Origin: an uncultured Prevotella sp.
Lineage (GTDB): Bacteria; Bacteroidota; Bacteroidia; Bacteroidales; Bacteroidaceae
Reading direction: 5' to 3'
NCBI GenBank assembly: GCA_964602785.1
Contig: CAZRSL010000006.1
Location: 240-64,239, forward strand
Length of the DNA stretch: 64,000 nucleotides
The notes beneath the pieces were generated by a model. The model worked only from the letters and a program-made list of their open reading frames with translations. It ran no database searches and had not been told where the DNA came from. The position numbers were made by a program, and so were the translations under genes. Shown piece by piece: positions 1-64,000 of this stretch. How positions within the stretch are numbered: position 1 is the first letter of the stretch; each line of letters begins with the position of its first letter.

Positions 1-754
1 CCCAAATGGCATTGCCGCCATTGTCAAAGATTATCATCTTTGATCCAGCTACGGTAAATGGAAGGGCTTCCACCACACCGTCGGCGTAGGAAATGCTGAC
101 AACGCCTTTAAGACCATTGTCGCTTGCTTCCACAGAGTATGTGAGGTTTCCCTCATCAAATTGCTTCACAATCGACTCAGCATATTTGGCGACCCAATTA
201 CCAGCAGAGCCTGTGGGGAAACACAATGTCAACTGGTCGCCATTGTCGTTTAACTTCGACCATATAGTTCCAGTGAGCGCTCTTGCGCTTTTCGAATCCT
301 GCGTTTTCTCAAAGTTTAGTGTATTTCCGTCGCTTGTTTTCAAAACCATCTTTCTGTCATTGCAAGAGACGATGGTGTAAGTCATGGTTTTCTTCTTGCC
401 ATCGGTGAAACCGTTGAATGTTGACGAGCCTCTTTCGGTATATACCGACACATCATTATATATGGCAAATATCTGATTGCCGCTTAGAGTGTAGGTGCCT
501 TTGGCCGTTACACCCTCGTCTTGGTTGATCAAGTCGGTGAAGTAGATATTCCCCTGACCTTTAAAGTCGATAATCAACTCGCACGACTCTTCATCGTCGA
601 TGTCAACATACCAACTTCCTGAAATGACGGTGGAGTAGTCCACATTCTCAGTGGCTTCTTCATCATCGTCTTCACTGCACGATGTAAATGCCAGACCTGC
701 AACTGCCATCATCATAATGGCGAGCTTGTTCCAAAATAAAATCTTTGTTTTCAT
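1..754 (-). CDS. Lipoprotein of unknown function (3' end runs off the window)
   Basis: Not in the ORF track. Manual translation from ATG 754 gives MKTKILFWNKLAIMMMAVAGLAFTSC-SEDDDEE..., a lipobox followed by an acidic stretch typical of Bacteroidota surface lipoproteins; open to the window edge. Confidence 0.8.
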   Translation of the reverse strand, partial: MKTKILFWNKLAIMMMAVAGLAFTSCSEDDDEEATENVDYSTVISGSWYVDIDDEESCELIIDFKGQGNIYFTDLINQDEGVTAKGTYTLSGNQIFAIYNDVSVYTERGSSTFNGFTDGKKKTMTYTIVSCNDRKMVLKTSDGNTLNFEKTQDSKSARALTGTIWSKLNDNGDQLTLCFPTGSAGNWVAKYAESIVKQFDEGNLTYSVEASDNGLKGVVSISYADGVVEALPFTVAGSKMIIFDNGGNAIW

Positions 755-868
755 TGTTTCTAAAGCACTAAGTCCCGTGTCGTGCGCAACCATATAATTA
801 ATTGATGAATTATTTGTTACTTGACTTTCTCAAATATATAAACATCCACTTTGCGAAAGTTGAGTTTG

Positions 869-1711
869 TTAAATGCAACCTCCCAACGATATTTCAAAGT
901 AGCCTTTGCTTTCCCCATTCTTGTCGTTGAAAGGAATCAAATACGCACCTCCTAGTTCCACCCCCCACAAGTGAAGGCGAATGCCTAAACGACCATTAGT
1001 CTCCAGCCTGCCATCTGGCTTAACCGATTTTTTGACTTTTTGGGATCCAACACCTTGTTTTTGCACACACTTAACGACATAGTTGAAATCTATACCCGCA
1101 TACGGAACAAGGGCGAACTTGCTGTCACCCAGCCTAAAGCCAGCTTCTACAGGCAGATGAATGTAGTGATTTGTTATGTCTAAATTATTGGAACTCGACC
1201 GAGGATATGATGTGCTGAGGTTGTAAGTGCTATATCCTATCTTGGCTCCAACATAAAAATTATGGTTGAAGTTATAATTTGCACCTGCAGCCATAGTGAA
1301 AGCAAAACTCCTGCATTTTCCGCCTTCCACCTTAGGCCTTGGTGTGAAGCCGTATGAAAGATGGCTTGTTAAAGACCATTTTTGAAATTCATCATCGTCT
1401 GCACCTGAGGCTTTATAACTTGTTTCTGTTTGCTCCACCAATGCGCTCTCGCTTTTCACAGAACTTGCTTGCTCTTGTCTTTTAGAGCTGACATCGGGCA
1501 AGACAAGCTCCATTCCGACATACACAAATTGGGCGGCGTCGGGATTGAGCTTGACAATCTCGTCCTCGGAAACGGAATAGAGCTTGGCAATCGACGCAAG
1601 AGTTTCGCCGCGCTCCACCACGTGCTTAGTTGTGCCGCTTTGGGCAAAACATGGCACAACACTCATTGCAGCCAAAACGGCTAAGGCAATCGCTTTCTTT
1701 AATCTTTTCAT
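869..1711 (-). CDS. LysM domain plus outer-membrane beta-barrel protein
   Basis: Signal peptide; LysM (HVVERGETLASIAKLYSVSEDEIVKLNP); C-terminal amphipathic beta-strand pattern. Confidence 0.8.
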   Translation of the reverse strand: MKRLKKAIALAVLAAMSVVPCFAQSGTTKHVVERGETLASIAKLYSVSEDEIVKLNPDAAQFVYVGMELVLPDVSSKRQEQASSVKSESALVEQTETSYKASGADDDEFQKWSLTSHLSYGFTPRPKVEGGKCRSFAFTMAAGANYNFNHNFYVGAKIGYSTYNLSTSYPRSSSNNLDITNHYIHLPVEAGFRLGDSKFALVPYAGIDFNYVVKCVQKQGVGSQKVKKSVKPDGRLETNGRLGIRLHLWGVELGGAYLIPFNDKNGESKGYFEISLGGCI

Positions 1712-1724
1712 TTCGTATGATTAT

Positions 1725-2816
1725 TTAATGTTGACAATATGTACATTTTCCAGTTCCATTGCATAGGGTGCATTTCAGTGAATTCGCCCCCAGCCCAAAC
1801 GAGCCATTCATCAGGCCGTCTCCTCCGCACATTGCGCACTTTCCTGTATTGCCACAGTACCATTTCCCGTTTGATGCCTTTAAAGAAGGACAGTCTTTGC
1901 TTGTTGCACTACTGCCATGACTATAACTTCCTGCATGACTAACAGAAGTTTCACTTGTATTTGTTGTGGCATTTTGTGTTTCTTGATTCGCTTGTGCTTT
2001 CATCTGCATAAATTGCTCACGAGTCAAAGAAGGGTTAAATTGTCTTGCCTGTTGGTATTCCGCTTCATATTGGGCATTAACTTGTTGTATGGCATACCGA
2101 GGGTCTAACAAATAGTCTAAATTGTTATTACTCCGTGAAGTATAGGCACTTATGCTTGTTGAACTTTTAGCTTGCTGATTCGCAACAATTGCAGTCGTTG
2201 TAGCAGCAGCCGCAGCAACAAAAAGGCTTCCCCACATCTCGCCCCTGCGCTCCAATTGCTCTTCTCTGTATTTGCGTGCGCTTGCCAGCAGCGAAGTGCA
2301 ATGGGAGCGTATGTTGCCCGTGCATCTCGAATCGGCCAAGGCGCATTCGAAATCCTTGATGGAGCTCTTCCATTTGCTTTGGTTGTAGTAGGCCAAAGCT
2401 CTGCCGTAGTAGGCGTCGACGCAAGAGTACTCGCTCGACTTGTATGCCTTTATAATCTTGCTGTAAGCCTTGGCCGCCTTGCTGTATTCCTCTTTGCTAA
2501 GCAGTTCGTCGGCCTCCTTGCAAGCCTCGCTGATGGCTGTGCGAACGCTGACAGCCTCGGCCACAAGCGACGGCGACACGTTTGCTAAAGCCACGTCGGC
2601 CTGGTCGCAGGGAACTTCCAGTTCCATGCCGGCATATACAAATTCGGAAGCGTCAGGATTCAACTCCACAAGCCGCTCTGTGGTTGTTCCGTAAAGTTTG
2701 GCCACAGACGCCAACGTCTCGCCCCTGTCAACAATGTGCTTGATGATGTTGTCTTGCGAATGGACATGGCAACTGATTATCATCAGCAAAATGATTAAAC
2801 CTGTTGTGCGTCTCAT
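1725..2816 (-). CDS. LysM-TPR protein with hydrophobic helix and C-terminal CxxCxGxG zinc finger
   Basis: LysM (HIVDRGETLASVAKLYGTT), TPR-like AYYGRALAYYNQSKWKSSIKDF, Ala-rich hydrophobic helix, CAMCGGDG...CTLCNGTGKC. ATG at 2816 preferred over TTG 2825. Confidence 0.8.
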   Translation of the reverse strand: MRRTTGLIILLMIISCHVHSQDNIIKHIVDRGETLASVAKLYGTTTERLVELNPDASEFVYAGMELEVPCDQADVALANVSPSLVAEAVSVRTAISEACKEADELLSKEEYSKAAKAYSKIIKAYKSSEYSCVDAYYGRALAYYNQSKWKSSIKDFECALADSRCTGNIRSHCTSLLASARKYREEQLERRGEMWGSLFVAAAAATTTAIVANQQAKSSTSISAYTSRSNNNLDYLLDPRYAIQQVNAQYEAEYQQARQFNPSLTREQFMQMKAQANQETQNATTNTSETSVSHAGSYSHGSSATSKDCPSLKASNGKWYCGNTGKCAMCGGDGLMNGSFGLGANSLKCTLCNGTGKCTYCQH

Positions 2817-2821
2817 CTCCG

Positions 2822-3715
2822 TCAATTGGTTTGGATTATAAGATAATTAGAGATTCGCCAGAACTCCGATGGCGTTTTCACCTTGAGGGTGAAGTTGCCG
2901 CTCCCTGTGGTTGTCAGCTCATACGACGACGATGGCATGTTGGTGAGAATGCGCGGACGTTTTGCAGTAAAGCTGATTTCAGTCCATGTTCTGATGTCGA
3001 CCTTGGCGAATTTCGTCCTGTCCAAGCTGGCTCCAGTAGCCAGTCGGTTCTTTTTGGTGAGTATTCCTTTTCGCTTCAAGTCGTCTTTGGTTCCTATCAT
3101 CACGTAGCCATTGTTGAGCATCGCGTCTTGCCGGGCCAAAGCTTCGCTCTGTTTCTTAGTGCGTTTGTTCAGCTCGCTGATGGTGGCGTTCTGCGTTTCT
3201 ATGGTCGACCGCTGCGTGTCGAAGCGTGATTGGAGCCGCGACAGGTCGACGTTCTTTTTCTCCAGTTCCCTCCTCAGCTGTGCTATTTGCTTGTCCTTGG
3301 CTTCTATCTGCTCCCGCAAATGAGCCAGGAGCTTAAGCGATTTTTCTTCGTCTGCCGACATGCCATCCTGGCGCTTCTCCCCAAGTTGTCGCTCCAGTTG
3401 GTTGATTCTTTCTTTCTGCCTTTTGAGCACACTTTCAAATCGCGTCAGGTTGTCTTTCACTTCATCTCTGCTGATGGGCGTCTCGGAGTTCCGCTTGATG
3501 AAAACTATGTCCTCTTGATAAGCTATCGAGTCGTATGTTGAGTTGATTATGTCAATCATCCGGTCGTAGCTGTCAAGCTTAATTGCGTTGATGTTGCTTA
3601 TGTTGCGGAGGGAATCGCGCTCCTCAACAGTTCTCGAGAACTCCTTGTCCGATTTTCCACAACCAATAACAAGTAGCAGAACTGCTACGGCGGGAACGTA
3701 TATGCTTCTTTTCAT
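2822..3715 (-). CDS. Coiled-coil lipoprotein, resembling the Bacteroidales Cbp1-like adhesin family
   Basis: Lipobox VIGC, long heptad coiled coil, C-terminal GYVMIGTKDDLKRKGIL...FWRISNYLII domain. Family assignment from memory. Confidence 0.6.
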   Translation of the reverse strand: MKRSIYVPAVAVLLLVIGCGKSDKEFSRTVEERDSLRNISNINAIKLDSYDRMIDIINSTYDSIAYQEDIVFIKRNSETPISRDEVKDNLTRFESVLKRQKERINQLERQLGEKRQDGMSADEEKSLKLLAHLREQIEAKDKQIAQLRRELEKKNVDLSRLQSRFDTQRSTIETQNATISELNKRTKKQSEALARQDAMLNNGYVMIGTKDDLKRKGILTKKNRLATGASLDRTKFAKVDIRTWTEISFTAKRPRILTNMPSSSYELTTTGSGNFTLKVKTPSEFWRISNYLIIQTN

Positions 3716-3721
3716 ACGGCG

Positions 3722-4453
3722 TTATTTCTTTGGTTGGTAAATCAGAAGTTGTGTTCCTGCGCCAAGAGGTGATGTCGGCTTCAAGCGAGATGGCAAATCG
3801 TTCCACTCGACTATCTCCTCTGGCGTCACATTATATGTCTTAGCTATCTTGTTAAGGGTTTCCCCCTTTTCCACAGCGTGGAACAAGACTACATATTCTG
3901 GCTGCCCTTGTTCCTCGACTTTGGTGTCTGGTTCGGTGTCGACCACAGGCTCTGCTTTCTTCTCTGCGGGGGTAATCACATCTATCAATCCGCTTTTGTA
4001 TCTTATCATGAAAACATCAGCCTTGTCGAACTCCCCGTATGGGGCAATGCCTCTCTTCAATCCCAGATGCCCTTTCTTGGCGGCTTTGATAGAATAAGCG
4101 ATATGGTTTTCCTTTATTATTATGTCCTCGACGGCAATCTCGGCTCCCTGTATTAAATAGATGACGTTTTTGTGTTTCACGTCGGCCCGTTTTGGCTCAC
4201 CTGTTATGCGCTTGCCATCTGGGGTGATGTAAATGTTGCCTTGCTTCTCGATATAGACCATGTAGACATCTGTCGACGGCACTTCTTGCATGATGCCAGC
4301 CTTTCCCACATTCTTGAAAACAAGCTTCTCGTTGTTTATCTGATACAGCTTGATGTCTCTTTCAGTCCCATTCCTGAAGATGATATGGTCTTGCGCCATA
4401 CATGTGCTAATGGAAATGAATGCGCAGACGATTATAGAAATAATGCTTCTCAT
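3722..4453 (-). CDS. Secreted protein with C-terminal LysM domain
   Basis: Signal peptide ending AQD; C-terminal FHAVEKGETLNKIAKTYNVTPEEIVEWNDL. Confidence 0.8.
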   Translation of the reverse strand: MRSIISIIVCAFISISTCMAQDHIIFRNGTERDIKLYQINNEKLVFKNVGKAGIMQEVPSTDVYMVYIEKQGNIYITPDGKRITGEPKRADVKHKNVIYLIQGAEIAVEDIIIKENHIAYSIKAAKKGHLGLKRGIAPYGEFDKADVFMIRYKSGLIDVITPAEKKAEPVVDTEPDTKVEEQGQPEYVVLFHAVEKGETLNKIAKTYNVTPEEIVEWNDLPSRLKPTSPLGAGTQLLIYQPKK

Positions 4454-4490
4454 TTTGCTTTTTTTATTGAATAATGTTTACAGCAATCCG

Positions 4491-7064
4491 TTACATCCAT
4501 TCCAAAACGGGGAAGCCGTCGCTTCCTGCTTTCCATTTGCCCCAACTTGACTGTGCCCTTGAGTTCAGCAGATTCAGGAAGTCCGCACTCTTCAGCTCGT
4601 TTTCAGTTTTGCTGCTGTTGTTGGAACTGGTGCCTTTGTAAGTAGAGCCTATAGCGGCCAAACCACTTTGGAAGAGATAATAATTGTATGACACGCTGAT
4701 ACCGTTATTGTATCCCAATACTGCCCCAACATTTTTGGAGGCTTTAATGTTGGTGCTAAGGTTTAAGCAGTTTTGAACTTTATATGAAGTTGATTTCCCC
4801 ATAACCCCACCAATTCCTCCTGCCGTGGCTTCATCTGCTTTAACATCTCCTGTATTTAAGCAATTATAGACATAAGTGGAAAGCGAATTTGCCAAAATCC
4901 CACCAACAATACTTGATCCTGATAGGCTGCCACTATTGCAACATGATATTATGGTTGTTCCTGTTGAACATATGCCAATAATTCCACCAACATCGTCGCC
5001 ACCGACCACGTTTCCTTTGTTCAAGCTTTTGGAAATTGTGACTTTATTACTATTACTGTTGTTATTTCCAACAATGCCGCCCAATGCGTTTCCTCCTGCT
5101 ATTGTTGCTTCATTTGTACAAAAGGTTATGCTTGTTTCTTTACTGCCGTTATAGTATTCCAGTAAACTTGAGGGAATTGTTGTGCCCATGTAATTTGGCC
5201 TGGTATTGCCTGCGATACCTCCAACATAAGCACTACCGTTAAAATAAGAGTCTTTTATAGTAAGATTCTTAACACTACCATACAGTTTTCCGAAAAATCC
5301 GATATTTTCTCCTTTGGGCCGATTGCAGTATAAGCCACTTATGGAGTGTCCATTTCCATCAAATGTTCCACAGAAGAAATATGACGGATTGTAGCGTCCT
5401 ATTGGTATCCATGGCTCAAAGTTGCTGCCGTCACCATTCAACTCTCCATTTCTGTTCAGCACATTTCTATTGATGGTGATGTCGGCCACCAATTTCACAT
5501 ATTGGTTTTTGAAAGTGTTGCCAGTTCTGACGGCGTCGGAGAAATAGCGCAATTCGGCAGCGGAAGAAATGGTGTAGGGATTGGAGCTTGTACCAGTTCC
5601 ACCAGAGAACCCGTCTGCCACGTACCCCCTTCGGGAATCTTTAGCGTCGGCTTCATCTTGGTTTCTGTCGCTATATTCAGCATTGTCCGGGTCTTCGGAG
5701 TCTGAATCGCCAGAACCTTCTCCAGTCAGACTTGCATCCTCAATGGTTGACTTGAACTTGCTCCATGGCGAAACCTTGGCATAGGCAGACTTGCAGCCTT
5801 TAGGCACATACAAAGTCCACCCGCTCTCGCGTGACGCCCATGTTGAACCCCCGACTATAACATCTCCTGCTGTGGATGGTGGTTCTGAAAGGTTGACATA
5901 CATATTCCCCGAGCTGGCGGTGACGAATGTTTTGGCTCCCATCTTCTTTAGTCCTGTGCCTATTACGATTTTTGTGAAACTGCCCTCAAAGGCTGTGGCT
6001 CCGATTGATTGCAAGCTGTTAGGCAATGTCAGCTCTTTGCTTGTGCCACAGACATTGCCAAGAAATGCACCGTTGCCTATTGTCTCAACTCCCTCAGAGA
6101 AGGTCAAAGAGCTAATCTTTGCATCTTCAAAAGCAAAATCACCGATGCTTCTAAGTTCAGTGCCAAAGTCTACTTTCATCATACTAAGGGCACAACCATA
6201 AAAGGCATAATCACCAATCTCTTCAATCTTTTCTAAGGATGACGGCGAAAACTGTTTTAGATTCTTGCAGCCAGCAAAAGCCTCTTTGCCTATGTAAGCA
6301 ATATCTTCGCCAAGCCAGATGTTTGTTACCAACGACCCTTTAAACGCTCCATCCCCGATTCTTGTCAGCGACTTGTCGGGAGTCTCAATTTCTGTGATGT
6401 TGAGAACAGCAAAAGCGTTGTTGCCTATCGATGTAACGCCTTCGTTGATGACGACCCTATTAGGCAAACGGTTGTTCTTTCCCCATGGGGTGGCTGAATA
6501 TGATGAATAGTCTGCCATTTCTCCGTCGCCATCAATCCATAAAGCGTTCATCAAATCACTGTACCACATGCAGTCGCCAGTTGTTCCTTGTATGGTGTTT
6601 ATCCATTGGTAATCTGAAGCGGTTATTTCTTCTCTGGAGAATCGTATGTTGTTGGCTTGCAACACGTCATTGGAGAGGTCAAAGCCGTTTATTGAAAGGA
6701 TATTGTCTGTTATATAATCCAATTCCACATCGTTGCCTTTCGTGTAGTATTTAAAGTGGGCAACGGCTCTGCTCTTTGAGGTTCCTTGGTTAGAGTAAGA
6801 GTCTTTTTGTGAATGATAGATTATGCCATTTGTCAGCGAATGGAAGTATACTGTAACAACCTCGTCATGGGTGCCAACGTAGTCGTCGCCAATGCTATAA
6901 TCCCAATTTTTCAGTTCCCATTTGCTTCCAACAAGTTTTTTGTTGCTCTCCGTAGTTAAACCATTTTCTCCCTCGCTTTCCTTGTCTGTGCTGCAAGATG
7001 ATAGTCCCACGCAGATTACCGCCATGAAAGTGAATAATCGCGATAAATAATTCCTTGTTTTCAT
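4491..7064 (-). CDS. Surface lipoprotein with BspA-type leucine-rich repeats and GLUG/beta-helix domain
   Basis: Start MKTRNY (7064) with lipobox LSSC; repeats of xxIGxxAF; SGGTGTSSNPYTISSA and VGGIxG repeats. Confidence 0.85.
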   Translation of the reverse strand: MKTRNYLSRLFTFMAVICVGLSSCSTDKESEGENGLTTESNKKLVGSKWELKNWDYSIGDDYVGTHDEVVTVYFHSLTNGIIYHSQKDSYSNQGTSKSRAVAHFKYYTKGNDVELDYITDNILSINGFDLSNDVLQANNIRFSREEITASDYQWINTIQGTTGDCMWYSDLMNALWIDGDGEMADYSSYSATPWGKNNRLPNRVVINEGVTSIGNNAFAVLNITEIETPDKSLTRIGDGAFKGSLVTNIWLGEDIAYIGKEAFAGCKNLKQFSPSSLEKIEEIGDYAFYGCALSMMKVDFGTELRSIGDFAFEDAKISSLTFSEGVETIGNGAFLGNVCGTSKELTLPNSLQSIGATAFEGSFTKIVIGTGLKKMGAKTFVTASSGNMYVNLSEPPSTAGDVIVGGSTWASRESGWTLYVPKGCKSAYAKVSPWSKFKSTIEDASLTGEGSGDSDSEDPDNAEYSDRNQDEADAKDSRRGYVADGFSGGTGTSSNPYTISSAAELRYFSDAVRTGNTFKNQYVKLVADITINRNVLNRNGELNGDGSNFEPWIPIGRYNPSYFFCGTFDGNGHSISGLYCNRPKGENIGFFGKLYGSVKNLTIKDSYFNGSAYVGGIAGNTRPNYMGTTIPSSLLEYYNGSKETSITFCTNEATIAGGNALGGIVGNNNSNSNKVTISKSLNKGNVVGGDDVGGIIGICSTGTTIISCCNSGSLSGSSIVGGILANSLSTYVYNCLNTGDVKADEATAGGIGGVMGKSTSYKVQNCLNLSTNIKASKNVGAVLGYNNGISVSYNYYLFQSGLAAIGSTYKGTSSNNSSKTENELKSADFLNLLNSRAQSSWGKWKAGSDGFPVLEWM

Positions 7065-7121
7065 AATTATAATGCACTTTGTCCGTGTTGTGCGCAACCA
7101 TTATAACATGTTTTATTTTCT

Positions 7122-7943
7122 TTATTTGAATTGTTGTTCTCGTAGCTCAGAAGCGTCGGTTTTGTCTCCAACAATTAGTCTTAGGTGCTTCAAGTCGTTG
7201 TCTGCAAGTGGATAACTGCCGCATCGCTCATGATGGCTGAGCACTCGCTTGGCGCGCCGCTGGTTGAGCATGGCATGTTTTTCCGCCTTCATGTAATACT
7301 TGATGGCAAGCTGCTCGTTCCTGATTCCATCTTGGTCAGCGTCATAGTATTTGTCACCAAGCTTGGCATATATTATTGGCAGGTCATCAGCCATTTGGAG
7401 CAATATGGTATCTTCGACATTATCATTCAACAACATTTTATAGATTTTCGCAAATGTGGAGCCTTCGTCCTCTGCTTGCTTAATAAGTTCAACGCATCTA
7501 ATAGTATCGCCTCTACTGGCGGCCATTTCCGCTGCAATCACCTTGGCTTCAGAAACGTTTTTCTTCATAAGCACATTGACAATGCTGTCGCTGTTAAGGC
7601 CAGGAGGGGCTGAAAACAACATGTAAAGAGCCTTGTAATCATCGCTGTCGGGCAAGCCATTTATGTAGTTGCCAACACTGCTAATGGCTCCACGCTGCGC
7701 TGCCATTTCTGCCATGGAAATCATGCACAAAAAGTCTTTCTTCACCCCTTCGCCTTTTCTGTAGCATTCGGCAAGTTTCAAGTAGGCGTTTGCGTCGCCC
7801 CATCGTGCCTGTTCCACCAATAGCTCTTTGAAGTCTGTCAAATCTTTACAACATCTGAGGCTTACGGATGTAGCCCTGCTAATTGCTTGTTGTGCAAGAC
7901 ATGCTGCAATCATCAATGCTGCCAGAAGTGTTGGTCTTTTCAT
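7122..7943 (-). CDS. Sel1-like repeat protein, secreted
   Basis: Signal peptide; GDANAYLKLAECYRKGEGVKKD Sel1 motif. Confidence 0.75.
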   Translation of the reverse strand: MKRPTLLAALMIAACLAQQAISRATSVSLRCCKDLTDFKELLVEQARWGDANAYLKLAECYRKGEGVKKDFLCMISMAEMAAQRGAISSVGNYINGLPDSDDYKALYMLFSAPPGLNSDSIVNVLMKKNVSEAKVIAAEMAASRGDTIRCVELIKQAEDEGSTFAKIYKMLLNDNVEDTILLQMADDLPIIYAKLGDKYYDADQDGIRNEQLAIKYYMKAEKHAMLNQRRAKRVLSHHERCGSYPLADNDLKHLRLIVGDKTDASELREQQFK

Positions 7944-7984
7944 TTTCTTTTATTTAACTCATGTCGTAAGCGGCCTATTAATTA

Positions 7985-8449
7985 TTACCTGTATTCCACT
8001 TCGTATTGGCCGCCCCTTCCTCCACACATGGGGCATCTTCCTTCTCGACATACGGGACAATCCTCCTGGTTTCCGTTGTAAGGATTAAATTGGACACCTT
8101 GCCCATAACAGTAATTACAATTTCCACTTCCAAAGCAATTAACGCAGTTATGCCACACTTGCATAGGAACTGCCTCTCTCGAACTTGATTTGACCTCACT
8201 TTCCGATTGTTGGTTTTGCGCATCTCGTTGTTCCGTATCATGAGGAACAGGTGCCTCGAATGCTGATCTTACAAGTTTTGCCGAATCTACTGGATCAGGT
8301 GCTTCGAACACTGCTTCTTCTACTCCTGTCGTATCCATTATTATAGTGTCCCTTTCTGGGACGTTATCCGCATTGCGGCATGTTTTTGTTAAAAGGAACA
8401 AATTTGAAGCTACTAATAGTGCAAACAATAAATAAAATAACTTTTTCAT
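7985..8449 (-). CDS. Membrane-anchored or secreted protein with DnaJ-type CxxCxGxG zinc finger
   Basis: N-terminal hydrophobic segment; CVNCFGSG-CNYCYGQG...CPVC...CPMCGGRG. Confidence 0.7.
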   Translation of the reverse strand: MKKLFYLLFALLVASNLFLLTKTCRNADNVPERDTIIMDTTGVEEAVFEAPDPVDSAKLVRSAFEAPVPHDTEQRDAQNQQSESEVKSSSREAVPMQVWHNCVNCFGSGNCNYCYGQGVQFNPYNGNQEDCPVCREGRCPMCGGRGGQYEVEYR

Positions 8450-8516
8450 TTTTATTTTTAAAGGTTGTTATTTGAATTATAATAATTATAATATCGAGAA
8501 ATATGCTCCAACCACT

Positions 8517-9251
8517 CTATTTCTTTACGTTTTCCATGAAAGCACTTGGTATATATGCTGTGCATGCCGTCAGTAGTCCTTCAACGATTACAGCTACACG
8601 CTGTTGCCCTTTATAGCGTTTTACAATCCCAGTGACGCCTTTGAAATCGCCGTGGATGACTTTGACCAACTGGCCAGCTTTGAAATTGTGGATTTCATTT
8701 GTCGACAGGATTACATCTTTTGCTTCGGCATTGCATATTATGCGGAAGCTTTCCATCTGGTGGTCGGGCACAGTCAGTGGCTCTTTGATCTTAGTATGAC
8801 CAATGGTAACTGTGCGGTAGTAAAAACGAAGGAAAGGGAGGTTGATATTGTCGTAGACGTGTAGTTTGATTTCGTCCTCAGTGCCGTAGGCGAAGAAAAT
8901 GTTTGGGATGCGAGATTTCTCTATGGTCTTTTTCTTTCCGCCGACCATCTTCACGGTGGTCAGCGTGGGGTAGAATGCCGTGACATTCTTACTGCTCAAA
9001 TACTCGTATGCTTTCTTTTCTCGACCGTATGTCGTGCGCAAAGCATACCAGCGGCGGAATTTCTCAAGTCTTCTTTTGCCAGCAAAGGCCTCTGAACCCG
9101 GCGGGGCGTTTTCGGTGGACACCCCTGTTTGTGAGTTCTCGGCCAAAGGTGGCTTTCGAACTTCGGGGAGGGCATCGGGAATCGACCCAATGCGGGGAGA
9201 GGACTTGCCGCCTCCGTTGATGTCATCCATATTCTTGTTCGCAATATCCAT
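8517..9251 (-). CDS. upxY: UpxY-family (NusG paralog) transcription antiterminator
   Basis: NGN domain (WYALRTTYGREKKA...IPNIFF) and KOW domain (GQLVKVIHGDFKGVTG...GQQRVAV); ~65-aa N-terminal extension, start codon uncertain. Confidence 0.85.
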   Translation of the reverse strand: MDIANKNMDDINGGGKSSPRIGSIPDALPEVRKPPLAENSQTGVSTENAPPGSEAFAGKRRLEKFRRWYALRTTYGREKKAYEYLSSKNVTAFYPTLTTVKMVGGKKKTIEKSRIPNIFFAYGTEDEIKLHVYDNINLPFLRFYYRTVTIGHTKIKEPLTVPDHQMESFRIICNAEAKDVILSTNEIHNFKAGQLVKVIHGDFKGVTGIVKRYKGQQRVAVIVEGLLTACTAYIPSAFMENVKK

Positions 9252-9740
9252 ATCGATGACAAAACTGTTCTAAACAGAACCCGTTTTCGACAAAGAAAAG
9301 CGTGGTACCGTCCTGTTGTCCATTCTACCAACAGAGGCTCTTGCATTGCCCATCAAAGTTGAACAGACAACGTTAGAGCCCACGCCGATATGAATATAGC
9401 TTAACCGTAAAGAGACCCGTACACACACATCATACCCGCAAAAAGGTATAATTCCTGTTTACAAGGTCTCCACGGGAATGATATAATCACACCCCGGACA
9501 TCTACCGTTGCTTTGTTCAAGACTTTGATTTCGGAGGTTGCAAGATTCCTGTTGGTCTCAAACACAGCGGCGACAAACGCCTTTTTTATGTCTGGACTAT
9601 TTGCTTCCCACCCATGGCCCGCTTGGCATTGCTGGTTGTCGCGTGGCGACACCATCCTGCTCAGCCCGGCGTGGGCTGCCTCGCTGCCATGGTGGGAGAT
9701 CACGTCTCACCGTAATGTTGCAAGGCTGTATAGTCCACTT
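9252..9740 (-). ncRNA. Long structured 5' leader RNA, putative attenuator (copy 1, upstream of upxY)
   Basis: Homologous to 41217-41630 with covarying stems and a compensatory loop-loop pairing (see findings). Confidence 0.75.
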
Positions 9741-9741
9741 G

Positions 9742-9749
9742 CAAAGGTA
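9742..9749 (-). promoter_or_regulatory. Bacteroidota sigma-A -7 element TACCTTTG for the upxY operon
   Basis: Matches the TAnnTTTG consensus; lies just upstream of the structured leader. Confidence 0.6.
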
Positions 9750-9895
9750 CAAAGTTTTTTCGGTTATCTGCAAGCTTTTCCACATTTTTGCCGTTTTAAA
9801 AGTTGTTAACACCAATTACTCAAGCCATCAGCTACTGTAGACGACCGTGTTTTGCGGCATCCCCCAGCGGCATCAATATATGGAAATAACACAGA

Positions 9896-9938
9896 AAAAG
9901 GCCCGCGAGCAGGGATGTCGTTCCCTCTCGCGGGCCTT
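9896..9938 (-). terminator. Rho-independent terminator after the large GLUG protein gene
   Basis: AAGGCCCGCGAG...CTCGCGGGCCTT stem followed by a T-run on the minus strand. Confidence 0.75.
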
Positions 9939-9976
9939 GATAGTTAGCCGAGCTGGAGGCTCAGCTGTAGAGTTTG

Positions 9977-12900
9977 CTACCTGACGGTCTTCTCAGTGGT
10001 CTGAGTGCCGTCGGTGTAAGTCTTGCGGATGATAAGCACCTGACCGCGGCGCACCTGGCTTGGACTCACCTCCATACCGTCGACAGTGTAGTAGCGCCGG
10101 CTCTTCAGCTCCTTGCCGGTGGCGATGGAGCGGATGCCAGTGGCGTTGTCGGCGTTCAGGGTGAAGGTCTTGCTCCAGTTGCCGAGCTTGGCCGTAACGG
10201 TGAACAGACCGGTGAACGGCGTGTTGAACGCGGCCACATTGCCATTGAAGGTGATGCTTGCCGAGTCGGCAGTCCATGTCAGTCCGTCGGTCTGGCCCAC
10301 GTAGAAGGCCTTGGTGATGTGCTGCCACGAGTCGCCGTCAGCTGCCACAGGTATCACACCCGAGAAGCGGGCTGCGGCCGAGTCAGCGAAGATGGTGAGC
10401 ACAGGCAGACTGTAGTCGTCGTTGTGCTTGAACGCGCTTCCGAGGTCGAGCTTGGCCATTGCTGCAGCGTCGAGGCCAGTGGCCTGAGCGTCGTGGGCGT
10501 TGGCTGCGTTAAGGTCGCTGAGGAAGTAAGTGTTCTCCATCACGTTGTTCTCGTTCCAGTAGCGGCTGTAGGTGGAGCCGATGATGTTGCCACAGGTGTC
10601 GGCCTTCTGCTCGTCGCTGAGGCCGTCGGTGATGACCACCACCTTGCCAGCGTTGTAGCTGTTATGGAACTCGGTGGCGTTGCCAGTGGTGAGAGCCGTT
10701 ACACGATTTGGCTGGCCCACCAGTCCGCCCACATAGCTTGCGCCCGTAACGGTGCCGGTGTTGTAGCAGTTGTAGAAGTGGGCCGACGAGACGCCAGCCA
10801 GACCGCCGATGGCGTAGCCCGACGTGGTGCCGTTGGTGCCGCCCGCTGTGAGCGAGGTGGAGACGTTGCCGATGTTGAAGCAGTTCTCCACATTGCCCTT
10901 GCTGGTGCCGTAGCCGATGATGCCGCCGGCGCGGTTGGTCGATGTGGCTATGTCGCCGGTGTTGTAGCAGTTGCGGATCACGTTGGTGGTGTCACCAGTG
11001 AAACTGGCCACGATGCCGCCCAGTCCGAAGCCGCCGTCGATGCGTCCGGCATTGTAGCAGTTCTCAATGAGCATGTTCTTGCTCATAGAGTAGCAGACGA
11101 TGCCACCGCCCTGGTTGCCGTTGGCTGTAACGTCGCCCAGATTGTAGCAGTTGCTCACGATTGTGGCCACGCTGGCAGTACCTGATGCGTTCTTGCCTAT
11201 CAGACCGGCGGTGTAGACGTTCTTCTCCGACATGATGGTGCCGCTGTTCCAGCTGTTGGTGATCTTGGAGCCAACGCTGTAGAAGCTCATCAGACCGGCT
11301 GTGGGCGCATTGCTGGTGGACGCTGTGGCCGCCGCGATCATGTCGCCAGTGTTGTAGCAGCTGTCCATCTCAACAACGGTGGTGAAGCTGTTGCCAGCAG
11401 TGATCAGTCCGGCCACGTTGCCCTTTGCGGTGATTGTGGCGGTGTTGTAGCTCTTCTTGATGGAGAGCGTGCCAGCTCCACTGACGTTGGCGATGAGGCC
11501 GGCTGCGAAGGTGGTGTTGTTGGTCTTGGCCACCGAGATCTCGCCAGTGTTGAACACATTATTATATGTTGCAGGAGCCGACACGCAAGCGAAACCAGCA
11601 ATGTAGTTGGCAGTGCTGGTCTGGCTCACCTTGCCCTCGTTGCCGCAGGTATTGAACTGTGCGCCGCTGTAGACCTGTGCGGCGAAGCCAGCCAAGTATG
11701 CCTTCGACGACGACACGTCGGCGCGGTTGTAGCAGCTGTCGAACTCGGCTGTGCCGTAGGCGTGGGCCACAAATCCAGCCGCGTAGGTCTGGGTTGTGGT
11801 AACGGCTATCTGGTTGACGCAGTTCTTCACCCGACCATACACGTCGCCGGCGAATCCAGCCGCATAGGTGTGGGTGGCTGTCATCTTGCCCTCTAAGGTG
11901 AGGTCGTGCACGTAGCCAAACTCGCCGATCACCGAGAATGCGCCGCCGCCCTCAGCAGTGGCTATCGACTTGTTGGTGATGCCGGAGATGGTCATGCCGT
12001 TGCCGTCGAAGTCGCCGTTCATCGGGGTGATGAAGTCGCGGCCTATCTGCTTGAACGTCTCGCCGCTGAAGTCGATGTTGTTCTCCACACGCAGATACTG
12101 GCCCTTGAAGCTCTCGGCGCAGTCGACCATATAGTCGGACACGGCGTTCCAGTCCTGCGGAGTCTTGATGAGGAACGGCGATGCCTGGGTGCCGTCGCCC
12201 TCAAGCGGGAACGGATAACGCTGCTTGATGATCATCACCTTGGTGTAGTTAGGTGCGGCTGCCACGAGGGTGTCGACCTGCAGGCTGCTGACCGTTGCCG
12301 GAACCACAACCTTGCTGCCGTCGATCTTGAACGATGTGCCCTGGGTGAGCTGCCAAGTGGTGGCGGCTGGGGCTGAGAGCGCGATGTCGCTCTTCACGTC
12401 GAATGCCGTCTCGCCAGTGCCAATCTGCGGGATCACGCTTGCGGCATTCTTCACGATGGAATCGTTGGCAAACTGCTTCAGCACGGGGTACTTGCCCTGT
12501 TCAAACTGCCAGAGGCTGTCGGCCAGTCCGGCCAGTTTCTCTCCGCTGATGAGGGCCGATGTCTCCACGCCCGTTGCGGCGTTGATTTCGGTTGCGCCAC
12601 CAGAGGCGTAGGGAGCAATCTGCTTGTCGAAGTAGATGTTGGCGTTCTTGGCGCCATCCGATTCGTTGCTGCCAGTGATGCCACCGATGAGACCCTGGTC
12701 GAGGGTGATCACCGTGCCATAGCTGACCGAGCTGATGATGTCGCTCAGGCCCACGTCGGCGTAGGTGTCGGCGGGCTTGCTGATGTTGCCGGCTATGCCA
12801 CCCACCATTGAGGTGTAGGCGTAGACTGTGCCAGCGTTGACGCTGTTGCTGATGGTGCCAGCGCTCAGCGTGCCCACGATGCCACCAGAATAGCGCATGC

Positions 12901-15900
12901 GGCTGGCGTTGCGGGCCACCGATGTCTGGTTGAAGTAGGAGAGCTGCTCCACGGTAACGGCACCAGTGTTCATCGAGTTCTCGATGCGGCCACTGGAAGT
13001 GCCGGCAATGCCGCCGACGTCCATGTAGCCAGTGGCCACGTTGCCTGTGTTGAGGCAGTTGCGCACTGTGCCTTCCTTCTCCACACGGCCCACGATGCCG
13101 CCTATCCAGCAGCTCAGGCCTTTCACGTCGGCGTGGTTGACGCAGTTCTCCACGAGACCGTAGTTGTCGCCAACAAACGGTCCTGCCGTGGCCCAGAACT
13201 CAAGCTTGGCGTCGGCCGCGATGGTCAGGTTCTTCACCACGCCATTCAGGTCGAGGCGGCTGAAGAGACCGTTCCATCCCTTCGACCCGTCGGAGCCAGT
13301 AGATGGGGTGCCTGTGCCGTCGGCAAAACCGGTGGTGGGCTCGGTGGTCCACTTCACGTAGCCTCCGAGATAGAGGTTGTGCAGGGTATGGCCCGCGCCG
13401 TCGAACACACCGGCGAAGCGCGAGTAGGCGTCGTCAGGATTGTTGGCGAAGCCGATGAACGCAGTGTCGAGCTCCATGTCGATGTCGTTCATCACCTGGA
13501 AGTAGGTCTGCGGGAAGTAGAGGTTCTTGTTGGTGGTCAGGTCAGACAGATAAATCATGTCGGCCTTGGTCTTGATCTGGTAGGGGTTGGCCTCGGTGCC
13601 GGCTCCGTCGAGCGTTACCGGGGCGGCCTTGATGGCGTAGGAGAGCGAGTCGCGGCCGTTGACAACATAGAGCGTGTCGGTGCCGTAGCCGCCGTTGAGC
13701 ACGAGGTCGGTGCCGCTGATGCTCATGTAGTTGCCCTCGCTGCCGGCCGTTCCGCCCTTCACGAGCTTGAACTTGGTGTTGCTCAGGGCGTTCACCTTGG
13801 CAGTCTTGGCCATGTTCTCAAGTGAGTTGCCCTCGGCGAAGATGAGCGCGCTCGAAGCGTAAGCCCCTGCCTCGGTGCTCTCGGCAAACTTCAGGCGCGG
13901 ATAGTAGCCGCTTTGGAATGTCCAGACCGAAGTGTCATAGCCGTCGAGCACGGTGCCCGATGTCAGTGTGGCTGTGGGAGTGCTGAAGCGCACCGAGTTG
14001 TTGTTGGTGATCTGGTTGTCGAAGTAGATGCCGCTGAGTGTCGGGTTGGCGCCGTCGGCTATTGAGCCGAGAGCCTCGCGCACACCGTTCTTCGAGTCAT
14101 ACTGGTAGGTCTCGGCATCGACAAAGCCTGCCGAGAAGGCGTTGACGACGGAGCTCTCTATCGAGTCGTTGCCCACCTTGTTCTTGGCCACAAGGCCGGT
14201 GATGCCACCGCAGTTGACAGCGCTAACCGCCAGCACGGTGCTGGTGGAGTAGGCGTTGCTCAGTTTGGAGGCTGCCAGCAGACCAACCACGCCGCCCGCC
14301 TGGGTCTTGCTGTCGTAGCCACGCAGGTAGGCACGCGAGAACGCCTGGTCGATGGTGGAGTTGTAGGCAGTGCCCACCACGCCGCCAATGCGCTGGTTGG
14401 ACGAACTGGTGTAGACGGTGCCGGTGAAGTAGCACTTCTCCGCGCTTGCGCTGTAGAGGTTGCCCACCACGCCGCCTACGGGGTTGTAGTCGCCGCCACC
14501 CTCAGTGATGCTGACACCAGTGGCGAAGCAGTTGCTGATGGAGCCGTCGACCTCGCCAGCCACACCGCCCACGTAGCCGTAGGAGCCGGTGATGGTGCTG
14601 TTGACAACGTCGGAGTTGCTGATGGTGGAGCCAGTGCCGATGATGCCGCCTGTGGCCATGCCGCTTGCGGTGACCTTGGCGTTGACGACGTGGATGTTGT
14701 CCATCGTTCCGCTTTCCCATCCAGCCAGCACGCCGGTGAAGCTGCCGGAGTTGTTGATGGTCGGGCTGTCAAACGTCAGATCCTTGATGGTTGTGAGCGA
14801 GTCGACGCGGCCAAAGAGGCCGGCATAACCCACAGTGGACGACACGTTGAGGTTCTTCAGCGTGTGGCCGCCACCGTCCAGGTTGCCCGAGAACAGATAC
14901 GTGTAGCCGTTGCCGATGGGCGTGAAGCGGTAGTTCTCCATGTCGATGTCGTTCATCACCTTGAACCACTTGCCCTTGTAGGCGCGGTGGATGACGTAGG
15001 CGCCGATGGTGTCGGTGGCTTCCCATGCCTTGGCGTTGTCGGAGAGGAGGATCAGGTCGTCGAGCTGCTTGATCTGATACGGGTCGGCCTCGGTGCCGCT
15101 GCCCTCAAAGCTCGACACTGAGAGTGCCGGATAGGTGAATGTGGCATCCTGGTCGTTGTACTCAAGATAGCCCGAAAGCCTGTAGCCGGCGTAGGCGCTT
15201 GAGGCCAAGAGCGACCAGGCACCCCACGAGATGCGCTTGTTGCCAGTGGCCTTGGCGCAGGTGATGGTGCTCGTGAAGTTGGACGACATGGCCGTGGTGT
15301 CGGGGTTTACCACGCCCACGGTCTGGAAGTTGCCGTAGCTTGAGGCGTACATGGCCACCTGCGACGCTATCGTGGCGGTGGAGTCGCGCTGCAGCTCTAT
15401 CTCCACGGTGTGGCCTTGTCCGGCGAAGTTCTTCACCTGCACCACATTCGACGAAATCTGGTTGATTGCCACGTTGTAGCCGTAGGTTTGGGCTGTGGTG
15501 CTGTCACTTGGAATCGCCGTGTAGATGAGGCGGCCGTTGGCCACGTCGAGCTTGGTGTCCGACCAGGCCTGATAGACGGCGTCCTTGCTCGAGCCGTCGG
15601 CCACGAAGAAGCCCCAGTAGTCGTCAATCTGGAGCGAGCCATCGGCGTTGATGGTGCCGCTGACAGCCTTGTCGCGGTCGATCACAGCCTTGCCACCAGT
15701 GATTGTGAAGTAGCAGACATCGACGTTCCACTTGTTGGTGGTGTCGACGGCCACAATCTGGTTGGGGATGTAGAACTTGCCCGCGGCTGCGTCGACGGCG
15801 GCTTTAACCACGTAGCCGGAGCCGCCGAAACCCGTCAGGGTTACGGTGTCGGCATCCTGGGCTGCGACGACGACCGAGTGGCCGCCCTCGAAGCTGCCTG

Positions 15901-16225
15901 TGAGCGAGCTGGAGGTCCAGACGTAGGTGCCGGCAAGGTCGCTTGCCGTGCTCACCCGCTTTGGCGCACGGCGCATTGTGGTGGCCGCCTTGCCCTGTTT
16001 GGGCTTGGGCTGCTCCTTCAACGTGCCGGTGTAGAGGCTCAGCTGCTCTTGCGGAGTGGCCAGTTGCAGGGCTTGGGCTGCCGGCTGCGAACTGACGCGC
16101 TGGGTTGCCTCCTGCGGTTCAGCCAACAGCTTGGCCGAACTGACCACCGTCTGCTGTGCCTGTAATCCAGCGGGAACGCCGAGCAGAATGGCAAGCAGGG
16201 CAATAAGAAATGTAGCTTTTCTCAT
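9977..16225 (-). CDS. Large (~2080 aa) GLUG/beta-helix repeat surface protein, probable T9SS cargo
   Basis: True start MRKATFLIALL (16225); the ORF-track extension runs through a REP doublet. Three GxGTxxxPYxI modules, many VGGIxG repeats, CTD-like TGIRSI...YYTVDG...TEKTVR. Confidence 0.85.
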   Translation of the reverse strand: MRKATFLIALLAILLGVPAGLQAQQTVVSSAKLLAEPQEATQRVSSQPAAQALQLATPQEQLSLYTGTLKEQPKPKQGKAATTMRRAPKRVSTASDLAGTYVWTSSSLTGSFEGGHSVVVAAQDADTVTLTGFGGSGYVVKAAVDAAAGKFYIPNQIVAVDTTNKWNVDVCYFTITGGKAVIDRDKAVSGTINADGSLQIDDYWGFFVADGSSKDAVYQAWSDTKLDVANGRLIYTAIPSDSTTAQTYGYNVAINQISSNVVQVKNFAGQGHTVEIELQRDSTATIASQVAMYASSYGNFQTVGVVNPDTTAMSSNFTSTITCAKATGNKRISWGAWSLLASSAYAGYRLSGYLEYNDQDATFTYPALSVSSFEGSGTEADPYQIKQLDDLILLSDNAKAWEATDTIGAYVIHRAYKGKWFKVMNDIDMENYRFTPIGNGYTYLFSGNLDGGGHTLKNLNVSSTVGYAGLFGRVDSLTTIKDLTFDSPTINNSGSFTGVLAGWESGTMDNIHVVNAKVTASGMATGGIIGTGSTISNSDVVNSTITGSYGYVGGVAGEVDGSISNCFATGVSITEGGGDYNPVGGVVGNLYSASAEKCYFTGTVYTSSSNQRIGGVVGTAYNSTIDQAFSRAYLRGYDSKTQAGGVVGLLAASKLSNAYSTSTVLAVSAVNCGGITGLVAKNKVGNDSIESSVVNAFSAGFVDAETYQYDSKNGVREALGSIADGANPTLSGIYFDNQITNNNSVRFSTPTATLTSGTVLDGYDTSVWTFQSGYYPRLKFAESTEAGAYASSALIFAEGNSLENMAKTAKVNALSNTKFKLVKGGTAGSEGNYMSISGTDLVLNGGYGTDTLYVVNGRDSLSYAIKAAPVTLDGAGTEANPYQIKTKADMIYLSDLTTNKNLYFPQTYFQVMNDIDMELDTAFIGFANNPDDAYSRFAGVFDGAGHTLHNLYLGGYVKWTTEPTTGFADGTGTPSTGSDGSKGWNGLFSRLDLNGVVKNLTIAADAKLEFWATAGPFVGDNYGLVENCVNHADVKGLSCWIGGIVGRVEKEGTVRNCLNTGNVATGYMDVGGIAGTSSGRIENSMNTGAVTVEQLSYFNQTSVARNASRMRYSGGIVGTLSAGTISNSVNAGTVYAYTSMVGGIAGNISKPADTYADVGLSDIISSVSYGTVITLDQGLIGGITGSNESDGAKNANIYFDKQIAPYASGGATEINAATGVETSALISGEKLAGLADSLWQFEQGKYPVLKQFANDSIVKNAASVIPQIGTGETAFDVKSDIALSAPAATTWQLTQGTSFKIDGSKVVVPATVSSLQVDTLVAAAPNYTKVMIIKQRYPFPLEGDGTQASPFLIKTPQDWNAVSDYMVDCAESFKGQYLRVENNIDFSGETFKQIGRDFITPMNGDFDGNGMTISGITNKSIATAEGGGAFSVIGEFGYVHDLTLEGKMTATHTYAAGFAGDVYGRVKNCVNQIAVTTTQTYAAGFVAHAYGTAEFDSCYNRADVSSSKAYLAGFAAQVYSGAQFNTCGNEGKVSQTSTANYIAGFACVSAPATYNNVFNTGEISVAKTNNTTFAAGLIANVSGAGTLSIKKSYNTATITAKGNVAGLITAGNSFTTVVEMDSCYNTGDMIAAATASTSNAPTAGLMSFYSVGSKITNSWNSGTIMSEKNVYTAGLIGKNASGTASVATIVSNCYNLGDVTANGNQGGGIVCYSMSKNMLIENCYNAGRIDGGFGLGGIVASFTGDTTNVIRNCYNTGDIATSTNRAGGIIGYGTSKGNVENCFNIGNVSTSLTAGGTNGTTSGYAIGGLAGVSSAHFYNCYNTGTVTGASYVGGLVGQPNRVTALTTGNATEFHNSYNAGKVVVITDGLSDEQKADTCGNIIGSTYSRYWNENNVMENTYFLSDLNAANAHDAQATGLDAAAMAKLDLGSAFKHNDDYSLPVLTIFADSAAARFSGVIPVAADGDSWQHITKAFYVGQTDGLTWTADSASITFNGNVAAFNTPFTGLFTVTAKLGNWSKTFTLNADNATGIRSIATGKELKSRRYYTVDGMEVSPSQVRRGQVLIIRKTYTDGTQTTEKTVR

Positions 16226-16358
16226 TTTGGTGTTGTTGATTGGTTGAGGACAATGTGTGCTATAGGTTGTTCCTTGGGCGCAAGCGGGCTTCGCTGTCCT
16301 CATATAGACGATGCCCGATGCGTTTGGGGAGGTTGAAATCAAGGGTTGTATATATGAC

Positions 16359-16431
16359 GTAGGGGCGTGATTTATCATGCCCGAAACTCTGGTCGTTTGC
16401 CTATCGCGGGCATGATAAATCATGCCCCTGC
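16359..16431. repeat. GTAG-type REP doublet (REPIN-like)
   Basis: GTAGGGGCGTGATTTATCATGCCC...GGGCATGATAAATCATGCCCCTGC; inverted near-copy at 59119-59191. Confidence 0.75.
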
Positions 16432-16476
16432 GGTTTGGCTTGTGCTTGCTGCCTGAGTTTTGCATAAATCATCAGT

Positions 16477-18723
16477 TTATTGATTCACCACTTTGGCAGC
16501 CCGCAAGCCTTGCCTCAGCACGTAGACACTCTGCGGCAGACTGTGGAGCGTGGCCTCGCGGCTCTGCCCTGTGGCGACGAGGCGGCCTTGCATGTCGTAG
16601 ATCCTCACCGTGCTGTCAATGGCGTTGGTGGCGGCTATGTCGCGGATGGCGGTGGGTGTCTGCTCGTAGGTGATGGCGAAGTTGTCGAGATAGACGGTGT
16701 CGGTGGTCGAGCCGGTGCGCTCGGTAATGGCGAAGCCGATGCCCGACGTGCCGTTGAGGCGGAACTGCATGGTGGTGCGCTTGCCCGCCTCAACCATTAT
16801 GTTGCGCGTGCCGCTGAAGTCGCTCAGCATGGTGCGCGTGCCGTTCTGGTTGACACTGTGCACATTGAACACCACCGTCTGGCTGGTCGGGTTCACCACG
16901 TCGATGCTCATAGTCTGCATGTTCTGGTTGATCACGCCCGATTCGAGCACAGCCTGGCGCACCATGGCCACGCCCTTGTGGTCGCTCACCAGCCCAGTGT
17001 GCAGACTGTCGGGGCTGACGATGCGCGCGCCTGTCAGGCTCCACGTGCAGAAGCGGCCCGCCACGCCGGTGGTGTCGGCAGTGGTCAGTGGCATGGTCTC
17101 GAAGTCCTCAATGGCCGACGGCGTGTCCTCCACTGTTGTGCTGAAGGTTATCACGCCGTTCTCCTCCTTGATGTTGCTCAGCGAGATGCCAGTGAGCATA
17201 CCCGTCCACGAGCGCAGGTTGGGCGTGGTGTTGTTGCCCAGCTCTGTGATGCCAGTGGAGCCAGGCAGCGGGTCGGAGTCGCTGTCGATGGGCGACGTGC
17301 CGCTGATGCGCGGGTTGACGCGCAGCAGTTCGTAGTAGTTGTGGGATGGGTTGCAGTTGATGTCGTTGCTTGTCCACACGCTGGTGTCGGTGGAGTCGAC
17401 GCGGAAGACGAGCATACCGTGGCCGGGCAGATAGGCGTTCCACTTGCCTTGCTGCCGGTTCTCCAAGAGGAAGAACTCCTTGTCGACGGCGGTGTTGATG
17501 CGGTAGCCGGTGTTCACCTCGTCGATGTCGTCGAGAGTGTAGTCGCCGGCCTCGGTGATGAGTTGCGGGGTGGCGAATCCGGCCTGGTATCGCTCGAAGA
17601 GGGAGTAGCCGCAGGGCGTGCGCGAGCTGTTGAGGTAGGGGCCGCTGGCCATCACCGACCACTTGCCCGGGTGTATGCTCTGGCCGCCGCTGCCCGAATA
17701 GTCGGTGTCGTACTCATCGCAGAGGCCCAGCACGTGGCTGAACTCGTGGCATATAGTGCCTATGCCGTCGAGCAGCTTGTTGCTCGGCGCGCCGAAGAGT
17801 TCGGTTGAGCAGGCGTAGCGTCCGAAGCGCACGCCATCGAGCGAGAGTGTGGTGAGGTAGGAGGCGTGGGGCCAAAGCAGGCGGCTGTCGTTGCTGCCGA
17901 AGTTGGATCCTCCGCCGGCGAAAATGAAGTACACCATGTCGACCACGCCGTTGCCGTCGGTGTCGTAGTTCTTGTAGTCGACGAGCGAGTCGGCTACGAT
18001 GAGGGCGGCACGCTGCAGTCCGGGATAGTTGTTACGGCCCTCATACATGCTGTGGTCGATTTTCACCGGGCCGACCACGTCGAAATGTGGGTCGAAGAGA
18101 CCCGCCGAGTTGTCGTAGAAATAGTCGCGCACGCTGCCGGTGTAGCTGATGTGCTCTGGCAGGGCGGCGTTGGTCATGTAGCCGCTGAAGCCGCGCTCGT
18201 TGATCATGCTGTCCACAATCTCAGCGTAGTCGTCGCGCGAGAAGTCGCAGTCGTTGTACTCCACGAGCACCACCAGTCCGCGGAACTTGCTGTACTCGAA
18301 GAATGGGGCCGCCCCTTGCCTGCTACTGATGCGCAGGGCATCCTCGGCGGCCTTGGCTTTACGGATGGGGGGGGTAAGATTTGGCCGCAGCATCTTCGGC
18401 GTTGTGCCGCGGAACTGCAGTTCCTCTGTCGTGCGGGCCTTGGCGTCGTGTGCCTCGATGCTGGTGGCCACAAGCTGGCCGTCCTGCAGCTGCGCATAGA
18501 CGTAGCAACCTTGGTCGTTACGCACCACAGAATAGCCGTCGGCGGTGGTCGTGAAGCTCATCCACTCGTCGCCGCAGAGGCGCAGCTCCACGGTGGTGCC
18601 GTCGGGCTGGGTGGCGGTGAAGGTGCCGGGATAGGCCGGGATGGCCTTTGCCGCACCCGTGGTAAACACTGCCGCAGTGGCTATGAGTGTGAGCTTGACG
18701 AGATAGGTGTATAATCTGTTCAT
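16477..18723 (-). CDS. M6 (immune inhibitor A-like) metalloprotease, T9SS cargo
   Basis: N-terminal QPDGT...GDE pro-region, HEFSHVLGLCD zincin motif, WSVMASG, EFFLLENRQ, CTD IYDMQGRLV. Confidence 0.9.
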   Translation of the reverse strand: MNRLYTYLVKLTLIATAAVFTTGAAKAIPAYPGTFTATQPDGTTVELRLCGDEWMSFTTTADGYSVVRNDQGCYVYAQLQDGQLVATSIEAHDAKARTTEELQFRGTTPKMLRPNLTPPIRKAKAAEDALRISSRQGAAPFFEYSKFRGLVVLVEYNDCDFSRDDYAEIVDSMINERGFSGYMTNAALPEHISYTGSVRDYFYDNSAGLFDPHFDVVGPVKIDHSMYEGRNNYPGLQRAALIVADSLVDYKNYDTDGNGVVDMVYFIFAGGGSNFGSNDSRLLWPHASYLTTLSLDGVRFGRYACSTELFGAPSNKLLDGIGTICHEFSHVLGLCDEYDTDYSGSGGQSIHPGKWSVMASGPYLNSSRTPCGYSLFERYQAGFATPQLITEAGDYTLDDIDEVNTGYRINTAVDKEFFLLENRQQGKWNAYLPGHGMLVFRVDSTDTSVWTSNDINCNPSHNYYELLRVNPRISGTSPIDSDSDPLPGSTGITELGNNTTPNLRSWTGMLTGISLSNIKEENGVITFSTTVEDTPSAIEDFETMPLTTADTTGVAGRFCTWSLTGARIVSPDSLHTGLVSDHKGVAMVRQAVLESGVINQNMQTMSIDVVNPTSQTVVFNVHSVNQNGTRTMLSDFSGTRNIMVEAGKRTTMQFRLNGTSGIGFAITERTGSTTDTVYLDNFAITYEQTPTAIRDIAATNAIDSTVRIYDMQGRLVATGQSREATLHSLPQSVYVLRQGLRAAKVVNQ

Positions 18724-19263
18724 TTTCCGATGTTTTTACTGTTGTGAGCTGATCTTGTCCGTTTCGGCTTGATGGTATTAGGAGTAAGGCTTAAGCATTT
18801 TAACTCTCCTTTTACTGCTGAATACAATCTCCTGAAATATGTGTATATATATTCTGAGGTTCCTCGTGAACTGTTTTATTAATGCAAAAATAGCGAATAA
18901 TTGTTGCTGTTGTGCTTAATTTAACAAGGAGTTAAGGAAGATTAAGACATTTCTGCCGATTTTAAGACGGGTTAAGTAAAATTTCAACAGTATTGCCATT
19001 AAAACTTCAAACTGGCAAATATTCACTCAGAATGCTTTGATTTTAAAACTATAGACAACCTGCTGGCTTTAATTTGCATATTGACCGAATTATTATAAAC
19101 GGATGGCGGGCCACTTGCCGCAACGGTTCCGAAACTGGTTGGAATATGTATAATAATGCAACCACCGCAAGTGTTGTGGCCGAATGTCCCTTCTACTTGC
19201 CTCAAACTGGTTGTGCTTACGTTCCCATGATGGTGAAATCTACGGTCAATTGGTTCCATTCCA

Positions 19264-19349
19264 CTTTTTGACACGTGTGGAAAATGTTTTTGACACGTGC
19301 CAAAAAGTTTTACGACACGTGTGAAAAATGTTTTTGACACGTGTCACAA
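19264..19349. repeat. 22-bp tandem repeat with ACACGTG core, 4 units
   Basis: ACACGTG at 19271, 19293, 19315 and 19337, separated by A/T tracts. Confidence 0.9.
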
Positions 19350-19386
19350 AGAGTGAATGAGCCTCTGCAATGGTGGATTATGGGCA

Positions 19387-20820
19387 TCACTCCCCCACCC
19401 CTTCAACCCCATCGTCGCCGACGGTGAGCACATAGCGGTAGCCTCGGCGGCGAGCCTTACGGCCTATGGAGCTGATGCGGCTTGGCGTGGCTGTCGAGGC
19501 CTCGATGCACGTGTCTTGCCACTCATGCGGCCATTGGTAGCGATTGAGGTACTCCACGGCGTGCCCCCAACCGAAAGCGTCGGTGGGACTGAGGCATATA
19601 TTGGCGTAGCCCCGATAGGAGCCTTTCAGGCTGATGCTGTAGACGCTGTCCACTGGCTCGCCGTCAGGCTGTAGGCTCCTCAAAACGCCCAAAGCCTCGG
19701 TGGCGAGCCGCTCCATGCGCTGGCCTGAGCGGTATTTCTCCACCGCCGCATGGCCGTCGATGAGCACGAAACCAGCGAAGAAGAGCACAACGAGGGCGGT
19801 GAGCAGCCGCGAGGGCCGCAGTTGGTCGACGAGCCAGGCCATGATGAGGACGACGAATGGCAACGCCCCGTAGGTGTGCATGATGGCAAACGAAGTGAAA
19901 TAATGGGGCGAGAGGACGATGATGAGACAGACAAGGGCGACGACGGGCTGCTGACAGAGCAAACACTTACGACCCGCTATCAGCAGATAGAGCACAAGGG
20001 GAGCCGTGAGGCAGAGCGATAACAGCGTGGCGGGGATGTTGCGGTCGTGGAGCAAGCTGACATTGTCGATGGGCAGGAACACGATGGAGACTATCTTGGC
20101 CGTGGTCTTGGCGAGCGTGGCCACAGAAAAGTCGAGGTCGACCAGATCGTGGATGCCATAGTGTGGCAGCAAGAAACGCACCACGCCATAGACCACAGCA
20201 GCCAACAGCCCCAACAAGGCGTCCCTGCCGACGTATGTGCGCCCAATGCTTGTCCACGCGGCGGCCAACAAGGGTGTGATGACAAGCCAGGTGATGCCGT
20301 TCTCCTTGAAAAGCGTGGCCGTAATGGTCAGAGCAAGCCACGCCACACATCCGCCACGGCCACGAATGGACACGTAGGCCAGCAGACCGAGCAAATCGAA
20401 GAGCAGAGCCCCGGCCTGGTTGATGGAGTCGGTGTCGAACACGGTGCCCACTATCGCGGGATGCACCATCAGGAGCAGAGTGGCCAACAGCCGTGTGGTG
20501 GAGTTAAGGGCTGTGTGCCGCAAGAAAGCGTAGAATGTGGCTGCGGAGAGGACATGGAAGAGCCAGACGAGAGCGTGATTGAGCCAAGGAAACCAAGCCA
20601 CGTGGTGCTCGAGCATATTGCCTATGAGCGCGTCGAAAGGCCTCCACCAAGCGTTGTATGGCAGCAGATGCTCATGGAGGCTCTTGGCAAATGGCGCGGT
20701 GTAGTAGGAAAGGTCGTCGCCCACGGGCTGCATCGCCATGGCCACAGGCAGAAGAACCACCGCCGAGAGCACAATCAGGGTCAGCAGAACCTTGTTGGCG
20801 GTGTTGCTGCAATCGCTCAT
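19387..20820 (-). CDS. Polytopic membrane protein, GT-C/GtrII-like glycosyltransferase candidate
   Basis: About 11 TM segments; GDD...WRPFDAL and TLFKENG motifs; paralog of 21743-23170. Confidence 0.6.
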   Translation of the reverse strand: MSDCSNTANKVLLTLIVLSAVVLLPVAMAMQPVGDDLSYYTAPFAKSLHEHLLPYNAWWRPFDALIGNMLEHHVAWFPWLNHALVWLFHVLSAATFYAFLRHTALNSTTRLLATLLLMVHPAIVGTVFDTDSINQAGALLFDLLGLLAYVSIRGRGGCVAWLALTITATLFKENGITWLVITPLLAAAWTSIGRTYVGRDALLGLLAAVVYGVVRFLLPHYGIHDLVDLDFSVATLAKTTAKIVSIVFLPIDNVSLLHDRNIPATLLSLCLTAPLVLYLLIAGRKCLLCQQPVVALVCLIIVLSPHYFTSFAIMHTYGALPFVVLIMAWLVDQLRPSRLLTALVVLFFAGFVLIDGHAAVEKYRSGQRMERLATEALGVLRSLQPDGEPVDSVYSISLKGSYRGYANICLSPTDAFGWGHAVEYLNRYQWPHEWQDTCIEASTATPSRISSIGRKARRRGYRYVLTVGDDGVEGVGE

Positions 20821-21746
20821 ACGCCCTCTTTCTCCCTGACGAGGTAGACGGGCCGGCGCTTGGTCTCGTTGAATATCCGGCCCAGATACTCACCGATGAT
20901 GCCGAGAGCCATGAGCTGCAAGCCACCGAGGAAGAGCACGGTGATGATGAGCGTGGGGAAGCCGTGGACAGGCTCGCCCACGATGAGCGTCTTGACGAGC
21001 ACGTAGAGCATATAGATGAAGGCGACAAAGGAAACCAGCAGCCCCACAACGGCCGAGAGGCGCAGCGGCGCGGTGGTGTAGGACGTTACGCCCTCTATGG
21101 CGAGGTTGAGCAGACGGCGGTAGTTGAACGACGAGGAGCCATGCACCCGCGCCCCCTGCTTGAAGTCGATCTGCTTCTTGCGGAAGCCGATCCAGCAGTA
21201 GAGGCCCTTGGTGTAGCGTTCGGTCTCGCGCAGCTGGCGCAGAGCGTCGATGCACTTGCGGTCAAGCAATCGGAAGTCGCCCACGTTGGGCAGAATGTCG
21301 ATGTTGACCATGCGCTGCAGCAGCCGATAGTAGGCCATCGACAGGCGGCGGCGCAGCCAACTCTCCTTGCCTCGGTCGGTGCGGTGGGCGTAGATGTCGT
21401 CGTAGCCTTGCTCCCATTGCTCCACCATGGCTGGAATCACCGAGGCGGGATGCTGCAAGTCGGCGTCCATCACCACGGCGCAGTCGCCTGTGGCATGGTC
21501 GAAGCCCGCCAGCATGGCCGCCTCCTTGCCGAAGTTGCGCGACAGACTCACGAAGACCACCCTCCGGTCCTGTCCCCGCAGCTCCTTCAGCCGGTCGAGC
21601 GTGTGGTCGGAACTGCCGTCGTCGATGAAAAGGAACTCGCCCTCATACTGGCTGAGGCCCTTGAAAGTCGCGCTGAGGGCCTCGTGGAGCGGCGCCACGT
21701 TGTCTTGCTCGTTGTGGCAAGGTATTATCACTGTTATCTTCTTCAT
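20817..21746 (-). CDS. GT2 polyprenol-phosphate glycosyltransferase (GtrB/YkcC-like)
   Basis: Start MKKITVIIPCHNE (21746); IDDGSSD, SRNFGKEAA, MDADLQHP; two C-terminal TMs; GEYLGRIFNETKRRP. Confidence 0.9.
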   Translation of the reverse strand: MKKITVIIPCHNEQDNVAPLHEALSATFKGLSQYEGEFLFIDDGSSDHTLDRLKELRGQDRRVVFVSLSRNFGKEAAMLAGFDHATGDCAVVMDADLQHPASVIPAMVEQWEQGYDDIYAHRTDRGKESWLRRRLSMAYYRLLQRMVNIDILPNVGDFRLLDRKCIDALRQLRETERYTKGLYCWIGFRKKQIDFKQGARVHGSSSFNYRRLLNLAIEGVTSYTTAPLRLSAVVGLLVSFVAFIYMLYVLVKTLIVGEPVHGFPTLIITVLFLGGLQLMALGIIGEYLGRIFNETKRRPVYLVREKEGV

Positions 21747-23170
21747 TTTCTCACCACCTTTATTTCTTTGCTTCCCACTATCCACACGCACTGGTAGCCC
21801 TCGGCTATCTTCTCTTTGGCCAATGCGCCGACGGCGCGTGGCGTGGTGTCGGAATAGCTGATTGTGGTGTCGCCAAACTGTGTGGGCCATTTGTAGCCAG
21901 TGATTTGCAACACCGAGCGGCCCCACCCGAAGGCTTCGTCGGCAGGCACGCAGAACGAGGAATATTTGGGATAGTCGTCTTTCATTATTATGCTGTAGGC
22001 GCGGTCGACGGGGTGGCCAGTCAGCCTGACCACCTCCCGTGCCATCGCCATGCCCGGAAGCGACGTCTGCCAGGCCATATACCAATGGTGGACACCCGTG
22101 ATAAGGGCCGCCGCCACGTAAAGGACGAACAGGCGCGAGACGGTGCGAGGCCAGAGCATGGTGTGGTCGATGAGCCAAGCCACCATGAGCGCGGCCATGC
22201 CGAGCGAGGAGTAGGCGTTCATCAGGCTCATGGCGATGAGCAGGTTGGGCGACGCGGCAATGACAAGGCAGCACGTGAGACCCAGGATTTGCTTGCTGCG
22301 CCAAGCCCGCGGATTGCCAAAGAGCACGCACACGATGAACGGCAGCGACAGCAGCAGCGTCAGACCAACGAGCAGCAGGTTTCGGCTTGGCGCGTGGAAG
22401 AAGGCGAGGAAGTCGGTGGCTGTCCAAGTGTAGCCGAGCCATTTGGCCGCGCCTGTCAGTTTGGAGCCGAGACTGCGCATTTCGTCGATGTGCTCGTAGT
22501 TCTCAAATCCAGTGGAGGGCAGCGACAACCTGACCACACCGTAGACTGCGGCAAAGGCAAGCCCACAGGCCAAATGGCGCAACAGCGAACGCCGGTCGGT
22601 GTGGCCGAAACAATATCCAATGATGGGAGCCACGATGGCCCAGGCCAGTCCGTTGTCCTTGCTGAACGTGGCCATCAGCACGAACAAAAGCCACAAGAAT
22701 ATGCGATTTTTGCCTTGGCGCGACAGATAGAAATAGATGGAGAGCAGGCCGAACAGATGGCAGTAGCTCTGGTTGAGGCCGTCGACACTGAGCACCGTGG
22801 CAAGCATGCACGGCGAAAGATAGAAGAAAACGGTGGCGACGACGGCCGCAAAGCGACCAATGCCAAGACGGCGAGCCAAGACAAACACCAAAAAGGTGCT
22901 GCCGAGGTGGGCCAGCAGGACGAGAAGGTGGTTGATGGCGGGATAGAGGCGGTAGTCGATGGCGTTGACGTAGCCCATCAATGCGTCGAACGGGCGCCAA
23001 GTGGTGCCCACGGGCAGCAGATAGGTGAGGATGTTGGGGTCGTAGTTGGGCGACGAGAGCGTGTTCCAGTCGTCGAAAGTGGGCATGATGAGCAGCGTGC
23101 CCCAGACGAGGAACGGCAGCGTGGCGACGATGATCCACAGCCAACGGATGGGAGTGCGGGGCTGGCTCAT
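21743..23170 (-). CDS. Polytopic membrane protein, GT-C/GtrII-like glycosyltransferase candidate
   Basis: FDD...WRPFDAL and TFSKDNG motifs; ATG overlaps the porZ stop (TGATG). Confidence 0.6.
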   Translation of the reverse strand: MSQPRTPIRWLWIIVATLPFLVWGTLLIMPTFDDWNTLSSPNYDPNILTYLLPVGTTWRPFDALMGYVNAIDYRLYPAINHLLVLLAHLGSTFLVFVLARRLGIGRFAAVVATVFFYLSPCMLATVLSVDGLNQSYCHLFGLLSIYFYLSRQGKNRIFLWLLFVLMATFSKDNGLAWAIVAPIIGYCFGHTDRRSLLRHLACGLAFAAVYGVVRLSLPSTGFENYEHIDEMRSLGSKLTGAAKWLGYTWTATDFLAFFHAPSRNLLLVGLTLLLSLPFIVCVLFGNPRAWRSKQILGLTCCLVIAASPNLLIAMSLMNAYSSLGMAALMVAWLIDHTMLWPRTVSRLFVLYVAAALITGVHHWYMAWQTSLPGMAMAREVVRLTGHPVDRAYSIIMKDDYPKYSSFCVPADEAFGWGRSVLQITGYKWPTQFGDTTISYSDTTPRAVGALAKEKIAEGYQCVWIVGSKEIKVVRK

Positions 23171-25179
23171 CAGTTTACAATGGCTATTTTGCATACCGTG
23201 CCGCTGTCGCCGCTGCTTGTGGCCGTCTCAACCATGTAGACGCCGCTGGCCACACGCTTGCCCTTCTTGTCGCAGCCATCCCACTGGAAGCTGCCACCGT
23301 TGCTCTTGCCTTCGGCCACGAGGGCGCCGCTTGTGGTAACTATTTTCACGTCGGCGTTGTAGCTGAGGCCGACGATGGTGATGGGGCCAGTGTAGCCGGG
23401 GCGCACGGGGTTGGGATAGGCGTAGGTTACGTCCTTGTCCATCTTCTCCACCGGCTCTGTGGCTCCGCTCTGATAGGAGCAGAGGCCATTCTCGGTGCCT
23501 ATGAACACTTCGCCAGTGGTTTGGTTGATGGCAATGGAACGCACATAGTCGGAGAGCAGCTTGCTGTTGGAGGCGGTGAAGTGCTCAAGTTGGGTCATAT
23601 TGTCGCTGCTGATGAGGAACACACCGTTGCCGTTGGTGCCAAACCACTTGCGCCCGCCACCGTCGATGGCCATGCACATTATGTCGACGTTGGCCAGAAG
23701 GTAGTCGGCCAGGTTGGTTCCGTCGTTGCGGGGCACTTTCACTTGGGTGAAGATGTCGCTGCCAGACGAGATGTCGGAGGGTGTGAGCATCAGCGGCCCC
23801 ACGTTGGTGCCTATCCAGATGTTGTTGTCCTTGTCCTCAGCCACGCATCTGACACCACCGCCGATGGCCACAGTGGTGCCATCCTCGTTGACGAAACTGG
23901 TGTAAACCTTGATGGCATCGGTGGAAGGCTGATAACAAGCCAGGGCGGGTGTGTCCCAGAAGTCGTTGACAAACCAGAGCAACCCGCGGCTGTCCCACAT
24001 CGGGTTGACCATATTGTCGAAGCTGTGGCGGTCCTGCGTCCGCATGAGTTCCTGTTTGTGGTACGAAGTCCACTGGTGGTCGGCTGAGAGGTAGAGGAGC
24101 GACGACGACGGGGCCACACTGTTCAGAACCCACTGGTTGCCTTGCTGGTCGAAGAGAGTGCCTGTGGTGAGCACGTAGTCGGGGTTGTTGTCGAGAGAGG
24201 CGGCTGTCTGCAGTGGCGAGTTGTTGTAGTTCCAGACGCGGGTGAAGTGGAGGTTGTTGAACTCATAGAGGCCCGACTGGCATCCCACGCACAGGTGGTT
24301 GTGGTCGGTGGGGTCGATGTCGAAGCCATAGAGCGAGGAGAATCGGTAGCCCGTCTGACGGTTAATCTCGTCGTAGGAGTCGCTGAAGGTCCATTCATTG
24401 CCGTCGTAGACCTGTATCAGCCCGGGCAACTCAGTGCCAGAGCGGGTGCCGGTGATGGTGTAGAGCTTGCCGTTCTGATACTTCATCTGGCCAAAGTGGT
24501 TTTGCCTGGGGCCGCCGGGGTTGAGCGTGCTGACCTCGACGAGCAGTTCCGGGTCGATGGTGTTGTCGCGGGTCTGGTAGTCGCCAGTGCGTGTCCAGTT
24601 GTTGGGGTCGAGCAAGTTGCCTCCGACCGGGGCGCGGTAGAGACCGTTGGTTGAGCTTGCTGCGTAGATGTAATTGCCCTCGATGTAGCAATAGTCGACG
24701 CGGAAGCCGAGGTTGTAGGTGTTGGTGATTTCCTCATCGGCCATGTCGATGTTCAGAATGCCGAACGCCGTGCTGACGTAGGCCGCCGTGCCATACATAT
24801 AGATGGAATAGACGGTCTTGTCAACAGTCATGGTCTTGGAATAGTAGTCGGGCAGGTTGCTGATGTCGCCACTGCGTGCGAGCATGTCGATGTTGCCGTT
24901 GCTGTAGACTATGAGGAGCTTGTGGGCCGCGCTGTTCCATCCGATGTGGGCTATGTTGCAGTCGGAGAGGCCGCTGGTTTTGTCGTAGGTGGTTATGCTG
25001 TTGTCGTTGCGGTTGTAGGAGTAGAGGTCGTTTGAGGCCAGCACATAGAGCGTGTTGCCGTCGCGCTCTATCTGGCTGACGTCGCTGTAGGCCATATAGG
25101 CCTTCCACGTGCCGCTCTGTGCCAGTGCGGCAGTGGCGGCAAGTGCCATCGTGGCGAGAATTGTGGCTATTCTCTTCAT
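23170..25179 (-). CDS. porZ: T9SS component PorZ (beta-propellers plus CTD)
   Basis: [10 protein letters not shown]-terminus; [15 protein letters not shown]...[11 protein letters not shown]; [16 protein letters not shown]...ASGVY. Confidence 0.85.
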
Positions 25180-25790
25180 TGGCTTTGGGGTTGTGTGTGC
25201 TTCTGTTTCAGATAGTCGGCCAACTTCTTCACGGCCCGGGCGCGGTGGGAGATGCGGTTCTTCACCTCCTCGCCCAGTTGGGCGAAGCTCTCGTCGTAGC
25301 CTTCGGGCACGAAGATGGGGTCGTAGCCGAAGCCCTCGGTGCCGCGCTTAATGGTGGCTATGGTGCCCTCAACGCGGCCTTCGAACAAGTGCTCGGCCCA
25401 CGAGCCGTCGGCCTCTTTCTCTAATAACGAGATAACGGTGCGAAATCGTGCACGGCGGTTGTTATTGTTTGCTAATTTCCGTAGCAGCTTGTCCATGTTG
25501 GCCTGACTGTCGTGGTCGGTGCCCTCGGCATAGCGCGCGCTGTGGACGCCAGGCTCGCCGCCAAGAGCGTCGACCTCGAGCCCCGTGTCGTCGGCGAAAC
25601 AACTGACGCCGAACTTCTCGCTGATGTAGTGGCTCTTGATGCGGGCGTTGGCCTCGAGCGTCAGTCCGTCCTCGGCGATGTCGTCGTGGCAGCCGATGTC
25701 AGCGAGCGAGGCTATCTGGAATTGCGACCCCAGTATGTCGCGTATCTCCTGCAGCTTGTGCTGGTTGTTGGTGGCAAATACTATCTTCAT
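25176..25790 (-). CDS. rdgB: Non-canonical purine NTP pyrophosphatase (RdgB/HAM1)
   Basis: [24 protein letters not shown] and [10 protein letters not shown] motifs. Confidence 0.95.
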
Positions 25791-26788
25791 TGTTTCTGCT
25801 CTTCGGGGTTGTCGTGGTGGCGTGAAAAGCGGGCCAGCAGACCGTGCTTCTGGCGGTGCTTGTCCTTTATTTTCACCTTCATCTCGTCGAAGCCCTCGCC
25901 ATAAACGCCCACCACGGCACTCTGCGAGACGAAAGCGTTGGGGTCGATGATTTTGATAAGCCGCTGCATGTTGACGCTCTCGCGCTTGCGGGCCAGGATG
26001 AGCAGCACTTTCATCTCGTTGCCTGTGTACCAGCCGTAGCCGTCGAGTATGGTTACGCCGTGGTCCATCTTTGTTCCGATGGCATTGGCTATCTCCTGAT
26101 ATTTGTGGGAGATGACAATGAACTGCACGCTCTGCCGCCGCGCGTTCATCACGTAGTCGAGCACAAAGTTCTCTATCACCATGGTGCAGAGGCCGAACAC
26201 CACCTTGTAGATGCGCTGAAGCGGGGCGCCAAACTCAGGGATGAACATACACGAGCCGATGATGCAGAGGTCGACCAGGATGAGCACCTGGCCAAGTGAG
26301 AGGTTGTAGTACTTGTTGACACAGGCGGCGATGATGTCGGTGCCGCCGGTGGAGCCATTGTTGAGAAACACAATGGCGAGCGACGTGCCAGTGAACGAGC
26401 AACCGATGACGAGCGACATGAACGGCTGGTTGGGGCCGAGTATCTGATAGAAATGGCCGGTGGCGGGGTCGGTCATGAGTATCTGCGTGTACTTCAGCAT
26501 CAGGTAGAGCATGCAGATAGCGTAGATGGTCTTGGTCATAAACTTCAGCCCAAGCACCTTCAGGGCCACGAGCAGCAGCGCGATGTTGATGAAGAGGTAG
26601 CTGTTCTCAATGGGGAAGTGGGTGGCATAGAAGATTATGGCCGACAAGCCGGTAACTCCTCCCGTCACTATCTCGTAGGGCAGGAGGAACACGCACCAGC
26701 CGAAGGTGTAGAGCATCAGTCCGAGGGTGATGCCCACGTAGTCGCGTATCTCGCGGTGCAGCAGCTGCTTGTTGATGGCTATCGGCAT
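25787..26788 (-). CDS. YitT family membrane protein
   Basis: [29 protein letters not shown] and IDPNAFVS motifs. Confidence 0.9.
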
Positions 26789-26792
26789 ATTT

Positions 26793-29645
26793 CTATTTCT
26801 TCAGCACTACGTTTACTATACGCTTTGGCACCACAATGACTTTCAGTATCTGCTTGCCGTCGATGTAGTGCTGGCTGCGCTCGTTGGCGAGCACGGCCTC
26901 CTCTATCGCTTTCGACGTGGCGTCGGCTGGGAACTCCATCTGGAAGCGGGCCTTGCCGTTGAAACTGATGGTCATTTGCACGGTGCTCTCCACGAGATAC
27001 TTGTCGTCGTAAGCGGGCCACTGGGCGTCGCAGACGGTGGTGTCGTGGTCCAGGGCGTGCCACAGCTCCTCGGCAATGTGGGGGCAGAACGGCGCCAGCA
27101 CCACAACGATCTTTTCGAGCAACTCGTGGTTCTGGCACTTCTGCTGGCTGAGCTCATTCACACAAATCATGAAGGCCGAGATGCTGGTGTTGTAGGAGAA
27201 GGTCTCTATGTCGCCACTCACCTTCTTAATCAGTTTGTGCACGCTGCGGAGGTTGTCGGCGGTGGCGGGCTTGTCGGCCACGAGCTGGCCTGTCTGCTTG
27301 TCCCAGTAGAGGTTCCACAGTTTCTTCAGGAAGCGGAAGCAGCCGTCGATGCCGTTGGTGTCCCATGGCTTCGAGGCTTCGACGGGGCCGAGGAACATCT
27401 CGTAGAGGCGCAGAGTGTCGGCTCCATAGTCGGCCACGATGTCATCGGGGTTGACCACGTTGTACATCGACTTCGACATCTTCTCTATCGCCCAGCCGCA
27501 ACGGTATTTGCCGTCCTCGAGCACGAACTCGGCGTTCTTGTATTCAGGGTTCCACTGGCGGAAAGCCTCGATGTCGAGCACGTCGTTCTTCACAAGATTG
27601 ATCCACACGTGGATTGGCGTGGTCTCGTACTGGTCTTTCAGTCCGGCGGAGACGAACAGCGGTTTGTCTTTGGGACTGCTGTTAACGCGATAGACAAAGT
27701 TGGAGCGCCCCTGTATCATGCCTTGGTTGACGAGTTTCTGGAACGGCTCCTCGACGCAACTCACGCCGTAGTCGTGGAGAAACTTGTTCCAGAACCGGCT
27801 GTAGATGAGGTGGCCGGTGGCGTGCTCGGTGCCGCCCACGTAGAGGTCGACGTTGCGCCAGTACTCGTCGGCCTCTTTGCTGACGAGGGCCTCGTGGTTG
27901 TGGGGGTCCATATACCTCAGGTAGTAGGCGCTCGAACCAGCGAAGCCGGGCATGGTGTTCAGGTCGAGCGGGAACACTGTCTGCTCGTCGATGCGGCTCA
28001 CGTCGGTTACCTCGCCTTTCTGCTCGTCCCAAGCCCACAGTTTGGCGCGGCCAAGTGGCGGCTCGCCGCTCTCAGTGGGCTTGTACTGGTCGATTTCGGG
28101 CAACTGCAGGGGCAGCTTGTCCTCTGGTATCATCGTGGGGATGCCGTGCTTGTAGTACACGGGGAACGGCTCGCCCCAATAGCGTTGGCGCGAGAATATG
28201 GCGTCGCGCAGACGGTAGTTCACCTTCACGTGGCCCAGGTGATGGTCGGTGACAAAACGCTTGGTGGCCTCAATGGCCTCCTTCACCTGCAAACCGTTGA
28301 GCGAGAAGCCGTCGAGGGTCTCCACACCGGCCTTGGGACTGTTCATCACCGTGCCCTCCTTGGCGTCGAAGCTCTCCTGGCTCACGTCGGCACCCTCTAT
28401 AAGCGGGATTATGGGCAGGTTGAAGTGGCGGGCGAAGGCGTAGTCGCGGCTGTCGTGAGCCGGCACAGCCATGATGGCACCGGTGCCATAGCCTGCCAAA
28501 ACATACTCGCTGATCCAGATTGGTATCTTGTCGCCAGTGAATGGGTTGATGGCGTAAGAGCCTGAGAACACGCCAGTTACCTTGTGGTCGCTCATGCGCT
28601 CCAGCTCGGTGCGGCTCTTCACATATTCTATGTATTTGTCAACCTCTGCCTGCTGGTCAGCGGTGGTAAGCCGGGCCACGAGTTCAGATTCTGGTGCAAG
28701 CACCATAAACGTTACTCCGAAGATGGTGTCGGCGCGGGTGGTGAAGATGGTGAACGACTGGTCGGTGCCGGCCACACGGAAATCCATCTCCGTGCCTTCA
28801 GAGCGGCCTATCCAGTTGCGCGTGGTCTCCTTGATGGAGTCGCTCCACTGGATGGTGTCGAGCCCGTCGAGCAGCCGCTGGGCGTAGGCGCTGACGCGCA
28901 AGCACCACTGGCGCATCTTCTTCTGCACCACTGGGTAGCCGCCGCGCACGCTCAGGCCGTTGACCACCTCGTCGTTGGCCAGCACAGTGCCCAGTCCGGC
29001 ACACCAGTTGACTACCGACTCGCCGAGGAAGGCTATGCGGTAGTTCATCAGCGTGTCGCTCTTCTGCCGCTCGTCCATCGCCTTCCATTCCTCGGAGGTG
29101 AAGCTGAGCTCCTCGGTCTGAGCCACGTCGATGCCCTCGGTGCCCTTCTCCTCAAAGTGGCGGATGAGCTTTTCTATCGGCTGCGCACTCTGGCAGCGGT
29201 TGCAGTAGAACGAGTTGAACATCCGCTCGAAAGCCCACTGCGTCCAGTGGTAGTAGGCGGGGTCGCAGGTGCGCACCTCGCGGTCCCAGTCGAACGAGAA
29301 CCCAATCTTGTCGAGCTGCTCGCGGTAGTGGGCTATGTTCTCGTTGGTGGTCTTCTCCGGGTGCTGTCCCGTCTGTATGGCATACTGCTCGGCAGGCAGG
29401 CCGTAGGCGTCGTAGCCCATCGGATTCAGCACGTTGAAGCCCTTCAGGCGCTTATAGCGTGCGTAGATGTCGCTGGCGATGTAGCCGAGCGGATGACCCA
29501 CGTGCAGGCCGGCTCCGCTGGGATATGGAAACATGTTGAGCACGTAGTATTTCTGCTTGCTCTTGTCCTCCACTACGTGATAGGTCTTGTCGTCTACCCA
29601 TCGCTTCTGCCACTTCTTCTCTATCTCCTTAAAATTGTAATCCAT
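26793..29645 (-). CDS. leuS: Leucine--tRNA ligase
   Basis: [14 protein letters not shown] (HIGH), [17 protein letters not shown]. Confidence 0.98.
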
Positions 29646-29858
29646 TATGGGTTTATGCTGTTAATTGTTGATTGCTTGCCAATTTGGTGCAAAATTACGA
29701 TATATTTTTGTAAAAAGCCCTTTTTAATGGTGGGAACTTCAAAAGTTAACACAATAAAGGGGGCTGCAAGGCCATCGAAAGGATTAAAAAGACTATTAGT
29801 TTATGTTGAAATTGAATTAAAATGCTTACTTTTGCGGCTGAAACCGGTCAATGTAAAA

Positions 29859-31730
29859 ATGGAATTCAAATACGACGTCATTGTGATAGGAGGCGGCCAC
29901 GCTGGGTGCGAGGCGGCCACGGCGGCTGCCAACATGGGAGTCAAGACCTGCTTGATCACTATGGACATGAACAAGATAGCCCAAATGAGCTGTAATCCGG
30001 CTGTCGGGGGCATTGCCAAAGGCCAGATTGTGAGGGAAATAGACGCTCTTGGCGGCCAGATGGCCCTTGTCACCGATGCCACCGCCATTCAGTTCCGTAT
30101 GCTCAACCGCTCAAAGGGCCCGGCCATGTGGAGTCCTCGCGCTCAGTGCGACCGAGGAAAGTTTATATGGAAGTGGCGTGAGGTGCTCGACCACACCGAC
30201 AACCTTGACATATTTCAAGACCAAGCCGACCAACTGCTCGTTGAAAACGGCAAAGCTGTGGGTGTAACCACGATTTGGGGCGTTACATTCCAGGCCAAGG
30301 CTGTTATTGTTACTGCGGGAACTTTCCTCAACGGACTGATGCACATTGGCCGCAAAAAGGTGGAGGGCGGAAGAATAGCCGAGCCGGCTGTGCGCCATTT
30401 CACCGAGAGTCTCACACGCCACGGCATCCGCTCGGCTCGCATGAAAACGGGCACTCCTGTCCGTATAGACAAGCGCAGTGTCCACTTCGATGAAATGGAG
30501 GTGCAGAACGGTGAAAACGGCAACAACCAGTTTTCTTATATGGGTGGCGGAAGAAAGCTGCCTCAACTGCCGTGCTGGACTTGTGAGACAAATGAGCGGG
30601 TGCACCAGATTCTTAGAGACAGGATAGCCGACTCGCCTCTTTATAATGGCCAAATCCAAAGCACGGGGCCACGCTACTGCCCTTCCATCGAGACCAAACT
30701 GGTTACTTTCCCCGACAAAACCCATCATCCACTCTTCCTTGAGCCCGAAGGCACAGACACCAATGAAATGTATCTTAACGGCTTTTCATCGAGCATGCCT
30801 TGGGATGTACAATTAGAAGCAATCCATCAAATACCAGCTCTGCGCGATGCCAAAATCTACAGGCCTGGTTATGCCATAGAATACGACTATTTCGACCCGA
30901 CGCAACTGCAACACTCGTTGGAATCGAAGATTATTGGTGGCCTCTTCCTCGCAGGACAGGTGAACGGCACCACCGGCTACGAGGAAGCTGGAGGCCAAGG
31001 CACCGTGGCTGGAGTCAACGCCGCCATATATTGCGGAGGCGGAAAGCCTTTTGTGATGAAGCGCGACGAGAGCTACATCGGCGTTCTCATCGACGACCTG
31101 ACAACAAAGGGCGTCGACGAGCCATACAGGATGTTCACATCGAGAGCGGAATATAGGATACTGCTCCGTCAAGACGACGCCGACGCGCGGCTTACCGAGA
31201 TGAGCTACAAGCTCGGATTGGCCAAGCGCGACCGATATGACTGGTGGATGGAGAAGAAACAGAACATAGAGCGCATCATAAACTATTGCGAAACAACACT
31301 CGTCAAGGCGGCGGATATAAACTCGTTTCTCGAAAACATCGGCACCGCCCCACTTCACGAGTCGGTGCGCATAGCCGACCTGATGGCCCGCCCACAAGTG
31401 AACTTCAATAATCTCTCCGCCATTCTTCCAGGTCTGAAAGAAGCCATCAACGCCTCGCCCAACCGAACGGAAGAGATTAGCGAGGCCGCCGAAGTGCGCA
31501 TGAAGTATAAAGGATACATCGAGCGTGAACGCCGCTTTGCCGAAAAGATGCGCCGACTGGAAGACATCAACATAAAGGGGAAGTTCAACTACGCCGAAAT
31601 CCACGACCTCAGCACCGAATGCCGCCAGAAGCTCCAGCGCATTCAACCCGAGACGATAGCCCAGGCAAGCCGAATACCCGGAGTGTCGCCCAGCGACATC
31701 AACGTGCTGCTTGTTCTGAGCGGACGATAG
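29859..31730 (+). CDS. mnmG: tRNA uridine-5-carboxymethylaminomethyl modification enzyme MnmG/GidA
   Basis: True start MEFKYDVIVIGGGHAG (29859); MSCNPAVGG, GPRYCPSIE, GTTGYEEA; TACTTTTG promoter element at 29827. Confidence 0.97.
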   Translation: MEFKYDVIVIGGGHAGCEAATAAANMGVKTCLITMDMNKIAQMSCNPAVGGIAKGQIVREIDALGGQMALVTDATAIQFRMLNRSKGPAMWSPRAQCDRGKFIWKWREVLDHTDNLDIFQDQADQLLVENGKAVGVTTIWGVTFQAKAVIVTAGTFLNGLMHIGRKKVEGGRIAEPAVRHFTESLTRHGIRSARMKTGTPVRIDKRSVHFDEMEVQNGENGNNQFSYMGGGRKLPQLPCWTCETNERVHQILRDRIADSPLYNGQIQSTGPRYCPSIETKLVTFPDKTHHPLFLEPEGTDTNEMYLNGFSSSMPWDVQLEAIHQIPALRDAKIYRPGYAIEYDYFDPTQLQHSLESKIIGGLFLAGQVNGTTGYEEAGGQGTVAGVNAAIYCGGGKPFVMKRDESYIGVLIDDLTTKGVDEPYRMFTSRAEYRILLRQDDADARLTEMSYKLGLAKRDRYDWWMEKKQNIERIINYCETTLVKAADINSFLENIGTAPLHESVRIADLMARPQVNFNNLSAILPGLKEAINASPNRTEEISEAAEVRMKYKGYIERERRFAEKMRRLEDINIKGKFNYAEIHDLSTECRQKLQRIQPETIAQASRIPGVSPSDINVLLVLSGR

Positions 31731-31744
31731 TTCCACGTGGAACA
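31729..31744. promoter_or_regulatory. parS site
   Basis: AGTTCCACGTGGAACA, 15/16 match to TGTTCCACGTGGAACA. Confidence 0.8.
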
Positions 31745-31845
31745 AACAACGGGTAAAACTCTGTGTCTCAAACGCATGTTGATTAAAGTAAAACGTGAAA
31801 CTTCAACCAGAAAACATAACCAGCAAACATTAAACACCAAACAAA

Positions 31846-32376
31846 ATGAACAAACAATTATTGCTCGACAACCTGCGCAGCATACAAGACTGGCCAATCA
31901 AGGGGGTGAACTTCCGCGATGTAACCACCCTGTTCAAGAGCGCGGAATGCTTGAAAGAAATCACAGAGTCGATGTATGAACTCTACAAGGACTGCGGCAT
32001 AACAAAAATTGTGGGCATAGAGTCGCGTGGCTTCGTCATGAGCAGCGCCGTCGCCGTCCGCCTCAACGCGGGGGTGGTGCTGTGCCGCAAACCGGGCAAG
32101 CTGCCTTGCGACACTGTGCAACAGAGCTACGCCAAAGAATATGGCATCGACACCATCGAAATACACAAAGACGCCATCAGCGAGGACGACGTGATACTCC
32201 TGCACGACGACCTGCTCGCCACGGGCGGCACCATGAAGGCCGCGTGCGACCTCGTCAAGAAGTTCCACCCGAAGAAAATCTACTGCAACTTCATCATCGA
32301 GCTGGTAACGGAATTCCCCCACAGCCGCGAGCAGTTCGACAAGGACGTGGAGATAACGTCGCTGCTGCAACTCTAA
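31846..32376 (+). CDS. apt: Adenine phosphoribosyltransferase
   Basis: GIESRGF, RKPGKLP, HDDLLATGGT. Confidence 0.96.
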   Translation: MNKQLLLDNLRSIQDWPIKGVNFRDVTTLFKSAECLKEITESMYELYKDCGITKIVGIESRGFVMSSAVAVRLNAGVVLCRKPGKLPCDTVQQSYAKEYGIDTIEIHKDAISEDDVILLHDDLLATGGTMKAACDLVKKFHPKKIYCNFIIELVTEFPHSREQFDKDVEITSLLQL

Positions 32377-32386
32377 GATGGAGGTC

Positions 32387-32402
32387 TGTTCCACGTGGAA
32401 CA
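32387..32402. promoter_or_regulatory. parS site
   Basis: Perfect palindrome TGTTCCACGTGGAACA. Confidence 0.88.
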
Positions 32403-32442
32403 GCAACACCAGACAACTCTGAAACCCACACAGTTAGCAAGA

Positions 32443-34323
32443 ATGACGAAAGAAGAGAATGAGCACAGGTTGGCCTACTTGAAGAACATAGTGCTAAACA
32501 TGCCCCACAAGCCTGGCACCTACCAATATTACGACGCCCCAATCAGTGAGGGCGGCACAATAATATATGTGGGTAAGGCCAAAGACTTGAAGAACCGCGT
32601 GTCGAGCTACTTCCACAAGGAGGTCGACCGTTTCAAGACCAAAGTGCTCGTCAGCAAGATACGCGACATCAGCTACTCTGTGGTGAACAGCGAGGAGGAC
32701 GCTCTGCTCATCGAGAACCAACTCATCAAGCAGTACAAGCCGCGCTACAACGTGCTGCTGAAAGACGGCAAGACCTACCCGAGCATCTGCGTGACCAAGG
32801 AGTTCTACCCCCGCATCTTCAAGACGCGCAAAATAAACAAACGCTACGGCCAGTTCTTCGGCCCCTACCCCCACATCAGCCACATGTACGCCTTGCTCGA
32901 CCTAATCCACAAGCTCTACAAGCCCCGCACGTGCCGGTTGCCTTTGACTGAGGAAAACATCAAGGCTCACAAGTTCTCGCCTTGTCTGGAATACCATATA
33001 GGCAACTGCAAAGCGCCATGTATAGGCCGCCAGAGCTACGCCGACTATCAGGAGCAGATAGCCATGGCACGGGAGATACTGAAGGGCAACACACGCGATG
33101 TGGAGCGCCAAATCTACATTAAAATGCAGCAGGCAGCGGCAGAATTGCGCTTCGAGGATGCCGAGGAGCTGAAGCAGCAATACCTCATTCTGACCGATTT
33201 CACCCAAAAGAGCGAGGTGGTGAGCCACACCATAACCGATGTCGACGTGTTCACGATTGTCAACGACGACCAACGGCGCAACGCCTACATCAACTACATC
33301 CACGTTACCAACGGTGCCATCAACCAAAGCTTCACCTACGAATACAAGCGCAAACTCGACGAGAGCGACGAGGAACTGCTCAACTACGCCATACCCGAAA
33401 TACGCAGCCGCTTCAACAGCCACGCAAAGGAGATAATTGTGCCCTTCCCGCTCGATTTCAAAATCAAAGACGCAGAATTCTTCATCCCACAGCGTGGCGA
33501 CAAGCATCATCTGTTGGAACTTTCGGAAATGAACGCCAAGCAATACAAGGTGGACAGGCTGAAGCAGAGCGACAAACTCAACCCCGAACAGAAGTCGACA
33601 AGGCTGATGAAAGAGCTGCAAGACAAGTTGAAATTGCCCAAACTGCCCTACACGATAGAGTGTTTCGACAACAGCAACATCTCCGGCTCCGACCCTGTGG
33701 CCGGGTGCATCGTCTACAAGGGCATGAAACCGTCGAAAAAAGACTACCGCACCTACAACATAAAGACCGTGCAGGGCCCCGACGACTACGCCTCGATGCA
33801 GGAGGTGGTGCGTCGCCGCTACAGTCGCATGAAGGAAGAGGGCACTCCCCTACCCGACCTGATCATCACCGATGGCGGCAAGGGCCAGATGGACTGCGTG
33901 CGCGAGGTGGTGGAGGACGAGCTCGGGCTGCACATACCAATAGCCGGACTGGCCAAAGACGACCGCCACCGCACCAACGAGCTGCTCTTCGGTTTTCCGC
34001 CGCGCGTGGTTGGCTTGAAGACCGACAGCGAACTCTTCTTCTTGCTGACGCAGATACAGGACGAAGTGCACCGTTTCGCCATTTCGTTCCATCGCAACAA
34101 ACGGTCTAAACATCAGTTGCACAGCGAGTTGGACGACATTAAAGGCATCGGCCACACCAGTCGCGACGCCCTTCTCAAGAAGTTCAAGACCGTGAAAGCC
34201 ATCAGCCAAGCCAACGAGCAGCAACTCGCAGAGGCCATTGGCGCCAGCCGCGCACGCTTGGTGTGGTCGCATTTCCACGCTGAAAAGGCCGTTGTAAAAA
34301 CCGCTGAATCCTTGGCCGAATGA
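32443..34323 (+). CDS. uvrC: Excinuclease ABC subunit C
   Basis: GIY-YIG (IYVGKAKDLKNRVSSYF), IECFDNSNI, DGGKGQ, HhH; ATG at 32443. Confidence 0.97.
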   Translation: MTKEENEHRLAYLKNIVLNMPHKPGTYQYYDAPISEGGTIIYVGKAKDLKNRVSSYFHKEVDRFKTKVLVSKIRDISYSVVNSEEDALLIENQLIKQYKPRYNVLLKDGKTYPSICVTKEFYPRIFKTRKINKRYGQFFGPYPHISHMYALLDLIHKLYKPRTCRLPLTEENIKAHKFSPCLEYHIGNCKAPCIGRQSYADYQEQIAMAREILKGNTRDVERQIYIKMQQAAAELRFEDAEELKQQYLILTDFTQKSEVVSHTITDVDVFTIVNDDQRRNAYINYIHVTNGAINQSFTYEYKRKLDESDEELLNYAIPEIRSRFNSHAKEIIVPFPLDFKIKDAEFFIPQRGDKHHLLELSEMNAKQYKVDRLKQSDKLNPEQKSTRLMKELQDKLKLPKLPYTIECFDNSNISGSDPVAGCIVYKGMKPSKKDYRTYNIKTVQGPDDYASMQEVVRRRYSRMKEEGTPLPDLIITDGGKGQMDCVREVVEDELGLHIPIAGLAKDDRHRTNELLFGFPPRVVGLKTDSELFFLLTQIQDEVHRFAISFHRNKRSKHQLHSELDDIKGIGHTSRDALLKKFKTVKAISQANEQQLAEAIGASRARLVWSHFHAEKAVVKTAESLAE

Positions 34324-34346
34324 AACAAAACCATTAAATTTGCATT

Positions 34347-34799
34347 ATGAGAGCTGTGATACAACGCGTGAGCCACGCATCAGTTACAATTAATGGTATT
34401 CTGAAATCATCCATTAATAGCGGCATGCTTCTGTTAGTGGCCTTCGAAGCCACCGACACAGTCGACGACCTGCGGTGGATGGTGCGGAAAGTGAGCGGAT
34501 TGCGCATCTTCAACGACGAGAATGGCGTTATGAACGTCAACATCGCCGACGCCAACGGCGAACTGATGGCCATATCGCAGTTCACTCTCTACGCCAGCTA
34601 CCGCAAGGGAAACCGACCATCTTGGTTGCGGGCTGCACCGGGATCTGTGTCAGAACCGCTCTACAACGAGTTCTGCCACATGCTATCAGAAGCGACTGGC
34701 AAGCCCGTGGCAATGGGCGAGTTTGGTGCCGACATGAAGGTGGAACTGCTCAACGACGGGCCCGTAACAATTTGTATGGACTCGAAAAATCCGGAATAG
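34347..34799 (+). CDS. dtd: D-aminoacyl-tRNA deacylase
   Basis: MRAVIQRV, SQFTL, NDGPVT. Confidence 0.96.
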   Translation: MRAVIQRVSHASVTINGILKSSINSGMLLLVAFEATDTVDDLRWMVRKVSGLRIFNDENGVMNVNIADANGELMAISQFTLYASYRKGNRPSWLRAAPGSVSEPLYNEFCHMLSEATGKPVAMGEFGADMKVELLNDGPVTICMDSKNPE

Positions 34800-34852
34800 A
34801 AACGCCCCCCCAAGCCCCTTCAAAGGAGGGGATGTTTAAGACAACTAACAAT

Positions 34853-35137
34853 ATGGACGAAAACAAAAAGAGAATCAGAATGCTTTATGACAAATACAAG
34901 ACGTGGCTATTTGTCATAGGATTGATAATGTTGGGGTTATGCCATTGGATAGACGACGACATCTACCGGCTCATCCCTTATACTCTCATATTCTTCCCTT
35001 GCATATTCGACCTGTACTTGTATCGGAGACAAAAGGGGATATATAAAGTACTGGTGGTGGCAACCATTATTTTTCTGTCAGTTCTGTGGTTAGCGGCACT
35101 ATATTGGGCTGTTGAAGAGGCCTTGACCTTAATTTAG
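34853..35137 (+). CDS. Small AT-rich membrane protein (~94 aa, 3 TM)
   Basis: ATG 34853, MDENKKRIRM...; hydrophobic segments; lower GC than neighbouring genes. Confidence 0.6.
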   Translation: MDENKKRIRMLYDKYKTWLFVIGLIMLGLCHWIDDDIYRLIPYTLIFFPCIFDLYLYRRQKGIYKVLVVATIIFLSVLWLAALYWAVEEALTLI

Positions 35138-35148
35138 AAAGCGACAAA

Positions 35149-35481
35149 ATGACCATAGCTGAAGCACAACAACGGGTGGACGAATGGATTAAGCGCTACG
35201 GCGTGCGCTATTTCAACGAGCTCACCAACATGGCCTGCCTCACCGAGGAGGTGGGCGAACTGGCGCGCGTCATAGCCCGGCTCTATGGCGAACAGAGCTT
35301 TAAGCCAGGCGAACAGCCAAACCTCGGCGAGGAGATGGCCGACGTGCTGTGGGTGCTAATATGCTTGGCCAACCAGACGGGAGTCGACCTGACAGAAGAA
35401 CTGCTGAAGAGCTTTGAGAAGAAGACCGAACGCGACAAAGACCGACACAAGAACAACCAAAAACTTAAAAACAACTTATAA
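35149..35481 (+). CDS. MazG-like nucleotide pyrophosphohydrolase
   Basis: LTEEVGELAR...EEMADVL. Confidence 0.92.
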   Translation: MTIAEAQQRVDEWIKRYGVRYFNELTNMACLTEEVGELARVIARLYGEQSFKPGEQPNLGEEMADVLWVLICLANQTGVDLTEELLKSFEKKTERDKDRHKNNQKLKNNL

Positions 35482-35487
35482 AACACC

Positions 35488-36423
35488 ATGGGAAAAATCA
35501 AGAACATCGTGATGAACGACATCACACAAAACCAGCCAGAGAAGAGCAAATACGACCAGGCTTTGGAGAAGTACAACACCAACGTCGACGAACAGCAAGT
35601 TCGGGACGAGGTGAAGAGGATAATAGCCGAGAATGTGCCCGCCAACGACACTTTGGAAGTTAAAAAGTTCCTTCTCGGAAGCGTTGAGCTCACCTCTCTC
35701 CATACCACCGACACCGAGGAAAGCATCCTCGCAATGACTGAGAAAGTTAACAAGTTTACAGCCGATTATCCCGACCTGCCCCACGTGGCCGCAATCTGCG
35801 CCTACCCCGTCTTCACCGAGCTAATAGCACAAAGCCTTGAGGTCGACGGAGTGGAGATTACCAACGTATGCGGCAACTTCCCCTCGTCGCAGGCACGCAT
35901 GGAAGTCAAGATAGCTGAGACCTCGCTTGCCGTGAAAGACGGAGCAACCAACGTCGACATCGTGTTGCCCGTGGGCAAGTTCCTCAGTGGCGACTACGAG
36001 GGCGTCTGCGACGACATCCAGGAACTGAAGGAGACATGCGGCGAAGTGCCAATGAAAGTGATTCTGGAGACCTGCGACCTCGGCTCGCTGAGCAACGTGA
36101 AGAAAGCGGCACTGCTCTCGATGTACGCGGGTGCCAACTACATCAAGACCTCCACAGGCAAAGAGAAGGCCGGTGCCACACCTGAGGGTGTCTACGTGAT
36201 GTGCCAGGCCATTAAGGAATACTACGACGAGACTGGCATCCAGATAGGAATAAAGCCCGCCGGCGGCATCAACACGGTGATGGACGCCACCATCCTCTAC
36301 ACCATCGTGCAGCAAGTGCTCGGCCCGAAATGGCTCACCAACTATTGGTTCCGCCTCGGCACCAGCCGCCTGACCAACCTCCTGCTAAGCGAGATTGTGG
36401 GCAAGGAAATAAAGTATTTCTAA
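35488..36423 (+). CDS. deoC: Deoxyribose-phosphate aldolase
   Basis: ELTSL, KVILET, IKTSTGK, KPAGGI, RLGTS. Confidence 0.95.
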   Translation: MGKIKNIVMNDITQNQPEKSKYDQALEKYNTNVDEQQVRDEVKRIIAENVPANDTLEVKKFLLGSVELTSLHTTDTEESILAMTEKVNKFTADYPDLPHVAAICAYPVFTELIAQSLEVDGVEITNVCGNFPSSQARMEVKIAETSLAVKDGATNVDIVLPVGKFLSGDYEGVCDDIQELKETCGEVPMKVILETCDLGSLSNVKKAALLSMYAGANYIKTSTGKEKAGATPEGVYVMCQAIKEYYDETGIQIGIKPAGGINTVMDATILYTIVQQVLGPKWLTNYWFRLGTSRLTNLLLSEIVGKEIKYF

Positions 36424-36457
36424 TCGGCAGTATAGACCTCTGCTACTATCAGACATT

Positions 36458-36496
36458 ATGGCGCATTCCACAACCGTGGCAATGCGCCATTCTTTT
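36458..36496 (+). terminator. Rho-independent terminator after deoC
   Basis: ATGGCGCATT...AATGCGCCAT followed by TCTTTT. Confidence 0.75.
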
Positions 36497-36533
36497 GTGA
36501 AACAAGTCGTCTTGCAACCCAAAAGATCTTCTG

Positions 36534-36632
36534 TCATCATCGTCCATCAATTGATACGCACGTGAATATCAATTGATGGGCACGTGAATATCAATTGATG
36601 GGCACGTGAATATCAATTGATGGACGATGATG
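36534..36632. repeat. 22-bp tandem palindromic repeat (ATCAATTGAT-nnn-CACGTG-AAT) with inverted flanks
   Basis: ATCAATTGAT at 36546, 36568, 36590 and 36612; flanks CATCATCGTCC / GGACGATGATG. Confidence 0.9.
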
Positions 36633-36744
36633 GCAAAGCCCCTTTTGCACCGCAAAACATAAAAAATTGGCCTTCAACGATGGTTCTCTTAGCTTTATTT
36701 CATAACTTTGCTGAGGAACAGGAACACCACTAAACCACCGCAAT

Positions 36745-39264
36745 ATGAAAAGAGCCATAATCTTGCTCACCATCGCAATAAGCCTGTCGGCATTCTCCAA
36801 GTCCACAGATTGGCAGAATGGGGTGCCGAAAGACTTGGCTGAATACCGCGCCAACAGCGTTTCCAACGTCAGCTACAACCTCTTTTTCAGAATACCGGAG
36901 CAGAGAGAAGAGCCTGTGACGGGCATGGCCGAAATCAACTTCAACTACACTGGCGGGCAAGACCTGCCCGTCGATTTCCAAGGCCACTTCTTCGCCGATT
37001 CCAACTACAATAACAGCGACAGCGTGGGGTATGTCATCATCAACGGGAAAAGGCGCAAGGTGGTCAGGCAGAACGAGCACATCATCCTGCCGGCGAAGCA
37101 TCTGAACCGTGGAAGCAACCGCGTGAGCCTCAGCTTCGAAAGTCTCGACGCGTCGCTCAACCGACACCCCGACTACATGTACACGCTCTTTGTGCCAGCC
37201 GGAGCCCGCAGTTGCTTCCCATGCTTCGACCAGCCCGACCTGAAAGCGCAGTTCAAGGTAAAGCTCGCCTACCCCACCGGCTGGACAAGCATCAGTTCCG
37301 AGAGCGAAAAGCCCATACCCACATATCTTTTCTCATTCGTAGCGGGCAAATTCCAGCAACAGACAGTTGAGAAAGACGGCATAAAAATGACCGCCCTCTA
37401 CCGCGAAACCGACCCGCAGAAGGTGGCCCAGCTCGACAAGGTGTTTTCCGAGGCGGCCATGTCGATACGCTGGATGGAGCGATACACCGGCATCACGTGC
37501 CCGTTCCCAAGCTATGGTTTCGTGGTGCTGCCTGGCTATCAGTTCGGCGGCATGGAGCACCCCGGCGCAATCCAGTTTGTGGCGCGTGAGATATTCCTCG
37601 GACAGAAACCCACTCCCGACGAGGAGCTGACGCGACTGGAGCTCATAGCCCACGAGACGGCGCACCTCTGGTTCGGCGACCTGGTCACCATGCGGTGGTT
37701 CGACGACGTGTGGACCAAGGAGGTGTTCGCCAATTTCATGGCCAACAAGATCTCTCGAGAGGTCTATCCCGACATCAACCACAACCTGAACTTCCTGAAA
37801 GCCTACCAGACACGGGCAACGGCCACCGACCGCACACGTGGCACCCACCCCATACAGCAACCACTTGATAATCTGAAAGATGCGGGACTGCTCTACGGCA
37901 ACATCATCTACGACAAGGCACCAGTGATGATGCGCAAACTCGAAGAGCATATCGGAGCCAGCCGTCTGCGCTCCGGCTTGCAGGCTTACTTGCGCAAATA
38001 CAGCTTCAAGAACGCCACGTGGGACGACCTGATTGCCCTGCTCGACAGCGTTGCACCCGATGCCAGCGTGCGGCAGTTCTCCGATGTGTGGGTCAAGCAA
38101 AAGGGATTGCCCACCATCAGTTACTCCGTCAGCGAGCCGGTGAGGTCGCATTATGAGCTGACGGTGCATCAATCCGACCCGTTAGGCCGCAACATCGTAT
38201 GGCCACAACGGTTCACCATGGCCGTGGACTATGGCGACAGCATCGACTACGTGCCCATCAGCGCCACCGAAACCGACGTGGTGGCACCTCTGCGGGGCAA
38301 GCCTCAGCACATCATGCCAAACTGCTATGGCGACGGTTACGGTCGATTTGTAATCAACAACGGCGACACCGCATTGGCTTTCAGCACCCTCGTCAACGGC
38401 CAGAGGGAGACGGAGACCGAAGCCTACGCCGCCTTGCTGACGCTGCACGAGAACTTCCTGATGGGTCGGCTGTCGGGACAGGAGTTCTTCGGGGTCATTT
38501 CCAAGGCTCTGCGGAATTGCAGCAATCCGCTCATAGGCTCCACCCTCGTCGGTTGCATGGGCACCGTGGCCTACTATGCGCCCGACGCGCTGCGCCACGC
38601 CTACGAGCTGGCCATGCTCCGTCATTCGATGAGCCACCCGTTGAGGCCTGTGCGCCAGCAACTCTTGCGCACCCTCGCTACCAGCGCCACCGCCCCAGCT
38701 GTCATCGACAGTCTTCTAACTATTTGGCAGCACCAGTCCGACACGCTCATATTGCCACGGAACATGCTCACCACACGCGACTACACCCGCCTCTCGTGGC
38801 ATCTCGCGCTGCTCCGCCCCACCCTATCCGACTCCATCCTCGCCCATCAGCGCACGCTTCTCCGCACCGATGACGAGCGGCGTGAATTCGATTTTGTCAG
38901 CCGTGGATGCACCGCCGACACCGCACTCCAGCACAGCCTCTTCCTCAGCCTGATACCAAAGGAGGGCCGCACGGTGGAGCCGTGGGCGCGACTGTTGCTC
39001 TCGCTGCTCTGCAACCGAAGTCACGAGCCCCTGTGCCACAGCTACATCAAGCCTGGCCTCGACAACCTCAGGGCAATACAGCAATCATCCGACATCTTCT
39101 TCCCTGGCTATTGGTGTTCGGCTCTGCTCACGGGTCAGCACCAGCCCGAAGCCGCCGAAATCGTAAGCACATGGATTGCCGCCCATCCCGACTATCCCAC
39201 GTCGCTGATGAACAAGCTGCTTCAAGCCGCCTATCCGCTCTTGGACGCGCGGCCTGTGCCTTGA
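36745..39264 (+). CDS. M1 family aminopeptidase, secreted
   Basis: Signal peptide; GGMEH, HETAHLWFG...E zincin motif, IYDKAP. Confidence 0.93.
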   Translation: MKRAIILLTIAISLSAFSKSTDWQNGVPKDLAEYRANSVSNVSYNLFFRIPEQREEPVTGMAEINFNYTGGQDLPVDFQGHFFADSNYNNSDSVGYVIINGKRRKVVRQNEHIILPAKHLNRGSNRVSLSFESLDASLNRHPDYMYTLFVPAGARSCFPCFDQPDLKAQFKVKLAYPTGWTSISSESEKPIPTYLFSFVAGKFQQQTVEKDGIKMTALYRETDPQKVAQLDKVFSEAAMSIRWMERYTGITCPFPSYGFVVLPGYQFGGMEHPGAIQFVAREIFLGQKPTPDEELTRLELIAHETAHLWFGDLVTMRWFDDVWTKEVFANFMANKISREVYPDINHNLNFLKAYQTRATATDRTRGTHPIQQPLDNLKDAGLLYGNIIYDKAPVMMRKLEEHIGASRLRSGLQAYLRKYSFKNATWDDLIALLDSVAPDASVRQFSDVWVKQKGLPTISYSVSEPVRSHYELTVHQSDPLGRNIVWPQRFTMAVDYGDSIDYVPISATETDVVAPLRGKPQHIMPNCYGDGYGRFVINNGDTALAFSTLVNGQRETETEAYAALLTLHENFLMGRLSGQEFFGVISKALRNCSNPLIGSTLVGCMGTVAYYAPDALRHAYELAMLRHSMSHPLRPVRQQLLRTLATSATAPAVIDSLLTIWQHQSDTLILPRNMLTTRDYTRLSWHLALLRPTLSDSILAHQRTLLRTDDERREFDFVSRGCTADTALQHSLFLSLIPKEGRTVEPWARLLLSLLCNRSHEPLCHSYIKPGLDNLRAIQQSSDIFFPGYWCSALLTGQHQPEAAEIVSTWIAAHPDYPTSLMNKLLQAAYPLLDARPVP

Positions 39265-39340
39265 ATCTAAATCGATTATTAGTCTACTTTACTATAGTAG
39301 ACTCCCACTGCAGGGACCGTGCCTTGTGCCTGCCCTAATA

Positions 39341-39787
39341 AATGTTCGACCGCTTTAAATAAATAGGTAATGACATTGTTTTAGGGCCGGCCCTAACCCT
39401 ACCTACACGGCCCCTGCAGTGGGATTATGCTATTACAAAAATCCCAAATTGGTCATTAGGAAGTGTTAGTCAGAAAATGATGCCGGAGACATCAACGCTC
39501 GATAACCGCGGGTGCTTGCACCCTCGGTAAATGGATTATCTATTCTCCGACCCTATCGGGGTCGCCGCACTTGCACATCTTTACAACTCACTGACAAAGA
39601 AGGGCGACCCCGATAGGGTCGATTGTTTGGAGAGCCTGTGATTCCGTGGGTGCAAGCACCCGCGGTTATCGAACGGTGATGCCTCCGGCATCATCTACTA
39701 TTATAAGAAGGGCATCATCTACGGTTATAAGATGATGAAAAAATGGTGTTGTGTTGCTGCCGTAAACGCAATACCATTTTGCTATAA
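39341..39787. repeat. 447-bp direct repeat, copy 1 (REP-like palindromes plus terminator hairpin)
   Basis: Co-linear with 41800-42246 at a constant offset of 2459; about a dozen substitutions by eye. Confidence 0.93.
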
Positions 39788-39791
39788 AGTC

Positions 39792-41216
39792 TTATCTGTT
39801 GAAGAACTTTTTACCTTTTCTAATCACTAATTCTTTGACATCTGGATGCACCTCTTGTCCCATCAGATTATATGTCCGGCAACTTGTAGGATTGTAATCG
39901 ACCAATTTGTAGGCATTGCTTATTCGTGAAGGTATCGCCAATTGAGCCACAAGGCTGTCGAGCACCACTTCTCGCAAATTGAACCAATTTTCAATGGAAT
40001 CGATATTCTCACTTACTGTGCGACCGTATTTCAAAGTCCAAACACCATCCCAACCCCATCTGTCGGCATCAGCATCCCACGATTTGTCCACAGCTTTCGC
40101 CTCGTCGCTGCTTCTATAATACTCCAGAAAGTCGTTAATGTCCGTGAAGAAAGTCTGCTTAAGTTCTGCCCATCGGTTCATATATGTCTGTTTGAAAAGC
40201 TCATTTGAATTTGGGAAAAGATACTGATAGTAGAACTGCTTGTGTATTGGGGCAAATGCGTGTTTACAATCATCGCCAAAGATGGCGTCAAAATCCCATG
40301 CTGGCCCCATTTTGAATAGGCTTTCCGCAGTGCTGTCCATTTTAGTTAGAAAACGATTAGAGCCAGCCGCGTCATAGCTTCCGAGCAAATCGTGGATAAG
40401 CAACCAGTTAACGAAAGAGCCAACATCAATGGCTTTGTAGTAAGTTGTGTCCAGAAAAGAACTATCCATTATCGCCACAGCCTTCTTTATATAATCCAAG
40501 CTCTCATCGGTAATATCCTCTGGGTCTGGATATTTGAATGTGAACTTGAAAGAACGCATGGCGAAAGCCCCATCAAACGACAAATCCTCATTCCACCAAT
40601 ATGGATCGCTCTCTATTATATATCCGCTCTTGCCAACATTTATTCGACAATCTTCGTTTCGCTCAACCGTCTCAGAAAGCATATAAATGCCACGAAAATC
40701 GCCATTGAAAACAAGGTTTACATACCTCATGGCAGGCGTCCAGTCCTGGCCCACCAATTCGCTGACCTTTAAGCCAACAAGTGTGTTCAAGTTGCAAACG
40801 TCATTCTTCAGCAGAGCCCAGTTCTTATCAGCGTAAAGAGACCCACGGCCAAGCATGTCGCCCTTCTTTTGCAACTTTATCTTGAAAGCCTTTTTCAATC
40901 CCCAAGCACTACTGCTGTTTCCTCGATGCTTGATGGTCATCCCCTTCTTCTTCTGAACATAGTCGCCGCTGTCAAAAATAGTGTCGCCATTAACAGAAAT
41001 CACCATCACACGCCCCGGCACCTTTGTAGCTTTTGTAATCCCCGTGCCGAAGCATCCCTCAGGCGGGTCAATTTTTTCTGACGTAGGCTCCTCGTGATTT
41101 ATCGTCTCCACAACCACCACAGGCAGACCCAGCTGTAAAACCGAATCCATCCCCATTTCCGTCGCATTGCAAGCCATGCCCGTCAGCAACAGCAAAAGCA
41201 AGAAAATCTTCTTCAT
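39792..41216 (-). CDS. CotH kinase family protein with T9SS-like C-terminus
   Basis: Signal peptide; IKHRGNSS, FKIKL, YVNLVFNGDFRGIYMLSE, GPAWDFD; C-terminal YNLMGQ...IRKGKK. Confidence 0.9.
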   Translation of the reverse strand: MKKIFLLLLLLTGMACNATEMGMDSVLQLGLPVVVVETINHEEPTSEKIDPPEGCFGTGITKATKVPGRVMVISVNGDTIFDSGDYVQKKKGMTIKHRGNSSSAWGLKKAFKIKLQKKGDMLGRGSLYADKNWALLKNDVCNLNTLVGLKVSELVGQDWTPAMRYVNLVFNGDFRGIYMLSETVERNEDCRINVGKSGYIIESDPYWWNEDLSFDGAFAMRSFKFTFKYPDPEDITDESLDYIKKAVAIMDSSFLDTTYYKAIDVGSFVNWLLIHDLLGSYDAAGSNRFLTKMDSTAESLFKMGPAWDFDAIFGDDCKHAFAPIHKQFYYQYLFPNSNELFKQTYMNRWAELKQTFFTDINDFLEYYRSSDEAKAVDKSWDADADRWGWDGVWTLKYGRTVSENIDSIENWFNLREVVLDSLVAQLAIPSRISNAYKLVDYNPTSCRTYNLMGQEVHPDVKELVIRKGKKFFNR

Positions 41217-41630
41217 TATACAATTGGTTTTTCGTTATCAATTGAAAGATTATCAACGATATTATACGAAAAAGGCGTAGGAGTCCGTATCGTTACTCGT
41301 CCTACAGCAGGAGGCTCTAGCATTGCCCATCGTGGTTGAACGAGCAACGCAGAAGCCCACGCCCGTATGTAAGTCCGCCTTTTAACCTTGACATGATTAA
41401 AAAAGTGGATATATACATACCCATGAGCATCTATCGTTGCTTTATACTTGACCACGATTGAAACTGCTAGATTTCCTGCTGTCAAGAACAAAGCGTCGGA
41501 TAAACGCCTTATCATATATGTGTGTCCCATTACAAGTATACTCCCAAAAGAGCAACCTTTCCCAACCTCTTGTGGACTTCCATTATCGCTAACGGCAAGT
41601 CTAAAGGTTTCGTGCATGGTTCACGGTTGC
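41217..41630 (-). ncRNA. Long structured 5' leader RNA, putative attenuator (copy 2, upstream of cotH)
   Basis: Homologous to the upxY leader; preceded by a TAGATTTG -7 element at 41630-41637 (minus strand). Confidence 0.75.
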
Positions 41631-41799
41631 AAATCTACAAAGAATATTTGATTTAATTCAACTTTTTGGCAAAAAAATGAATATGTTTTTATCAGCACTT
41701 ATCGCATATATTGTGATTTTCACTGATAGCACTTGTCTGACCATTACTATTCTTATGGCTTTTCCTTTGCAGTGGCTGTTCCCTGTGGCGGCCATCATT

Positions 41800-42246
41800 A
41801 ATGTTCGACCGCTTTAAATAAATAGGTAACGACATTGTTTTAGGGCCGGCCCTAACCCTACCTACACGACCCCTACAGTGGGATTATGCTATTACAATAA
41901 TCCCAAAATGGTCATTAGGAAGTGTTAGTTAGAAAATGATGTCGGAGACATCACCGCTCGATAACCGACGGTGCTTGCACCCTCGGTAAATGGATCATCT
42001 ATTCTCCGACCCTATCGGGGTCGCCGCACTTGCACATCTTTACAACTCACTGACAAAGAAGGGCGACCCCGATAGGGTCGATTGTTTGGAGAGCCTGTGA
42101 TTCCGTGGGTGCAAGCACCCGCGGTTATCGAACGGTGATGCCTCCGGCATCATCTACTATTATAAGAAGGGCATCATCTACGGTTATAAGATGATGAAAA
42201 AATGGTATTGTGTTGCTGCCGTAAACACAATACCATTTTGCTATAA
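41800..42246. repeat. 447-bp direct repeat, copy 2
   Basis: Near-identical to 39341-39787. Confidence 0.93.
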
Positions 42247-42268
42247 CGATAGATGTTGGATAGTGGGG

Positions 42269-43246
42269 CTACATATCCCTGTTGATGACATAGTCGAGAT
42301 ATGCCGTTAGTGCCTCGCGGATGTCAGCCTGGGACACTTGGCTGTCGATGAAGGCCATGCACTCGGCGCGATAGTCGAGCATCACCTTGTCGGCATACTC
42401 TATTCCACCGTTGTCCTTGGTGAAGCTGACGAGCCTCGCCACCTCCTCTGGGCTGACGGTGTGGTCCTTCACCTTGTAGGCCAACTGTCGCATATCCTCG
42501 TTGCCAGTACTGTTGATGGCGTAGAGGGCGGGCAACGTCAGCTTGCCCTCGGCCATGTCGTTGCCTGTGGGCTTGCCAATGGCCGCGGAATCGAAATAGT
42601 CGAATATGTCGTCCTTTATCTGGAAGATGATGCCTAAGTTGCGGCCGAACCGCTTTGCCAGCTCTATCTGCTGCTCGGTGGCACCAGCCGAGGCCGCGCC
42701 GATGGAGGTGCAAGCCTCGAAGAGCGAGGCGGTCTTATGGCGGATGATGTTGAAATACACCTTCTCAGAGAGGTCGTGGCTGTCGACGTTGGACAGTTGC
42801 AATATCTCGCCGTTCGACAGCGTCTGCCCCAGCTCGGCCAGATAGCGCACGATGCGCTCCGAATGGGTGTAGGACACGTGGAGCAAGGCCGTGGAGAGAA
42901 TGTAGTCGCCCACGAGCACAGCCACCTTGTTGTCGTACTCTGCGTTGACCGACGCCTGGCCGCGGCGCTCCTGGCTCTCGTCAACCACATCGTCGTGGAC
43001 GAGCGAGGCCGTGTGGAGCAGTTCCAAGCCCACCGCCGCATTCTGCGTAACGTCGCTCACACGGCCATAGTTCTTGGCCGAGAGCAGAATGAGCATCGGG
43101 CGCATGCGCTTGCCGGCCTTGTTGCGTATGTGGGCGAGGGCCTGCGAGAGCAGTCCGTCGGTGTGGGTCAGCGACTTGTTGAACAGGGCTATAAAGTCGC
43201 CCAGTTCAGAGGCTATTGGCTGTTTTATGAGCGAAAGATAATCCAT
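42269..43246 (-). CDS. ispB: Polyprenyl (octaprenyl-like) diphosphate synthase
   Basis: GKRMRP, SLVHDDVVD, FQIKDDIFD, GKPTGND. Confidence 0.9.
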   Translation of the reverse strand: MDYLSLIKQPIASELGDFIALFNKSLTHTDGLLSQALAHIRNKAGKRMRPMLILLSAKNYGRVSDVTQNAAVGLELLHTASLVHDDVVDESQERRGQASVNAEYDNKVAVLVGDYILSTALLHVSYTHSERIVRYLAELGQTLSNGEILQLSNVDSHDLSEKVYFNIIRHKTASLFEACTSIGAASAGATEQQIELAKRFGRNLGIIFQIKDDIFDYFDSAAIGKPTGNDMAEGKLTLPALYAINSTGNEDMRQLAYKVKDHTVSPEEVARLVSFTKDNGGIEYADKVMLDYRAECMAFIDSQVSQADIREALTAYLDYVINRDM

Positions 43247-43345
43247 TGACTGATTAAAAACGTTACAAAAGTAAACAAAATATTGCGAAGAAACGGTCTC
43301 TATCGAGATTTTTTAGTAATTTTATGCCCAAAAACATATAAACTG

Positions 43346-46108
43346 ATGGCAAAACTATTCCTTATCGACGCTTACGCGCTCATATACCGGTCGTATTACG
43401 CCTTCATCCGCAACCCTCGCATCAACAGCAAGCACCTGAACACCTCGGCCATACTGGGCTTCTGCAACACGCTCAACGAGGTGCTCACCAAGCAGAACCC
43501 AGACTACATCGGCGTGGCTTTCGACCATGGCAAGACATTCCGCCACGAGGCCTACCCGTCCTACAAGGCACAGCGGGAGGAGACACCAGAGGACATCAGA
43601 AAGAGCGTGCCCATCATTAAGGACATACTCGAAGCCTACCACATACCAATACTGCAAGTCGACGGTTTCGAGGCCGACGACGTGATAGGCACCATAGCCA
43701 CCCGCGCTGGCGGCGACGGCATAGAGACGTACATGCTGACGCCCGACAAGGACTACGGACAGCTAATCCGTAAGAACGTCTACATGTACCGCCCGCGCCA
43801 TGGTGGAGGCTACGACAAGATAGGCGTCTCGGAGATAAAGGAGAAGTATGGCATCGACCGCCCGGAGCAGGTGATCGACCTGTTGGCGCTGATGGGCGAC
43901 TCGAGCGACAACTATCCCGGCTGTCCCGGCGTGGGCGAGAAGCGGGCCGTGGCTCTTATCAATGAGTATGGCAGCGTGGAGAACATAATCAGCCATGCCG
44001 ACACCATCAAGGGCAAACTCGGCGAGAGTGTGCGCTCGGCGGTCGACGACATCAAGATGAGCCATTTCCTCGCCACCATACGCACCGACGTGCCCATCGA
44101 CATCAAGCCCGACGACCTGAAACTGCAAGAGCCCGACCTGAAGAAACTGGACGAGATATTCACCGAACTCGAGTTCAAGAGCTTCAAAGACAAACTGTTG
44201 GGAAAAGAGAATAAACCTGAAAAACCGTTAAACCAGCCTCTCTCACTTTTCCCCGAAAATCCGACCGACACCCCAGTCGCTTCAAATTCGGCGAGTTTTG
44301 AGACGCTTAAAACGGTCAGCCACAATTATAAACTGATTGAAACAGAGGATGATGCAAGAAAACTTTGTTCGCTTTTATTGACAAAACAAATCGTGAGTTT
44401 AGACACGGAGACCACAAGCACAAACACTATCGACGCCGAACTGGTGGGGTTGAGCTTCTCGGTGGAGGAATTCAAGGCTTACTACGTGGCGGTGCCGCCT
44501 CACCGTGAGTTGGCACAGCGCATGGTAGAAATATTCCGACCCGTCTATGAGTCTGACTCCATCCTCAAGGTTGGCCAAAACATAAAGTTCGACATGGAGG
44601 TGTTGTCGAACTATGGCATCCACGTGGCCAGCCCAATGTTCGACACTATGATAGCCCACTACCTCATCAACCCCGAGCTGCATCACAACATGGACTACAT
44701 GGCTGAAACGCTGCTCCACTACCAGACCATCCACATCGAGGAGCTGATTGGCCCGAAAGGAAAGGCGCAAAAGAACATGCGCGACCTCGACCCGAAAGAT
44801 GTGTATGAATATGCCGCCGAGGACGCCGACGTGACCCTGCGGCTGAAGAACGCGCTCGAGCCAAAGCTGAAAGAGGTGAATGCCGAACGGCTGTTCACTG
44901 ATATTGAGATGCCTCTTGTGCCTGTCTTGGCCAAAATGGAGATGAACGGCGTGTGTCTCGACACCAAGGCCTTGGCCGAGACCTCCACCCTCTTCACCGA
45001 ACGGATGAATGAATACGAGCAGAAAGTATATCAAGAGGCGGGCCACAAGTTCAACATCAGCAGTCCGAAGCAGGTGGGCGACGTGCTGTTTGGCGAAATG
45101 AAGATAATGGACAAGCCCAAGAAGACGCGCACGGGGCAGTATGTTACATCCGAGGATGTGCTGCAGTCGCTCCGACCGAAGGCACCCATCGTGGCCGACA
45201 TACTCGACTATCGCGGACTAAAGAAACTGCTCAGTACATACGTCGACGCGTTGCCAAAGCTGATCAACCCCCGCACAGGCCACATTCACACGTCGTTCAA
45301 CCAAGCCCTGACAGCCACGGGGCGGCTCTCTTCGTCCGACCCCAACCTGCAGAACATACCCGTACGCAGCGAGGACGGCAAGGAGATTCGCAAGTGCTTC
45401 ATACCCGAGCCAGGCTGCCTGTTTTTCTCGGCCGACTACTCGCAGATAGAACTGCGCATCATGGCTCACCTGTCGGGCGACGAGAACATGATAGAGGCTT
45501 TCCGTGAGGGCTTCGACATCCACCGCGCCACCGCCGCAAAGATATGGCACGAGAGCATGGACGAGGTGAGCGACGCCCAGCGCAAGAAAGCCAAGCAGGC
45601 CAACTTCGGCATAATCTATGGTATAACAGCATTCGGACTGGCCCAGCGCATGGAAATAAGCAACACCGAGGCACGCGACCTGATCCACGACTACTTCGCC
45701 ACCTTCCCCAAGGTGCATGAGTTTATGGAGAAGGCCAAGGAGACCGCCCGCAGCAAGGGCTACGCCGAGACGCTGTTTGGCCGCCGCCGCTATCTGCCTG
45801 ACATCAATTCCCACAACGCCACCGTGCGTGGCTTTGCCGAGCGCAATGCCATCAACGCGCCAATACAGGGTACCGAGGCCGACATAATAAAGATAGCCAT
45901 GGTCAGGATTGACCAGCGGTTCCGTGAGGAAGGCATACGTTCGAAGATGATATTGCAAGTGCACGACGAATTGAACTTCAGCGTATATCCAGAGGAGAAA
46001 GAAAAGGTGGAGAGCATAGTAATCGGCGAAATGCAGAACGCATGCAAGTTGAGCGTGCCTCTGATAGCCGACCCAGGATGGGGAACCAACTGGCTTGAAG
46101 CACATTAG
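43346..46108 (+). CDS. polA: DNA polymerase I
   Basis: Start MAKLFLIDAY (43346); EADDVIGT, ADYSQIELR, QVHDEL. Confidence 0.98.
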   Translation: MAKLFLIDAYALIYRSYYAFIRNPRINSKHLNTSAILGFCNTLNEVLTKQNPDYIGVAFDHGKTFRHEAYPSYKAQREETPEDIRKSVPIIKDILEAYHIPILQVDGFEADDVIGTIATRAGGDGIETYMLTPDKDYGQLIRKNVYMYRPRHGGGYDKIGVSEIKEKYGIDRPEQVIDLLALMGDSSDNYPGCPGVGEKRAVALINEYGSVENIISHADTIKGKLGESVRSAVDDIKMSHFLATIRTDVPIDIKPDDLKLQEPDLKKLDEIFTELEFKSFKDKLLGKENKPEKPLNQPLSLFPENPTDTPVASNSASFETLKTVSHNYKLIETEDDARKLCSLLLTKQIVSLDTETTSTNTIDAELVGLSFSVEEFKAYYVAVPPHRELAQRMVEIFRPVYESDSILKVGQNIKFDMEVLSNYGIHVASPMFDTMIAHYLINPELHHNMDYMAETLLHYQTIHIEELIGPKGKAQKNMRDLDPKDVYEYAAEDADVTLRLKNALEPKLKEVNAERLFTDIEMPLVPVLAKMEMNGVCLDTKALAETSTLFTERMNEYEQKVYQEAGHKFNISSPKQVGDVLFGEMKIMDKPKKTRTGQYVTSEDVLQSLRPKAPIVADILDYRGLKKLLSTYVDALPKLINPRTGHIHTSFNQALTATGRLSSSDPNLQNIPVRSEDGKEIRKCFIPEPGCLFFSADYSQIELRIMAHLSGDENMIEAFREGFDIHRATAAKIWHESMDEVSDAQRKKAKQANFGIIYGITAFGLAQRMEISNTEARDLIHDYFATFPKVHEFMEKAKETARSKGYAETLFGRRRYLPDINSHNATVRGFAERNAINAPIQGTEADIIKIAMVRIDQRFREEGIRSKMILQVHDELNFSVYPEEKEKVESIVIGEMQNACKLSVPLIADPGWGTNWLEAH

Positions 46109-46117
46109 AAGTCAAGC

Positions 46118-46171
46118 GTAACAAAATCGTGCCATGAAACCACTGTCAGTTTCATGGCACGATTTTGTTAC
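46118..46171. terminator. Perfect 23-bp inverted repeat between convergent polA and cysS (bidirectional terminator-like)
   Basis: GTAACAAAATCGTGCCATGAAAC-8nt-GTTTCATGGCACGATTTTGTTAC. Confidence 0.65.
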
Positions 46172-46190
46172 ACTCAGTGTTTTCTGGAGT

Positions 46191-47684
46191 TTATTTGTTC
46201 AGTTTCCATACGGCTCCATCCTTGGTGTCCTTCACCTCGAAGCCGTCTTGCTGCAGTTCGTCCCTGATTTTGTCGCTCGTGGCCCAGTCCTTGTTGGCCT
46301 TGGCCTTGGCACGCAGTTCAAGCACCATGTCGACCACCTTGCCGTAGGCCTCCTCGCGGGCGGCGTTGCCTTGGCCTTGCTCATTGCGCAAGCCGAGTAT
46401 GTCGAATATGAACAGGTGCATCACCTCGCGCAGACTCTTCAGGTCGTCGGCGCTGATTTTCGCCTTGTGGTCGACAATGCTGTTTATCACGTGGCAAGCC
46501 TCAAACATTTGGCTGATAACGAGCGGCGTCTGCAAGTCGTCGTTCATGGCGTCGTAGCACTTCTGCGGCAGCTCACTGACAAACTTGGCCACCTGAGCGT
46601 CGCTTGCGCCCTCCGCCGTCAACTTGTCGAGTGTGCCAACGGCATCCATCAGCCTCTGATAACCCTTTTCGGCGGCCTCAAGAGCATCGTTGCTGAAGTC
46701 TACAGTGCCCCGGTAGTGGGCCGAGAGGATGAAGAAACGTATTGTCATGGGCGAATAGGCGTGCTCGAGCGACGGGTGGGTGCCCTTGAAGAACTGCTCT
46801 AAGGTGATGAAGTTGCCAAGCGACTTGCCCATCTTCTGCCCGTTGATGGTGATCATGTTGTTGTGCATCCAGTATTTCACCATCTGGTCGCCCTGCGCGG
46901 CCACGGCCTGTGCTATTTCGCACTCGTGGTGAGGGAATATAAGGTCCATGCCGCCACCATGTATGTCGAAGTGATTGCCAAGGTATTTGCGCCCCATGGC
47001 CGTGCATTCGCAGTGCCAACCGGGGAAACCGTCGCTCCAAGGGCTTGGCCAGCGCATGATGTGCTCGGGCTGAGCCTTCTTCCACAGAGCAAAGTCGGCC
47101 TGGTTGTGCTTCTCCGAAGTGCCGGCCAGTTCGCGGCTCTTGTTGATTATGTCGCGCAGATTGCGGCCTGAGAGAATGCCGTAGTGGTATTTCTTGTCAT
47201 ATTTCTCAACGTCGAAGTAGACCGAGCCGTTGCTCACGTAGGCGAAGCCATTGTCGAGTATCTCCTTCACCAATTGCTCCTGCTCAATGATATGGCCCGA
47301 AGCGTGTGGCTCTATCGACGGCGGAAGCACGTTGAGCAGCCTCATGGCCTCGTGGTATCGGTTGGTGTAGTACTGCGCCACCTCCATCGGCTCCAGTTGC
47401 TCCAGTCGGGCCTTCTTCTCTATCTTGTCATCGCCCTCATCAGCGTCGTGCTCCAAGTGGCCAACATCGGTTATGTTGCGCACATAGCGCACCTTGTAGC
47501 CCAAGTGTTTCAGATAGCGGAAGAGCACATCGAACGTTATGGCCGGGCGGGCGTGGCCAAGATGCGGGTCGCCATAGACGGTTGGGCCGCAGACGTACAT
47601 GCCCACATGTGGAGCGTGCAGCGGCACGAAGCGTTCCTTCTGCCGGTGCAGCGTATTATAGATAAGTAAATTCTGCTGTGTCAT
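46191..47684 (-). CDS. cysS: Cysteine--tRNA ligase
   Basis: YVCGPTVY...[29 protein letters not shown]. Confidence 0.98.
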
Positions 47685-47836
47685 TATGGTATTGTGTTAT
47701 ATTGGAATATGCAAAATTACTCAAATTTATTGAACTTTACAAATATTCCACCAATTCATGTTAGATTCCATTCTTCTGTGTATGGCAAAAGGCGGCATCG
47801 ACTATTGAGAAAGAAATAATAACTTTTAAATAATAA

Positions 47837-47868
47837 AACAAAGCCAGAATCCTGAGACTCTGGCTTTG
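47837..47868 (-). terminator. Terminator after uxuB
   Basis: CAAAGCCAGA...TCTGGCTTTG stem with a T-rich tail on the minus strand. Confidence 0.65.
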
Positions 47869-47891
47869 CTGATATTGATCGTGGCAAATGG

Positions 47892-49478
47892 TTATCTTGC
47901 CAAAACATACTTGTGGAGAGTCTGGCGCACCGCGCCCGTGCCCGCATAGAGTTCCTTCACCATGGCCTCGATACGCTCGCCGAGGCCAGCCTCATAAAGG
48001 TCAAGACCAAACACGTCCTTGCGAGAGTAAAGCTGGTGCAAGCAACTGTAGTCGTTGTTGGTCTTGCCCACTTCGAGCTGAGCCACGATGGCCTGCAACT
48101 CCTCAAGCAGCGGGTCGGGCGATGGCTGGAATGGCTTGCCTGTGTCGTCGACGCCATTCAGATATCGGGCGTAACCGGCAAGCACGAGCGGTATGAGCAC
48201 CAAGTTGCTGGTGTCGAGGCCGCGGGCAATGTACTTCTTTATTGTCTCGCCGAAGCGGATGGCCAACTTCTGACTTGTGTCGGTGGCTATGCGTTGTGGC
48301 GTGTCTGGCATGAACGGGTTGGGCAGACGCTTGTTGATGAAAGCGCCGATAAACTCGTAGGGATTCAGAATGCCCGGGTCGGTAACCACTGGCATAGCCT
48401 CTATATAGCCTATTTTCTGCACCAGCGGACGGATGTCCTCGTCCTTTATCTCGGCTGAGATTAAGTCGTAGCCCAGCAGGCATCCATAGATGGCCATTGC
48501 GGTGTGGAGCGGATTGAGGCAGGTGGTAACCTTCATTGTCTCCACCTTGTCAACTGTCTCGCGGGTGGTATAGATAACTCCGCCAAGGTCGAGTGGCGGC
48601 CGGCCGTTGGTGTAGTTGTCCTCTATCACGAGATATTGTGTCTCCTCAGAGTTGACAAACGGCGCAGAGAAGGTGTGGCGGCTGGTCTCTATATAGTTGT
48701 TGTCCTCAAATCCGTCGGCAGCCAACAGTTCTTTCACTTTCTCGTGTGGGCGTGGCGTAATCTTGTCGATCATCGACCACGGGAAGGTTATCTTCGTCTC
48801 GTCCTTCAGATAGTCGACAAAGCCCTGTGGCACAAGACCGTCTTTCAGCCACCGCTCTGCGTAGGCAAACACGCCAGCCTTCACCTTGTCGCCATTGTGT
48901 GAGCAGTTGTCCATGCTCTGCACAGTTAGTGGCAGCTCTCCAGCCTTGTAGCGTTCCAACAGCAGCACGCCCACCTTGCCCATGGCGAACTGTGGCTGCA
49001 GACCGCGGGCCAAGTCGGCCTCGTTGTAGCTGTAGCCTTTCTCGGTGATGGTGAACGAAATCATCTGCAGGCTGGGCTTGCGGAATATCTCCTCCAAACG
49101 CTGCCAGTCGGCAAACTGATAATCTGCCCTGAGAGCCTCGGTTATGCTTGCTATCACCTTCTTGTCGATGGTGCCGTCGCTCTTCAGACTTACTAAAAGC
49201 GACAGATTGTCGTAGGGCTCATATATTTTGTCGATGGTCTCATAGTCAAATGTGTCGGCCACTATCACACCTCGGTCGTATTTGCCAGTGTTGAGTGCGT
49301 CCTCAAGAATGGCGGCTGGGAAGGCGCGGAAAATGTTACCACCACCGAAGTGAACCCATGTGGGTTCGTCGTGGGTCTTTTTGCGCACGGCCTCAATATC
49401 GAATTTGGGCAGCTGATAGCCCTTCTTCTCCCATTCGGCAGCTTTGAGCTTGCCATTAGTAATATCTTTTAGTTTCAT
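47892..49478 (-). CDS. uxuB: Mannitol dehydrogenase family protein (D-mannonate oxidoreductase-like)
   Basis: WVHFGGGNIFRAF, TITEKGY, SMDNCSHNG, MIDKITP; directly downstream of uxuA. Confidence 0.8.
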   Translation of the reverse strand: MKLKDITNGKLKAAEWEKKGYQLPKFDIEAVRKKTHDEPTWVHFGGGNIFRAFPAAILEDALNTGKYDRGVIVADTFDYETIDKIYEPYDNLSLLVSLKSDGTIDKKVIASITEALRADYQFADWQRLEEIFRKPSLQMISFTITEKGYSYNEADLARGLQPQFAMGKVGVLLLERYKAGELPLTVQSMDNCSHNGDKVKAGVFAYAERWLKDGLVPQGFVDYLKDETKITFPWSMIDKITPRPHEKVKELLAADGFEDNNYIETSRHTFSAPFVNSEETQYLVIEDNYTNGRPPLDLGGVIYTTRETVDKVETMKVTTCLNPLHTAMAIYGCLLGYDLISAEIKDEDIRPLVQKIGYIEAMPVVTDPGILNPYEFIGAFINKRLPNPFMPDTPQRIATDTSQKLAIRFGETIKKYIARGLDTSNLVLIPLVLAGYARYLNGVDDTGKPFQPSPDPLLEELQAIVAQLEVGKTNNDYSCLHQLYSRKDVFGLDLYEAGLGERIEAMVKELYAGTGAVRQTLHKYVLAR

Positions 49479-49504
49479 ATTTATGGTATTTTACATTATT
49501 TCAA

Positions 49505-50770
49505 TTATTCAAAGAAACCAGGTTGGTGATATGGTTTGCCAAGCTCACGGTCGACAGTGGCTATGATGCCTTGCACTTGACCCATGGCAAACATGCGTCC
49601 GAGGAAGGAGTAGCCGGCGTTGTAGCCTCTGGTTTCATCGCCAAGCATCGTCATGCCGTGGTCGACTCGCATTGGCAGACGTGCAATGTTTGGGTTGCTG
49701 CGCCGCTCGTCCTCCTCAAGCTCGAAAATGCGGGTCAGGGTAATCAGGTCGGCACGTCCGCCCAGATGGCTTGCCTCGGTGAAGTCGCCGTTGGGCAGCA
49801 CGTGACAAGAGCGTAGGTGGACAAACCATGTGCGATTGGCAAACTCGCGGGCCAATTCTGGCAGATTGTTGTGGGCACCGGCAGAGAGGGAACCGGCGCA
49901 GAAAGTGAGTCCGTTGTGCTTGTCGGGCACGGCGTTGAGGAACCACTCTATGTCCTCCCTGCAAGTTACGATGCGCGGCAGACCCAAAATTTGGAATGGA
50001 GGATCGTCAGGATGGACGCACATGTACATGTCGCACTCATCGCAGACGGGCATTATGGCCTCAAGGAAGTACTTCATGTTGGCTCGAAGCTGGTCGCGGT
50101 CGATGCCTTTGTAGAGCGCAAGCAACTGGCGGAAGAGTTCCACCGGATGCTCGTCGCCTTCCTTGAAGTTACCACTGACGAAGCCTTGGGTTTTTATTAC
50201 TATGTTCTCCACAAGTTCGTGGTCTTTCTCAGCGTTCATAGTCGCTTTCAGCTGTTCCACCTCTTTGAGCACGTCGCGCCCATTTGGCTTACCGTCGGGA
50301 CCGAGTACTTGGAACTTTGCCCAGTCCTCTCGCGCTCCCTCACGCTTCAGAATATAGATGTCGAAATAGGCGAACTGCGGAATGCTGAAGTAGAGGTTGC
50401 TCGACCCGTTGGGATTCGGATGCAACAGGTCGGTGCGAGCCCAGTCGAGCACGGGCATGAAGTTGTAGCAGATGGTGTGGATGCCCTCAGCGGCCAGATT
50501 GCGCAGACTCTCCTTGTATATTTCTATCTGCTCATCGCGGTCGGGGCCGGCATATTTGATTGTCTCTGTGACAGGCAGCGACTCCACCACGCTCCAGCGC
50601 ATGCCATAGCTTTCGATGTACGCGCGCAAGTCGTGTATTTTCTCGCGCGTCCACACTTGTCCAAGGGGCACGTCGTGCAGAGCCGTTACAATGCCTTCAA
50701 CTCCGATTTGCTTCAGCATGGCAAGAGTTATCTTGTCGTTCTTGCCAAACCATCTCCATGTTCTTTCCAT
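49505..50770 (-). CDS. uxuA: Mannonate dehydratase
   Basis: MERTWRWFG, CYNFMPVLDWART, HPDDPP, MRVDHG. Confidence 0.96.
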   Translation of the reverse strand: MERTWRWFGKNDKITLAMLKQIGVEGIVTALHDVPLGQVWTREKIHDLRAYIESYGMRWSVVESLPVTETIKYAGPDRDEQIEIYKESLRNLAAEGIHTICYNFMPVLDWARTDLLHPNPNGSSNLYFSIPQFAYFDIYILKREGAREDWAKFQVLGPDGKPNGRDVLKEVEQLKATMNAEKDHELVENIVIKTQGFVSGNFKEGDEHPVELFRQLLALYKGIDRDQLRANMKYFLEAIMPVCDECDMYMCVHPDDPPFQILGLPRIVTCREDIEWFLNAVPDKHNGLTFCAGSLSAGAHNNLPELAREFANRTWFVHLRSCHVLPNGDFTEASHLGGRADLITLTRIFELEEDERRSNPNIARLPMRVDHGMTMLGDETRGYNAGYSFLGRMFAMGQVQGIIATVDRELGKPYHQPGFFE

Positions 50771-50987
50771 AAAAAATCAGTTTTTAATTAATTTGCTGAC
50801 AAAGATACAAATAAATGCAATGCGGTAAAGGCTGTTTATCATTTTTTTAATCACTTTTGTCAAATCAGAAAACATTTGATACAAATGGAATATCAGATTT
50901 TAACGTAATGTAATATTATAAACTTGGCCGTTCCGCTGTAAAGCATTAACTTTGAGGCTGAAAAAAACACTAAAAACAGAACAAAAA

Positions 50988-52652
50988 ATGGACGACAGAA
51001 AGATAACAATCCATTGCGTCAACACTGGCCGCGACATTGAGGTGGCCATGGGAAGCACCTTGCAGGACATCTATCCGCTGATGGGCATCAGCATGGAATA
51101 CGGGCCAATATCGGCAAAAGTGAACAACAAGGTTGAGGGCATGCACTACCGCCTCTACCACAACAAGGACGTGGAGTTTCTCGACCTCCACCACCCAAGC
51201 GCCATGCGCAGCTACACCCGCACGCTCTTCTTCGTGCTGAGCAAGGCCGTCCACGACCTGTACCCCAACAGCCACGTGGTGATTGACATTCCGGTGAGCA
51301 ACGGGTTCAACGTCAGTCTGACCATTGGCCACGGCATCTCCGCTGCCGATGTTGAGGCGATAAAGGCTCAAATGCAGAAGATAATCGACGCTGCAATACC
51401 CGTGAAGCGACACACTGTGCACACCCGCGACGCCATAGCACTCTTCGACGGGAAAGGCGACAAAGCCAAAGCCAAACTGCTCAGGAGCACTGGCCGACTC
51501 TACACAACATACTACTCAATCGACGACTACGTCGACTTCTACTATGGCTCGATGCTCACCAACACGGCTCAACTGCGCGTGTTCGACCTCGTGCTCAACG
51601 ATGGCAGCGTCCTCCTGCGCGTGCCTTCCACCAAAGACCCGTCGCGATTGGGGCCGTTTGTCAGCCAAGACAAGATGGTTGAGGTGTTCCACGAGCACCA
51701 CCGCTGGCAGCAAATCATCGGTCTGAGAACCGTGGGCGACCTGAACGAGGCAATACAAAAAGGCTACACCACCAATCTTATCAACGTGAGCGAAGCTCTG
51801 CAGGAGAAGAAAATTGTGAACATGGCCGAGCAAATTGCCGAACGAAAGGATGTGAAGCTGGTGCTGTTGGCTGGTCCGTCGTCGTCGGGCAAGACCACCA
51901 CGTGCAAGCGGCTGTCGGTGCAACTGCTCGCCAATGGCATCAAACCTCTGCAAATCAGTCTCGACGACTATTTCGTCGACCGTGAGCACACGCCAAAGGA
52001 TGAAAACGGCGAATATGACTACGAGAGCATCTACGCTCTCAATCTTCCGCTCATCAACAAGCAGTTCAACGCACTCTTTCACGGCGAGGAGATAGAACTT
52101 CCCAAGTACAATTTCCAGCGTGGCGCAAGCGAACCGAGCGGGCGCAAACTGCATTTGGAGAAAGACAACATTCTGGTGGTGGAAGGCATACACGCCCTCA
52201 ACCCCGAACTGACGTCGAAAATACCCGAAGAGCTGAAATTCCGCATCTACGCCTCAGCCCTTACCACCATCCTGCTCGACGACCACAACTACATACCCAC
52301 CACCGACAACCGTCTGCTGCGCCGCATCATACGCGACTACAAGTATCGTGGCACATCGGCCCGCGACACCATCCACCGTTGGCCAAGTGTTCGCGCGGGC
52401 GAGAACAAATGGATATTCCCCTATCAGGAGCGCGCCGACGCCATGTTCAACACGGCCATGCTCTTCGAACTGGCTGTGATAAAGACCCAAGCGGAGCCGC
52501 TGCTGCAGGAAGTGCCCGAGGACTGTGAGGAATACAGCGAGGCCTACCGCTTGCTAAAGTTCCTCGGTTATTTCAAGCCAGTGCCCTATCGCAACCTGCC
52601 GCCAACTTCGCTGCTGAGAGAGTTCCTCGGTGGTTCGTCGTTCAAGTACTGA
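50988..52652 (+). CDS. Uridine/nucleoside kinase fused to TGS/ThrRS-like N-terminal domains
   Basis: AGPSSSGKTT, SLDDYF, EGIHALNP, RLLRRIIRD; ATG at 50988. Confidence 0.88.
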   Translation: MDDRKITIHCVNTGRDIEVAMGSTLQDIYPLMGISMEYGPISAKVNNKVEGMHYRLYHNKDVEFLDLHHPSAMRSYTRTLFFVLSKAVHDLYPNSHVVIDIPVSNGFNVSLTIGHGISAADVEAIKAQMQKIIDAAIPVKRHTVHTRDAIALFDGKGDKAKAKLLRSTGRLYTTYYSIDDYVDFYYGSMLTNTAQLRVFDLVLNDGSVLLRVPSTKDPSRLGPFVSQDKMVEVFHEHHRWQQIIGLRTVGDLNEAIQKGYTTNLINVSEALQEKKIVNMAEQIAERKDVKLVLLAGPSSSGKTTTCKRLSVQLLANGIKPLQISLDDYFVDREHTPKDENGEYDYESIYALNLPLINKQFNALFHGEEIELPKYNFQRGASEPSGRKLHLEKDNILVVEGIHALNPELTSKIPEELKFRIYASALTTILLDDHNYIPTTDNRLLRRIIRDYKYRGTSARDTIHRWPSVRAGENKWIFPYQERADAMFNTAMLFELAVIKTQAEPLLQEVPEDCEEYSEAYRLLKFLGYFKPVPYRNLPPTSLLREFLGGSSFKY

Positions 52653-52685
52653 TTAATTCAAGAAAACGGCAGCTTTGCGGTTCAC

Positions 52686-52763
52686 GACACGTGTGAAAAA
52701 CACATTTCACACGTGTCAAAAATGTTTTCCACACGTGTCAAAAATATTTTTTACACGTATAGA
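52686..52763. repeat. 22-bp tandem repeat with ACACGTG core, 4 units
   Basis: ACACGT at 52687, 52709, 52731 and 52753; same family as 19264-19349. Confidence 0.9.
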
Positions 52764-52784
52764 AAAGCAAGAAAGAGCATCTTT

Positions 52785-53179
52785 CACTTTATCAACAAAC
52801 TGTGGATAAACCTGTGGAAAACCTCTTTAAAAGCCGTTGAAACCACTTTGACAACCCAGCGGTTATCCACACCACTCAGAAAAGCTACTCCAACAGTGGA
52901 TAATCCAAGTTTTTCCGACACAGTTTTACCGAAGTTTTCCACCTAAATCCATTGCCGAAAGATATAAACTTATTAATTTTGCACCGAAAACAGAAATTGT
53001 GGAAAACTATGATATATGGCTGACAGTCAAAAGATAAAAATAAACAAAACTGTTGATAACGCATCGGCATAGTGTTGACAACAAAAATGGGCACAGTGGC
53101 GACTGAAGTTTTCAACATTATCCACACCATATCATCACCATCATATATTTTTTAAAAAGAAAGAATAAATAATATAAAT
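52785..53179. other. Putative chromosomal replication origin (oriC)
   Basis: Perfect DnaA boxes at 52801, 52863 and 53118 plus about 8 near-matches; tandem boxes followed by trinucleotide repeats and an AT-rich stretch. Confidence 0.8.
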
Positions 53180-54169
53180 ATGAAAAGAGAATGGCTTGAG
53201 CAAGGATACATCGACGAACCAGCTCCCGAAGGCGTAGACCTGAAGAAAGAGATAAGACGAATGTGCAAGGAGAAGAACGCCATCATACTGGCCCACTACT
53301 ACACTGTGGGCGAGATACAGGATGTGGCCGACTTCGTTGGCGATTCGCTCGCGCTGGCCCGCAAGGCCGCTGAGACCGATGCCAGCACTATGGTGATGGC
53401 GGGAGTACACTTCATGGCCGAGACGTGCAAGCTGCTTTCGCCCGAAAAGACGGTGCTGTGCCCCGACCTCAACGCCGGATGCAGTCTGGCCGACAGCTGT
53501 CGCGCCGAAGACTTGAAAGCCTACATCAACGAGCATCCGGGCTACAAGGTAATCAGCTACGTCAACACCACAGCGGCGGTGAAGGCTCTCAGCTACTGCG
53601 TGGTTACTTCGGGCAACGCAAAAAAAGTAATCGACAGTCTGCCCAAGGACATGAAGCTGATATTCGGCCCCGACTACAACCTGGGCAACTACATCAACTC
53701 GGTTACCGGTCGGGATATGCTGTTGTGGAACGGCGGATGCCACGTCCACGAGAAGTTCAGCGTCGCCGAGATAGTGAAGCTGAAGCGCGAGAACCCCGAC
53801 GCCGTGGTGATGGCCCATTTGGAGTGCAAGGCTTCGGTGCTTGCCATAGCCGACGTGAAAGGCTCCACGGCCACCATGCTCAAATATGCCCAGCAGCACC
53901 CCGAGCAGCATAAGTTCATCGTGGCCACCGAGGCGGGCATACTGCACGAGATGCAGCGCACGTGCCCGCGCCAGACGTTCATACCAGTGCCGCCGGAGGT
54001 GTCGGAAGGCTCCATCGGCTGTTCGTGCAACGAGTGCGAGTATATGAAGATGAACTCGCTGCTGAAGATATACAACGCGCTGAAATATGGATTCCCCGAG
54101 GTTACTGTCGACCCGGCCATCGCCGCCGAGGCCGTGAAGCCTATTGAGAGGATGCTGAGCCTGAGTTGA
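53180..54169 (+). CDS. nadA: Quinolinate synthase
   Basis: ILAHYY, GVHFMAET, AGCSLA, GGCHVHE, CEYMKMN. Confidence 0.97.
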   Translation: MKREWLEQGYIDEPAPEGVDLKKEIRRMCKEKNAIILAHYYTVGEIQDVADFVGDSLALARKAAETDASTMVMAGVHFMAETCKLLSPEKTVLCPDLNAGCSLADSCRAEDLKAYINEHPGYKVISYVNTTAAVKALSYCVVTSGNAKKVIDSLPKDMKLIFGPDYNLGNYINSVTGRDMLLWNGGCHVHEKFSVAEIVKLKRENPDAVVMAHLECKASVLAIADVKGSTATMLKYAQQHPEQHKFIVATEAGILHEMQRTCPRQTFIPVPPEVSEGSIGCSCNECEYMKMNSLLKIYNALKYGFPEVTVDPAIAAEAVKPIERMLSLS

Positions 54170-54752
54170 CCTCGTATATCACGAGATTGCGTGGCAGCGT
54201 GATTAGTTTCAGTCGGCTGTACCACACCTTTGGCGAGCCCTCCACAATGCGTGTGGTGTGGCTGCTGATGATGTAGTAAGAAGCCGAGTACTCGTCCATC
54301 AGCGCGTTGAATGCCGCCTTTATGCGCGAGCATTTCTCGTTGATGGCGTTGTCGAGCGGATTGGTCAGCCTTTCCACAGTCTCGGCTATTTTCTCCTTGT
54401 CGAGCCGGTTGGCCATGCGTTCATATATCGTGTAAAGTTCGTCGCGATAGTCGCTGAGCCTTTTGAACTCTATGCCTTCAGGGTGGTTGAGGAGGAGCAG
54501 GTAGAGAGCGCGGTGCACAGGGCTTAGCTCCACCACCCTATTGCCGCGCTCCAACACGAGCCTGTAGTCGGCGGTGACTATGAGCCGGCTCAGTGTGCCT
54601 CGGGCTGCCTCTATGCGAAGCTGCTCCAGCGTGGGCACGCTGATGGCCTGCACCAGCAGGTCGTAGCGGCCCATGGCCACAAGCTGGTTGGTCAGTTGCC
54701 TCAGCTCCTGCGCTATATTCAAGGCTTTCTCGTTGTCGTCCTCTCTGTTCAT
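54141..54752 (-). CDS. Conserved hypothetical protein, possible winged-helix DNA-binding domain
   Basis: ELSPVHRALYLLLLNHPEGI...INEKCSRIKAAF resembles OmpR-like wHTH helices; overlaps the nadA 3' end convergently. Confidence 0.6.
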   Translation of the reverse strand: MNREDDNEKALNIAQELRQLTNQLVAMGRYDLLVQAISVPTLEQLRIEAARGTLSRLIVTADYRLVLERGNRVVELSPVHRALYLLLLNHPEGIEFKRLSDYRDELYTIYERMANRLDKEKIAETVERLTNPLDNAINEKCSRIKAAFNALMDEYSASYYIISSHTTRIVEGSPKVWYSRLKLITLPRNLVIYEVNSGSASSQ

Positions 54753-54766
54753 TTACAAATAATTGG

Positions 54767-56209
54767 TTATGCGAACAAGTCGTCGAGCTTAATCTGCGAT
54801 TGTACTATGCCACTGTATTTTCCTTGTGTTATGCCGTAAGTGGTAACCATAGTGAGGTGAACAGTTTGCCGTGGCGACAAAGTGGCTTTCAAGGTCTCTA
54901 TCCTTTTTCTCAGCCGCATGTTCTCATCTTTATCAATAGTATATGTTGAGCCTGAAAACTTCATTTCACATAGGTTGACCACATTGTCATTTCGTAAGAT
55001 GAGCATGTCTATCTGCACACCTTCTTGTGTTTCGTTACCCTTGATGCACCATGCCGACAAAGATGTTTTTACTCCTCCTATTTCAAGAGCTTTCTTTATT
55101 ATGTCGGCATGTTGCCAGCACACTTCTTCAAATGCTATGCCGCGCCAAGATTTCATTATGTCGGACGTTATGTTGTCTTTCATAAACTTAGCATAGTCTG
55201 TGTTGTTTTCCACATTTTTAAGCCAGAATATGCAAAAGTTGTCGATGAGCTTATAGCGTTCGGTCTTGCCAGAGACACCGTAAGGAGTGTATCGTTGAAT
55301 GAAATCGCTCTCAGCCAGCGACGCAAGTGTGTTGGTAAGTCCGCCACCAAGAGGTAATCCAGTCGATTCGGCTATTTCATCACGCGAGTATCCGCTGTGC
55401 CTCTTGGCAAGCAGACGGATTATTTTCTTGCAGTCATCGGCATTGTTGAAAATGGCTCCGAAAAGTCGGTTGAATTCATCTTTAAGTTTTGGGCTTTTCC
55501 CAAAAAGAATATTGTCAACATTACTCTCAAAACTCATTCCCTTTCGAAAATAACTGAGATAATATGGAATGCCGCCAAACACCATGTACGTCTGTGTGAT
55601 GTCGTACCTTGACATTTCTATGTTTTCACTTTCAAAATATTGTTCGCATTCTTTCAATGTGAAAGGTGAGAGTTTTATCTCGTCGGTGAGGCGGCCATAA
55701 AGACCGCCTTTGTTTTTTGTGAGATTGTTGAGTATCCACGAAGTTGCGCTCCCACAGACTATTAGCATGATGTTGTCGCGTCCACTGCACCATCCGTTCC
55801 AGAAACTCTCAAAAGCTGGGATAAAGCCAGAACGAGGAGTGTCCATCCATGGCAGCTCATCGAAGAAAATAACTTGGCGTTTGCCGTCATCAATACGGCC
55901 AAGCAGTTGCTCAAGTTGAAAAAATGCCTCCATCCACGAACTTGGTGCTTTCATTCCCTCAAGTCCATGGTTTAGCAGTGAATAATAGAAACTCTCCAAC
56001 TGTGTTTTCAGTTGGTTGCGCTCACCTTCTTGGTCTATTGGCGACACTCCCGTGTGCTGGAATGTTATCCTGTCTTTCAAAGCATGTTTTATAAGAAATG
56101 TCTTGCCCACGCGCCGTCTGCCATATACTGCCACAAATTCAGCCCGCCCGCTGTTGTATATGCGTTCGAGCTCATTTATCTCCTTTTCCCTGCCAATTAT
56201 TTTATTCAT
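54767..56209 (-). CDS. AAA-family ATPase (archaeal-ATPase type) with wHTH and C-terminal PD-(D/E)xK-like domain
   Basis: IIGREKE, GRRRVGKT, FFDELPW, CGSA, GGIPYYL, QIDMLI...CEMKF; ATG at 56209; AT-rich. Confidence 0.88.
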   Translation of the reverse strand: MNKIIGREKEINELERIYNSGRAEFVAVYGRRRVGKTFLIKHALKDRITFQHTGVSPIDQEGERNQLKTQLESFYYSLLNHGLEGMKAPSSWMEAFFQLEQLLGRIDDGKRQVIFFDELPWMDTPRSGFIPAFESFWNGWCSGRDNIMLIVCGSATSWILNNLTKNKGGLYGRLTDEIKLSPFTLKECEQYFESENIEMSRYDITQTYMVFGGIPYYLSYFRKGMSFESNVDNILFGKSPKLKDEFNRLFGAIFNNADDCKKIIRLLAKRHSGYSRDEIAESTGLPLGGGLTNTLASLAESDFIQRYTPYGVSGKTERYKLIDNFCIFWLKNVENNTDYAKFMKDNITSDIMKSWRGIAFEEVCWQHADIIKKALEIGGVKTSLSAWCIKGNETQEGVQIDMLILRNDNVVNLCEMKFSGSTYTIDKDENMRLRKRIETLKATLSPRQTVHLTMVTTYGITQGKYSGIVQSQIKLDDLFA

Positions 56210-56422
56210 AATGATGACTTTATTTTGCCGCAAAGATAATAAATAATATAGAATCGGCAAAATAAACTATAGCTTATTCTGCCGATTCTCGTGTTTTTTC
56301 TCGTTTGTGGCAAAATAGCGTATTACGTTGATTGTGCATTAAAATGTTTCGCAAGCCTTGCGGACGCTTCGGCGGCTCGCTTTTTATTTCTAACTTTGCG
56401 GCTGAAAAACAAAACGAAAACA

Positions 56423-57718
56423 ATGAACAACAACATACTGGACTTTGGACCTGTAGAGGACAAATCGAAAGAGATTATCAAGGTGATAGGCGTGGGCGGT
56501 GGTGGCTGCAACGCCGTCAACCGTATGTATAATGAGGGCATAAAGAATGTGTCGTTCGCCGTGTGCAACACCGACAGCCAGAGCTTGGCAAAGTCGCCTG
56601 TTCCGGTAAAACTTCAGCTTGGCAAAACAGGTTTGGGTGCTGGAGCCAAACCTGAGTTGGGGCGCAGCGAGGCCATCAGCACCAAAGAGCAGATAGAAAA
56701 ACTCTTCGACGACAACACGAAGATGTGCTTTGTTACCGCTGGAATGGGCGGTGGCACGGGTACTGGAGCCGGCCCCGTGGTGGCCGGAATAGCCAAGAGC
56801 AAGGGCATACTGACCATTGGAATAGTTACAATACCATTCTTCTTTGAGAAGCGACCCAAGATTATCAAGGCTCTCCGCGGTGTTGAGGAGATGCGTAAGA
56901 ACGTTGATGCGCTCCTTATAGTCAACAACGAGCGGCTGTGCGACATCTATTCCGTCTCGAAAACAGCTGTGAAAGATGCTTTCCGAGCCGCCGACCGCAT
57001 TCTGAGCGACGCCACAAAGGGCATTTCAGAACTGATTACGGTGGAGGGAACTATCAATCTCGACTTCCGCGATGTGGAGTCGACAATGCGTGGAGGTGGT
57101 GGCGCATTCATGGCAATGGGCAGAGCCAGTGGGGAGCGACGGGTGGAGAAGGCCATAATCGACGCGCTCGACTCTCCCCTACTCTACGGCAGCGACATAA
57201 CTAAGGCCACGAGAATACTTTTCAACATCTACACCAGCAACAAATCGCCTCTATTCGTTAGCGAGATGCAGGAGATAGACTCCTTCATGTATGAGCTGAA
57301 CCCCGACATCGACGTTATATGGGGCACGTCGGACGATGACTCGCTCGAAGACGACGCCAAAGTGCTGATTCTGGCCACTGGACTCGACAATGAATTCAAC
57401 ATTCAGGGCACGGATGAAACCCATGTTGACGAAAAAAAATACTACGACGAGGTGATAGCGAAGCTCTATAAGGAGCCAATGCCGAACGCTCCGCTACACG
57501 ACTTTAAGCCGGAAAAGAAGCAGGAGGAGCTTGTTGAGGAACCAGAGCAAACGACAGAGCCAGAGGAAGAGTTAATGATGGAACCAGAACCCCTACCCCA
57601 GCCCACTCCTGAGATAGAGGAAGAACCCGACGATGGCGAAAGGCCCACCGATGCAAAGTCGTTTATCAACCGCCTGAAGCGCAATCTGATGAAGAAACTG
57701 GGCGACTTCTATGAGTGA
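56423..57718 (+). CDS. ftsZ: FtsZ-family tubulin-like GTPase, probable paralog outside the dcw cluster
   Basis: KVIGVGGGGCNAV, GAGA, AGMGGGTGTG, INLDFRDV; acidic Pro-rich linker; ATG at 56423. Confidence 0.88.
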   Translation: MNNNILDFGPVEDKSKEIIKVIGVGGGGCNAVNRMYNEGIKNVSFAVCNTDSQSLAKSPVPVKLQLGKTGLGAGAKPELGRSEAISTKEQIEKLFDDNTKMCFVTAGMGGGTGTGAGPVVAGIAKSKGILTIGIVTIPFFFEKRPKIIKALRGVEEMRKNVDALLIVNNERLCDIYSVSKTAVKDAFRAADRILSDATKGISELITVEGTINLDFRDVESTMRGGGGAFMAMGRASGERRVEKAIIDALDSPLLYGSDITKATRILFNIYTSNKSPLFVSEMQEIDSFMYELNPDIDVIWGTSDDDSLEDDAKVLILATGLDNEFNIQGTDETHVDEKKYYDEVIAKLYKEPMPNAPLHDFKPEKKQEELVEEPEQTTEPEEELMMEPEPLPQPTPEIEEEPDDGERPTDAKSFINRLKRNLMKKLGDFYE

Positions 57719-57800
57719 GCCGAACACCTCATTTTCCACAAATTTATAAATAATTGTAGTAATGTGTATAAAAAAGTTCTTATCCTTTATTAATGAAATG

Positions 57801-57911
57801 TCCACTTGTAGTGGCCGTCCCTTGTGGCGGCCATAAAACAATGTTCTTTCCTTTTTTTAATAGGTCGAACATTAATAATGGCCGCCACAAGGGACGGCCA
57901 CTACAAGTGGA
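57801..57911. repeat. GTAG-type REP doublet (REPIN-like) with perfect 34-bp arms
   Basis: TCCACTTGTAGTGGCCGTCCCTTGTGGCGGCCAT and its reverse complement; spacer related to 39303-39424 and 41762-41884. Confidence 0.8.
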
Positions 57912-58224
57912 AAAGTACAGGTTGATAGGGTAATATTAATAATGCTACGCAATGCTTGAATTATGATACACCCTCGCAATTGGCAATAATGCAGTAATTA
58001 TGGCATGATAAAAAATGCCTCTACGGTTCGCTTCCATTGGCAAACAATGAATTATGATATTTCGAAAGTTGAGTTACAAATCACTCTGCCATAGTGTTAA
58101 AACCATAAAAAACCTGTTAAGACTGGGCGGGCGGGGCATAGTCTGTTCCCATTTCTCAGTTTTTTTTGCTAATTTTGTAACGAAATCAAATAACGACTGA
58201 TTAAGTTATCTCCCATTCCTTAGC

Positions 58225-59109
58225 ATGGACGGACTATCCATACTCATACCTGTTTACCGCGACAACTGCCTCAAGCAGGTGGAGAGTCTTGTGGCGCAGT
58301 GCCGCAAGATGGCTGAGCGGGGATTGAAATGGGAAATACTGGTGGCCGACGATGGTTCGCCAGTCGATGAGAGCCTGATAAATTCGCCGATAGGGCGCAT
58401 GGAGAACTGCACTTTCATCAAGCGCAACCGCAACTATGGCCGCTCTTCCACGCGCAACTTCCTTGTCCAGTTGGCCCATTACGACACTTTACTCTTTCAG
58501 GACTCTGGACTTCAACCATCAGAACATCTTGTTGAAACATACATAAACTATGCTGGCAAAGCTCAAGTGGTGTGTGGCTCGGTAGAGGTGGCGGCAGAGG
58601 CAATGAGCAGAAGTTCACTCCGCGCCATCTATGAGGCTGCCTACAGCCGCCACGCCACACCGAAGAAGCTAAACCGCCATCCCCACCAGAGTTTCCGCTC
58701 GTGCAACTTCATGGCTTCGCGGCATATGATGCTGCAGCATCCATTCAGCGAGGACATAAAGAAATATGGCTATGAGGACGTGCTGTTTGGCAAGCGGTTG
58801 AAAGAGAGTGGGGTAGGGGTGCTCCACATCGACAATCCCGTCAGATATGTAAACATGGAGAGCAACAGCCAATACATGCGGAAAGTGGACGAGGCCATGG
58901 CCACACTCTATGAGAATCGCGATGAGGTGATGGGCTATTCCCGCTTGCTCTCACTGGTGGAGCGGTTGAAGCGGCTTCGTATGCTTGGCGTTGTCAATGT
59001 GCTGGGCAAACTCACCGTCAATGCCATCCGTAAGCAATTGGAGGGCAAGCGTCCCAGTCTGCTGCTGTTCAATGTTTACCGTGGGCTGACGTTGGCGGCG
59101 AAATATTAG
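58225..59109 (+). CDS. Glycosyltransferase family 2
   Basis: LSILIPVY, ADDGS, NYGRSSTRN, YGYEDVLFG. Confidence 0.9.
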   Translation: MDGLSILIPVYRDNCLKQVESLVAQCRKMAERGLKWEILVADDGSPVDESLINSPIGRMENCTFIKRNRNYGRSSTRNFLVQLAHYDTLLFQDSGLQPSEHLVETYINYAGKAQVVCGSVEVAAEAMSRSSLRAIYEAAYSRHATPKKLNRHPHQSFRSCNFMASRHMMLQHPFSEDIKKYGYEDVLFGKRLKESGVGVLHIDNPVRYVNMESNSQYMRKVDEAMATLYENRDEVMGYSRLLSLVERLKRLRMLGVVNVLGKLTVNAIRKQLEGKRPSLLLFNVYRGLTLAAKY

Positions 59110-59118
59110 TTGGGAAAT

Positions 59119-59191
59119 GTAGGGGCATGATTTATCATGCCCACCATTGGCAAAAGTGCAGAGTTTCGGGCATGATAAATCATGCCCCTAC
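59119..59191. repeat. GTAG-type REP doublet (REPIN-like)
   Basis: GTAGGGGCATGATTTATCATGCCC...GGGCATGATAAATCATGCCCCTAC. Confidence 0.8.
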
Positions 59192-59250
59192 GTGTAGAAT
59201 TGTATTTACTAACAGAGACACTGCATTACTTCAGAAAAATGAGTTAGGTA

Positions 59251-59289
59251 AAAAGAGGCCACAATGTAAATGACACTGTGGCCTCTTTT
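59251..59289. terminator. Bidirectional terminator
   Basis: AAAAGAGGCCACA...TGTGGCCTCTTTT between convergent genes. Confidence 0.8.
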
Positions 59290-59294
59290 CTATT

Positions 59295-60665
59295 CTAATT
59301 AAACGAATCCTCTATCTCTTTTTTCTTGCGGCTTATGTTGTCGTTGTTGCCGTTTATATGATTAAGGATGTCTTGCTTCTCTTTCTCATATTCTTCAGAA
59401 CTCATTGGCTTGTCGTATGGATAAGTGCCATTCTCCAACGCGTTCAACTTCGATTTCCAATAATGATTAGAATCGTTCGACCTGTTTATGCTTCTCTGGC
59501 GACTCTGATTGCGATTTCTGTTGGCTTTTGACTTTTGATAATCTTCCTCGTTATTATATATTCTATTGTATCTTTCCCTCGTTATATATTTTTCCCCGTT
59601 GTTTCGTATTCTTTCAAATTTAGCGATCAACCTGTCCCATTGTTTTATAGTCTTTTTTATACTTCCCTCATCGACATTATCAATAACACTATTACTTCCA
59701 CCTCTCTTTTGTCTGATTTGTTTCATTTTCTTTTGTGCGGCTGATTCTTCATGGACTGTTATGAGTTTGCCGTTTATTCTTTTTGTCTTTTTAATCGACA
59801 TATTGTTATAATGTTCTCTGCTTCGTACTTTGTCAGATAATTGCCTTTCCATTTGGCTTTTCTCCCTTTTCAGTTTGTTTATGGCGGCATCAACGCTCAC
59901 CATGTCTCCACTGGCAATGTCATCATCATCGTAGCTGTCGTCACTGCCACTGATATCGTCGGTCAAACTGCTTGCGTCGCCGTCAGCTCCAATTACAGCA
60001 AGTGCCGCCACACCCACTGCTACCACTGTGGCCGCGCCAACACCCACTGCCGTCCACACTTTCTTGCGCTTCTCTTTCACCTCTTCCTTGTGGACGGCTA
60101 TTTGGTCAAGATAGTTTTGGGCTGTTGCACGCTCTGTCTTGGTGCTCTTGGGGTTGTCCATCACACGGTTGAAGCTACTTCGGGCCTTGTTCCACTTCTT
60201 GTCGTTGATGAAGCTGATGCCTTGCCTGAGTTCATCGCTGCTGCTCAGTTGTGGGCGGTTGGCTTCCTTTTTGGCCTTTATCTTGTCCACAAGATTGGTG
60301 GCTTTCTTTGTTTTCTTTTCAGTCTTGGGTTTGTCGGCTTTTTCCGGCTTCTTCTCGGTTACCTTTGTTTCCTTTGGCTTGTCGGCTTTGGCCAGTTTGG
60401 TCTCGGTTGGATTCTTTTCGGTTGCCTTGGCAGCTGGTTTTGTGGTTGTGGCTTGTTTTTTTGCCGCCGGAATGGTTATGGTCTGCCCCACATAGATGGT
60501 TTTGCTCTTGTTGGCCTGCTTCAGTTGGCTTTCAGTGATGCCATATTTCTGCGCTATCGAGGCGTAGGTCTCGCCGCGGCGCACGGTGTGCTGTTGCTTC
60601 TGGGCATAGCCGACGAGGAGCGATGCCGCAAGGATTATAGTTGCAAGAAAGCGTTTATGGGTCAT
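59295..60665 (-). CDS. LysM protein with Lys-rich linker, TPR-like helix pair, hydrophobic helix and AT-rich C-terminal domain
   Basis: Start MTHKRF (60665), signal peptide, HTVRRGETYASIAQKYGIT LysM. Confidence 0.8.
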   Translation of the reverse strand: MTHKRFLATIILAASLLVGYAQKQQHTVRRGETYASIAQKYGITESQLKQANKSKTIYVGQTITIPAAKKQATTTKPAAKATEKNPTETKLAKADKPKETKVTEKKPEKADKPKTEKKTKKATNLVDKIKAKKEANRPQLSSSDELRQGISFINDKKWNKARSSFNRVMDNPKSTKTERATAQNYLDQIAVHKEEVKEKRKKVWTAVGVGAATVVAVGVAALAVIGADGDASSLTDDISGSDDSYDDDDIASGDMVSVDAAINKLKREKSQMERQLSDKVRSREHYNNMSIKKTKRINGKLITVHEESAAQKKMKQIRQKRGGSNSVIDNVDEGSIKKTIKQWDRLIAKFERIRNNGEKYITRERYNRIYNNEEDYQKSKANRNRNQSRQRSINRSNDSNHYWKSKLNALENGTYPYDKPMSSEEYEKEKQDILNHINGNNDNISRKKKEIEDSFN

Positions 60666-60854
60666 AGTTCTTTGGGTGTTGGTTGGTGTTGTCGCCCTCG
60701 CCATGCTCAGTGTGGCCCACACTTGTAGCTTAGGAGTAACGGTTTTGTCTACAAAAGTAGTATAAATTACGAATTTATGCAAATATTTGGACTGAAAAGT
60801 TTTAGATTTGCTAAAAAAGTGATTTCTAAGTTAGAAAGAGAATAGCATTTACCT

Positions 60855-61202
60855 CTATTTTATATCATTGAGATACAGCTCCACTTGTTTTTTCAGAGCA
60901 GGAATGTCATCCACAGCTGTTTGCCAAAGTCTTTTTTGACTCACCGTGGCATAGCCATGTATCAGCACATGACGCATGCCAATGATTTGCTGCCAAGGCA
61001 ATTCTGGATGTTAAGCTATAAACTCTTTTGTTAGCATATAAGTGGCCTCGCCTACAACTTCTATGTTTTTCATTACAGCAAAATAACGTATTTTGTCTTT
61101 TGCAAAATCCTCATACGTGATTTCATCTGTCATTTCCTCAACATTGGAAGCGTATTTCACTATATGTCTCTGTCTTCCCTCGTCTCTAATTGGCTCTCTC
61201 AT
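60855..61202 (-). pseudogene. HepT/DUF86 HEPN ribonuclease toxin with in-frame TAA
   Basis: The frame continues past TAA (61011-61013) as HPELPWQQIIGMRHVLIHGY...DIK*, containing the RxxxxH motif; 116 codons in total. Confidence 0.85.
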
Positions 61203-61485
61203 AAATCAACTTTTTATCTTTTTCAGCTGTTTCGGCTGCATAATCCTCCAAAGTGCCGTCTTCTATAAGGTCAATTTCTTTCCCAAGCAATTGCCTCAAG
61301 TCTATATACATTCCGCCCATCGTAAGGAGCGACACTTTTGAGGTTGGGCTGAAAGACACAAGCAGGTCTATGTCGCTGTCTTTTTTTTCTTCTCCACGGG
61401 CGTAAGAGCCAAACAGCCAAACCTTGTCAACAGGTTGTCTGGAGAAATAGTTTTGAAGCGATTTTAATGTCTTGTCAGTCAGCAT
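61186..61485 (-). CDS. MNT (minimal nucleotidyltransferase) antitoxin
   Basis: LFGSYARGEE...SDIDLLV...IDL. Confidence 0.92.
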   Translation of the reverse strand: MLTDKTLKSLQNYFSRQPVDKVWLFGSYARGEEKKDSDIDLLVSFSPTSKVSLLTMGGMYIDLRQLLGKEIDLIEDGTLEDYAAETAEKDKKLIYERAN

Positions 61486-61676
61486 TTCTTATCTCCTTTC
61501 AGTTTTACATTGCAAAGTTTTATTTCAAATAATCTTTTATAGGAATGATTTTTTTGAGAAATCAATTTTCAAAAAGATTCATCCACTTTAGCTTTAATGC
61601 TGTTGTTAATCAAAAATCATCCGCTTTTCTTGCACTGTAAGCTATTTTTCCTTAACTTTGCAGTCCAATTAGATGG

Positions 61677-61748
61677 GCTCTGATAGTTCAATGGATAGAA
61701 CGGAGGTTTCCTAAACCTTTGATCCGGGTTCGATTCCCGGTCGGAGTA
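61677..61748 (+). tRNA. tRNA-Arg(CCT)
   Basis: Acceptor stem GCTCTGA/TCGGAGT, anticodon loop TTCCTAA, T-arm CCGGG-TTCGATT-CCCGG; TAACTTTG promoter element at 61653; no encoded CCA. Confidence 0.93.
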
Positions 61749-61775
61749 CTAACCCGAACATACACAGCATATACC

Positions 61776-62564
61776 ATGATAGGAGCGATAATAGGCGACA
61801 TAGTCGGCTCAAGGTTTGAGTTTGGCGACGAGCCAAAGCCAGACTTCGAGTTGTTCACCAGTGAATGCTCTTTCACCGACGACACAATATGCACCATAGC
61901 CGTCGCCGACGCTATTCTGAACCACAAACCTTACAAAGACGCACTGCTTGAGTGGTGCCGCCGCTACCCCGACCCGATGGGCGGCTACGGCACGGGGTTC
62001 TACCATTGGATCAACAGCCCCGACCCGCAACCCTACAACAGCTGCGGCAATGGGTCGGCCATGCGCGTCAGCCCTGTGGGATGGCTTTTCAATGAGTATG
62101 AGGAGGTAGTCAGCGAGGCCAAGAAGAGCGCCGAATGCACCCACAACCACCCCGAAGGCATAAAGGGTGCGCAGTGCGTGGCCGAGGTGATAATGTGGGG
62201 CCGCCACATGAGGGTGGCCAAGGAGAATCTGGAAAAGAAAGTAAAGCGGTTCTACGGCTATGAGATTCCGTCGCTCCACGATGTCTATAAGATAGGCAGC
62301 GAGAAGCATTTCGACGCCACATGCCAAGAGACTGTGCCCATGGCGCTGCGCTGCCTGATAGAGAGCATCGACTTTGAGGATGCTCTGCGGCTGGCTGTCA
62401 TGGCCGACGGCGACACCGACACCAAGGCCGACATAACCGGAGCCATGGCTGAGGCCTACTACGAGATACCGCAAAACATCATCGACCGCGCCATCACTTA
62501 TCTGCCCAAGGACATGAAGCGCATTCTTGTGCAGTTTCTCGACGTGATAAGCAAGGAAATATAA
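61776..62564 (+). CDS. ADP-ribosylglycohydrolase family protein
   Basis: MIGAIIGDIVGS, FTDDT, GNGSAMR, THNHPEG, GDTDT. Confidence 0.93.
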   Translation: MIGAIIGDIVGSRFEFGDEPKPDFELFTSECSFTDDTICTIAVADAILNHKPYKDALLEWCRRYPDPMGGYGTGFYHWINSPDPQPYNSCGNGSAMRVSPVGWLFNEYEEVVSEAKKSAECTHNHPEGIKGAQCVAEVIMWGRHMRVAKENLEKKVKRFYGYEIPSLHDVYKIGSEKHFDATCQETVPMALRCLIESIDFEDALRLAVMADGDTDTKADITGAMAEAYYEIPQNIIDRAITYLPKDMKRILVQFLDVISKEI

Positions 62565-62591
62565 TCATCAAATCATCCAAATTATAGTGAA

Positions 62592-62627
62592 AGGGAGCCT
62601 CTTCAGCAGTGTTGGAGAGGCTCTTTT
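62592..62627 (+). terminator. Terminator after the ADP-ribosylglycohydrolase gene
   Basis: GAGCCTCTTCAGC...GTTGGAGAGGCTC followed by TTTT. Confidence 0.7.
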
Positions 62628-62635
62628 GTATTTTC

Positions 62636-62714
62636 CATCAGTTGATAAGCACGTGCTTATCAATTGATGGTAATGTGATTATCAAATGATAATAACGTGA
62701 TTATCAGATGATGG
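62636..62714. repeat. Degenerate 22-bp tandem repeat (ATCAATTGAT/CACGTG family)
   Basis: ATCArwTGAT at 62637, 62659, 62681 and 62703. Confidence 0.8.
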
Positions 62715-62858
62715 GAGACAACGAAAGAGGCATAATCTGTATTGATTAAAACAGCCGGAATGCCACGATAAAAGTATATTGAATGAACAAAAACGCCACA
62801 TGAGTGTCACAAAACCATTATCTTTGCGTACTGAAAACGAAAAGAAGAAACCACGGGA

Positions 62859-63329
62859 ATGACCGACATGGAGTTTCAGCGCGAGGCTGAAAGCCTTTTG
62901 CCCCAATTGCGCAAATTGGCGGTGGGGTATATGGGCAGCGGCGACGAGGCCGACGACGTAGTGCAAGACGTGCTCGTCGGCCTGTGGCAGATTCGTGCTG
63001 AGCTGCGGGTTCCGATGGATTCGCTTGCGCGGGTGGCGCTGCGCAACAGTTGCGTGTCGGCTCTGCGCCGCCGCAAGCCAACCGTCAGGGTGGGGGAGAT
63101 GAGCGCTCCCGACGAAGAGAGCAGCGACTATCTGGTCGACATGATGATGGAATTGATCAATCAACTGCCGCCGATGCAGCAACTTGTGGTACGTCTGCGC
63201 CACCTGAGCGGAATGAGCATGGAGGAAATAGCCGCCACAGTGGGCAAGAGCGAGGAGGCGGTGCGCCAGTTGCTCAGCCGCGGCCGCCGCCAGTTGCGCC
63301 AGCTGATGATGGAGAAAATGAAAGAATGA
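62859..63329 (+). CDS. ECF RNA polymerase sigma factor
   Basis: ADDVVQDVLVGLW (region 2); LPPMQQ...MEEIAATVGKSEEAVRQLLSRGR (region 4). Confidence 0.9.
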   Translation: MTDMEFQREAESLLPQLRKLAVGYMGSGDEADDVVQDVLVGLWQIRAELRVPMDSLARVALRNSCVSALRRRKPTVRVGEMSAPDEESSDYLVDMMMELINQLPPMQQLVVRLRHLSGMSMEEIAATVGKSEEAVRQLLSRGRRQLRQLMMEKMKE

Positions 63330-63751
63330 TGGATATGGACAAACAGAAAATAAAACAGCTCGTGGGAAAATTCATGGACGGGCGAACATCGATAGATGAA
63401 GAAAAGCGGCTCTACGAATATTTCTCTTCGGCTCCAACCGATGATGAAGTGGCTGATTTGAAACCTTACTTCGTGGCTCTCGGAGGCATGAGCGGGGCCG
63501 AAGACGAATTGCGCCGGCCACGTCGCATGGTGTGGAGTAGGGTAGTGGCCGTTGCCGCGTCGGTGGCCGTTGCCGTGGTCATTGCCATTGGCATCAACCG
63601 CAGCCACAACTATTGCGAAGCCTATGTCTATGGACAGCGCACCACCGACAAGACCGAGGTGATGGCCGACGTTGCCACGACGCTCAGCCATATCGATGGC
63701 GACCCCGAGACGCAGGTGGACAACCAGTTGAAAGACTTGTTTGGCAAATAA
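63326..63751 (+). CDS. Putative single-TM anti-sigma factor
   Basis: ATGA overlap with the sigma gene; KFMDGRTSIDEEKRLYEYF followed by a VAVAASVAV TM helix. Confidence 0.7.
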   Translation: MMDMDKQKIKQLVGKFMDGRTSIDEEKRLYEYFSSAPTDDEVADLKPYFVALGGMSGAEDELRRPRRMVWSRVVAVAASVAVAVVIAIGINRSHNYCEAYVYGQRTTDKTEVMADVATTLSHIDGDPETQVDNQLKDLFGK

Positions 63752-63768
63752 AAAAGTATCAGATAAAT

Positions 63769-64000
63769 ATGAAAAGGGTATTATTATTTATGCTTTACGC
63801 CATTCTGCCACTTCTCTCGTGGGCTCAGACAGGGCTACACACCGACGAAGTGTTCAGCGGAAAGGTGGTCAACCGCGACCGCATGGTGGAGGTCAGGGTG
63901 CGAGGCCGAACCCTCAGCCGCTACAAACTGAGCTACTACCACAGCGTGCGCTTCAAGGCCACGGCGGCGGAACTGGCCACGGTGAAAGAGCTTTTCGCCC
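63769..64000 (+). CDS. Secreted hypothetical protein (DUF6108-like), partial
   Basis: MKRVLLFMLYAILPLLSWAQTGLH...VRGRTLSRYKLSYYHSVRF; open to the window end. Confidence 0.65.
   Translation, partial: MKRVLLFMLYAILPLLSWAQTGLHTDEVFSGKVVNRDRMVEVRVRGRTLSRYKLSYYHSVRFKATAAELATVKELFA

Follow-up and report, generated by a model that had tools for sequence, protein, structure and literature searches.

This analysis provided evidence that a UpxY-family gene in an uncultured Prevotella sp. stands, behind a long structured leader RNA, at the head of an operon whose eight further products are predicted envelope proteins. On balance, the unit is probably a portable promoter-attenuator-antiterminator head joined to an AT-rich, horizontally acquired eight-gene envelope cargo. 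The window is the whole stretch of DNA analysed (64,000 nucleotides), and all positions below refer to it.

The UpxY operon and its cargo

Eight co-oriented genes follow UpxY up to the contig end, all on the minus strand, and the upstream boundary of the unit is marked by the terminator of the preceding gene.

9898..9938 (-): terminator hairpin of the 2162-aa gene that lies upstream (12-nt perfect inverted repeat, then a T-run)
8517..9251 (-): UpxY-family NusG paralog, 244 aa (NF033644, 142.6 bits; cut-off 100)
7985..8449 (-): 154-aa Cys-rich protein, N-terminal hydrophobic anchor, four C-terminal CxxC pairs (CxxCxGxG type), read from the sequence
7122..7943 (-): 273-aa secreted Sel1/TPR-like protein (Sel1 21.8 bits, below the cut-off of 30.7)
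4491..7097 (-): 868-aa lipoprotein, BspA-type LRR, Gly-rich repeat C-terminal half (LRR_5 121 bits; lipobox LSSC)
3722..4453 (-): 243-aa secreted protein, C-terminal LysM (34.1 bits)
2822..3715 (-): 297-aa coiled-coil lipoprotein, Cbp1 family (NF052320, 197 bits; cut-off 90; lipobox VIGC)
1725..2825 (-): 366-aa LysM-TPR protein, C-terminal Cys-rich domain (LysM 26.5, TPR_16 29.6 bits)
869..1711 (-): 280-aa LysM and outer-membrane beta-barrel protein (LysM 30.8, OMP_b-brl_2 32.9 bits)
1..793 (-), running on 22 nt beyond the left edge of the window: 271-aa lipoprotein with CSEDDDEE following the lipobox (complete ORF L001:217-1032)

The gene order and coordinates given by the initial annotation match ours, and its central claim, that a UpxY-family gene heads a non-polysaccharide operon of exported proteins, is borne out by the NF033644 score and by the lack of any sugar enzyme among the eight cargo proteins in Pfam and NCBIfam searches. 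As it had also noted, UpxZ is found neither among these eight proteins nor, by PF06603, in the 80%-complete genome. The families scoring over their own cut-offs are LRR_5, LysM (three domains), OMP_b-brl_2 and NF052320. Other names held in part: the Sel1 protein is Sel1-like but scores below the cut-off, the supposed Zn-finger protein has its four CxxC pairs but no Pfam or NCBIfam match, and the BspA-LRR/GLUG lipoprotein keeps its LRR but shows no Pfam match to GLUG at E<=0.01. The export signals claimed for all products, like the lipoboxes, are putative ones read from the N-termini. The 271-aa lipoprotein is TIGR03066-like at 44.5 bits, below the cut-off, and homologs of the 366-aa protein were found at E<=1e-17 in 3 of the 24 genomes of the genus.

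Judging from these domains, the eight products probably make up a peptidoglycan-tethered outer-membrane or surface set (three LysM proteins, an outer-membrane barrel, Cbp1-like and LRR lipoproteins), which is probably used in adhesion or surface variation. Their domain content would also suit a single envelope or adhesion complex.

The description of the operon as AT-richer was correct (45.2% GC vs 54.6% for the genome), and its 5-kb interval lies in the lowest 3.4% genome-wide. GC falls from ~60% to ~49% at the upstream terminator, and GC3 ranges over 0.34-0.62 in the cargo but reaches 0.81 in the gene upstream; by composition, the cargo is foreign. One relative from the genus (L030) carries a homologous Cbp1/LysM envelope module with neither UpxY nor leader, and the envelope genes are therefore cargo and not the dedicated partner of an antiterminator.

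It is very improbable that the nine co-oriented genes are mere neighbours, each with its own promoter. Bacteroidetes promoters are hard to predict and our scan covered the full two-box pattern only, which leaves this reading some room; against it, the gaps from UpxY through the cargo run from -4 to 75 nt with one 4-nt overlap, the composition is uniformly foreign, and terminator-like sites are not enriched (7 found vs 9.7 expected). As for the separate cargo promoters that the initial annotation had named as a counter-argument, that scan found no full two-box pattern inside 1-9251.

A distinct UpxY clade with non-polysaccharide contexts

The UpxY protein consists of an N-terminal extension (residues 1-66, 9251-9054), an NGN domain from residue 67 and a KOW domain. 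The unusual ~65-aa extension reported earlier is real, because NGN starts at residue 67-68, and it is kept in 75 distinct relatives. In the AlphaFold2 (AF2) model, pLDDT is below 50 for residues 1-59, so that the extension is predicted to be disordered as protein, and from residue 71 it is mostly 88-96 per 10-residue block; NGN and KOW are modelled confidently, the latter as a beta-barrel. The ORF is intact, and codon-position entropy indicates coding selection on NGN and KOW.

In a tree built from NGN and KOW only, leaving out the extension, 71 extended UpxY rows form one clade (SH-aLRT 99, branch length 1.82), and eight classical UpxY fall outside it. Records of Prevotellaceae, Bacteroidaceae, Muribaculaceae, Rikenellaceae and Odoribacteraceae interleave within the clade. 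On this tree, extended UpxY is a distinct clade that has spread horizontally among gut Bacteroidales.

The contexts of its relatives were surveyed from the best 80 of 158 confirmed relatives, of which 78 were parsed and 70 had co-oriented downstream ORFs. Polysaccharide genes lie downstream in just 2 of these 70. The 78 loci divide into polysaccharide (2), T6SS (5), SrfB/SrfC (6), FHA/kinase/PP2C (8), KS/KR lipid (5), dynamin-like (4), tubulin-like (3), TerD (2), other Pfam families (23), no Pfam match (12) and no co-oriented ORF (8); cargo like that of the window was found in none of the 78. Three genomes hold both kinds of UpxY: among the 17 classical loci parsed over the cut-off there, 16 stand ahead of UpxZ, of genes for polysaccharide synthesis or export, or of both, and the 17th leads sialic-acid-type enzymes; the extended paralogs lead a T6SS (L054), a tubulin-like set (L049) or no close gene (L091). 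Among 68 loci with upstream ORFs, a lysozyme-like ORF lies just upstream in 10, six of which add a TraG-type coupling protein, and a tyrosine integrase occurs in five; in one relative (L098), an IS and a gene for an rRNA methylase lie downstream. In the loci surveyed, the extended clade thus stands at the head of diverse non-polysaccharide operons in several Bacteroidales families.

The phylogeny and neighbourhood analysis that the initial annotation had proposed place the gene in the true UpxY family. A stray capsule-type UpxY, as a candidate, was rejected, since the clade is separate and its normal context is non-polysaccharide.

The sequence left of the window, to which the initial annotation had also pointed, amounts to 239 nt of contig; it completes the 271-aa lipoprotein, holds no further gene before the contig end, and ends in a ~55-nt repeat common to many contig ends. 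Such an end, so close to the last gene and in a multi-copy repeat, could have severed an ordinary capsule locus, with polysaccharide genes past the contig end and envelope genes inserted, and the two relatives leading polysaccharide genes give this a precedent. However, eight non-sugar genes already lie downstream, UpxZ was not found among them, the usual cargo of the clade is non-polysaccharide and the gene stands apart from classical UpxY in the tree; we rate this the least probable of the alternatives.

A structured leader RNA ahead of UpxY

The initial annotation had overlooked a conserved structured leader RNA and terminator ahead of UpxY.

9742..9749 (-): putative promoter -7 box TACCTTTG, TAnnTTTG type, aligned with boxes of related loci
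9599..9735 (-): 5' section of the long-type leader, with conserved blocks
9294..9598 (-): structured leader RNA core, ~300 nt, a rod of nested helices (RNAalifold)
9564-9560/9325-9321 (-): P1
9556-9549/9334-9327 (-): P2
9545-9539/9345-9339 (-): P3
9529-9496/9381-9352 (-): P4-P7
9493-9487/9393-9387 (-): P8
9471-9411 and 9453-9430 (-): inner hairpins
9294..9328 (-): conserved terminator-like hairpin and U-run (stem 9328-9322/9308-9302, U-run 9301-9294)
9267..9280 (-): small hairpin GTTCTGTTTAGAAC, 15 nt before the UpxY start codon

TAnnTTTG is the Bacteroidetes-type -7 consensus; at the putative TACCTTTG promoter the -33 element is imperfect and the full two-box pattern is unmatched. Downstream of it, the full leader with its terminator end measures ~440 nt, and nucleotide identity with most related loci is 70-77% across ~540 nt. 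The conserved blocks of the 5' part are AGCCCACGCCGGGCTGAG and GCGGGCC-ATGGGTGGGA (68 distinct leaders). Positions 9667-9677 are complementary to 9377-9387, an 11-nt perfect inverted repeat whose pairing covariation cannot test because the 3' arm is invariant. An invertible promoter is not indicated, as the two copies of this repeat are the arms of an RNA helix and every aligned locus is collinear.

The consensus fold has 77 pairs, 32 of them with compensatory changes (RNAalifold). Leader cells are paired in 97.5% vs 89.8% when shuffled (0/500), with slid controls at 40-46%, and double-change cells number 232 vs 66.9 shuffled. Rfam gave no match at E<=1, and nhmmer did not find the leader at 20 classical UpxY loci. 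The covariation supports a rod-like fold of the leader, a previously undescribed structured RNA. The terminator stem is 90.4% paired among 41 distinct sequences with weak covariation, and the hairpin and U-run recur in diverged leader copies of the host genome. Comparison of column ranges places its 5' arm over the 3' strands of P1 and P2. Three pairs of the small hairpin GTTCTGTTTAGAAC change jointly to GUCAA...UUGAC in 8-9 of 49 sequences.

Further conserved elements lie within the coding region of the extension.

9115..9193 (-): nucleotide-level elements (conservation, entropy, hairpin covariation)
9193-9186/9179-9172 (-): hairpin (covariation)
9171-9161 (-): CCTCCCCGAAG block (conservation)
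9125-9115 (-): GGGGTGTCCAC block (conservation)

Codon-position entropy is flat in the extension (0.59/0.66/0.79; 0.50/0.35/1.29 in NGN), which points to conservation chiefly of the nucleotide sequence, even though the extension is translated. Five positions of CCTCCCCGAAG are invariant (T, C, C, C and the first A) and the remainder are at least 90% conserved; GGGGTGTCCAC is invariant in 68 of 68 sequences. The hairpin, CCTCCCCGAAG and GGGGTGTCCAC are candidate loading or pause signals.

The leader family and the proposed mechanism

Loci of the leader family number 14 in the host genome; most of them lack UpxY, and the genes behind them are surface, glycan-modifying or defence-like (BspA-type LRR, CotH, GtrA/GT2/Glf, GT2+YfhO, acyltransferases, kinase+FGE, UvrD-RNase T). 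All copies share a CA.C.GTAGATG block; this invariant block of the leader includes CGGTAG, the core sequence of ops in E. coli. One such locus lies within the window.

41266..41526 (-): second leader copy, short-type (nhmmer match, C6:41765-41505), fitting the family structure
41216-39792 (-): CotH-like lipoprotein gene behind it (CotH 78.9 bits)

Among 150 family genomes, the general leader motif was found in 46 and the UpxY signature pattern in 12, the latter being an undercount of extended UpxY because 2 of 8 pattern-negative leaders carried the gene. The leader family is far commoner than extended UpxY and therefore works without UpxY in many places; this counts against a portable head, as do the 10 of 68 UpxY relatives without the distal leader.

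These counts bear on two alternatives. It is unlikely, although worth some weight, that a lone UpxY acts in trans as an RfaH-like master factor, boarding at the shared leader and activating all leader-bearing operons. Only one UpxY scores above the cut-off in the host genome for its 14 leaders, the operons that carry leaders are accessory and in part AT-rich, and the shared block with its ops-like core fits such a regulon. Opposed to this are the 46 vs 12 genomes, with the undercount just given, and the fact that the most invariant nucleotides sit within the UpxY gene and are missing from leader-only copies; moreover, the genome is 80% complete, and thus further paralogs may exist.

We are still more doubtful that the leader alone exerts control, either as a riboswitch-like attenuator or by itself conferring terminator resistance on polymerase, with UpxY as a first cargo gene of little downstream effect. 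Long-type and short-type leaders do stand directly ahead of non-UpxY genes in the host and other genomes, and the terminator/antiterminator overlap is built into the RNA itself. Yet the UpxY ORF is intact, with NGN and KOW under coding selection and confidently folded, the gene has stayed in first place of long operons at ~70 loci across families (best 80 of 158), and characterised UpxY proteins are required for their own operons (PMC7819879).

For the portable head, we propose that transcription would start at the TACCTTTG box and that the leader would choose between termination and read-through, the formed rod acting as antiterminator and the unformed rod leaving the terminator. UpxY would be translated from read-through transcripts and board RNA polymerase within its own transcription unit, with GGGGTGTCCAC, CCTCCCCGAAG, the 5' coding-region hairpin or the invariant leader block CAACGGTAGATG as candidate sites. 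By analogy with Bacteroides UpxY and E. coli RfaH, it may then prevent pausing or termination over the ~8.5-kb AT-rich cargo. UpxY is described as working via leader pause sites and its NGN domain (PMC11685472; PMC7819879).

Comparison with known systems

Among terminator/antiterminator leader RNAs, the leader resembles riboswitch expression platforms and the RNAs of processive antitermination, EAR and put for instance: it is a structured 5' RNA at the head of long accessory operons, and its folding would compete with that of an intrinsic terminator. Unlike these, the present leader far exceeds most aptamers in size, is multi-copy within a single genome and has no Rfam family. In the cargo, the 297-aa lipoprotein matches the Cbp1 collagen-binding lipoprotein of B. 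fragilis (NF052320) across the full model length and is by family a putative collagen binder, but it is embedded in a LysM/OM-barrel module.

With RfaH and ops/JUMPstart of enterobacteria, the proposed system shares a NusG paralog that would carry polymerase through long, horizontally acquired operons, and a conserved leader element at several operons per genome. However, RfaH is encoded away from its targets and its KOW refolds from an alpha-hairpin, whereas the window UpxY heads its own operon and its KOW is predicted to be a beta-barrel; ops is a 12-nt DNA signal (PMC11685472), whereas the leader is a 300-nt RNA fold. ActX and other plasmid-borne NusG paralogs (PMC7819879) are also carried by conjugative elements, but ActX sits inside pilus (transfer) operons and extended UpxY heads a variable cargo region.

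The Bacteroides UpxY/UpxZ/opsX system (Chatzidaki-Livanis 2009, 2010, as cited in PMC7819879; Saba et al. 2024, PMC11685472) belongs to the same family by NF033644, and there too UpxY is the first operon gene, follows a long leader and adjoins its presumed target. The window UpxY differs in its separate clade, its extension, the missing UpxZ, its non-polysaccharide cargo and the ~300-nt covarying leader with terminator, absent from the 20 classical loci, and extended UpxY often lies on conjugative or integrative elements. On Bacteroidales ICEs, Yan et al. 2022 (PMC8748976) reported antibiotic-resistance operons that begin with upxY and follow invertible promoters; that article treats upxY as a glycan-locus relic and describes no leader RNA or subfamily. 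These ICE-borne genes are an earlier example of upxY placed ahead of non-polysaccharide genes on mobile elements.

Operon and genomic context

Nine open reading frames (ORFs) run on the minus strand from position 9251 to the left edge of the window, with intergenic gaps of -4 to 75 nt. The first encodes a UpxY-family protein, and the eight cargo genes downstream of it all encode exported proteins.

9251-8517, minus strand: UpxY-family ORF, 244 aa, first ORF
Minus strand: cargo protein, 154 aa, four CxxC pairs, no family match
Minus strand: Sel1-like cargo protein, Sel1 score below the cut-off
Minus strand: cargo lipoprotein, 868 aa, BspA-type LRR
Minus strand: cargo LysM protein
Minus strand: cargo coiled-coil lipoprotein, Cbp1 family, 197 bits
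Minus strand: cargo LysM-TPR-Cys-rich protein
Minus strand: cargo LysM/OM-barrel protein
Minus strand: last cargo lipoprotein, full length 271 aa, ORF ending 22 nt outside the window

The initial annotation had described this unit as a UpxY gene heading a non-polysaccharide envelope operon that lacks UpxZ, and our searches support both points. No sugar enzymes were found by Pfam and NCBIfam among the eight proteins downstream of UpxY, up to the contig end 239 nt after the last gene, and UpxZ (PF06603) had no match in the operon or in the 80%-complete genome, as compared with its presence in 10 of 17 classical UpxY loci of control genomes. The domain assignments stood for LysM, LRR and the OM barrel, while those of Sel1, GLUG and a 'Zn finger' proved to be weak matches or readings of the sequence. 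A PADLOC search of the nine operon proteins returned only coiled-coil noise.

The source assembly (G000, in which the window is C6:240-64239) is a draft of 149 contigs, 80% complete, with a GC content of 54.6%. The operon has a GC content of 45.2%, its 5-kb window lies within the lowest 3.4% of the genome, and the GC3 of its genes is 0.34-0.62, versus 0.81 for the upstream gene. This neighbor (9977-16465, minus strand) encodes a surface protein of 2162 aa, in which Gly-rich repeats are numerous. The gene has 60% GC and is closed by a strong hairpin terminator, and the AT-rich unit therefore starts abruptly. On the downstream side, the last lipoprotein was found to be complete when the sequence left of the window was inspected, as the initial annotation had suggested, and the contig then stops within a repeat of approximately 55 nt. 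This repeat is multi-copy, and it breaks the assembly directly behind the operon. It lies at the start of C6 (L001:1-55, 185-239 nt to the left of the window) and at the opposite C6 end, and also at the ends of at least five other contigs, C102 (both, inverted), C142, C106, C82, and C13; it may be a mobile element's terminal repeat. A capsule locus truncated at this contig end has to be weighed against the sugar-free cargo and the lack of a UpxZ match, and we regard it as extremely improbable.

The view that the nine genes form no operon has to be set beside their tight spacing, and we consider it very unlikely. A scan for sigma-70 promoters was uninformative, with 15 sites versus 14.4 expected. 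For the locus of one relative (L077), the contigs assembled from two RNA runs of one sample both break at 9830-9859, within a repeated conserved block.

The extended UpxY clade and its cargo

The window UpxY scored 142.6 bits against NF033644 (cut-off 100), with a match extending over positions 1-163 of the 164 in the profile, and 143.5 bits in the whole-genome search, while it fell far under the cut-offs of the RfaH, LoaP, and NusG models. The Pfam NusG NGN domain was matched at 39.8 bits, and the AlphaFold2 model (83 sequences) gave a confident NGN domain and beta-barrel KOW domain; from residue 71 onwards, 10-residue blocks mostly have a pLDDT of 88-96. By its score, its two domains, and its position as the first ORF behind a leader of approximately 490 nt, followed by eight co-oriented genes, it is a UpxY-family protein; a second gene encoding UpxZ and polysaccharide cargo are absent from its locus.

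The genus relatives, with 29-56% identity, all retain an N-terminal extension with the motif GG..PP..GLTSN.LPEV...S.TGVS. Using a four-sequence alignment as the query and one genome per species, 158 relatives were confirmed, the best 80 of which are 50-61% identical over their full length and come from records named Prevotella/Segatella, Bacteroides, Phocaeicola, Paraprevotella, Leyella, Muribaculaceae, Alistipes, and Odoribacter. The few relative-bearing MAGs with non-Bacteroidota labels were taken to be binning errors. In a quick maximum-likelihood tree based solely on the NGN and KOW domains, without the extension, one clade (SH-aLRT 99, stem 1.82) gathered 71 rows, the window among them; eight classical UpxY proteins and four more distant genus paralogs fell outside it. 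Rows of different families interleave within the clade. The window UpxY belongs to a separate, mobile, and widely transferred subfamily.

For the gene neighborhoods, 78 of the best 80 loci were parsed (L104 and L114 were left out), 70 of which have downstream co-oriented ORFs, and the first six downstream ORFs per locus were clustered and Pfam-scanned.

Cargo at the 78 parsed loci of the extended clade. The counts are non-independent because several loci are near-duplicates.
Polysaccharide: 2/78
T6SS (ClpV/TssC/Hcp/VgrG): 5/78
SrfB/SrfC (+subtilase): 6/78
FHA/Ser-Thr kinase/PP2C sets: 8/78
KS/KR/ACP lipid: 5/78
Dynamin/HSP70-like: 4/78
Tubulin-like: 3/78
TerD/VWA: 2/78
Other Pfam families: 23/78
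No Pfam match: 12/78
No co-oriented ORF downstream: 8/78

No cargo was common to the window and the parsed relatives (0/78 at E<=1e-5). As a control, 20 other UpxY-family loci were taken from three genomes carrying an extended paralog, and 18 of them were parsed, 17 over the cut-off. Of these 17 classical loci, 16 head UpxZ, genes for the synthesis or export of polysaccharide, or both (UpxZ in ten), and the remaining one heads sialic-acid-type enzymes. The non-polysaccharide UpxY operon described by the initial annotation is real, and it is more general than was first thought.

A lysozyme-like ORF lies directly upstream in 10 of the 68 loci with upstream ORFs, accompanied in six of them by a TraG-type coupling protein, and a tyrosine integrase is found upstream in 5/68; the unit described here lies between the 60%-GC surface-protein gene and the repeat at the contig end. 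In one genus relative (L030), a homologous Cbp1/LysM-barrel/LysM/LysM-TPR/lipoprotein module occurs without UpxY and without the leader, which makes these envelope genes an exchangeable cargo.

At 13 loci, the gene following UpxY in first or second place codes for a protein of 207-231 aa whose only match is a weak C-terminal one resembling sigma-70 region 4; no other immediate downstream gene is as frequent in the relatives. These loci are L045, L068, L072, L073, L080, L087, L088, L089, L096, L102, L112, L113, and L116. The gene is absent from the window, and its product could be a dedicated partner of the extended subfamily. More distant extended paralogs with no detectable leader were seen in four genus relatives, where the cargo is defence-like: an M48-peptidase/zinc-ribbon/TIR/RyR set (L035 and L037), AAA_21/AAA_15 ATPase sets (L036), and an LRR-PrimPol-RNase T fusion protein (L040).

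The N-terminal extension

The unusual extension reported by the initial annotation was confirmed. Read from a conserved GATATG, the frame stays open in all 75 distinct sequences, while each of the other two frames contains stops in 74/75, and the indels seen between the ATG and the anchor in the alignment of related loci are all multiples of three. The extension is translated, to judge from these alignments. A GTG start at Val44, which would remove the extension, was rejected on the same frame counts.

The extension evolves unlike a protein: the codon-position entropy of its residues 10-50 was 0.59/0.66/0.79, versus 0.50/0.35/1.29 for the NGN domain. Eleven consecutive nucleotides, GGGGTGTCCAC (9125-9115), are invariant in 68/68 sequences, and CCTCCCCGAAG (9171-9161) is mostly invariant or at least 90% conserved. 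A hairpin within the coding region of the extension (9193-9186/9179-9172) shows compensatory changes, and AlphaFold2 gave a pLDDT of <50 for residues 1-59. We read the extension as coding sequence overlying nucleic-acid signals, and a protein role is also possible.

Structure of the leader RNA

In BLAST, the 725-nt spacer upstream of the UpxY gene matched the regions upstream of most relatives with 70-77% identity over approximately 540 nt, so that this leader is associated with the extended UpxY genes and is about as conserved as the UpxY gene itself. A leader HMM found nothing at 20 classical UpxY loci. Rfam 15 gave no matches at E<=1 for window positions 8400-10100, and comparison with described RNA families found no known ligand, factor, or Rfam family.

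For 44 aligned leaders (window 9598-9294), RNAalifold predicts nested helices that build up a rod; compensatory changes support 32 of its 77 pairs. Among 41 distinct rows, 97.5% of the cells were paired, versus 89.8% in shuffles (0/500), and double-change cells numbered 232 versus 66.9; sliding the partners by 1-3 columns left 40-46% paired. Directly 3' of the rod lies a hairpin followed by a U-run, with 90.4% pairing and weak covariation. The 5' arm of this terminator occupies columns 303-309, within the 3' strands of rod helices P1 and P2 (columns 297-310). As the two share these bases, rod and terminator would be mutually exclusive on structural grounds.

Upstream of the leader, a TACCTTTG box (9749-9742) aligns with similar boxes in the relatives. 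An invertible promoter bounded by the arms of an 11-nt inverted repeat was also considered and rejected, since these arms do not enclose the promoter and the aligned loci all have the same, collinear arrangement. In five relatives, the leader is split by an insertion of approximately 75-80 nt (AGTAGCGCAAACCGAA...CTACTTTATG) at two positions in the alignment of related loci, columns ~670-755 in L044, L060, L063, and L065 and ~270-350 in L045; it resembles a small mobile insert.

Leader copies beyond the UpxY gene

Genome-wide searches by nhmmer, BLAST, and IUPAC patterns, which are less sensitive than a covariance model, were used to find further copies. In this genome, nhmmer identified 14 leader-family loci, ten of which span both model halves. 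Nine diverged copies share the fold, with 29/55 pairs compensatory (14 sequences) and a hairpin and U-run in each. The second copy in the window precedes its gene as follows.

41266-41526, minus strand: short-type leader with its own hairpin and U-run
39792-41216, minus strand: 474-aa CotH-like lipoprotein gene, directly downstream of the short-type leader

The twelve further loci (L144-L154) lie on contigs C5, C23, C94, C3, C90, C52, C59, C8, C61, C1, C134, and C18. The genes following these leaders include GT1/acyltransferase, a kinase and FGE-sulfatase set, GT2 with YfhO, GtrA/GT2/PMT_2/Glf, BspA-type LRR, CotH-like, a UvrD-RNase T set, and HipA-like genes, and several copies lie ahead of the genome's most AT-rich regions.

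In a motif survey of 150 same-family genomes of at least 90% completeness, the 26-nt long-type motif was found in 29 genomes and 12/27 genera, with 1-4 copies each, and the general leader motif in 46/150; reversed-pattern controls gave no matches in one search and one in another. Among 400 other genomes, drawn evenly across 148 families of the order, none matched the long-type motif. The UpxY signature pattern matched 12/150 genomes, an undercount as it misses CCCCGAAA variants. Eight long-type leaders were taken from pattern-negative places, where two precede a UpxY gene and five or six precede other exported proteins. Leaders ahead of genes other than UpxY favor control by the leader only, a reading that we consider improbable. 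Full leaders also occur near the contig ends of three IMG/VR records filed as viral (L141, L142, and L143), two of which contain the UpxY anchor; these contigs may be host DNA, from an ICE or from beside a prophage, and not phage.

Discussion

The explanation that we lean towards, with modest confidence, is a portable head for AT-rich cargo that combines a promoter, a rod/terminator leader, and a locus-encoded UpxY-type processivity factor. Transcription would start from the promoter upstream of the leader, and the leader would set read-through by folding either as the rod or as the terminator. The UpxY-type factor encoded at the locus would then render the polymerase processive across the long AT-rich cargo, with CAACGGTAGATG, or GGGGTGTCCAC / CCTCCCCGAAG, as candidate pause or loading blocks. 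The attenuation, the loading site, and the antitermination in this scheme would parallel what is established for UpxY and RfaH (Saba et al. 2024, PMC11685472; a review of NusG, PMC7819879).

Alternatively, one UpxY-type protein might act in trans on the leader-bearing operons of the genome, which carries 14 leaders versus one UpxY gene. The block common to the leaders also contains CGGTAG, the ops core. Both points favor such a regulon, which is rather unlikely in our estimation.

Should the portable head function in the proposed way, it would account for the expression of mobile AT-rich cargo in Bacteroidales hosts and offer a compact, transferable expression module for Bacteroidales genetics. 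The extended subfamily heads T6SS, SrfB/SrfC, kinase/FHA conflict-type, lipid, and envelope cargo in abundant gut genera (records named Segatella, Prevotella, Bacteroides, Phocaeicola, and others). The leader, being large, multi-copy, strongly covarying, and terminator-coupled, is a candidate riboswitch-like or factor-binding RNA.

UpxY has been handled as a capsule-specific factor in the literature consulted, where the sole exception found is that of ICE resistance genes; there, upxY is the first gene of some ICE resistance operons and is read as a relic of a glycan locus (Yan et al. 2022, PMC8748976). In the literature on UpxY/NusG in Bacteroides/Bacteroidetes, we found no description of the extended subfamily or its leader. 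A catalogue of structured RNAs from the human microbiome (PMC8040213) has nine candidates of 37-77 bp near UpxY domains among those listed in the part consulted, and fragments of the leader may be among them. On comparative sequence evidence, the unit is a form of the UpxY system not reported before, joined to a structured leader RNA of which we found no description.

More tentatively, the leader could be a new structured-RNA class that marks accessory operons and serves as a boarding platform for the mobile extended UpxY, so that Bacteroidales ICEs and islands would carry their own RfaH/ops-like system. If true, the new class would define a genome-wide set of accessory operons in Prevotellaceae and Bacteroidaceae, with surface, glycan-modifying, secretion, and defence-like roles, and the likeness to RfaH/ops would mean that AT-rich foreign DNA is expressed through the joint action of an antiterminator fold in the RNA and an antiterminator protein.

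Follow-up and report, generated by a model that had tools for sequence, protein, structure and literature searches.

The leaders that precede the upxY-like and cotH genes of an uncultured Prevotella sp. belong to a widespread, strongly constrained family of 5' leader RNAs of ~250–300 nt, apparently undescribed so far, which most likely decides whether transcription reads on into the gene behind it. Both leaders are encoded on the minus strand of the window, the 64,000-nucleotide stretch of contig CAZRSL010000006.1 (assembly GCA_964602785.1) analysed here (Table 1). Their resemblance is far above chance: a covariance model of 258 positions, built from the 17 full-length copies in the host genome, scores the upxY leader at 168 bits (E 1e-46) and the cotH leader at 194 bits (E 6e-54), in line with an earlier sequence-only reading of this DNA, which had proposed a homologous structured RNA shared by the two loci. 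The coordinates, motif positions and counts of that reading were all re-derived by script, base for base, among them the 13 of 14 paired positions of hairpin A and 11 of 11 of hairpin B in each leader, and the complementary loops TCTTGCA/TGCAAGA and TCTAGCA/TGCTAGA at the positions given in Table 1. The range that it had assigned to the upxY leader (9252–9590) was too short, as it left out the promoter box at 9742–9749 and a 5' domain of 150 nt.

Table 1. Parts of the two leaders in the window and the genes behind them
Locus	Feature	Position	Strand	Remarks
upxY	Promoter -7 box TACCTTTG	9742..9749	(-)	Bacteroidetes TAnnTTTG type; read from sequence
upxY	Variable 5' domain	9584..9737	(-)	Includes box GCCCACGCCGG, 9666-9676
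upxY	P0 / hairpin A	9510..9583	(-)	AAGGCGTTT, 9575-9583
upxY	Hairpin A, stem arms	9555-9568 + 9510-9523	(-)	
upxY	Hairpin A, loop K TCTTGCA	9539-9545	(-)	
upxY	Hairpin A, Y CAACA; X ATCAAAGT	9550-9554; 9522-9529	(-)	
upxY	Conserved joining stretch AACGGTAGATG	9499..9509	(-)	After GC: GCAACGGTAGATG
upxY	Variable insert, hairpin V	9387..9498	(-)	Between the two conserved blocks
upxY	Hairpin B and terminator-like end	9292..9386	(-)	
upxY	Hairpin B, motif GGCGTGGGCT; distal arm GGCGTGGGC	9377-9386; 9378-9386	(-)	
upxY	Hairpin B, stem arms	9361-9371 + 9315-9325	(-)	
upxY	Hairpin B, X' ACTTTGAT; Y' TGTTG	9352-9359; 9329-9333	(-)	
upxY	Hairpin B, loop K' TGCAAGA	9339-9345	(-)	Shared motif GATGGGCAATGC, 9343-9354
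upxY	3' arm TACCACGC; U-tract	9300-9307; 9292-9299	(-)	
upxY	UpxY-like NusG paralog, 244 aa	8517..9251	(-)	First gene behind the leader; ATG at 9251; Pfam NusG, E 6.7e-10
cotH	Promoter -7 box TAGATTTG	41630..41637	(-)	
cotH	P0 / hairpin A and joining stretch	41428..41510	(-)	AAGGCGTTT, 41502-41510
cotH	Hairpin A, stem arms	41481-41494 + 41439-41452	(-)	
cotH	Hairpin A, Y AGCAG; X ATCGTGGT	41476-41480; 41451-41458	(-)	
cotH	Hairpin A, loop K TCTAGCA	41465-41471	(-)	
cotH	Joining stretch AACGATAGATG	41428-41438	(-)	
cotH	Hairpin B and terminator-like end	41269..41363	(-)	
cotH	Hairpin B, motif GGCGTGGGCT; distal arm	41354-41363; 41355-41363	(-)	
cotH	Hairpin B, stem arms	41338-41348 + 41292-41302	(-)	
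cotH	Hairpin B, X' ACCACGAT; Y' CTGCT	41329-41336; 41306-41310	(-)	
cotH	Hairpin B, loop K' TGCTAGA	41316-41322	(-)	Shared motif GATGGGCAATGC, 41320-41331
cotH	3' arm TCCTACGCC; U-tract	41274-41282; 41269-41273	(-)	
cotH	CotH-family gene, 474 aa, signal peptide	39792..41216	(-)	Start 51 nt past the leader; ATG at 41216; Pfam CotH, E 6.4e-22

Distribution and genomic setting

The RNA had at first been noticed at the upxY and cotH loci alone, whereas the host assembly (2.92 Mb in 149 contigs, ~80% complete) holds 19 copies in front of very mixed genes, as found with blastn and nhmmer; 17 are full-length and 2 are cut by contig ends. Pairwise identity among these copies is ~64–81%, and all share one order of parts, namely a TAnnTTTG box, a variable 5' domain, block A, an insert, block B and a U-tract. 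Run against Bacteroidales, the covariance model recovered the leader RNA from many genomes: 17 of 24 within the genus, and 102 of 150 across the taxonomic family, where it occurs in 29 of 35 genera, usually in 1–13 copies per genome. Strong matches were also obtained in ~12 of the ~148 other families of the order, each sampled through one genome. An exact-pattern scan of species genomes gave at least 119 matching stretches; among the matches listed are Prevotella spp., Paraprevotella clara, P. xylaniphila, Leyella stercorea, Xylanibacter rarus and Prevotella ihumii, as well as Bacteroides bouchesdurhonensis, Parabacteroides, Muribaculaceae/Duncaniella and Paludibacteraceae.

Whether the RNA already had an entry in Rfam had been left undecided by the sequence-only reading. 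Searched against Rfam 15, the whole window matched only a tRNA, and at E values up to 10 the two leaders gave chance-level hits only (Parabacteroides-1, with 18 bits where 93 are required, and a microRNA model), so that neither belongs to an Rfam family. No description of the leader was found in the literature on UpxY leaders, FopS sRNAs and Bacteroidales RNA motifs, an absence that is not proof, or in the Segatella copri transcriptome and the human-microbiome RNA catalogue.

The position of the leader relative to its neighbours is equally regular. Among 101 aligned members, a TAnnTTTG box lies upstream in 92, mostly 60–80 nt before the start of the model, and in 97 the last helix is followed by at least 7 T within 12 nt. 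At 68 of 93 loci a same-strand open reading frame of at least 100 aa starts 30–130 nt after the U-tract (median, 71 nt), as compared with 1 of 23 in an antisense-direction control; the orientation to downstream genes is thus fixed and not random, and the earlier description of a dispersed, cis-acting element is borne out. A TAnnTTTG promoter of its own drives the transcription of each copy. The spacers that lead to the start codon (63% A+T) contain a second promoter box in just 1 of 100 cases, so the genes depend on the promoter of the leader, and a separate promoter between leader and gene was rejected. Also rejected was an invertible promoter, as no inverted repeats flank the promoter of either window leader. 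The cotH unit is bracketed by 300-nt direct repeats.

The genes behind the leaders are mixed and lean toward the cell surface. In the host genome they encode UpxY with a capsule operon, CotH, GT1, GT2 with YfhO, GtrA with GT2, an acyltransferase_3, BspA-type LRR and TerB proteins, a Ser/Thr kinase, large secreted proteins and small lipoproteins. First genes in relatives include LRR_5 (BspA-type; 9), DUF4595 (4), NusG-like (4), GT2 (3) and MBOAT (2) members and many that lack a Pfam family and carry signal peptides; TerB, kinase and methylase genes and many lipoproteins of no family complete the picture over host and relatives together. Such a set is too mixed to suggest a riboswitch ligand, and the label "riboswitch-like" that had been given to the RNA finds no support in its gene context. 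The same set bears on the idea that the folded leader itself modifies its polymerase, in the manner of the cis-acting processive antitermination RNAs put of phage HK022 and EAR of the Bacillus eps operons, with the U-tract terminator serving as a checkpoint for correct folding. A large and compact RNA under strong constraint, found at the head of capsule and glycosylation operons and of very long genes (1141–1178 aa) and accompanied by no dedicated protein, would suit such a role. Many leaders, however, stand before single short genes (70–250 aa), where no processive antitermination is needed, and the RNA matches neither put nor EAR in sequence or in Rfam; self-modification of the polymerase is accordingly regarded as decidedly improbable.

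Fold and long-range helices

The consensus fold, computed from the 98 best-scoring of the 101 members, consists of two hairpins, A and B, separated by the variable insert (hairpin V), which differs in length and sequence in each copy of the family. From its base, GGCGUUUAC:GUAGAUGCC, hairpin A continues into a 14-bp stem, then an internal loop that is open, and ends in a small hairpin at the apex. In hairpin B the base is GGCGUGGG:CCCACGCC, the stem has 11 bp, and an internal loop again leads to a small apical hairpin. In the upxY leader the joining stretch at the end of block A is paired in this fold to GGCGTTTAC. Across the helices of the model 98% of cells are paired and 17 of 27 pairs show two-sided changes, values that none of 500 shuffles equalled, and the folding z-score is ~ -8.

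G-U pairs far outnumber A-C combinations (121:1, 192:2 and 240:14), which shows that selection acts on the RNA of the leader strand. Taken together with the other features of the family, this excess leaves almost no likelihood for a repeat that operates at the DNA level, i.e. a miniature mobile element or palindrome with an outward promoter and no function as RNA. The family is indeed multicopy, dispersed and long-palindromic, and the cotH unit sits between its direct repeats, but the copies differ by compensatory changes at ~64–81% identity, the G-U excess is strand-specific (121:1 and 192:2), and orientation and spacing to genes are fixed in a family kept in 29 of 35 genera.

The top of hairpin A is complementary to that of hairpin B in three helices, designated K:K', X:X' and Y:Y'. 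Of these, only the loop–loop helix had been noticed before; X:X' and Y:Y' are present beside it in both window leaders, and all three were found as well in copies from other families and from the named species. The covariation foreseen for the loop–loop helix is present, as K:K' is 100% paired in the alignment and 86% paired after row permutation, with 15 variants; the K loop has the form CUNG (YUNR-type), N being the variable base, and reads TCTCGCA in 39 of 98 copies. Y:Y' is 95.6% paired as compared with 60.7% when permuted and 31–42% when slid, and its columns hold 4–5 pair types each, with a mutual information of 1.2–1.5 bits. X:X' occurs as 90 distinct sequences among the 98 copies. Alignment-free duplex energies tell the same story: cognate and non-cognate values are -11.0 vs -4.3 kcal/mol for X, -7.8 vs -1.6 kcal/mol for Y and -11.2 vs -7.0 kcal/mol for K. 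The X and Y sequences are private to each copy, differing in nearly every one while their complementarity is kept. Between copies of the host genome the combined X and Y helices are orthogonal (-18.7 cognate vs -5.3 non-cognate), on which ground cross-talk in trans among these copies was rejected.

These pairings also weigh on the proposal that the terminated leader is itself the product, a stable trans-acting RNA of ~300 nt made in 19 paralogous forms, with the downstream gene expressed by leak-through. Such a product would be in keeping with the promoter and the U-tract end that each copy has of its own, with the K loop that 39 of 98 copies have in common, and with the existence of paralogous sRNA families in Bacteroides, e.g. 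FopS (PMC11697453). Yet K, X and Y each have their partner in the same molecule, X and Y are orthogonal between the host-genome copies, and the tight, oriented gene spacing of 70 nt together with the lack of a second promoter favours a role in cis, making a trans-acting product very unlikely.

The fold of minimum energy presents a different picture. In 93 of the 98 members it is a single long hairpin that pairs the A half with the B half, at a mean of -109 kcal/mol as compared with -94 kcal/mol for A, V and B folded apart, a gain of ~15 kcal/mol. The pairs confined to this long hairpin are weak, at -4.8 kcal/mol for a:b' and -3.5 kcal/mol for a':b, and their complementarity is not copy-specific, whereas that of the local stems is (P-A1, -8.6 vs -6.1; P-B2, -15.1 vs -11.9). 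P-A2, the small stem that closes the K loop, occurs in 94 of 98 copies; its pair types are many and include G-C/C-G and A-U/U-A exchanges. The single long hairpin as the whole story was thus rejected, the copy-specific complementarity residing in the local stems and not in the hairpin-only pairs; together with P-A2 and the K, X and Y complementarity, the local stems indicate that evolution maintains two hairpins plus three helices between them. For the same reason it is highly improbable that the leader works post-transcriptionally, as an imperfect hairpin of ~100 bp at the mRNA 5' end that serves as an RNase III site, a stability element or a gate on translation at the A/U-rich start region. 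The stability of the long hairpin and the A+T-rich spacer before the start codon would accommodate such a role, but the hairpin-only pairs are weak and not copy-specific, the consensus fold is local, and the conserved U-tract would be left unexplained.

Drawn together, A, B and the helices between them would form a four-way junction composed of stem A, Y:Y', stem B and X:X', whose far ends the loop–loop helix would bridge. Sterically, the supported helices may be unable to coexist all at once.

The terminator-like end and competing pairings

At its base, hairpin B has a GC-rich closing helix (GGCGTGGG with CCCACGCC), and the U-tract comes directly after it. The likeness of this end to an intrinsic terminator, remarked upon for the two window leaders, is kept across the family: the 8 pairs of the closing helix are 97.8% paired, and 6 of them show two-sided changes. 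A simple terminator scan (loop of 3–8 nt) found none at either window leader, its rule not admitting so large an enclosed loop; the arms of the helix ahead of the U-tract lie ~110 nt apart, or 18–22 nt when the local arm is counted as the partner. The putative terminator is thus atypical and branched, a form that is unusual.

Several pairings could compete for its arms. The 3' arm YCCACGCC can pair with the distal arm GGCGUGGG, thereby closing hairpin B, with a local arm GUGGR just past Y', or, in the long-hairpin fold, with the AAGGCGU that opens block A. Covariation links column 384 of the 3' arm to the local arm (G-C 58, A-U 25); opposite the distal arm, this column forms mostly G-U. The distal arm in turn finds an alternative partner in CCCAUGG after block A in the long-hairpin fold, and the minimum-energy fold is extended by pairing of AAAGGCGT with ACGCTTTT. 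A further competitor lies in the 5' domain, where 33% of 92 leaders carry a box complementary to the distal arm over at least 10 contiguous bp, compared with only 2.6% of shuffles. In the upxY leader the box GCCCACGCCGG has 11 bp of complementarity to the distal arm and pairs with it better than does the arm's own 3' partner; the cotH leader has no 5'-domain box against its distal arm. In the antiterminator originally proposed, in which GCAACG-TAGA-GYYC would pair with GGGC-TCTR-CGTTG, the GCAACG/CGTTGC core can pair (96% of cells) and is nearly invariant, and covariation consequently says nothing on this pairing, while the TAGA/TCTR and GYYC/GGGC extensions pair in only 59–70%. No antiterminator pairing was found that combines presence throughout the family with support from covariation.

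A candidate attenuator and the place of UpxY

From these features it appears, on balance, somewhat probable that the leader is a transcription attenuator acting in cis, with the closing helix and U-tract as a putative intrinsic terminator. By default, RNA polymerase would stop at the end of the leader; read-through would ensue when the terminator arms are held in other pairings or when the polymerase has been made resistant to the terminator. Hairpin A might dock on the nascent hairpin B, first by the kiss and then through X and Y, and this docking would pick the fold. Three elements are candidates for drawing the terminator arms into other pairings: the 5'-domain box, which can pair with the distal arm and is carried by the upxY leader and by a third of the family; GTGGR, the local alternative to the distal 5' arm; and the single long hairpin, which is favoured on energy.

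This scheme can be carried further, to a self-contained sense/antisense pair in which paralogous hairpins meet by a U-turn loop kiss, two private address helices follow, the resulting four-way junction sets the terminator, and a conserved core mediates global gating of a regulon. This elaborate version is tentative and, taken as a whole, rather unlikely. Under it, the private addresses would stop ~20 co-expressed leaders from mispairing, and through the shared core (GCAAC, GGGCAAUGC and GGCGUGGG) a single global signal or protein could gate an entire regulon of variable surface genes in gut bacteria of the Prevotella type.

A different division of labour would combine a constitutive terminator with factor-dependent processive antitermination, the leader being the loading site for a NusG paralog (UpxY) or another protein, and the modified polymerase passing the leader as well as terminators further along in long operons for surface structures. 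Hairpin A and GCAACGGTAGAT|G might then serve as a hairpin-stabilised pause and recruitment site, like opsX of B. fragilis. Certain observations point this way. The two alternative 5' arms for one 3' arm resemble a fail-safe terminator, and the capsule, glycosylation and large-surface-protein gene set resembles the regulons of RfaH and UpxY. The host assembly, with its 19 leaders, contains only two genes of the NusG family, NusG itself and the UpxY-like gene, and in the three cases checked (genomes G063, G094 and G174) the UpxY ortholog lies directly behind a leader; first genes are NusG-like at 4 of 93 loci. In both window copies, moreover, the stem of hairpin A ends 11 nt before the T of GATG, which is the geometry of the opsX pause, whose hairpins extend to -12 to -9 (PMC11685472); this correspondence is a lead only.

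Other evidence counts against a factor of this kind. Close UpxY orthologs (at least 48% identity) occur in just 13 of the 150 genomes of the taxonomic family, and four nearly complete genomes with 5–9 leaders each (G047, G052, G064 and G065) gave no UpxY-like match at E 1e-10. Because leader-bearing genomes exist without such a match, UpxY cannot be the general factor, and its candidacy as the dedicated factor of the family was rejected, as was, in terms of a general rule, the original suggestion that the UpxY-like protein overrides the attenuator. The opsX sites of B. fragilis, moreover, are ~40 bp and lie 9–42 nt before upxY (PMC11685472), rather than 250 nt ahead of it, and in one subfamily GGTAGATG is replaced by GRAACGTC. 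Factor-dependent antitermination is thus considered unlikely; the leader family is independent of UpxY, which at most acts on its own locus.

Significance

Little is known of how genes are regulated in Prevotella, Paraprevotella and related bacteria, which are dominant in the gut and rumen. Should control of read-through prove true, one RNA design would govern ~5–20 loci per genome, whose products (capsule, enzymes that modify glycans, BspA-type surface proteins, lipoproteins) are what host immunity and phages encounter, and the family would count among the larger bacterial classes of cis-regulatory RNA. Three copy-specific long-range helices between two hairpins make an unusual architecture, hundreds of natural variants are already available for structural studies, and cultured carriers such as Paraprevotella clara YIT 11840, P. 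xylaniphila YIT 11841 and Xylanibacter rarus make direct tests possible.

Comparison with known systems

As in classical attenuators and riboswitch or T-box platforms, the present RNA is a 5' leader between promoter and gene that ends in a GC helix and then a U-tract. With terminator/antiterminator leaders generally it shares boxes that have several possible pairings, and, like T-boxes, it occurs in many copies per genome. It differs from such leaders in that its genes are not linked to a ligand or a tRNA, no Rfam entry matches it, the helix before its U-tract closes a whole domain of 110 nt, and no universal antiterminator was identified.

The inter-hairpin helices call to mind CopA–CopT and RNAI–RNAII, in which the kissing contact between an antisense RNA and its target develops into a four-way junction. 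Common to these and the present RNA are a YUNR-type loop (here CUNG), a loop–loop helix of 7 bp and flanking helices around a four-way junction, a likeness that on our side concerns an inferred three-dimensional arrangement. Here, however, the partners reside in one transcript, and the flanking segments are open internal loops instead of stems that need melting. With put and EAR, the leader has in common that it is a structured cis-acting RNA heading exopolysaccharide or surface-structure operons; it resembles neither in sequence or fold, has a terminator-like end of its own, and often precedes single short genes.

A structural parallel of parts is offered by the zipper-type attenuator of pLS20 (PMC13401043), which likewise presents a weak small hairpin (here P0), a long imperfect stem-loop and then a terminator, with an upstream hairpin arm complementary to the terminator region, so that the long stem could zip further. 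The pLS20 element is found on Gram-positive plasmids before conAn1, and its terminator is a simple local hairpin (PMC13401043), whereas in the present RNA covariation lends no support to the pairs formed only on zipping, and each half is a stable hairpin in itself. The comparison implies no homology.

Finally, the opsX leaders of UpxY systems differ from the present RNA in scale and reach: opsX is ~40 bp and pertains to one locus (PMC11685472), whereas the RNA described here spans 250–300 nt, stands mostly before genes other than upxY (the first gene is not NusG-like at 89 of 93 loci) and occurs also in genomes that have no UpxY-like match. The two nonetheless share the bacterial order and the kind of gene served, one copy of the present leader heads a upxY-like gene, and in both a leader hairpin ends ~11 nt before a T–G step.

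Relatedness of the two hairpins and a leader subfamily

In the alignment of 101 members of the leader family, hairpins A and B both begin with GGCGU, their 5' stems are alike (GC(U/G)UUG...), and GCAAC is present in the 3' stems of both. The two hairpins thus look like diverged duplicates of each other, and this likeness suggests that an internal duplication took place at the origin of the family.

A subfamily of leaders in the genome to which the window belongs is distinguished by GRAACGTC in place of GGTAGATG and by a conserved 5' domain, AAGACATCGATGGAATTGAG... The copies on contigs C1, C34, C18, C22 and C104 carry a box, CGCTGARTCTGGGAGTTTRTAGGCA, located 3' of the U-tract; among the six own-genome copies compared, this box was not seen in the one on C7. 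The box is complementary to the 3' arm of the terminator, i.e. the strand of hairpin B's closing helix that directly precedes the U-tract, and to the left flank of that arm, and could cause read-through transcripts to refold.

Surroundings of the cotH and upxY leaders

The unit composed of promoter, leader and cotH is flanked on both sides by a long direct repeat, and judging from this arrangement it looks as if it were an inserted or excisable cassette. Within the duplicated segment lie palindromes, with perfect 19-nt arms nested within 57-nt arms (86% complementary) and an additional 16-nt perfect hairpin.

Features near the two window leaders and locations of the subfamily leaders
Feature	Location	Strand	Remarks
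Direct repeat, 300 nt	39309-39608 and 41768-42067		93% identity; spacing 2459 nt
Nested palindromes	41930-42159 and 42199-42239		Upstream of cotH leader's promoter
Small hairpin GTTCTGTTTAGAAC, then AGTTTTG	9256-9280	minus	Immediately 5' of upxY-like start codon
2162-aa ORF	9977-16465	minus	Upstream of upxY leader
748-aa ORF	16477-18723	minus	Upstream of upxY leader
Rfam Parabacteroides-1 match	9714-9786	minus	18 bits (threshold 93); E 0.75
Subfamily leaders L017, L018, L019, L020, L022, L025	Contigs C1, C34, C104, C18, C22, C7		Own genome

The upxY leader is directly preceded by two large ORFs on its own strand. The Parabacteroides-1 match, which scores below threshold, overlaps the promoter region of this leader and is most likely due to chance. 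At the other end, the small hairpin before the upxY-like gene is found again, as GTTCTGTCTAGAAG, at an ortholog in another genus (L100), and together with AGTTTTG it may constitute a second pause site or an ops-like site specific to upxY.
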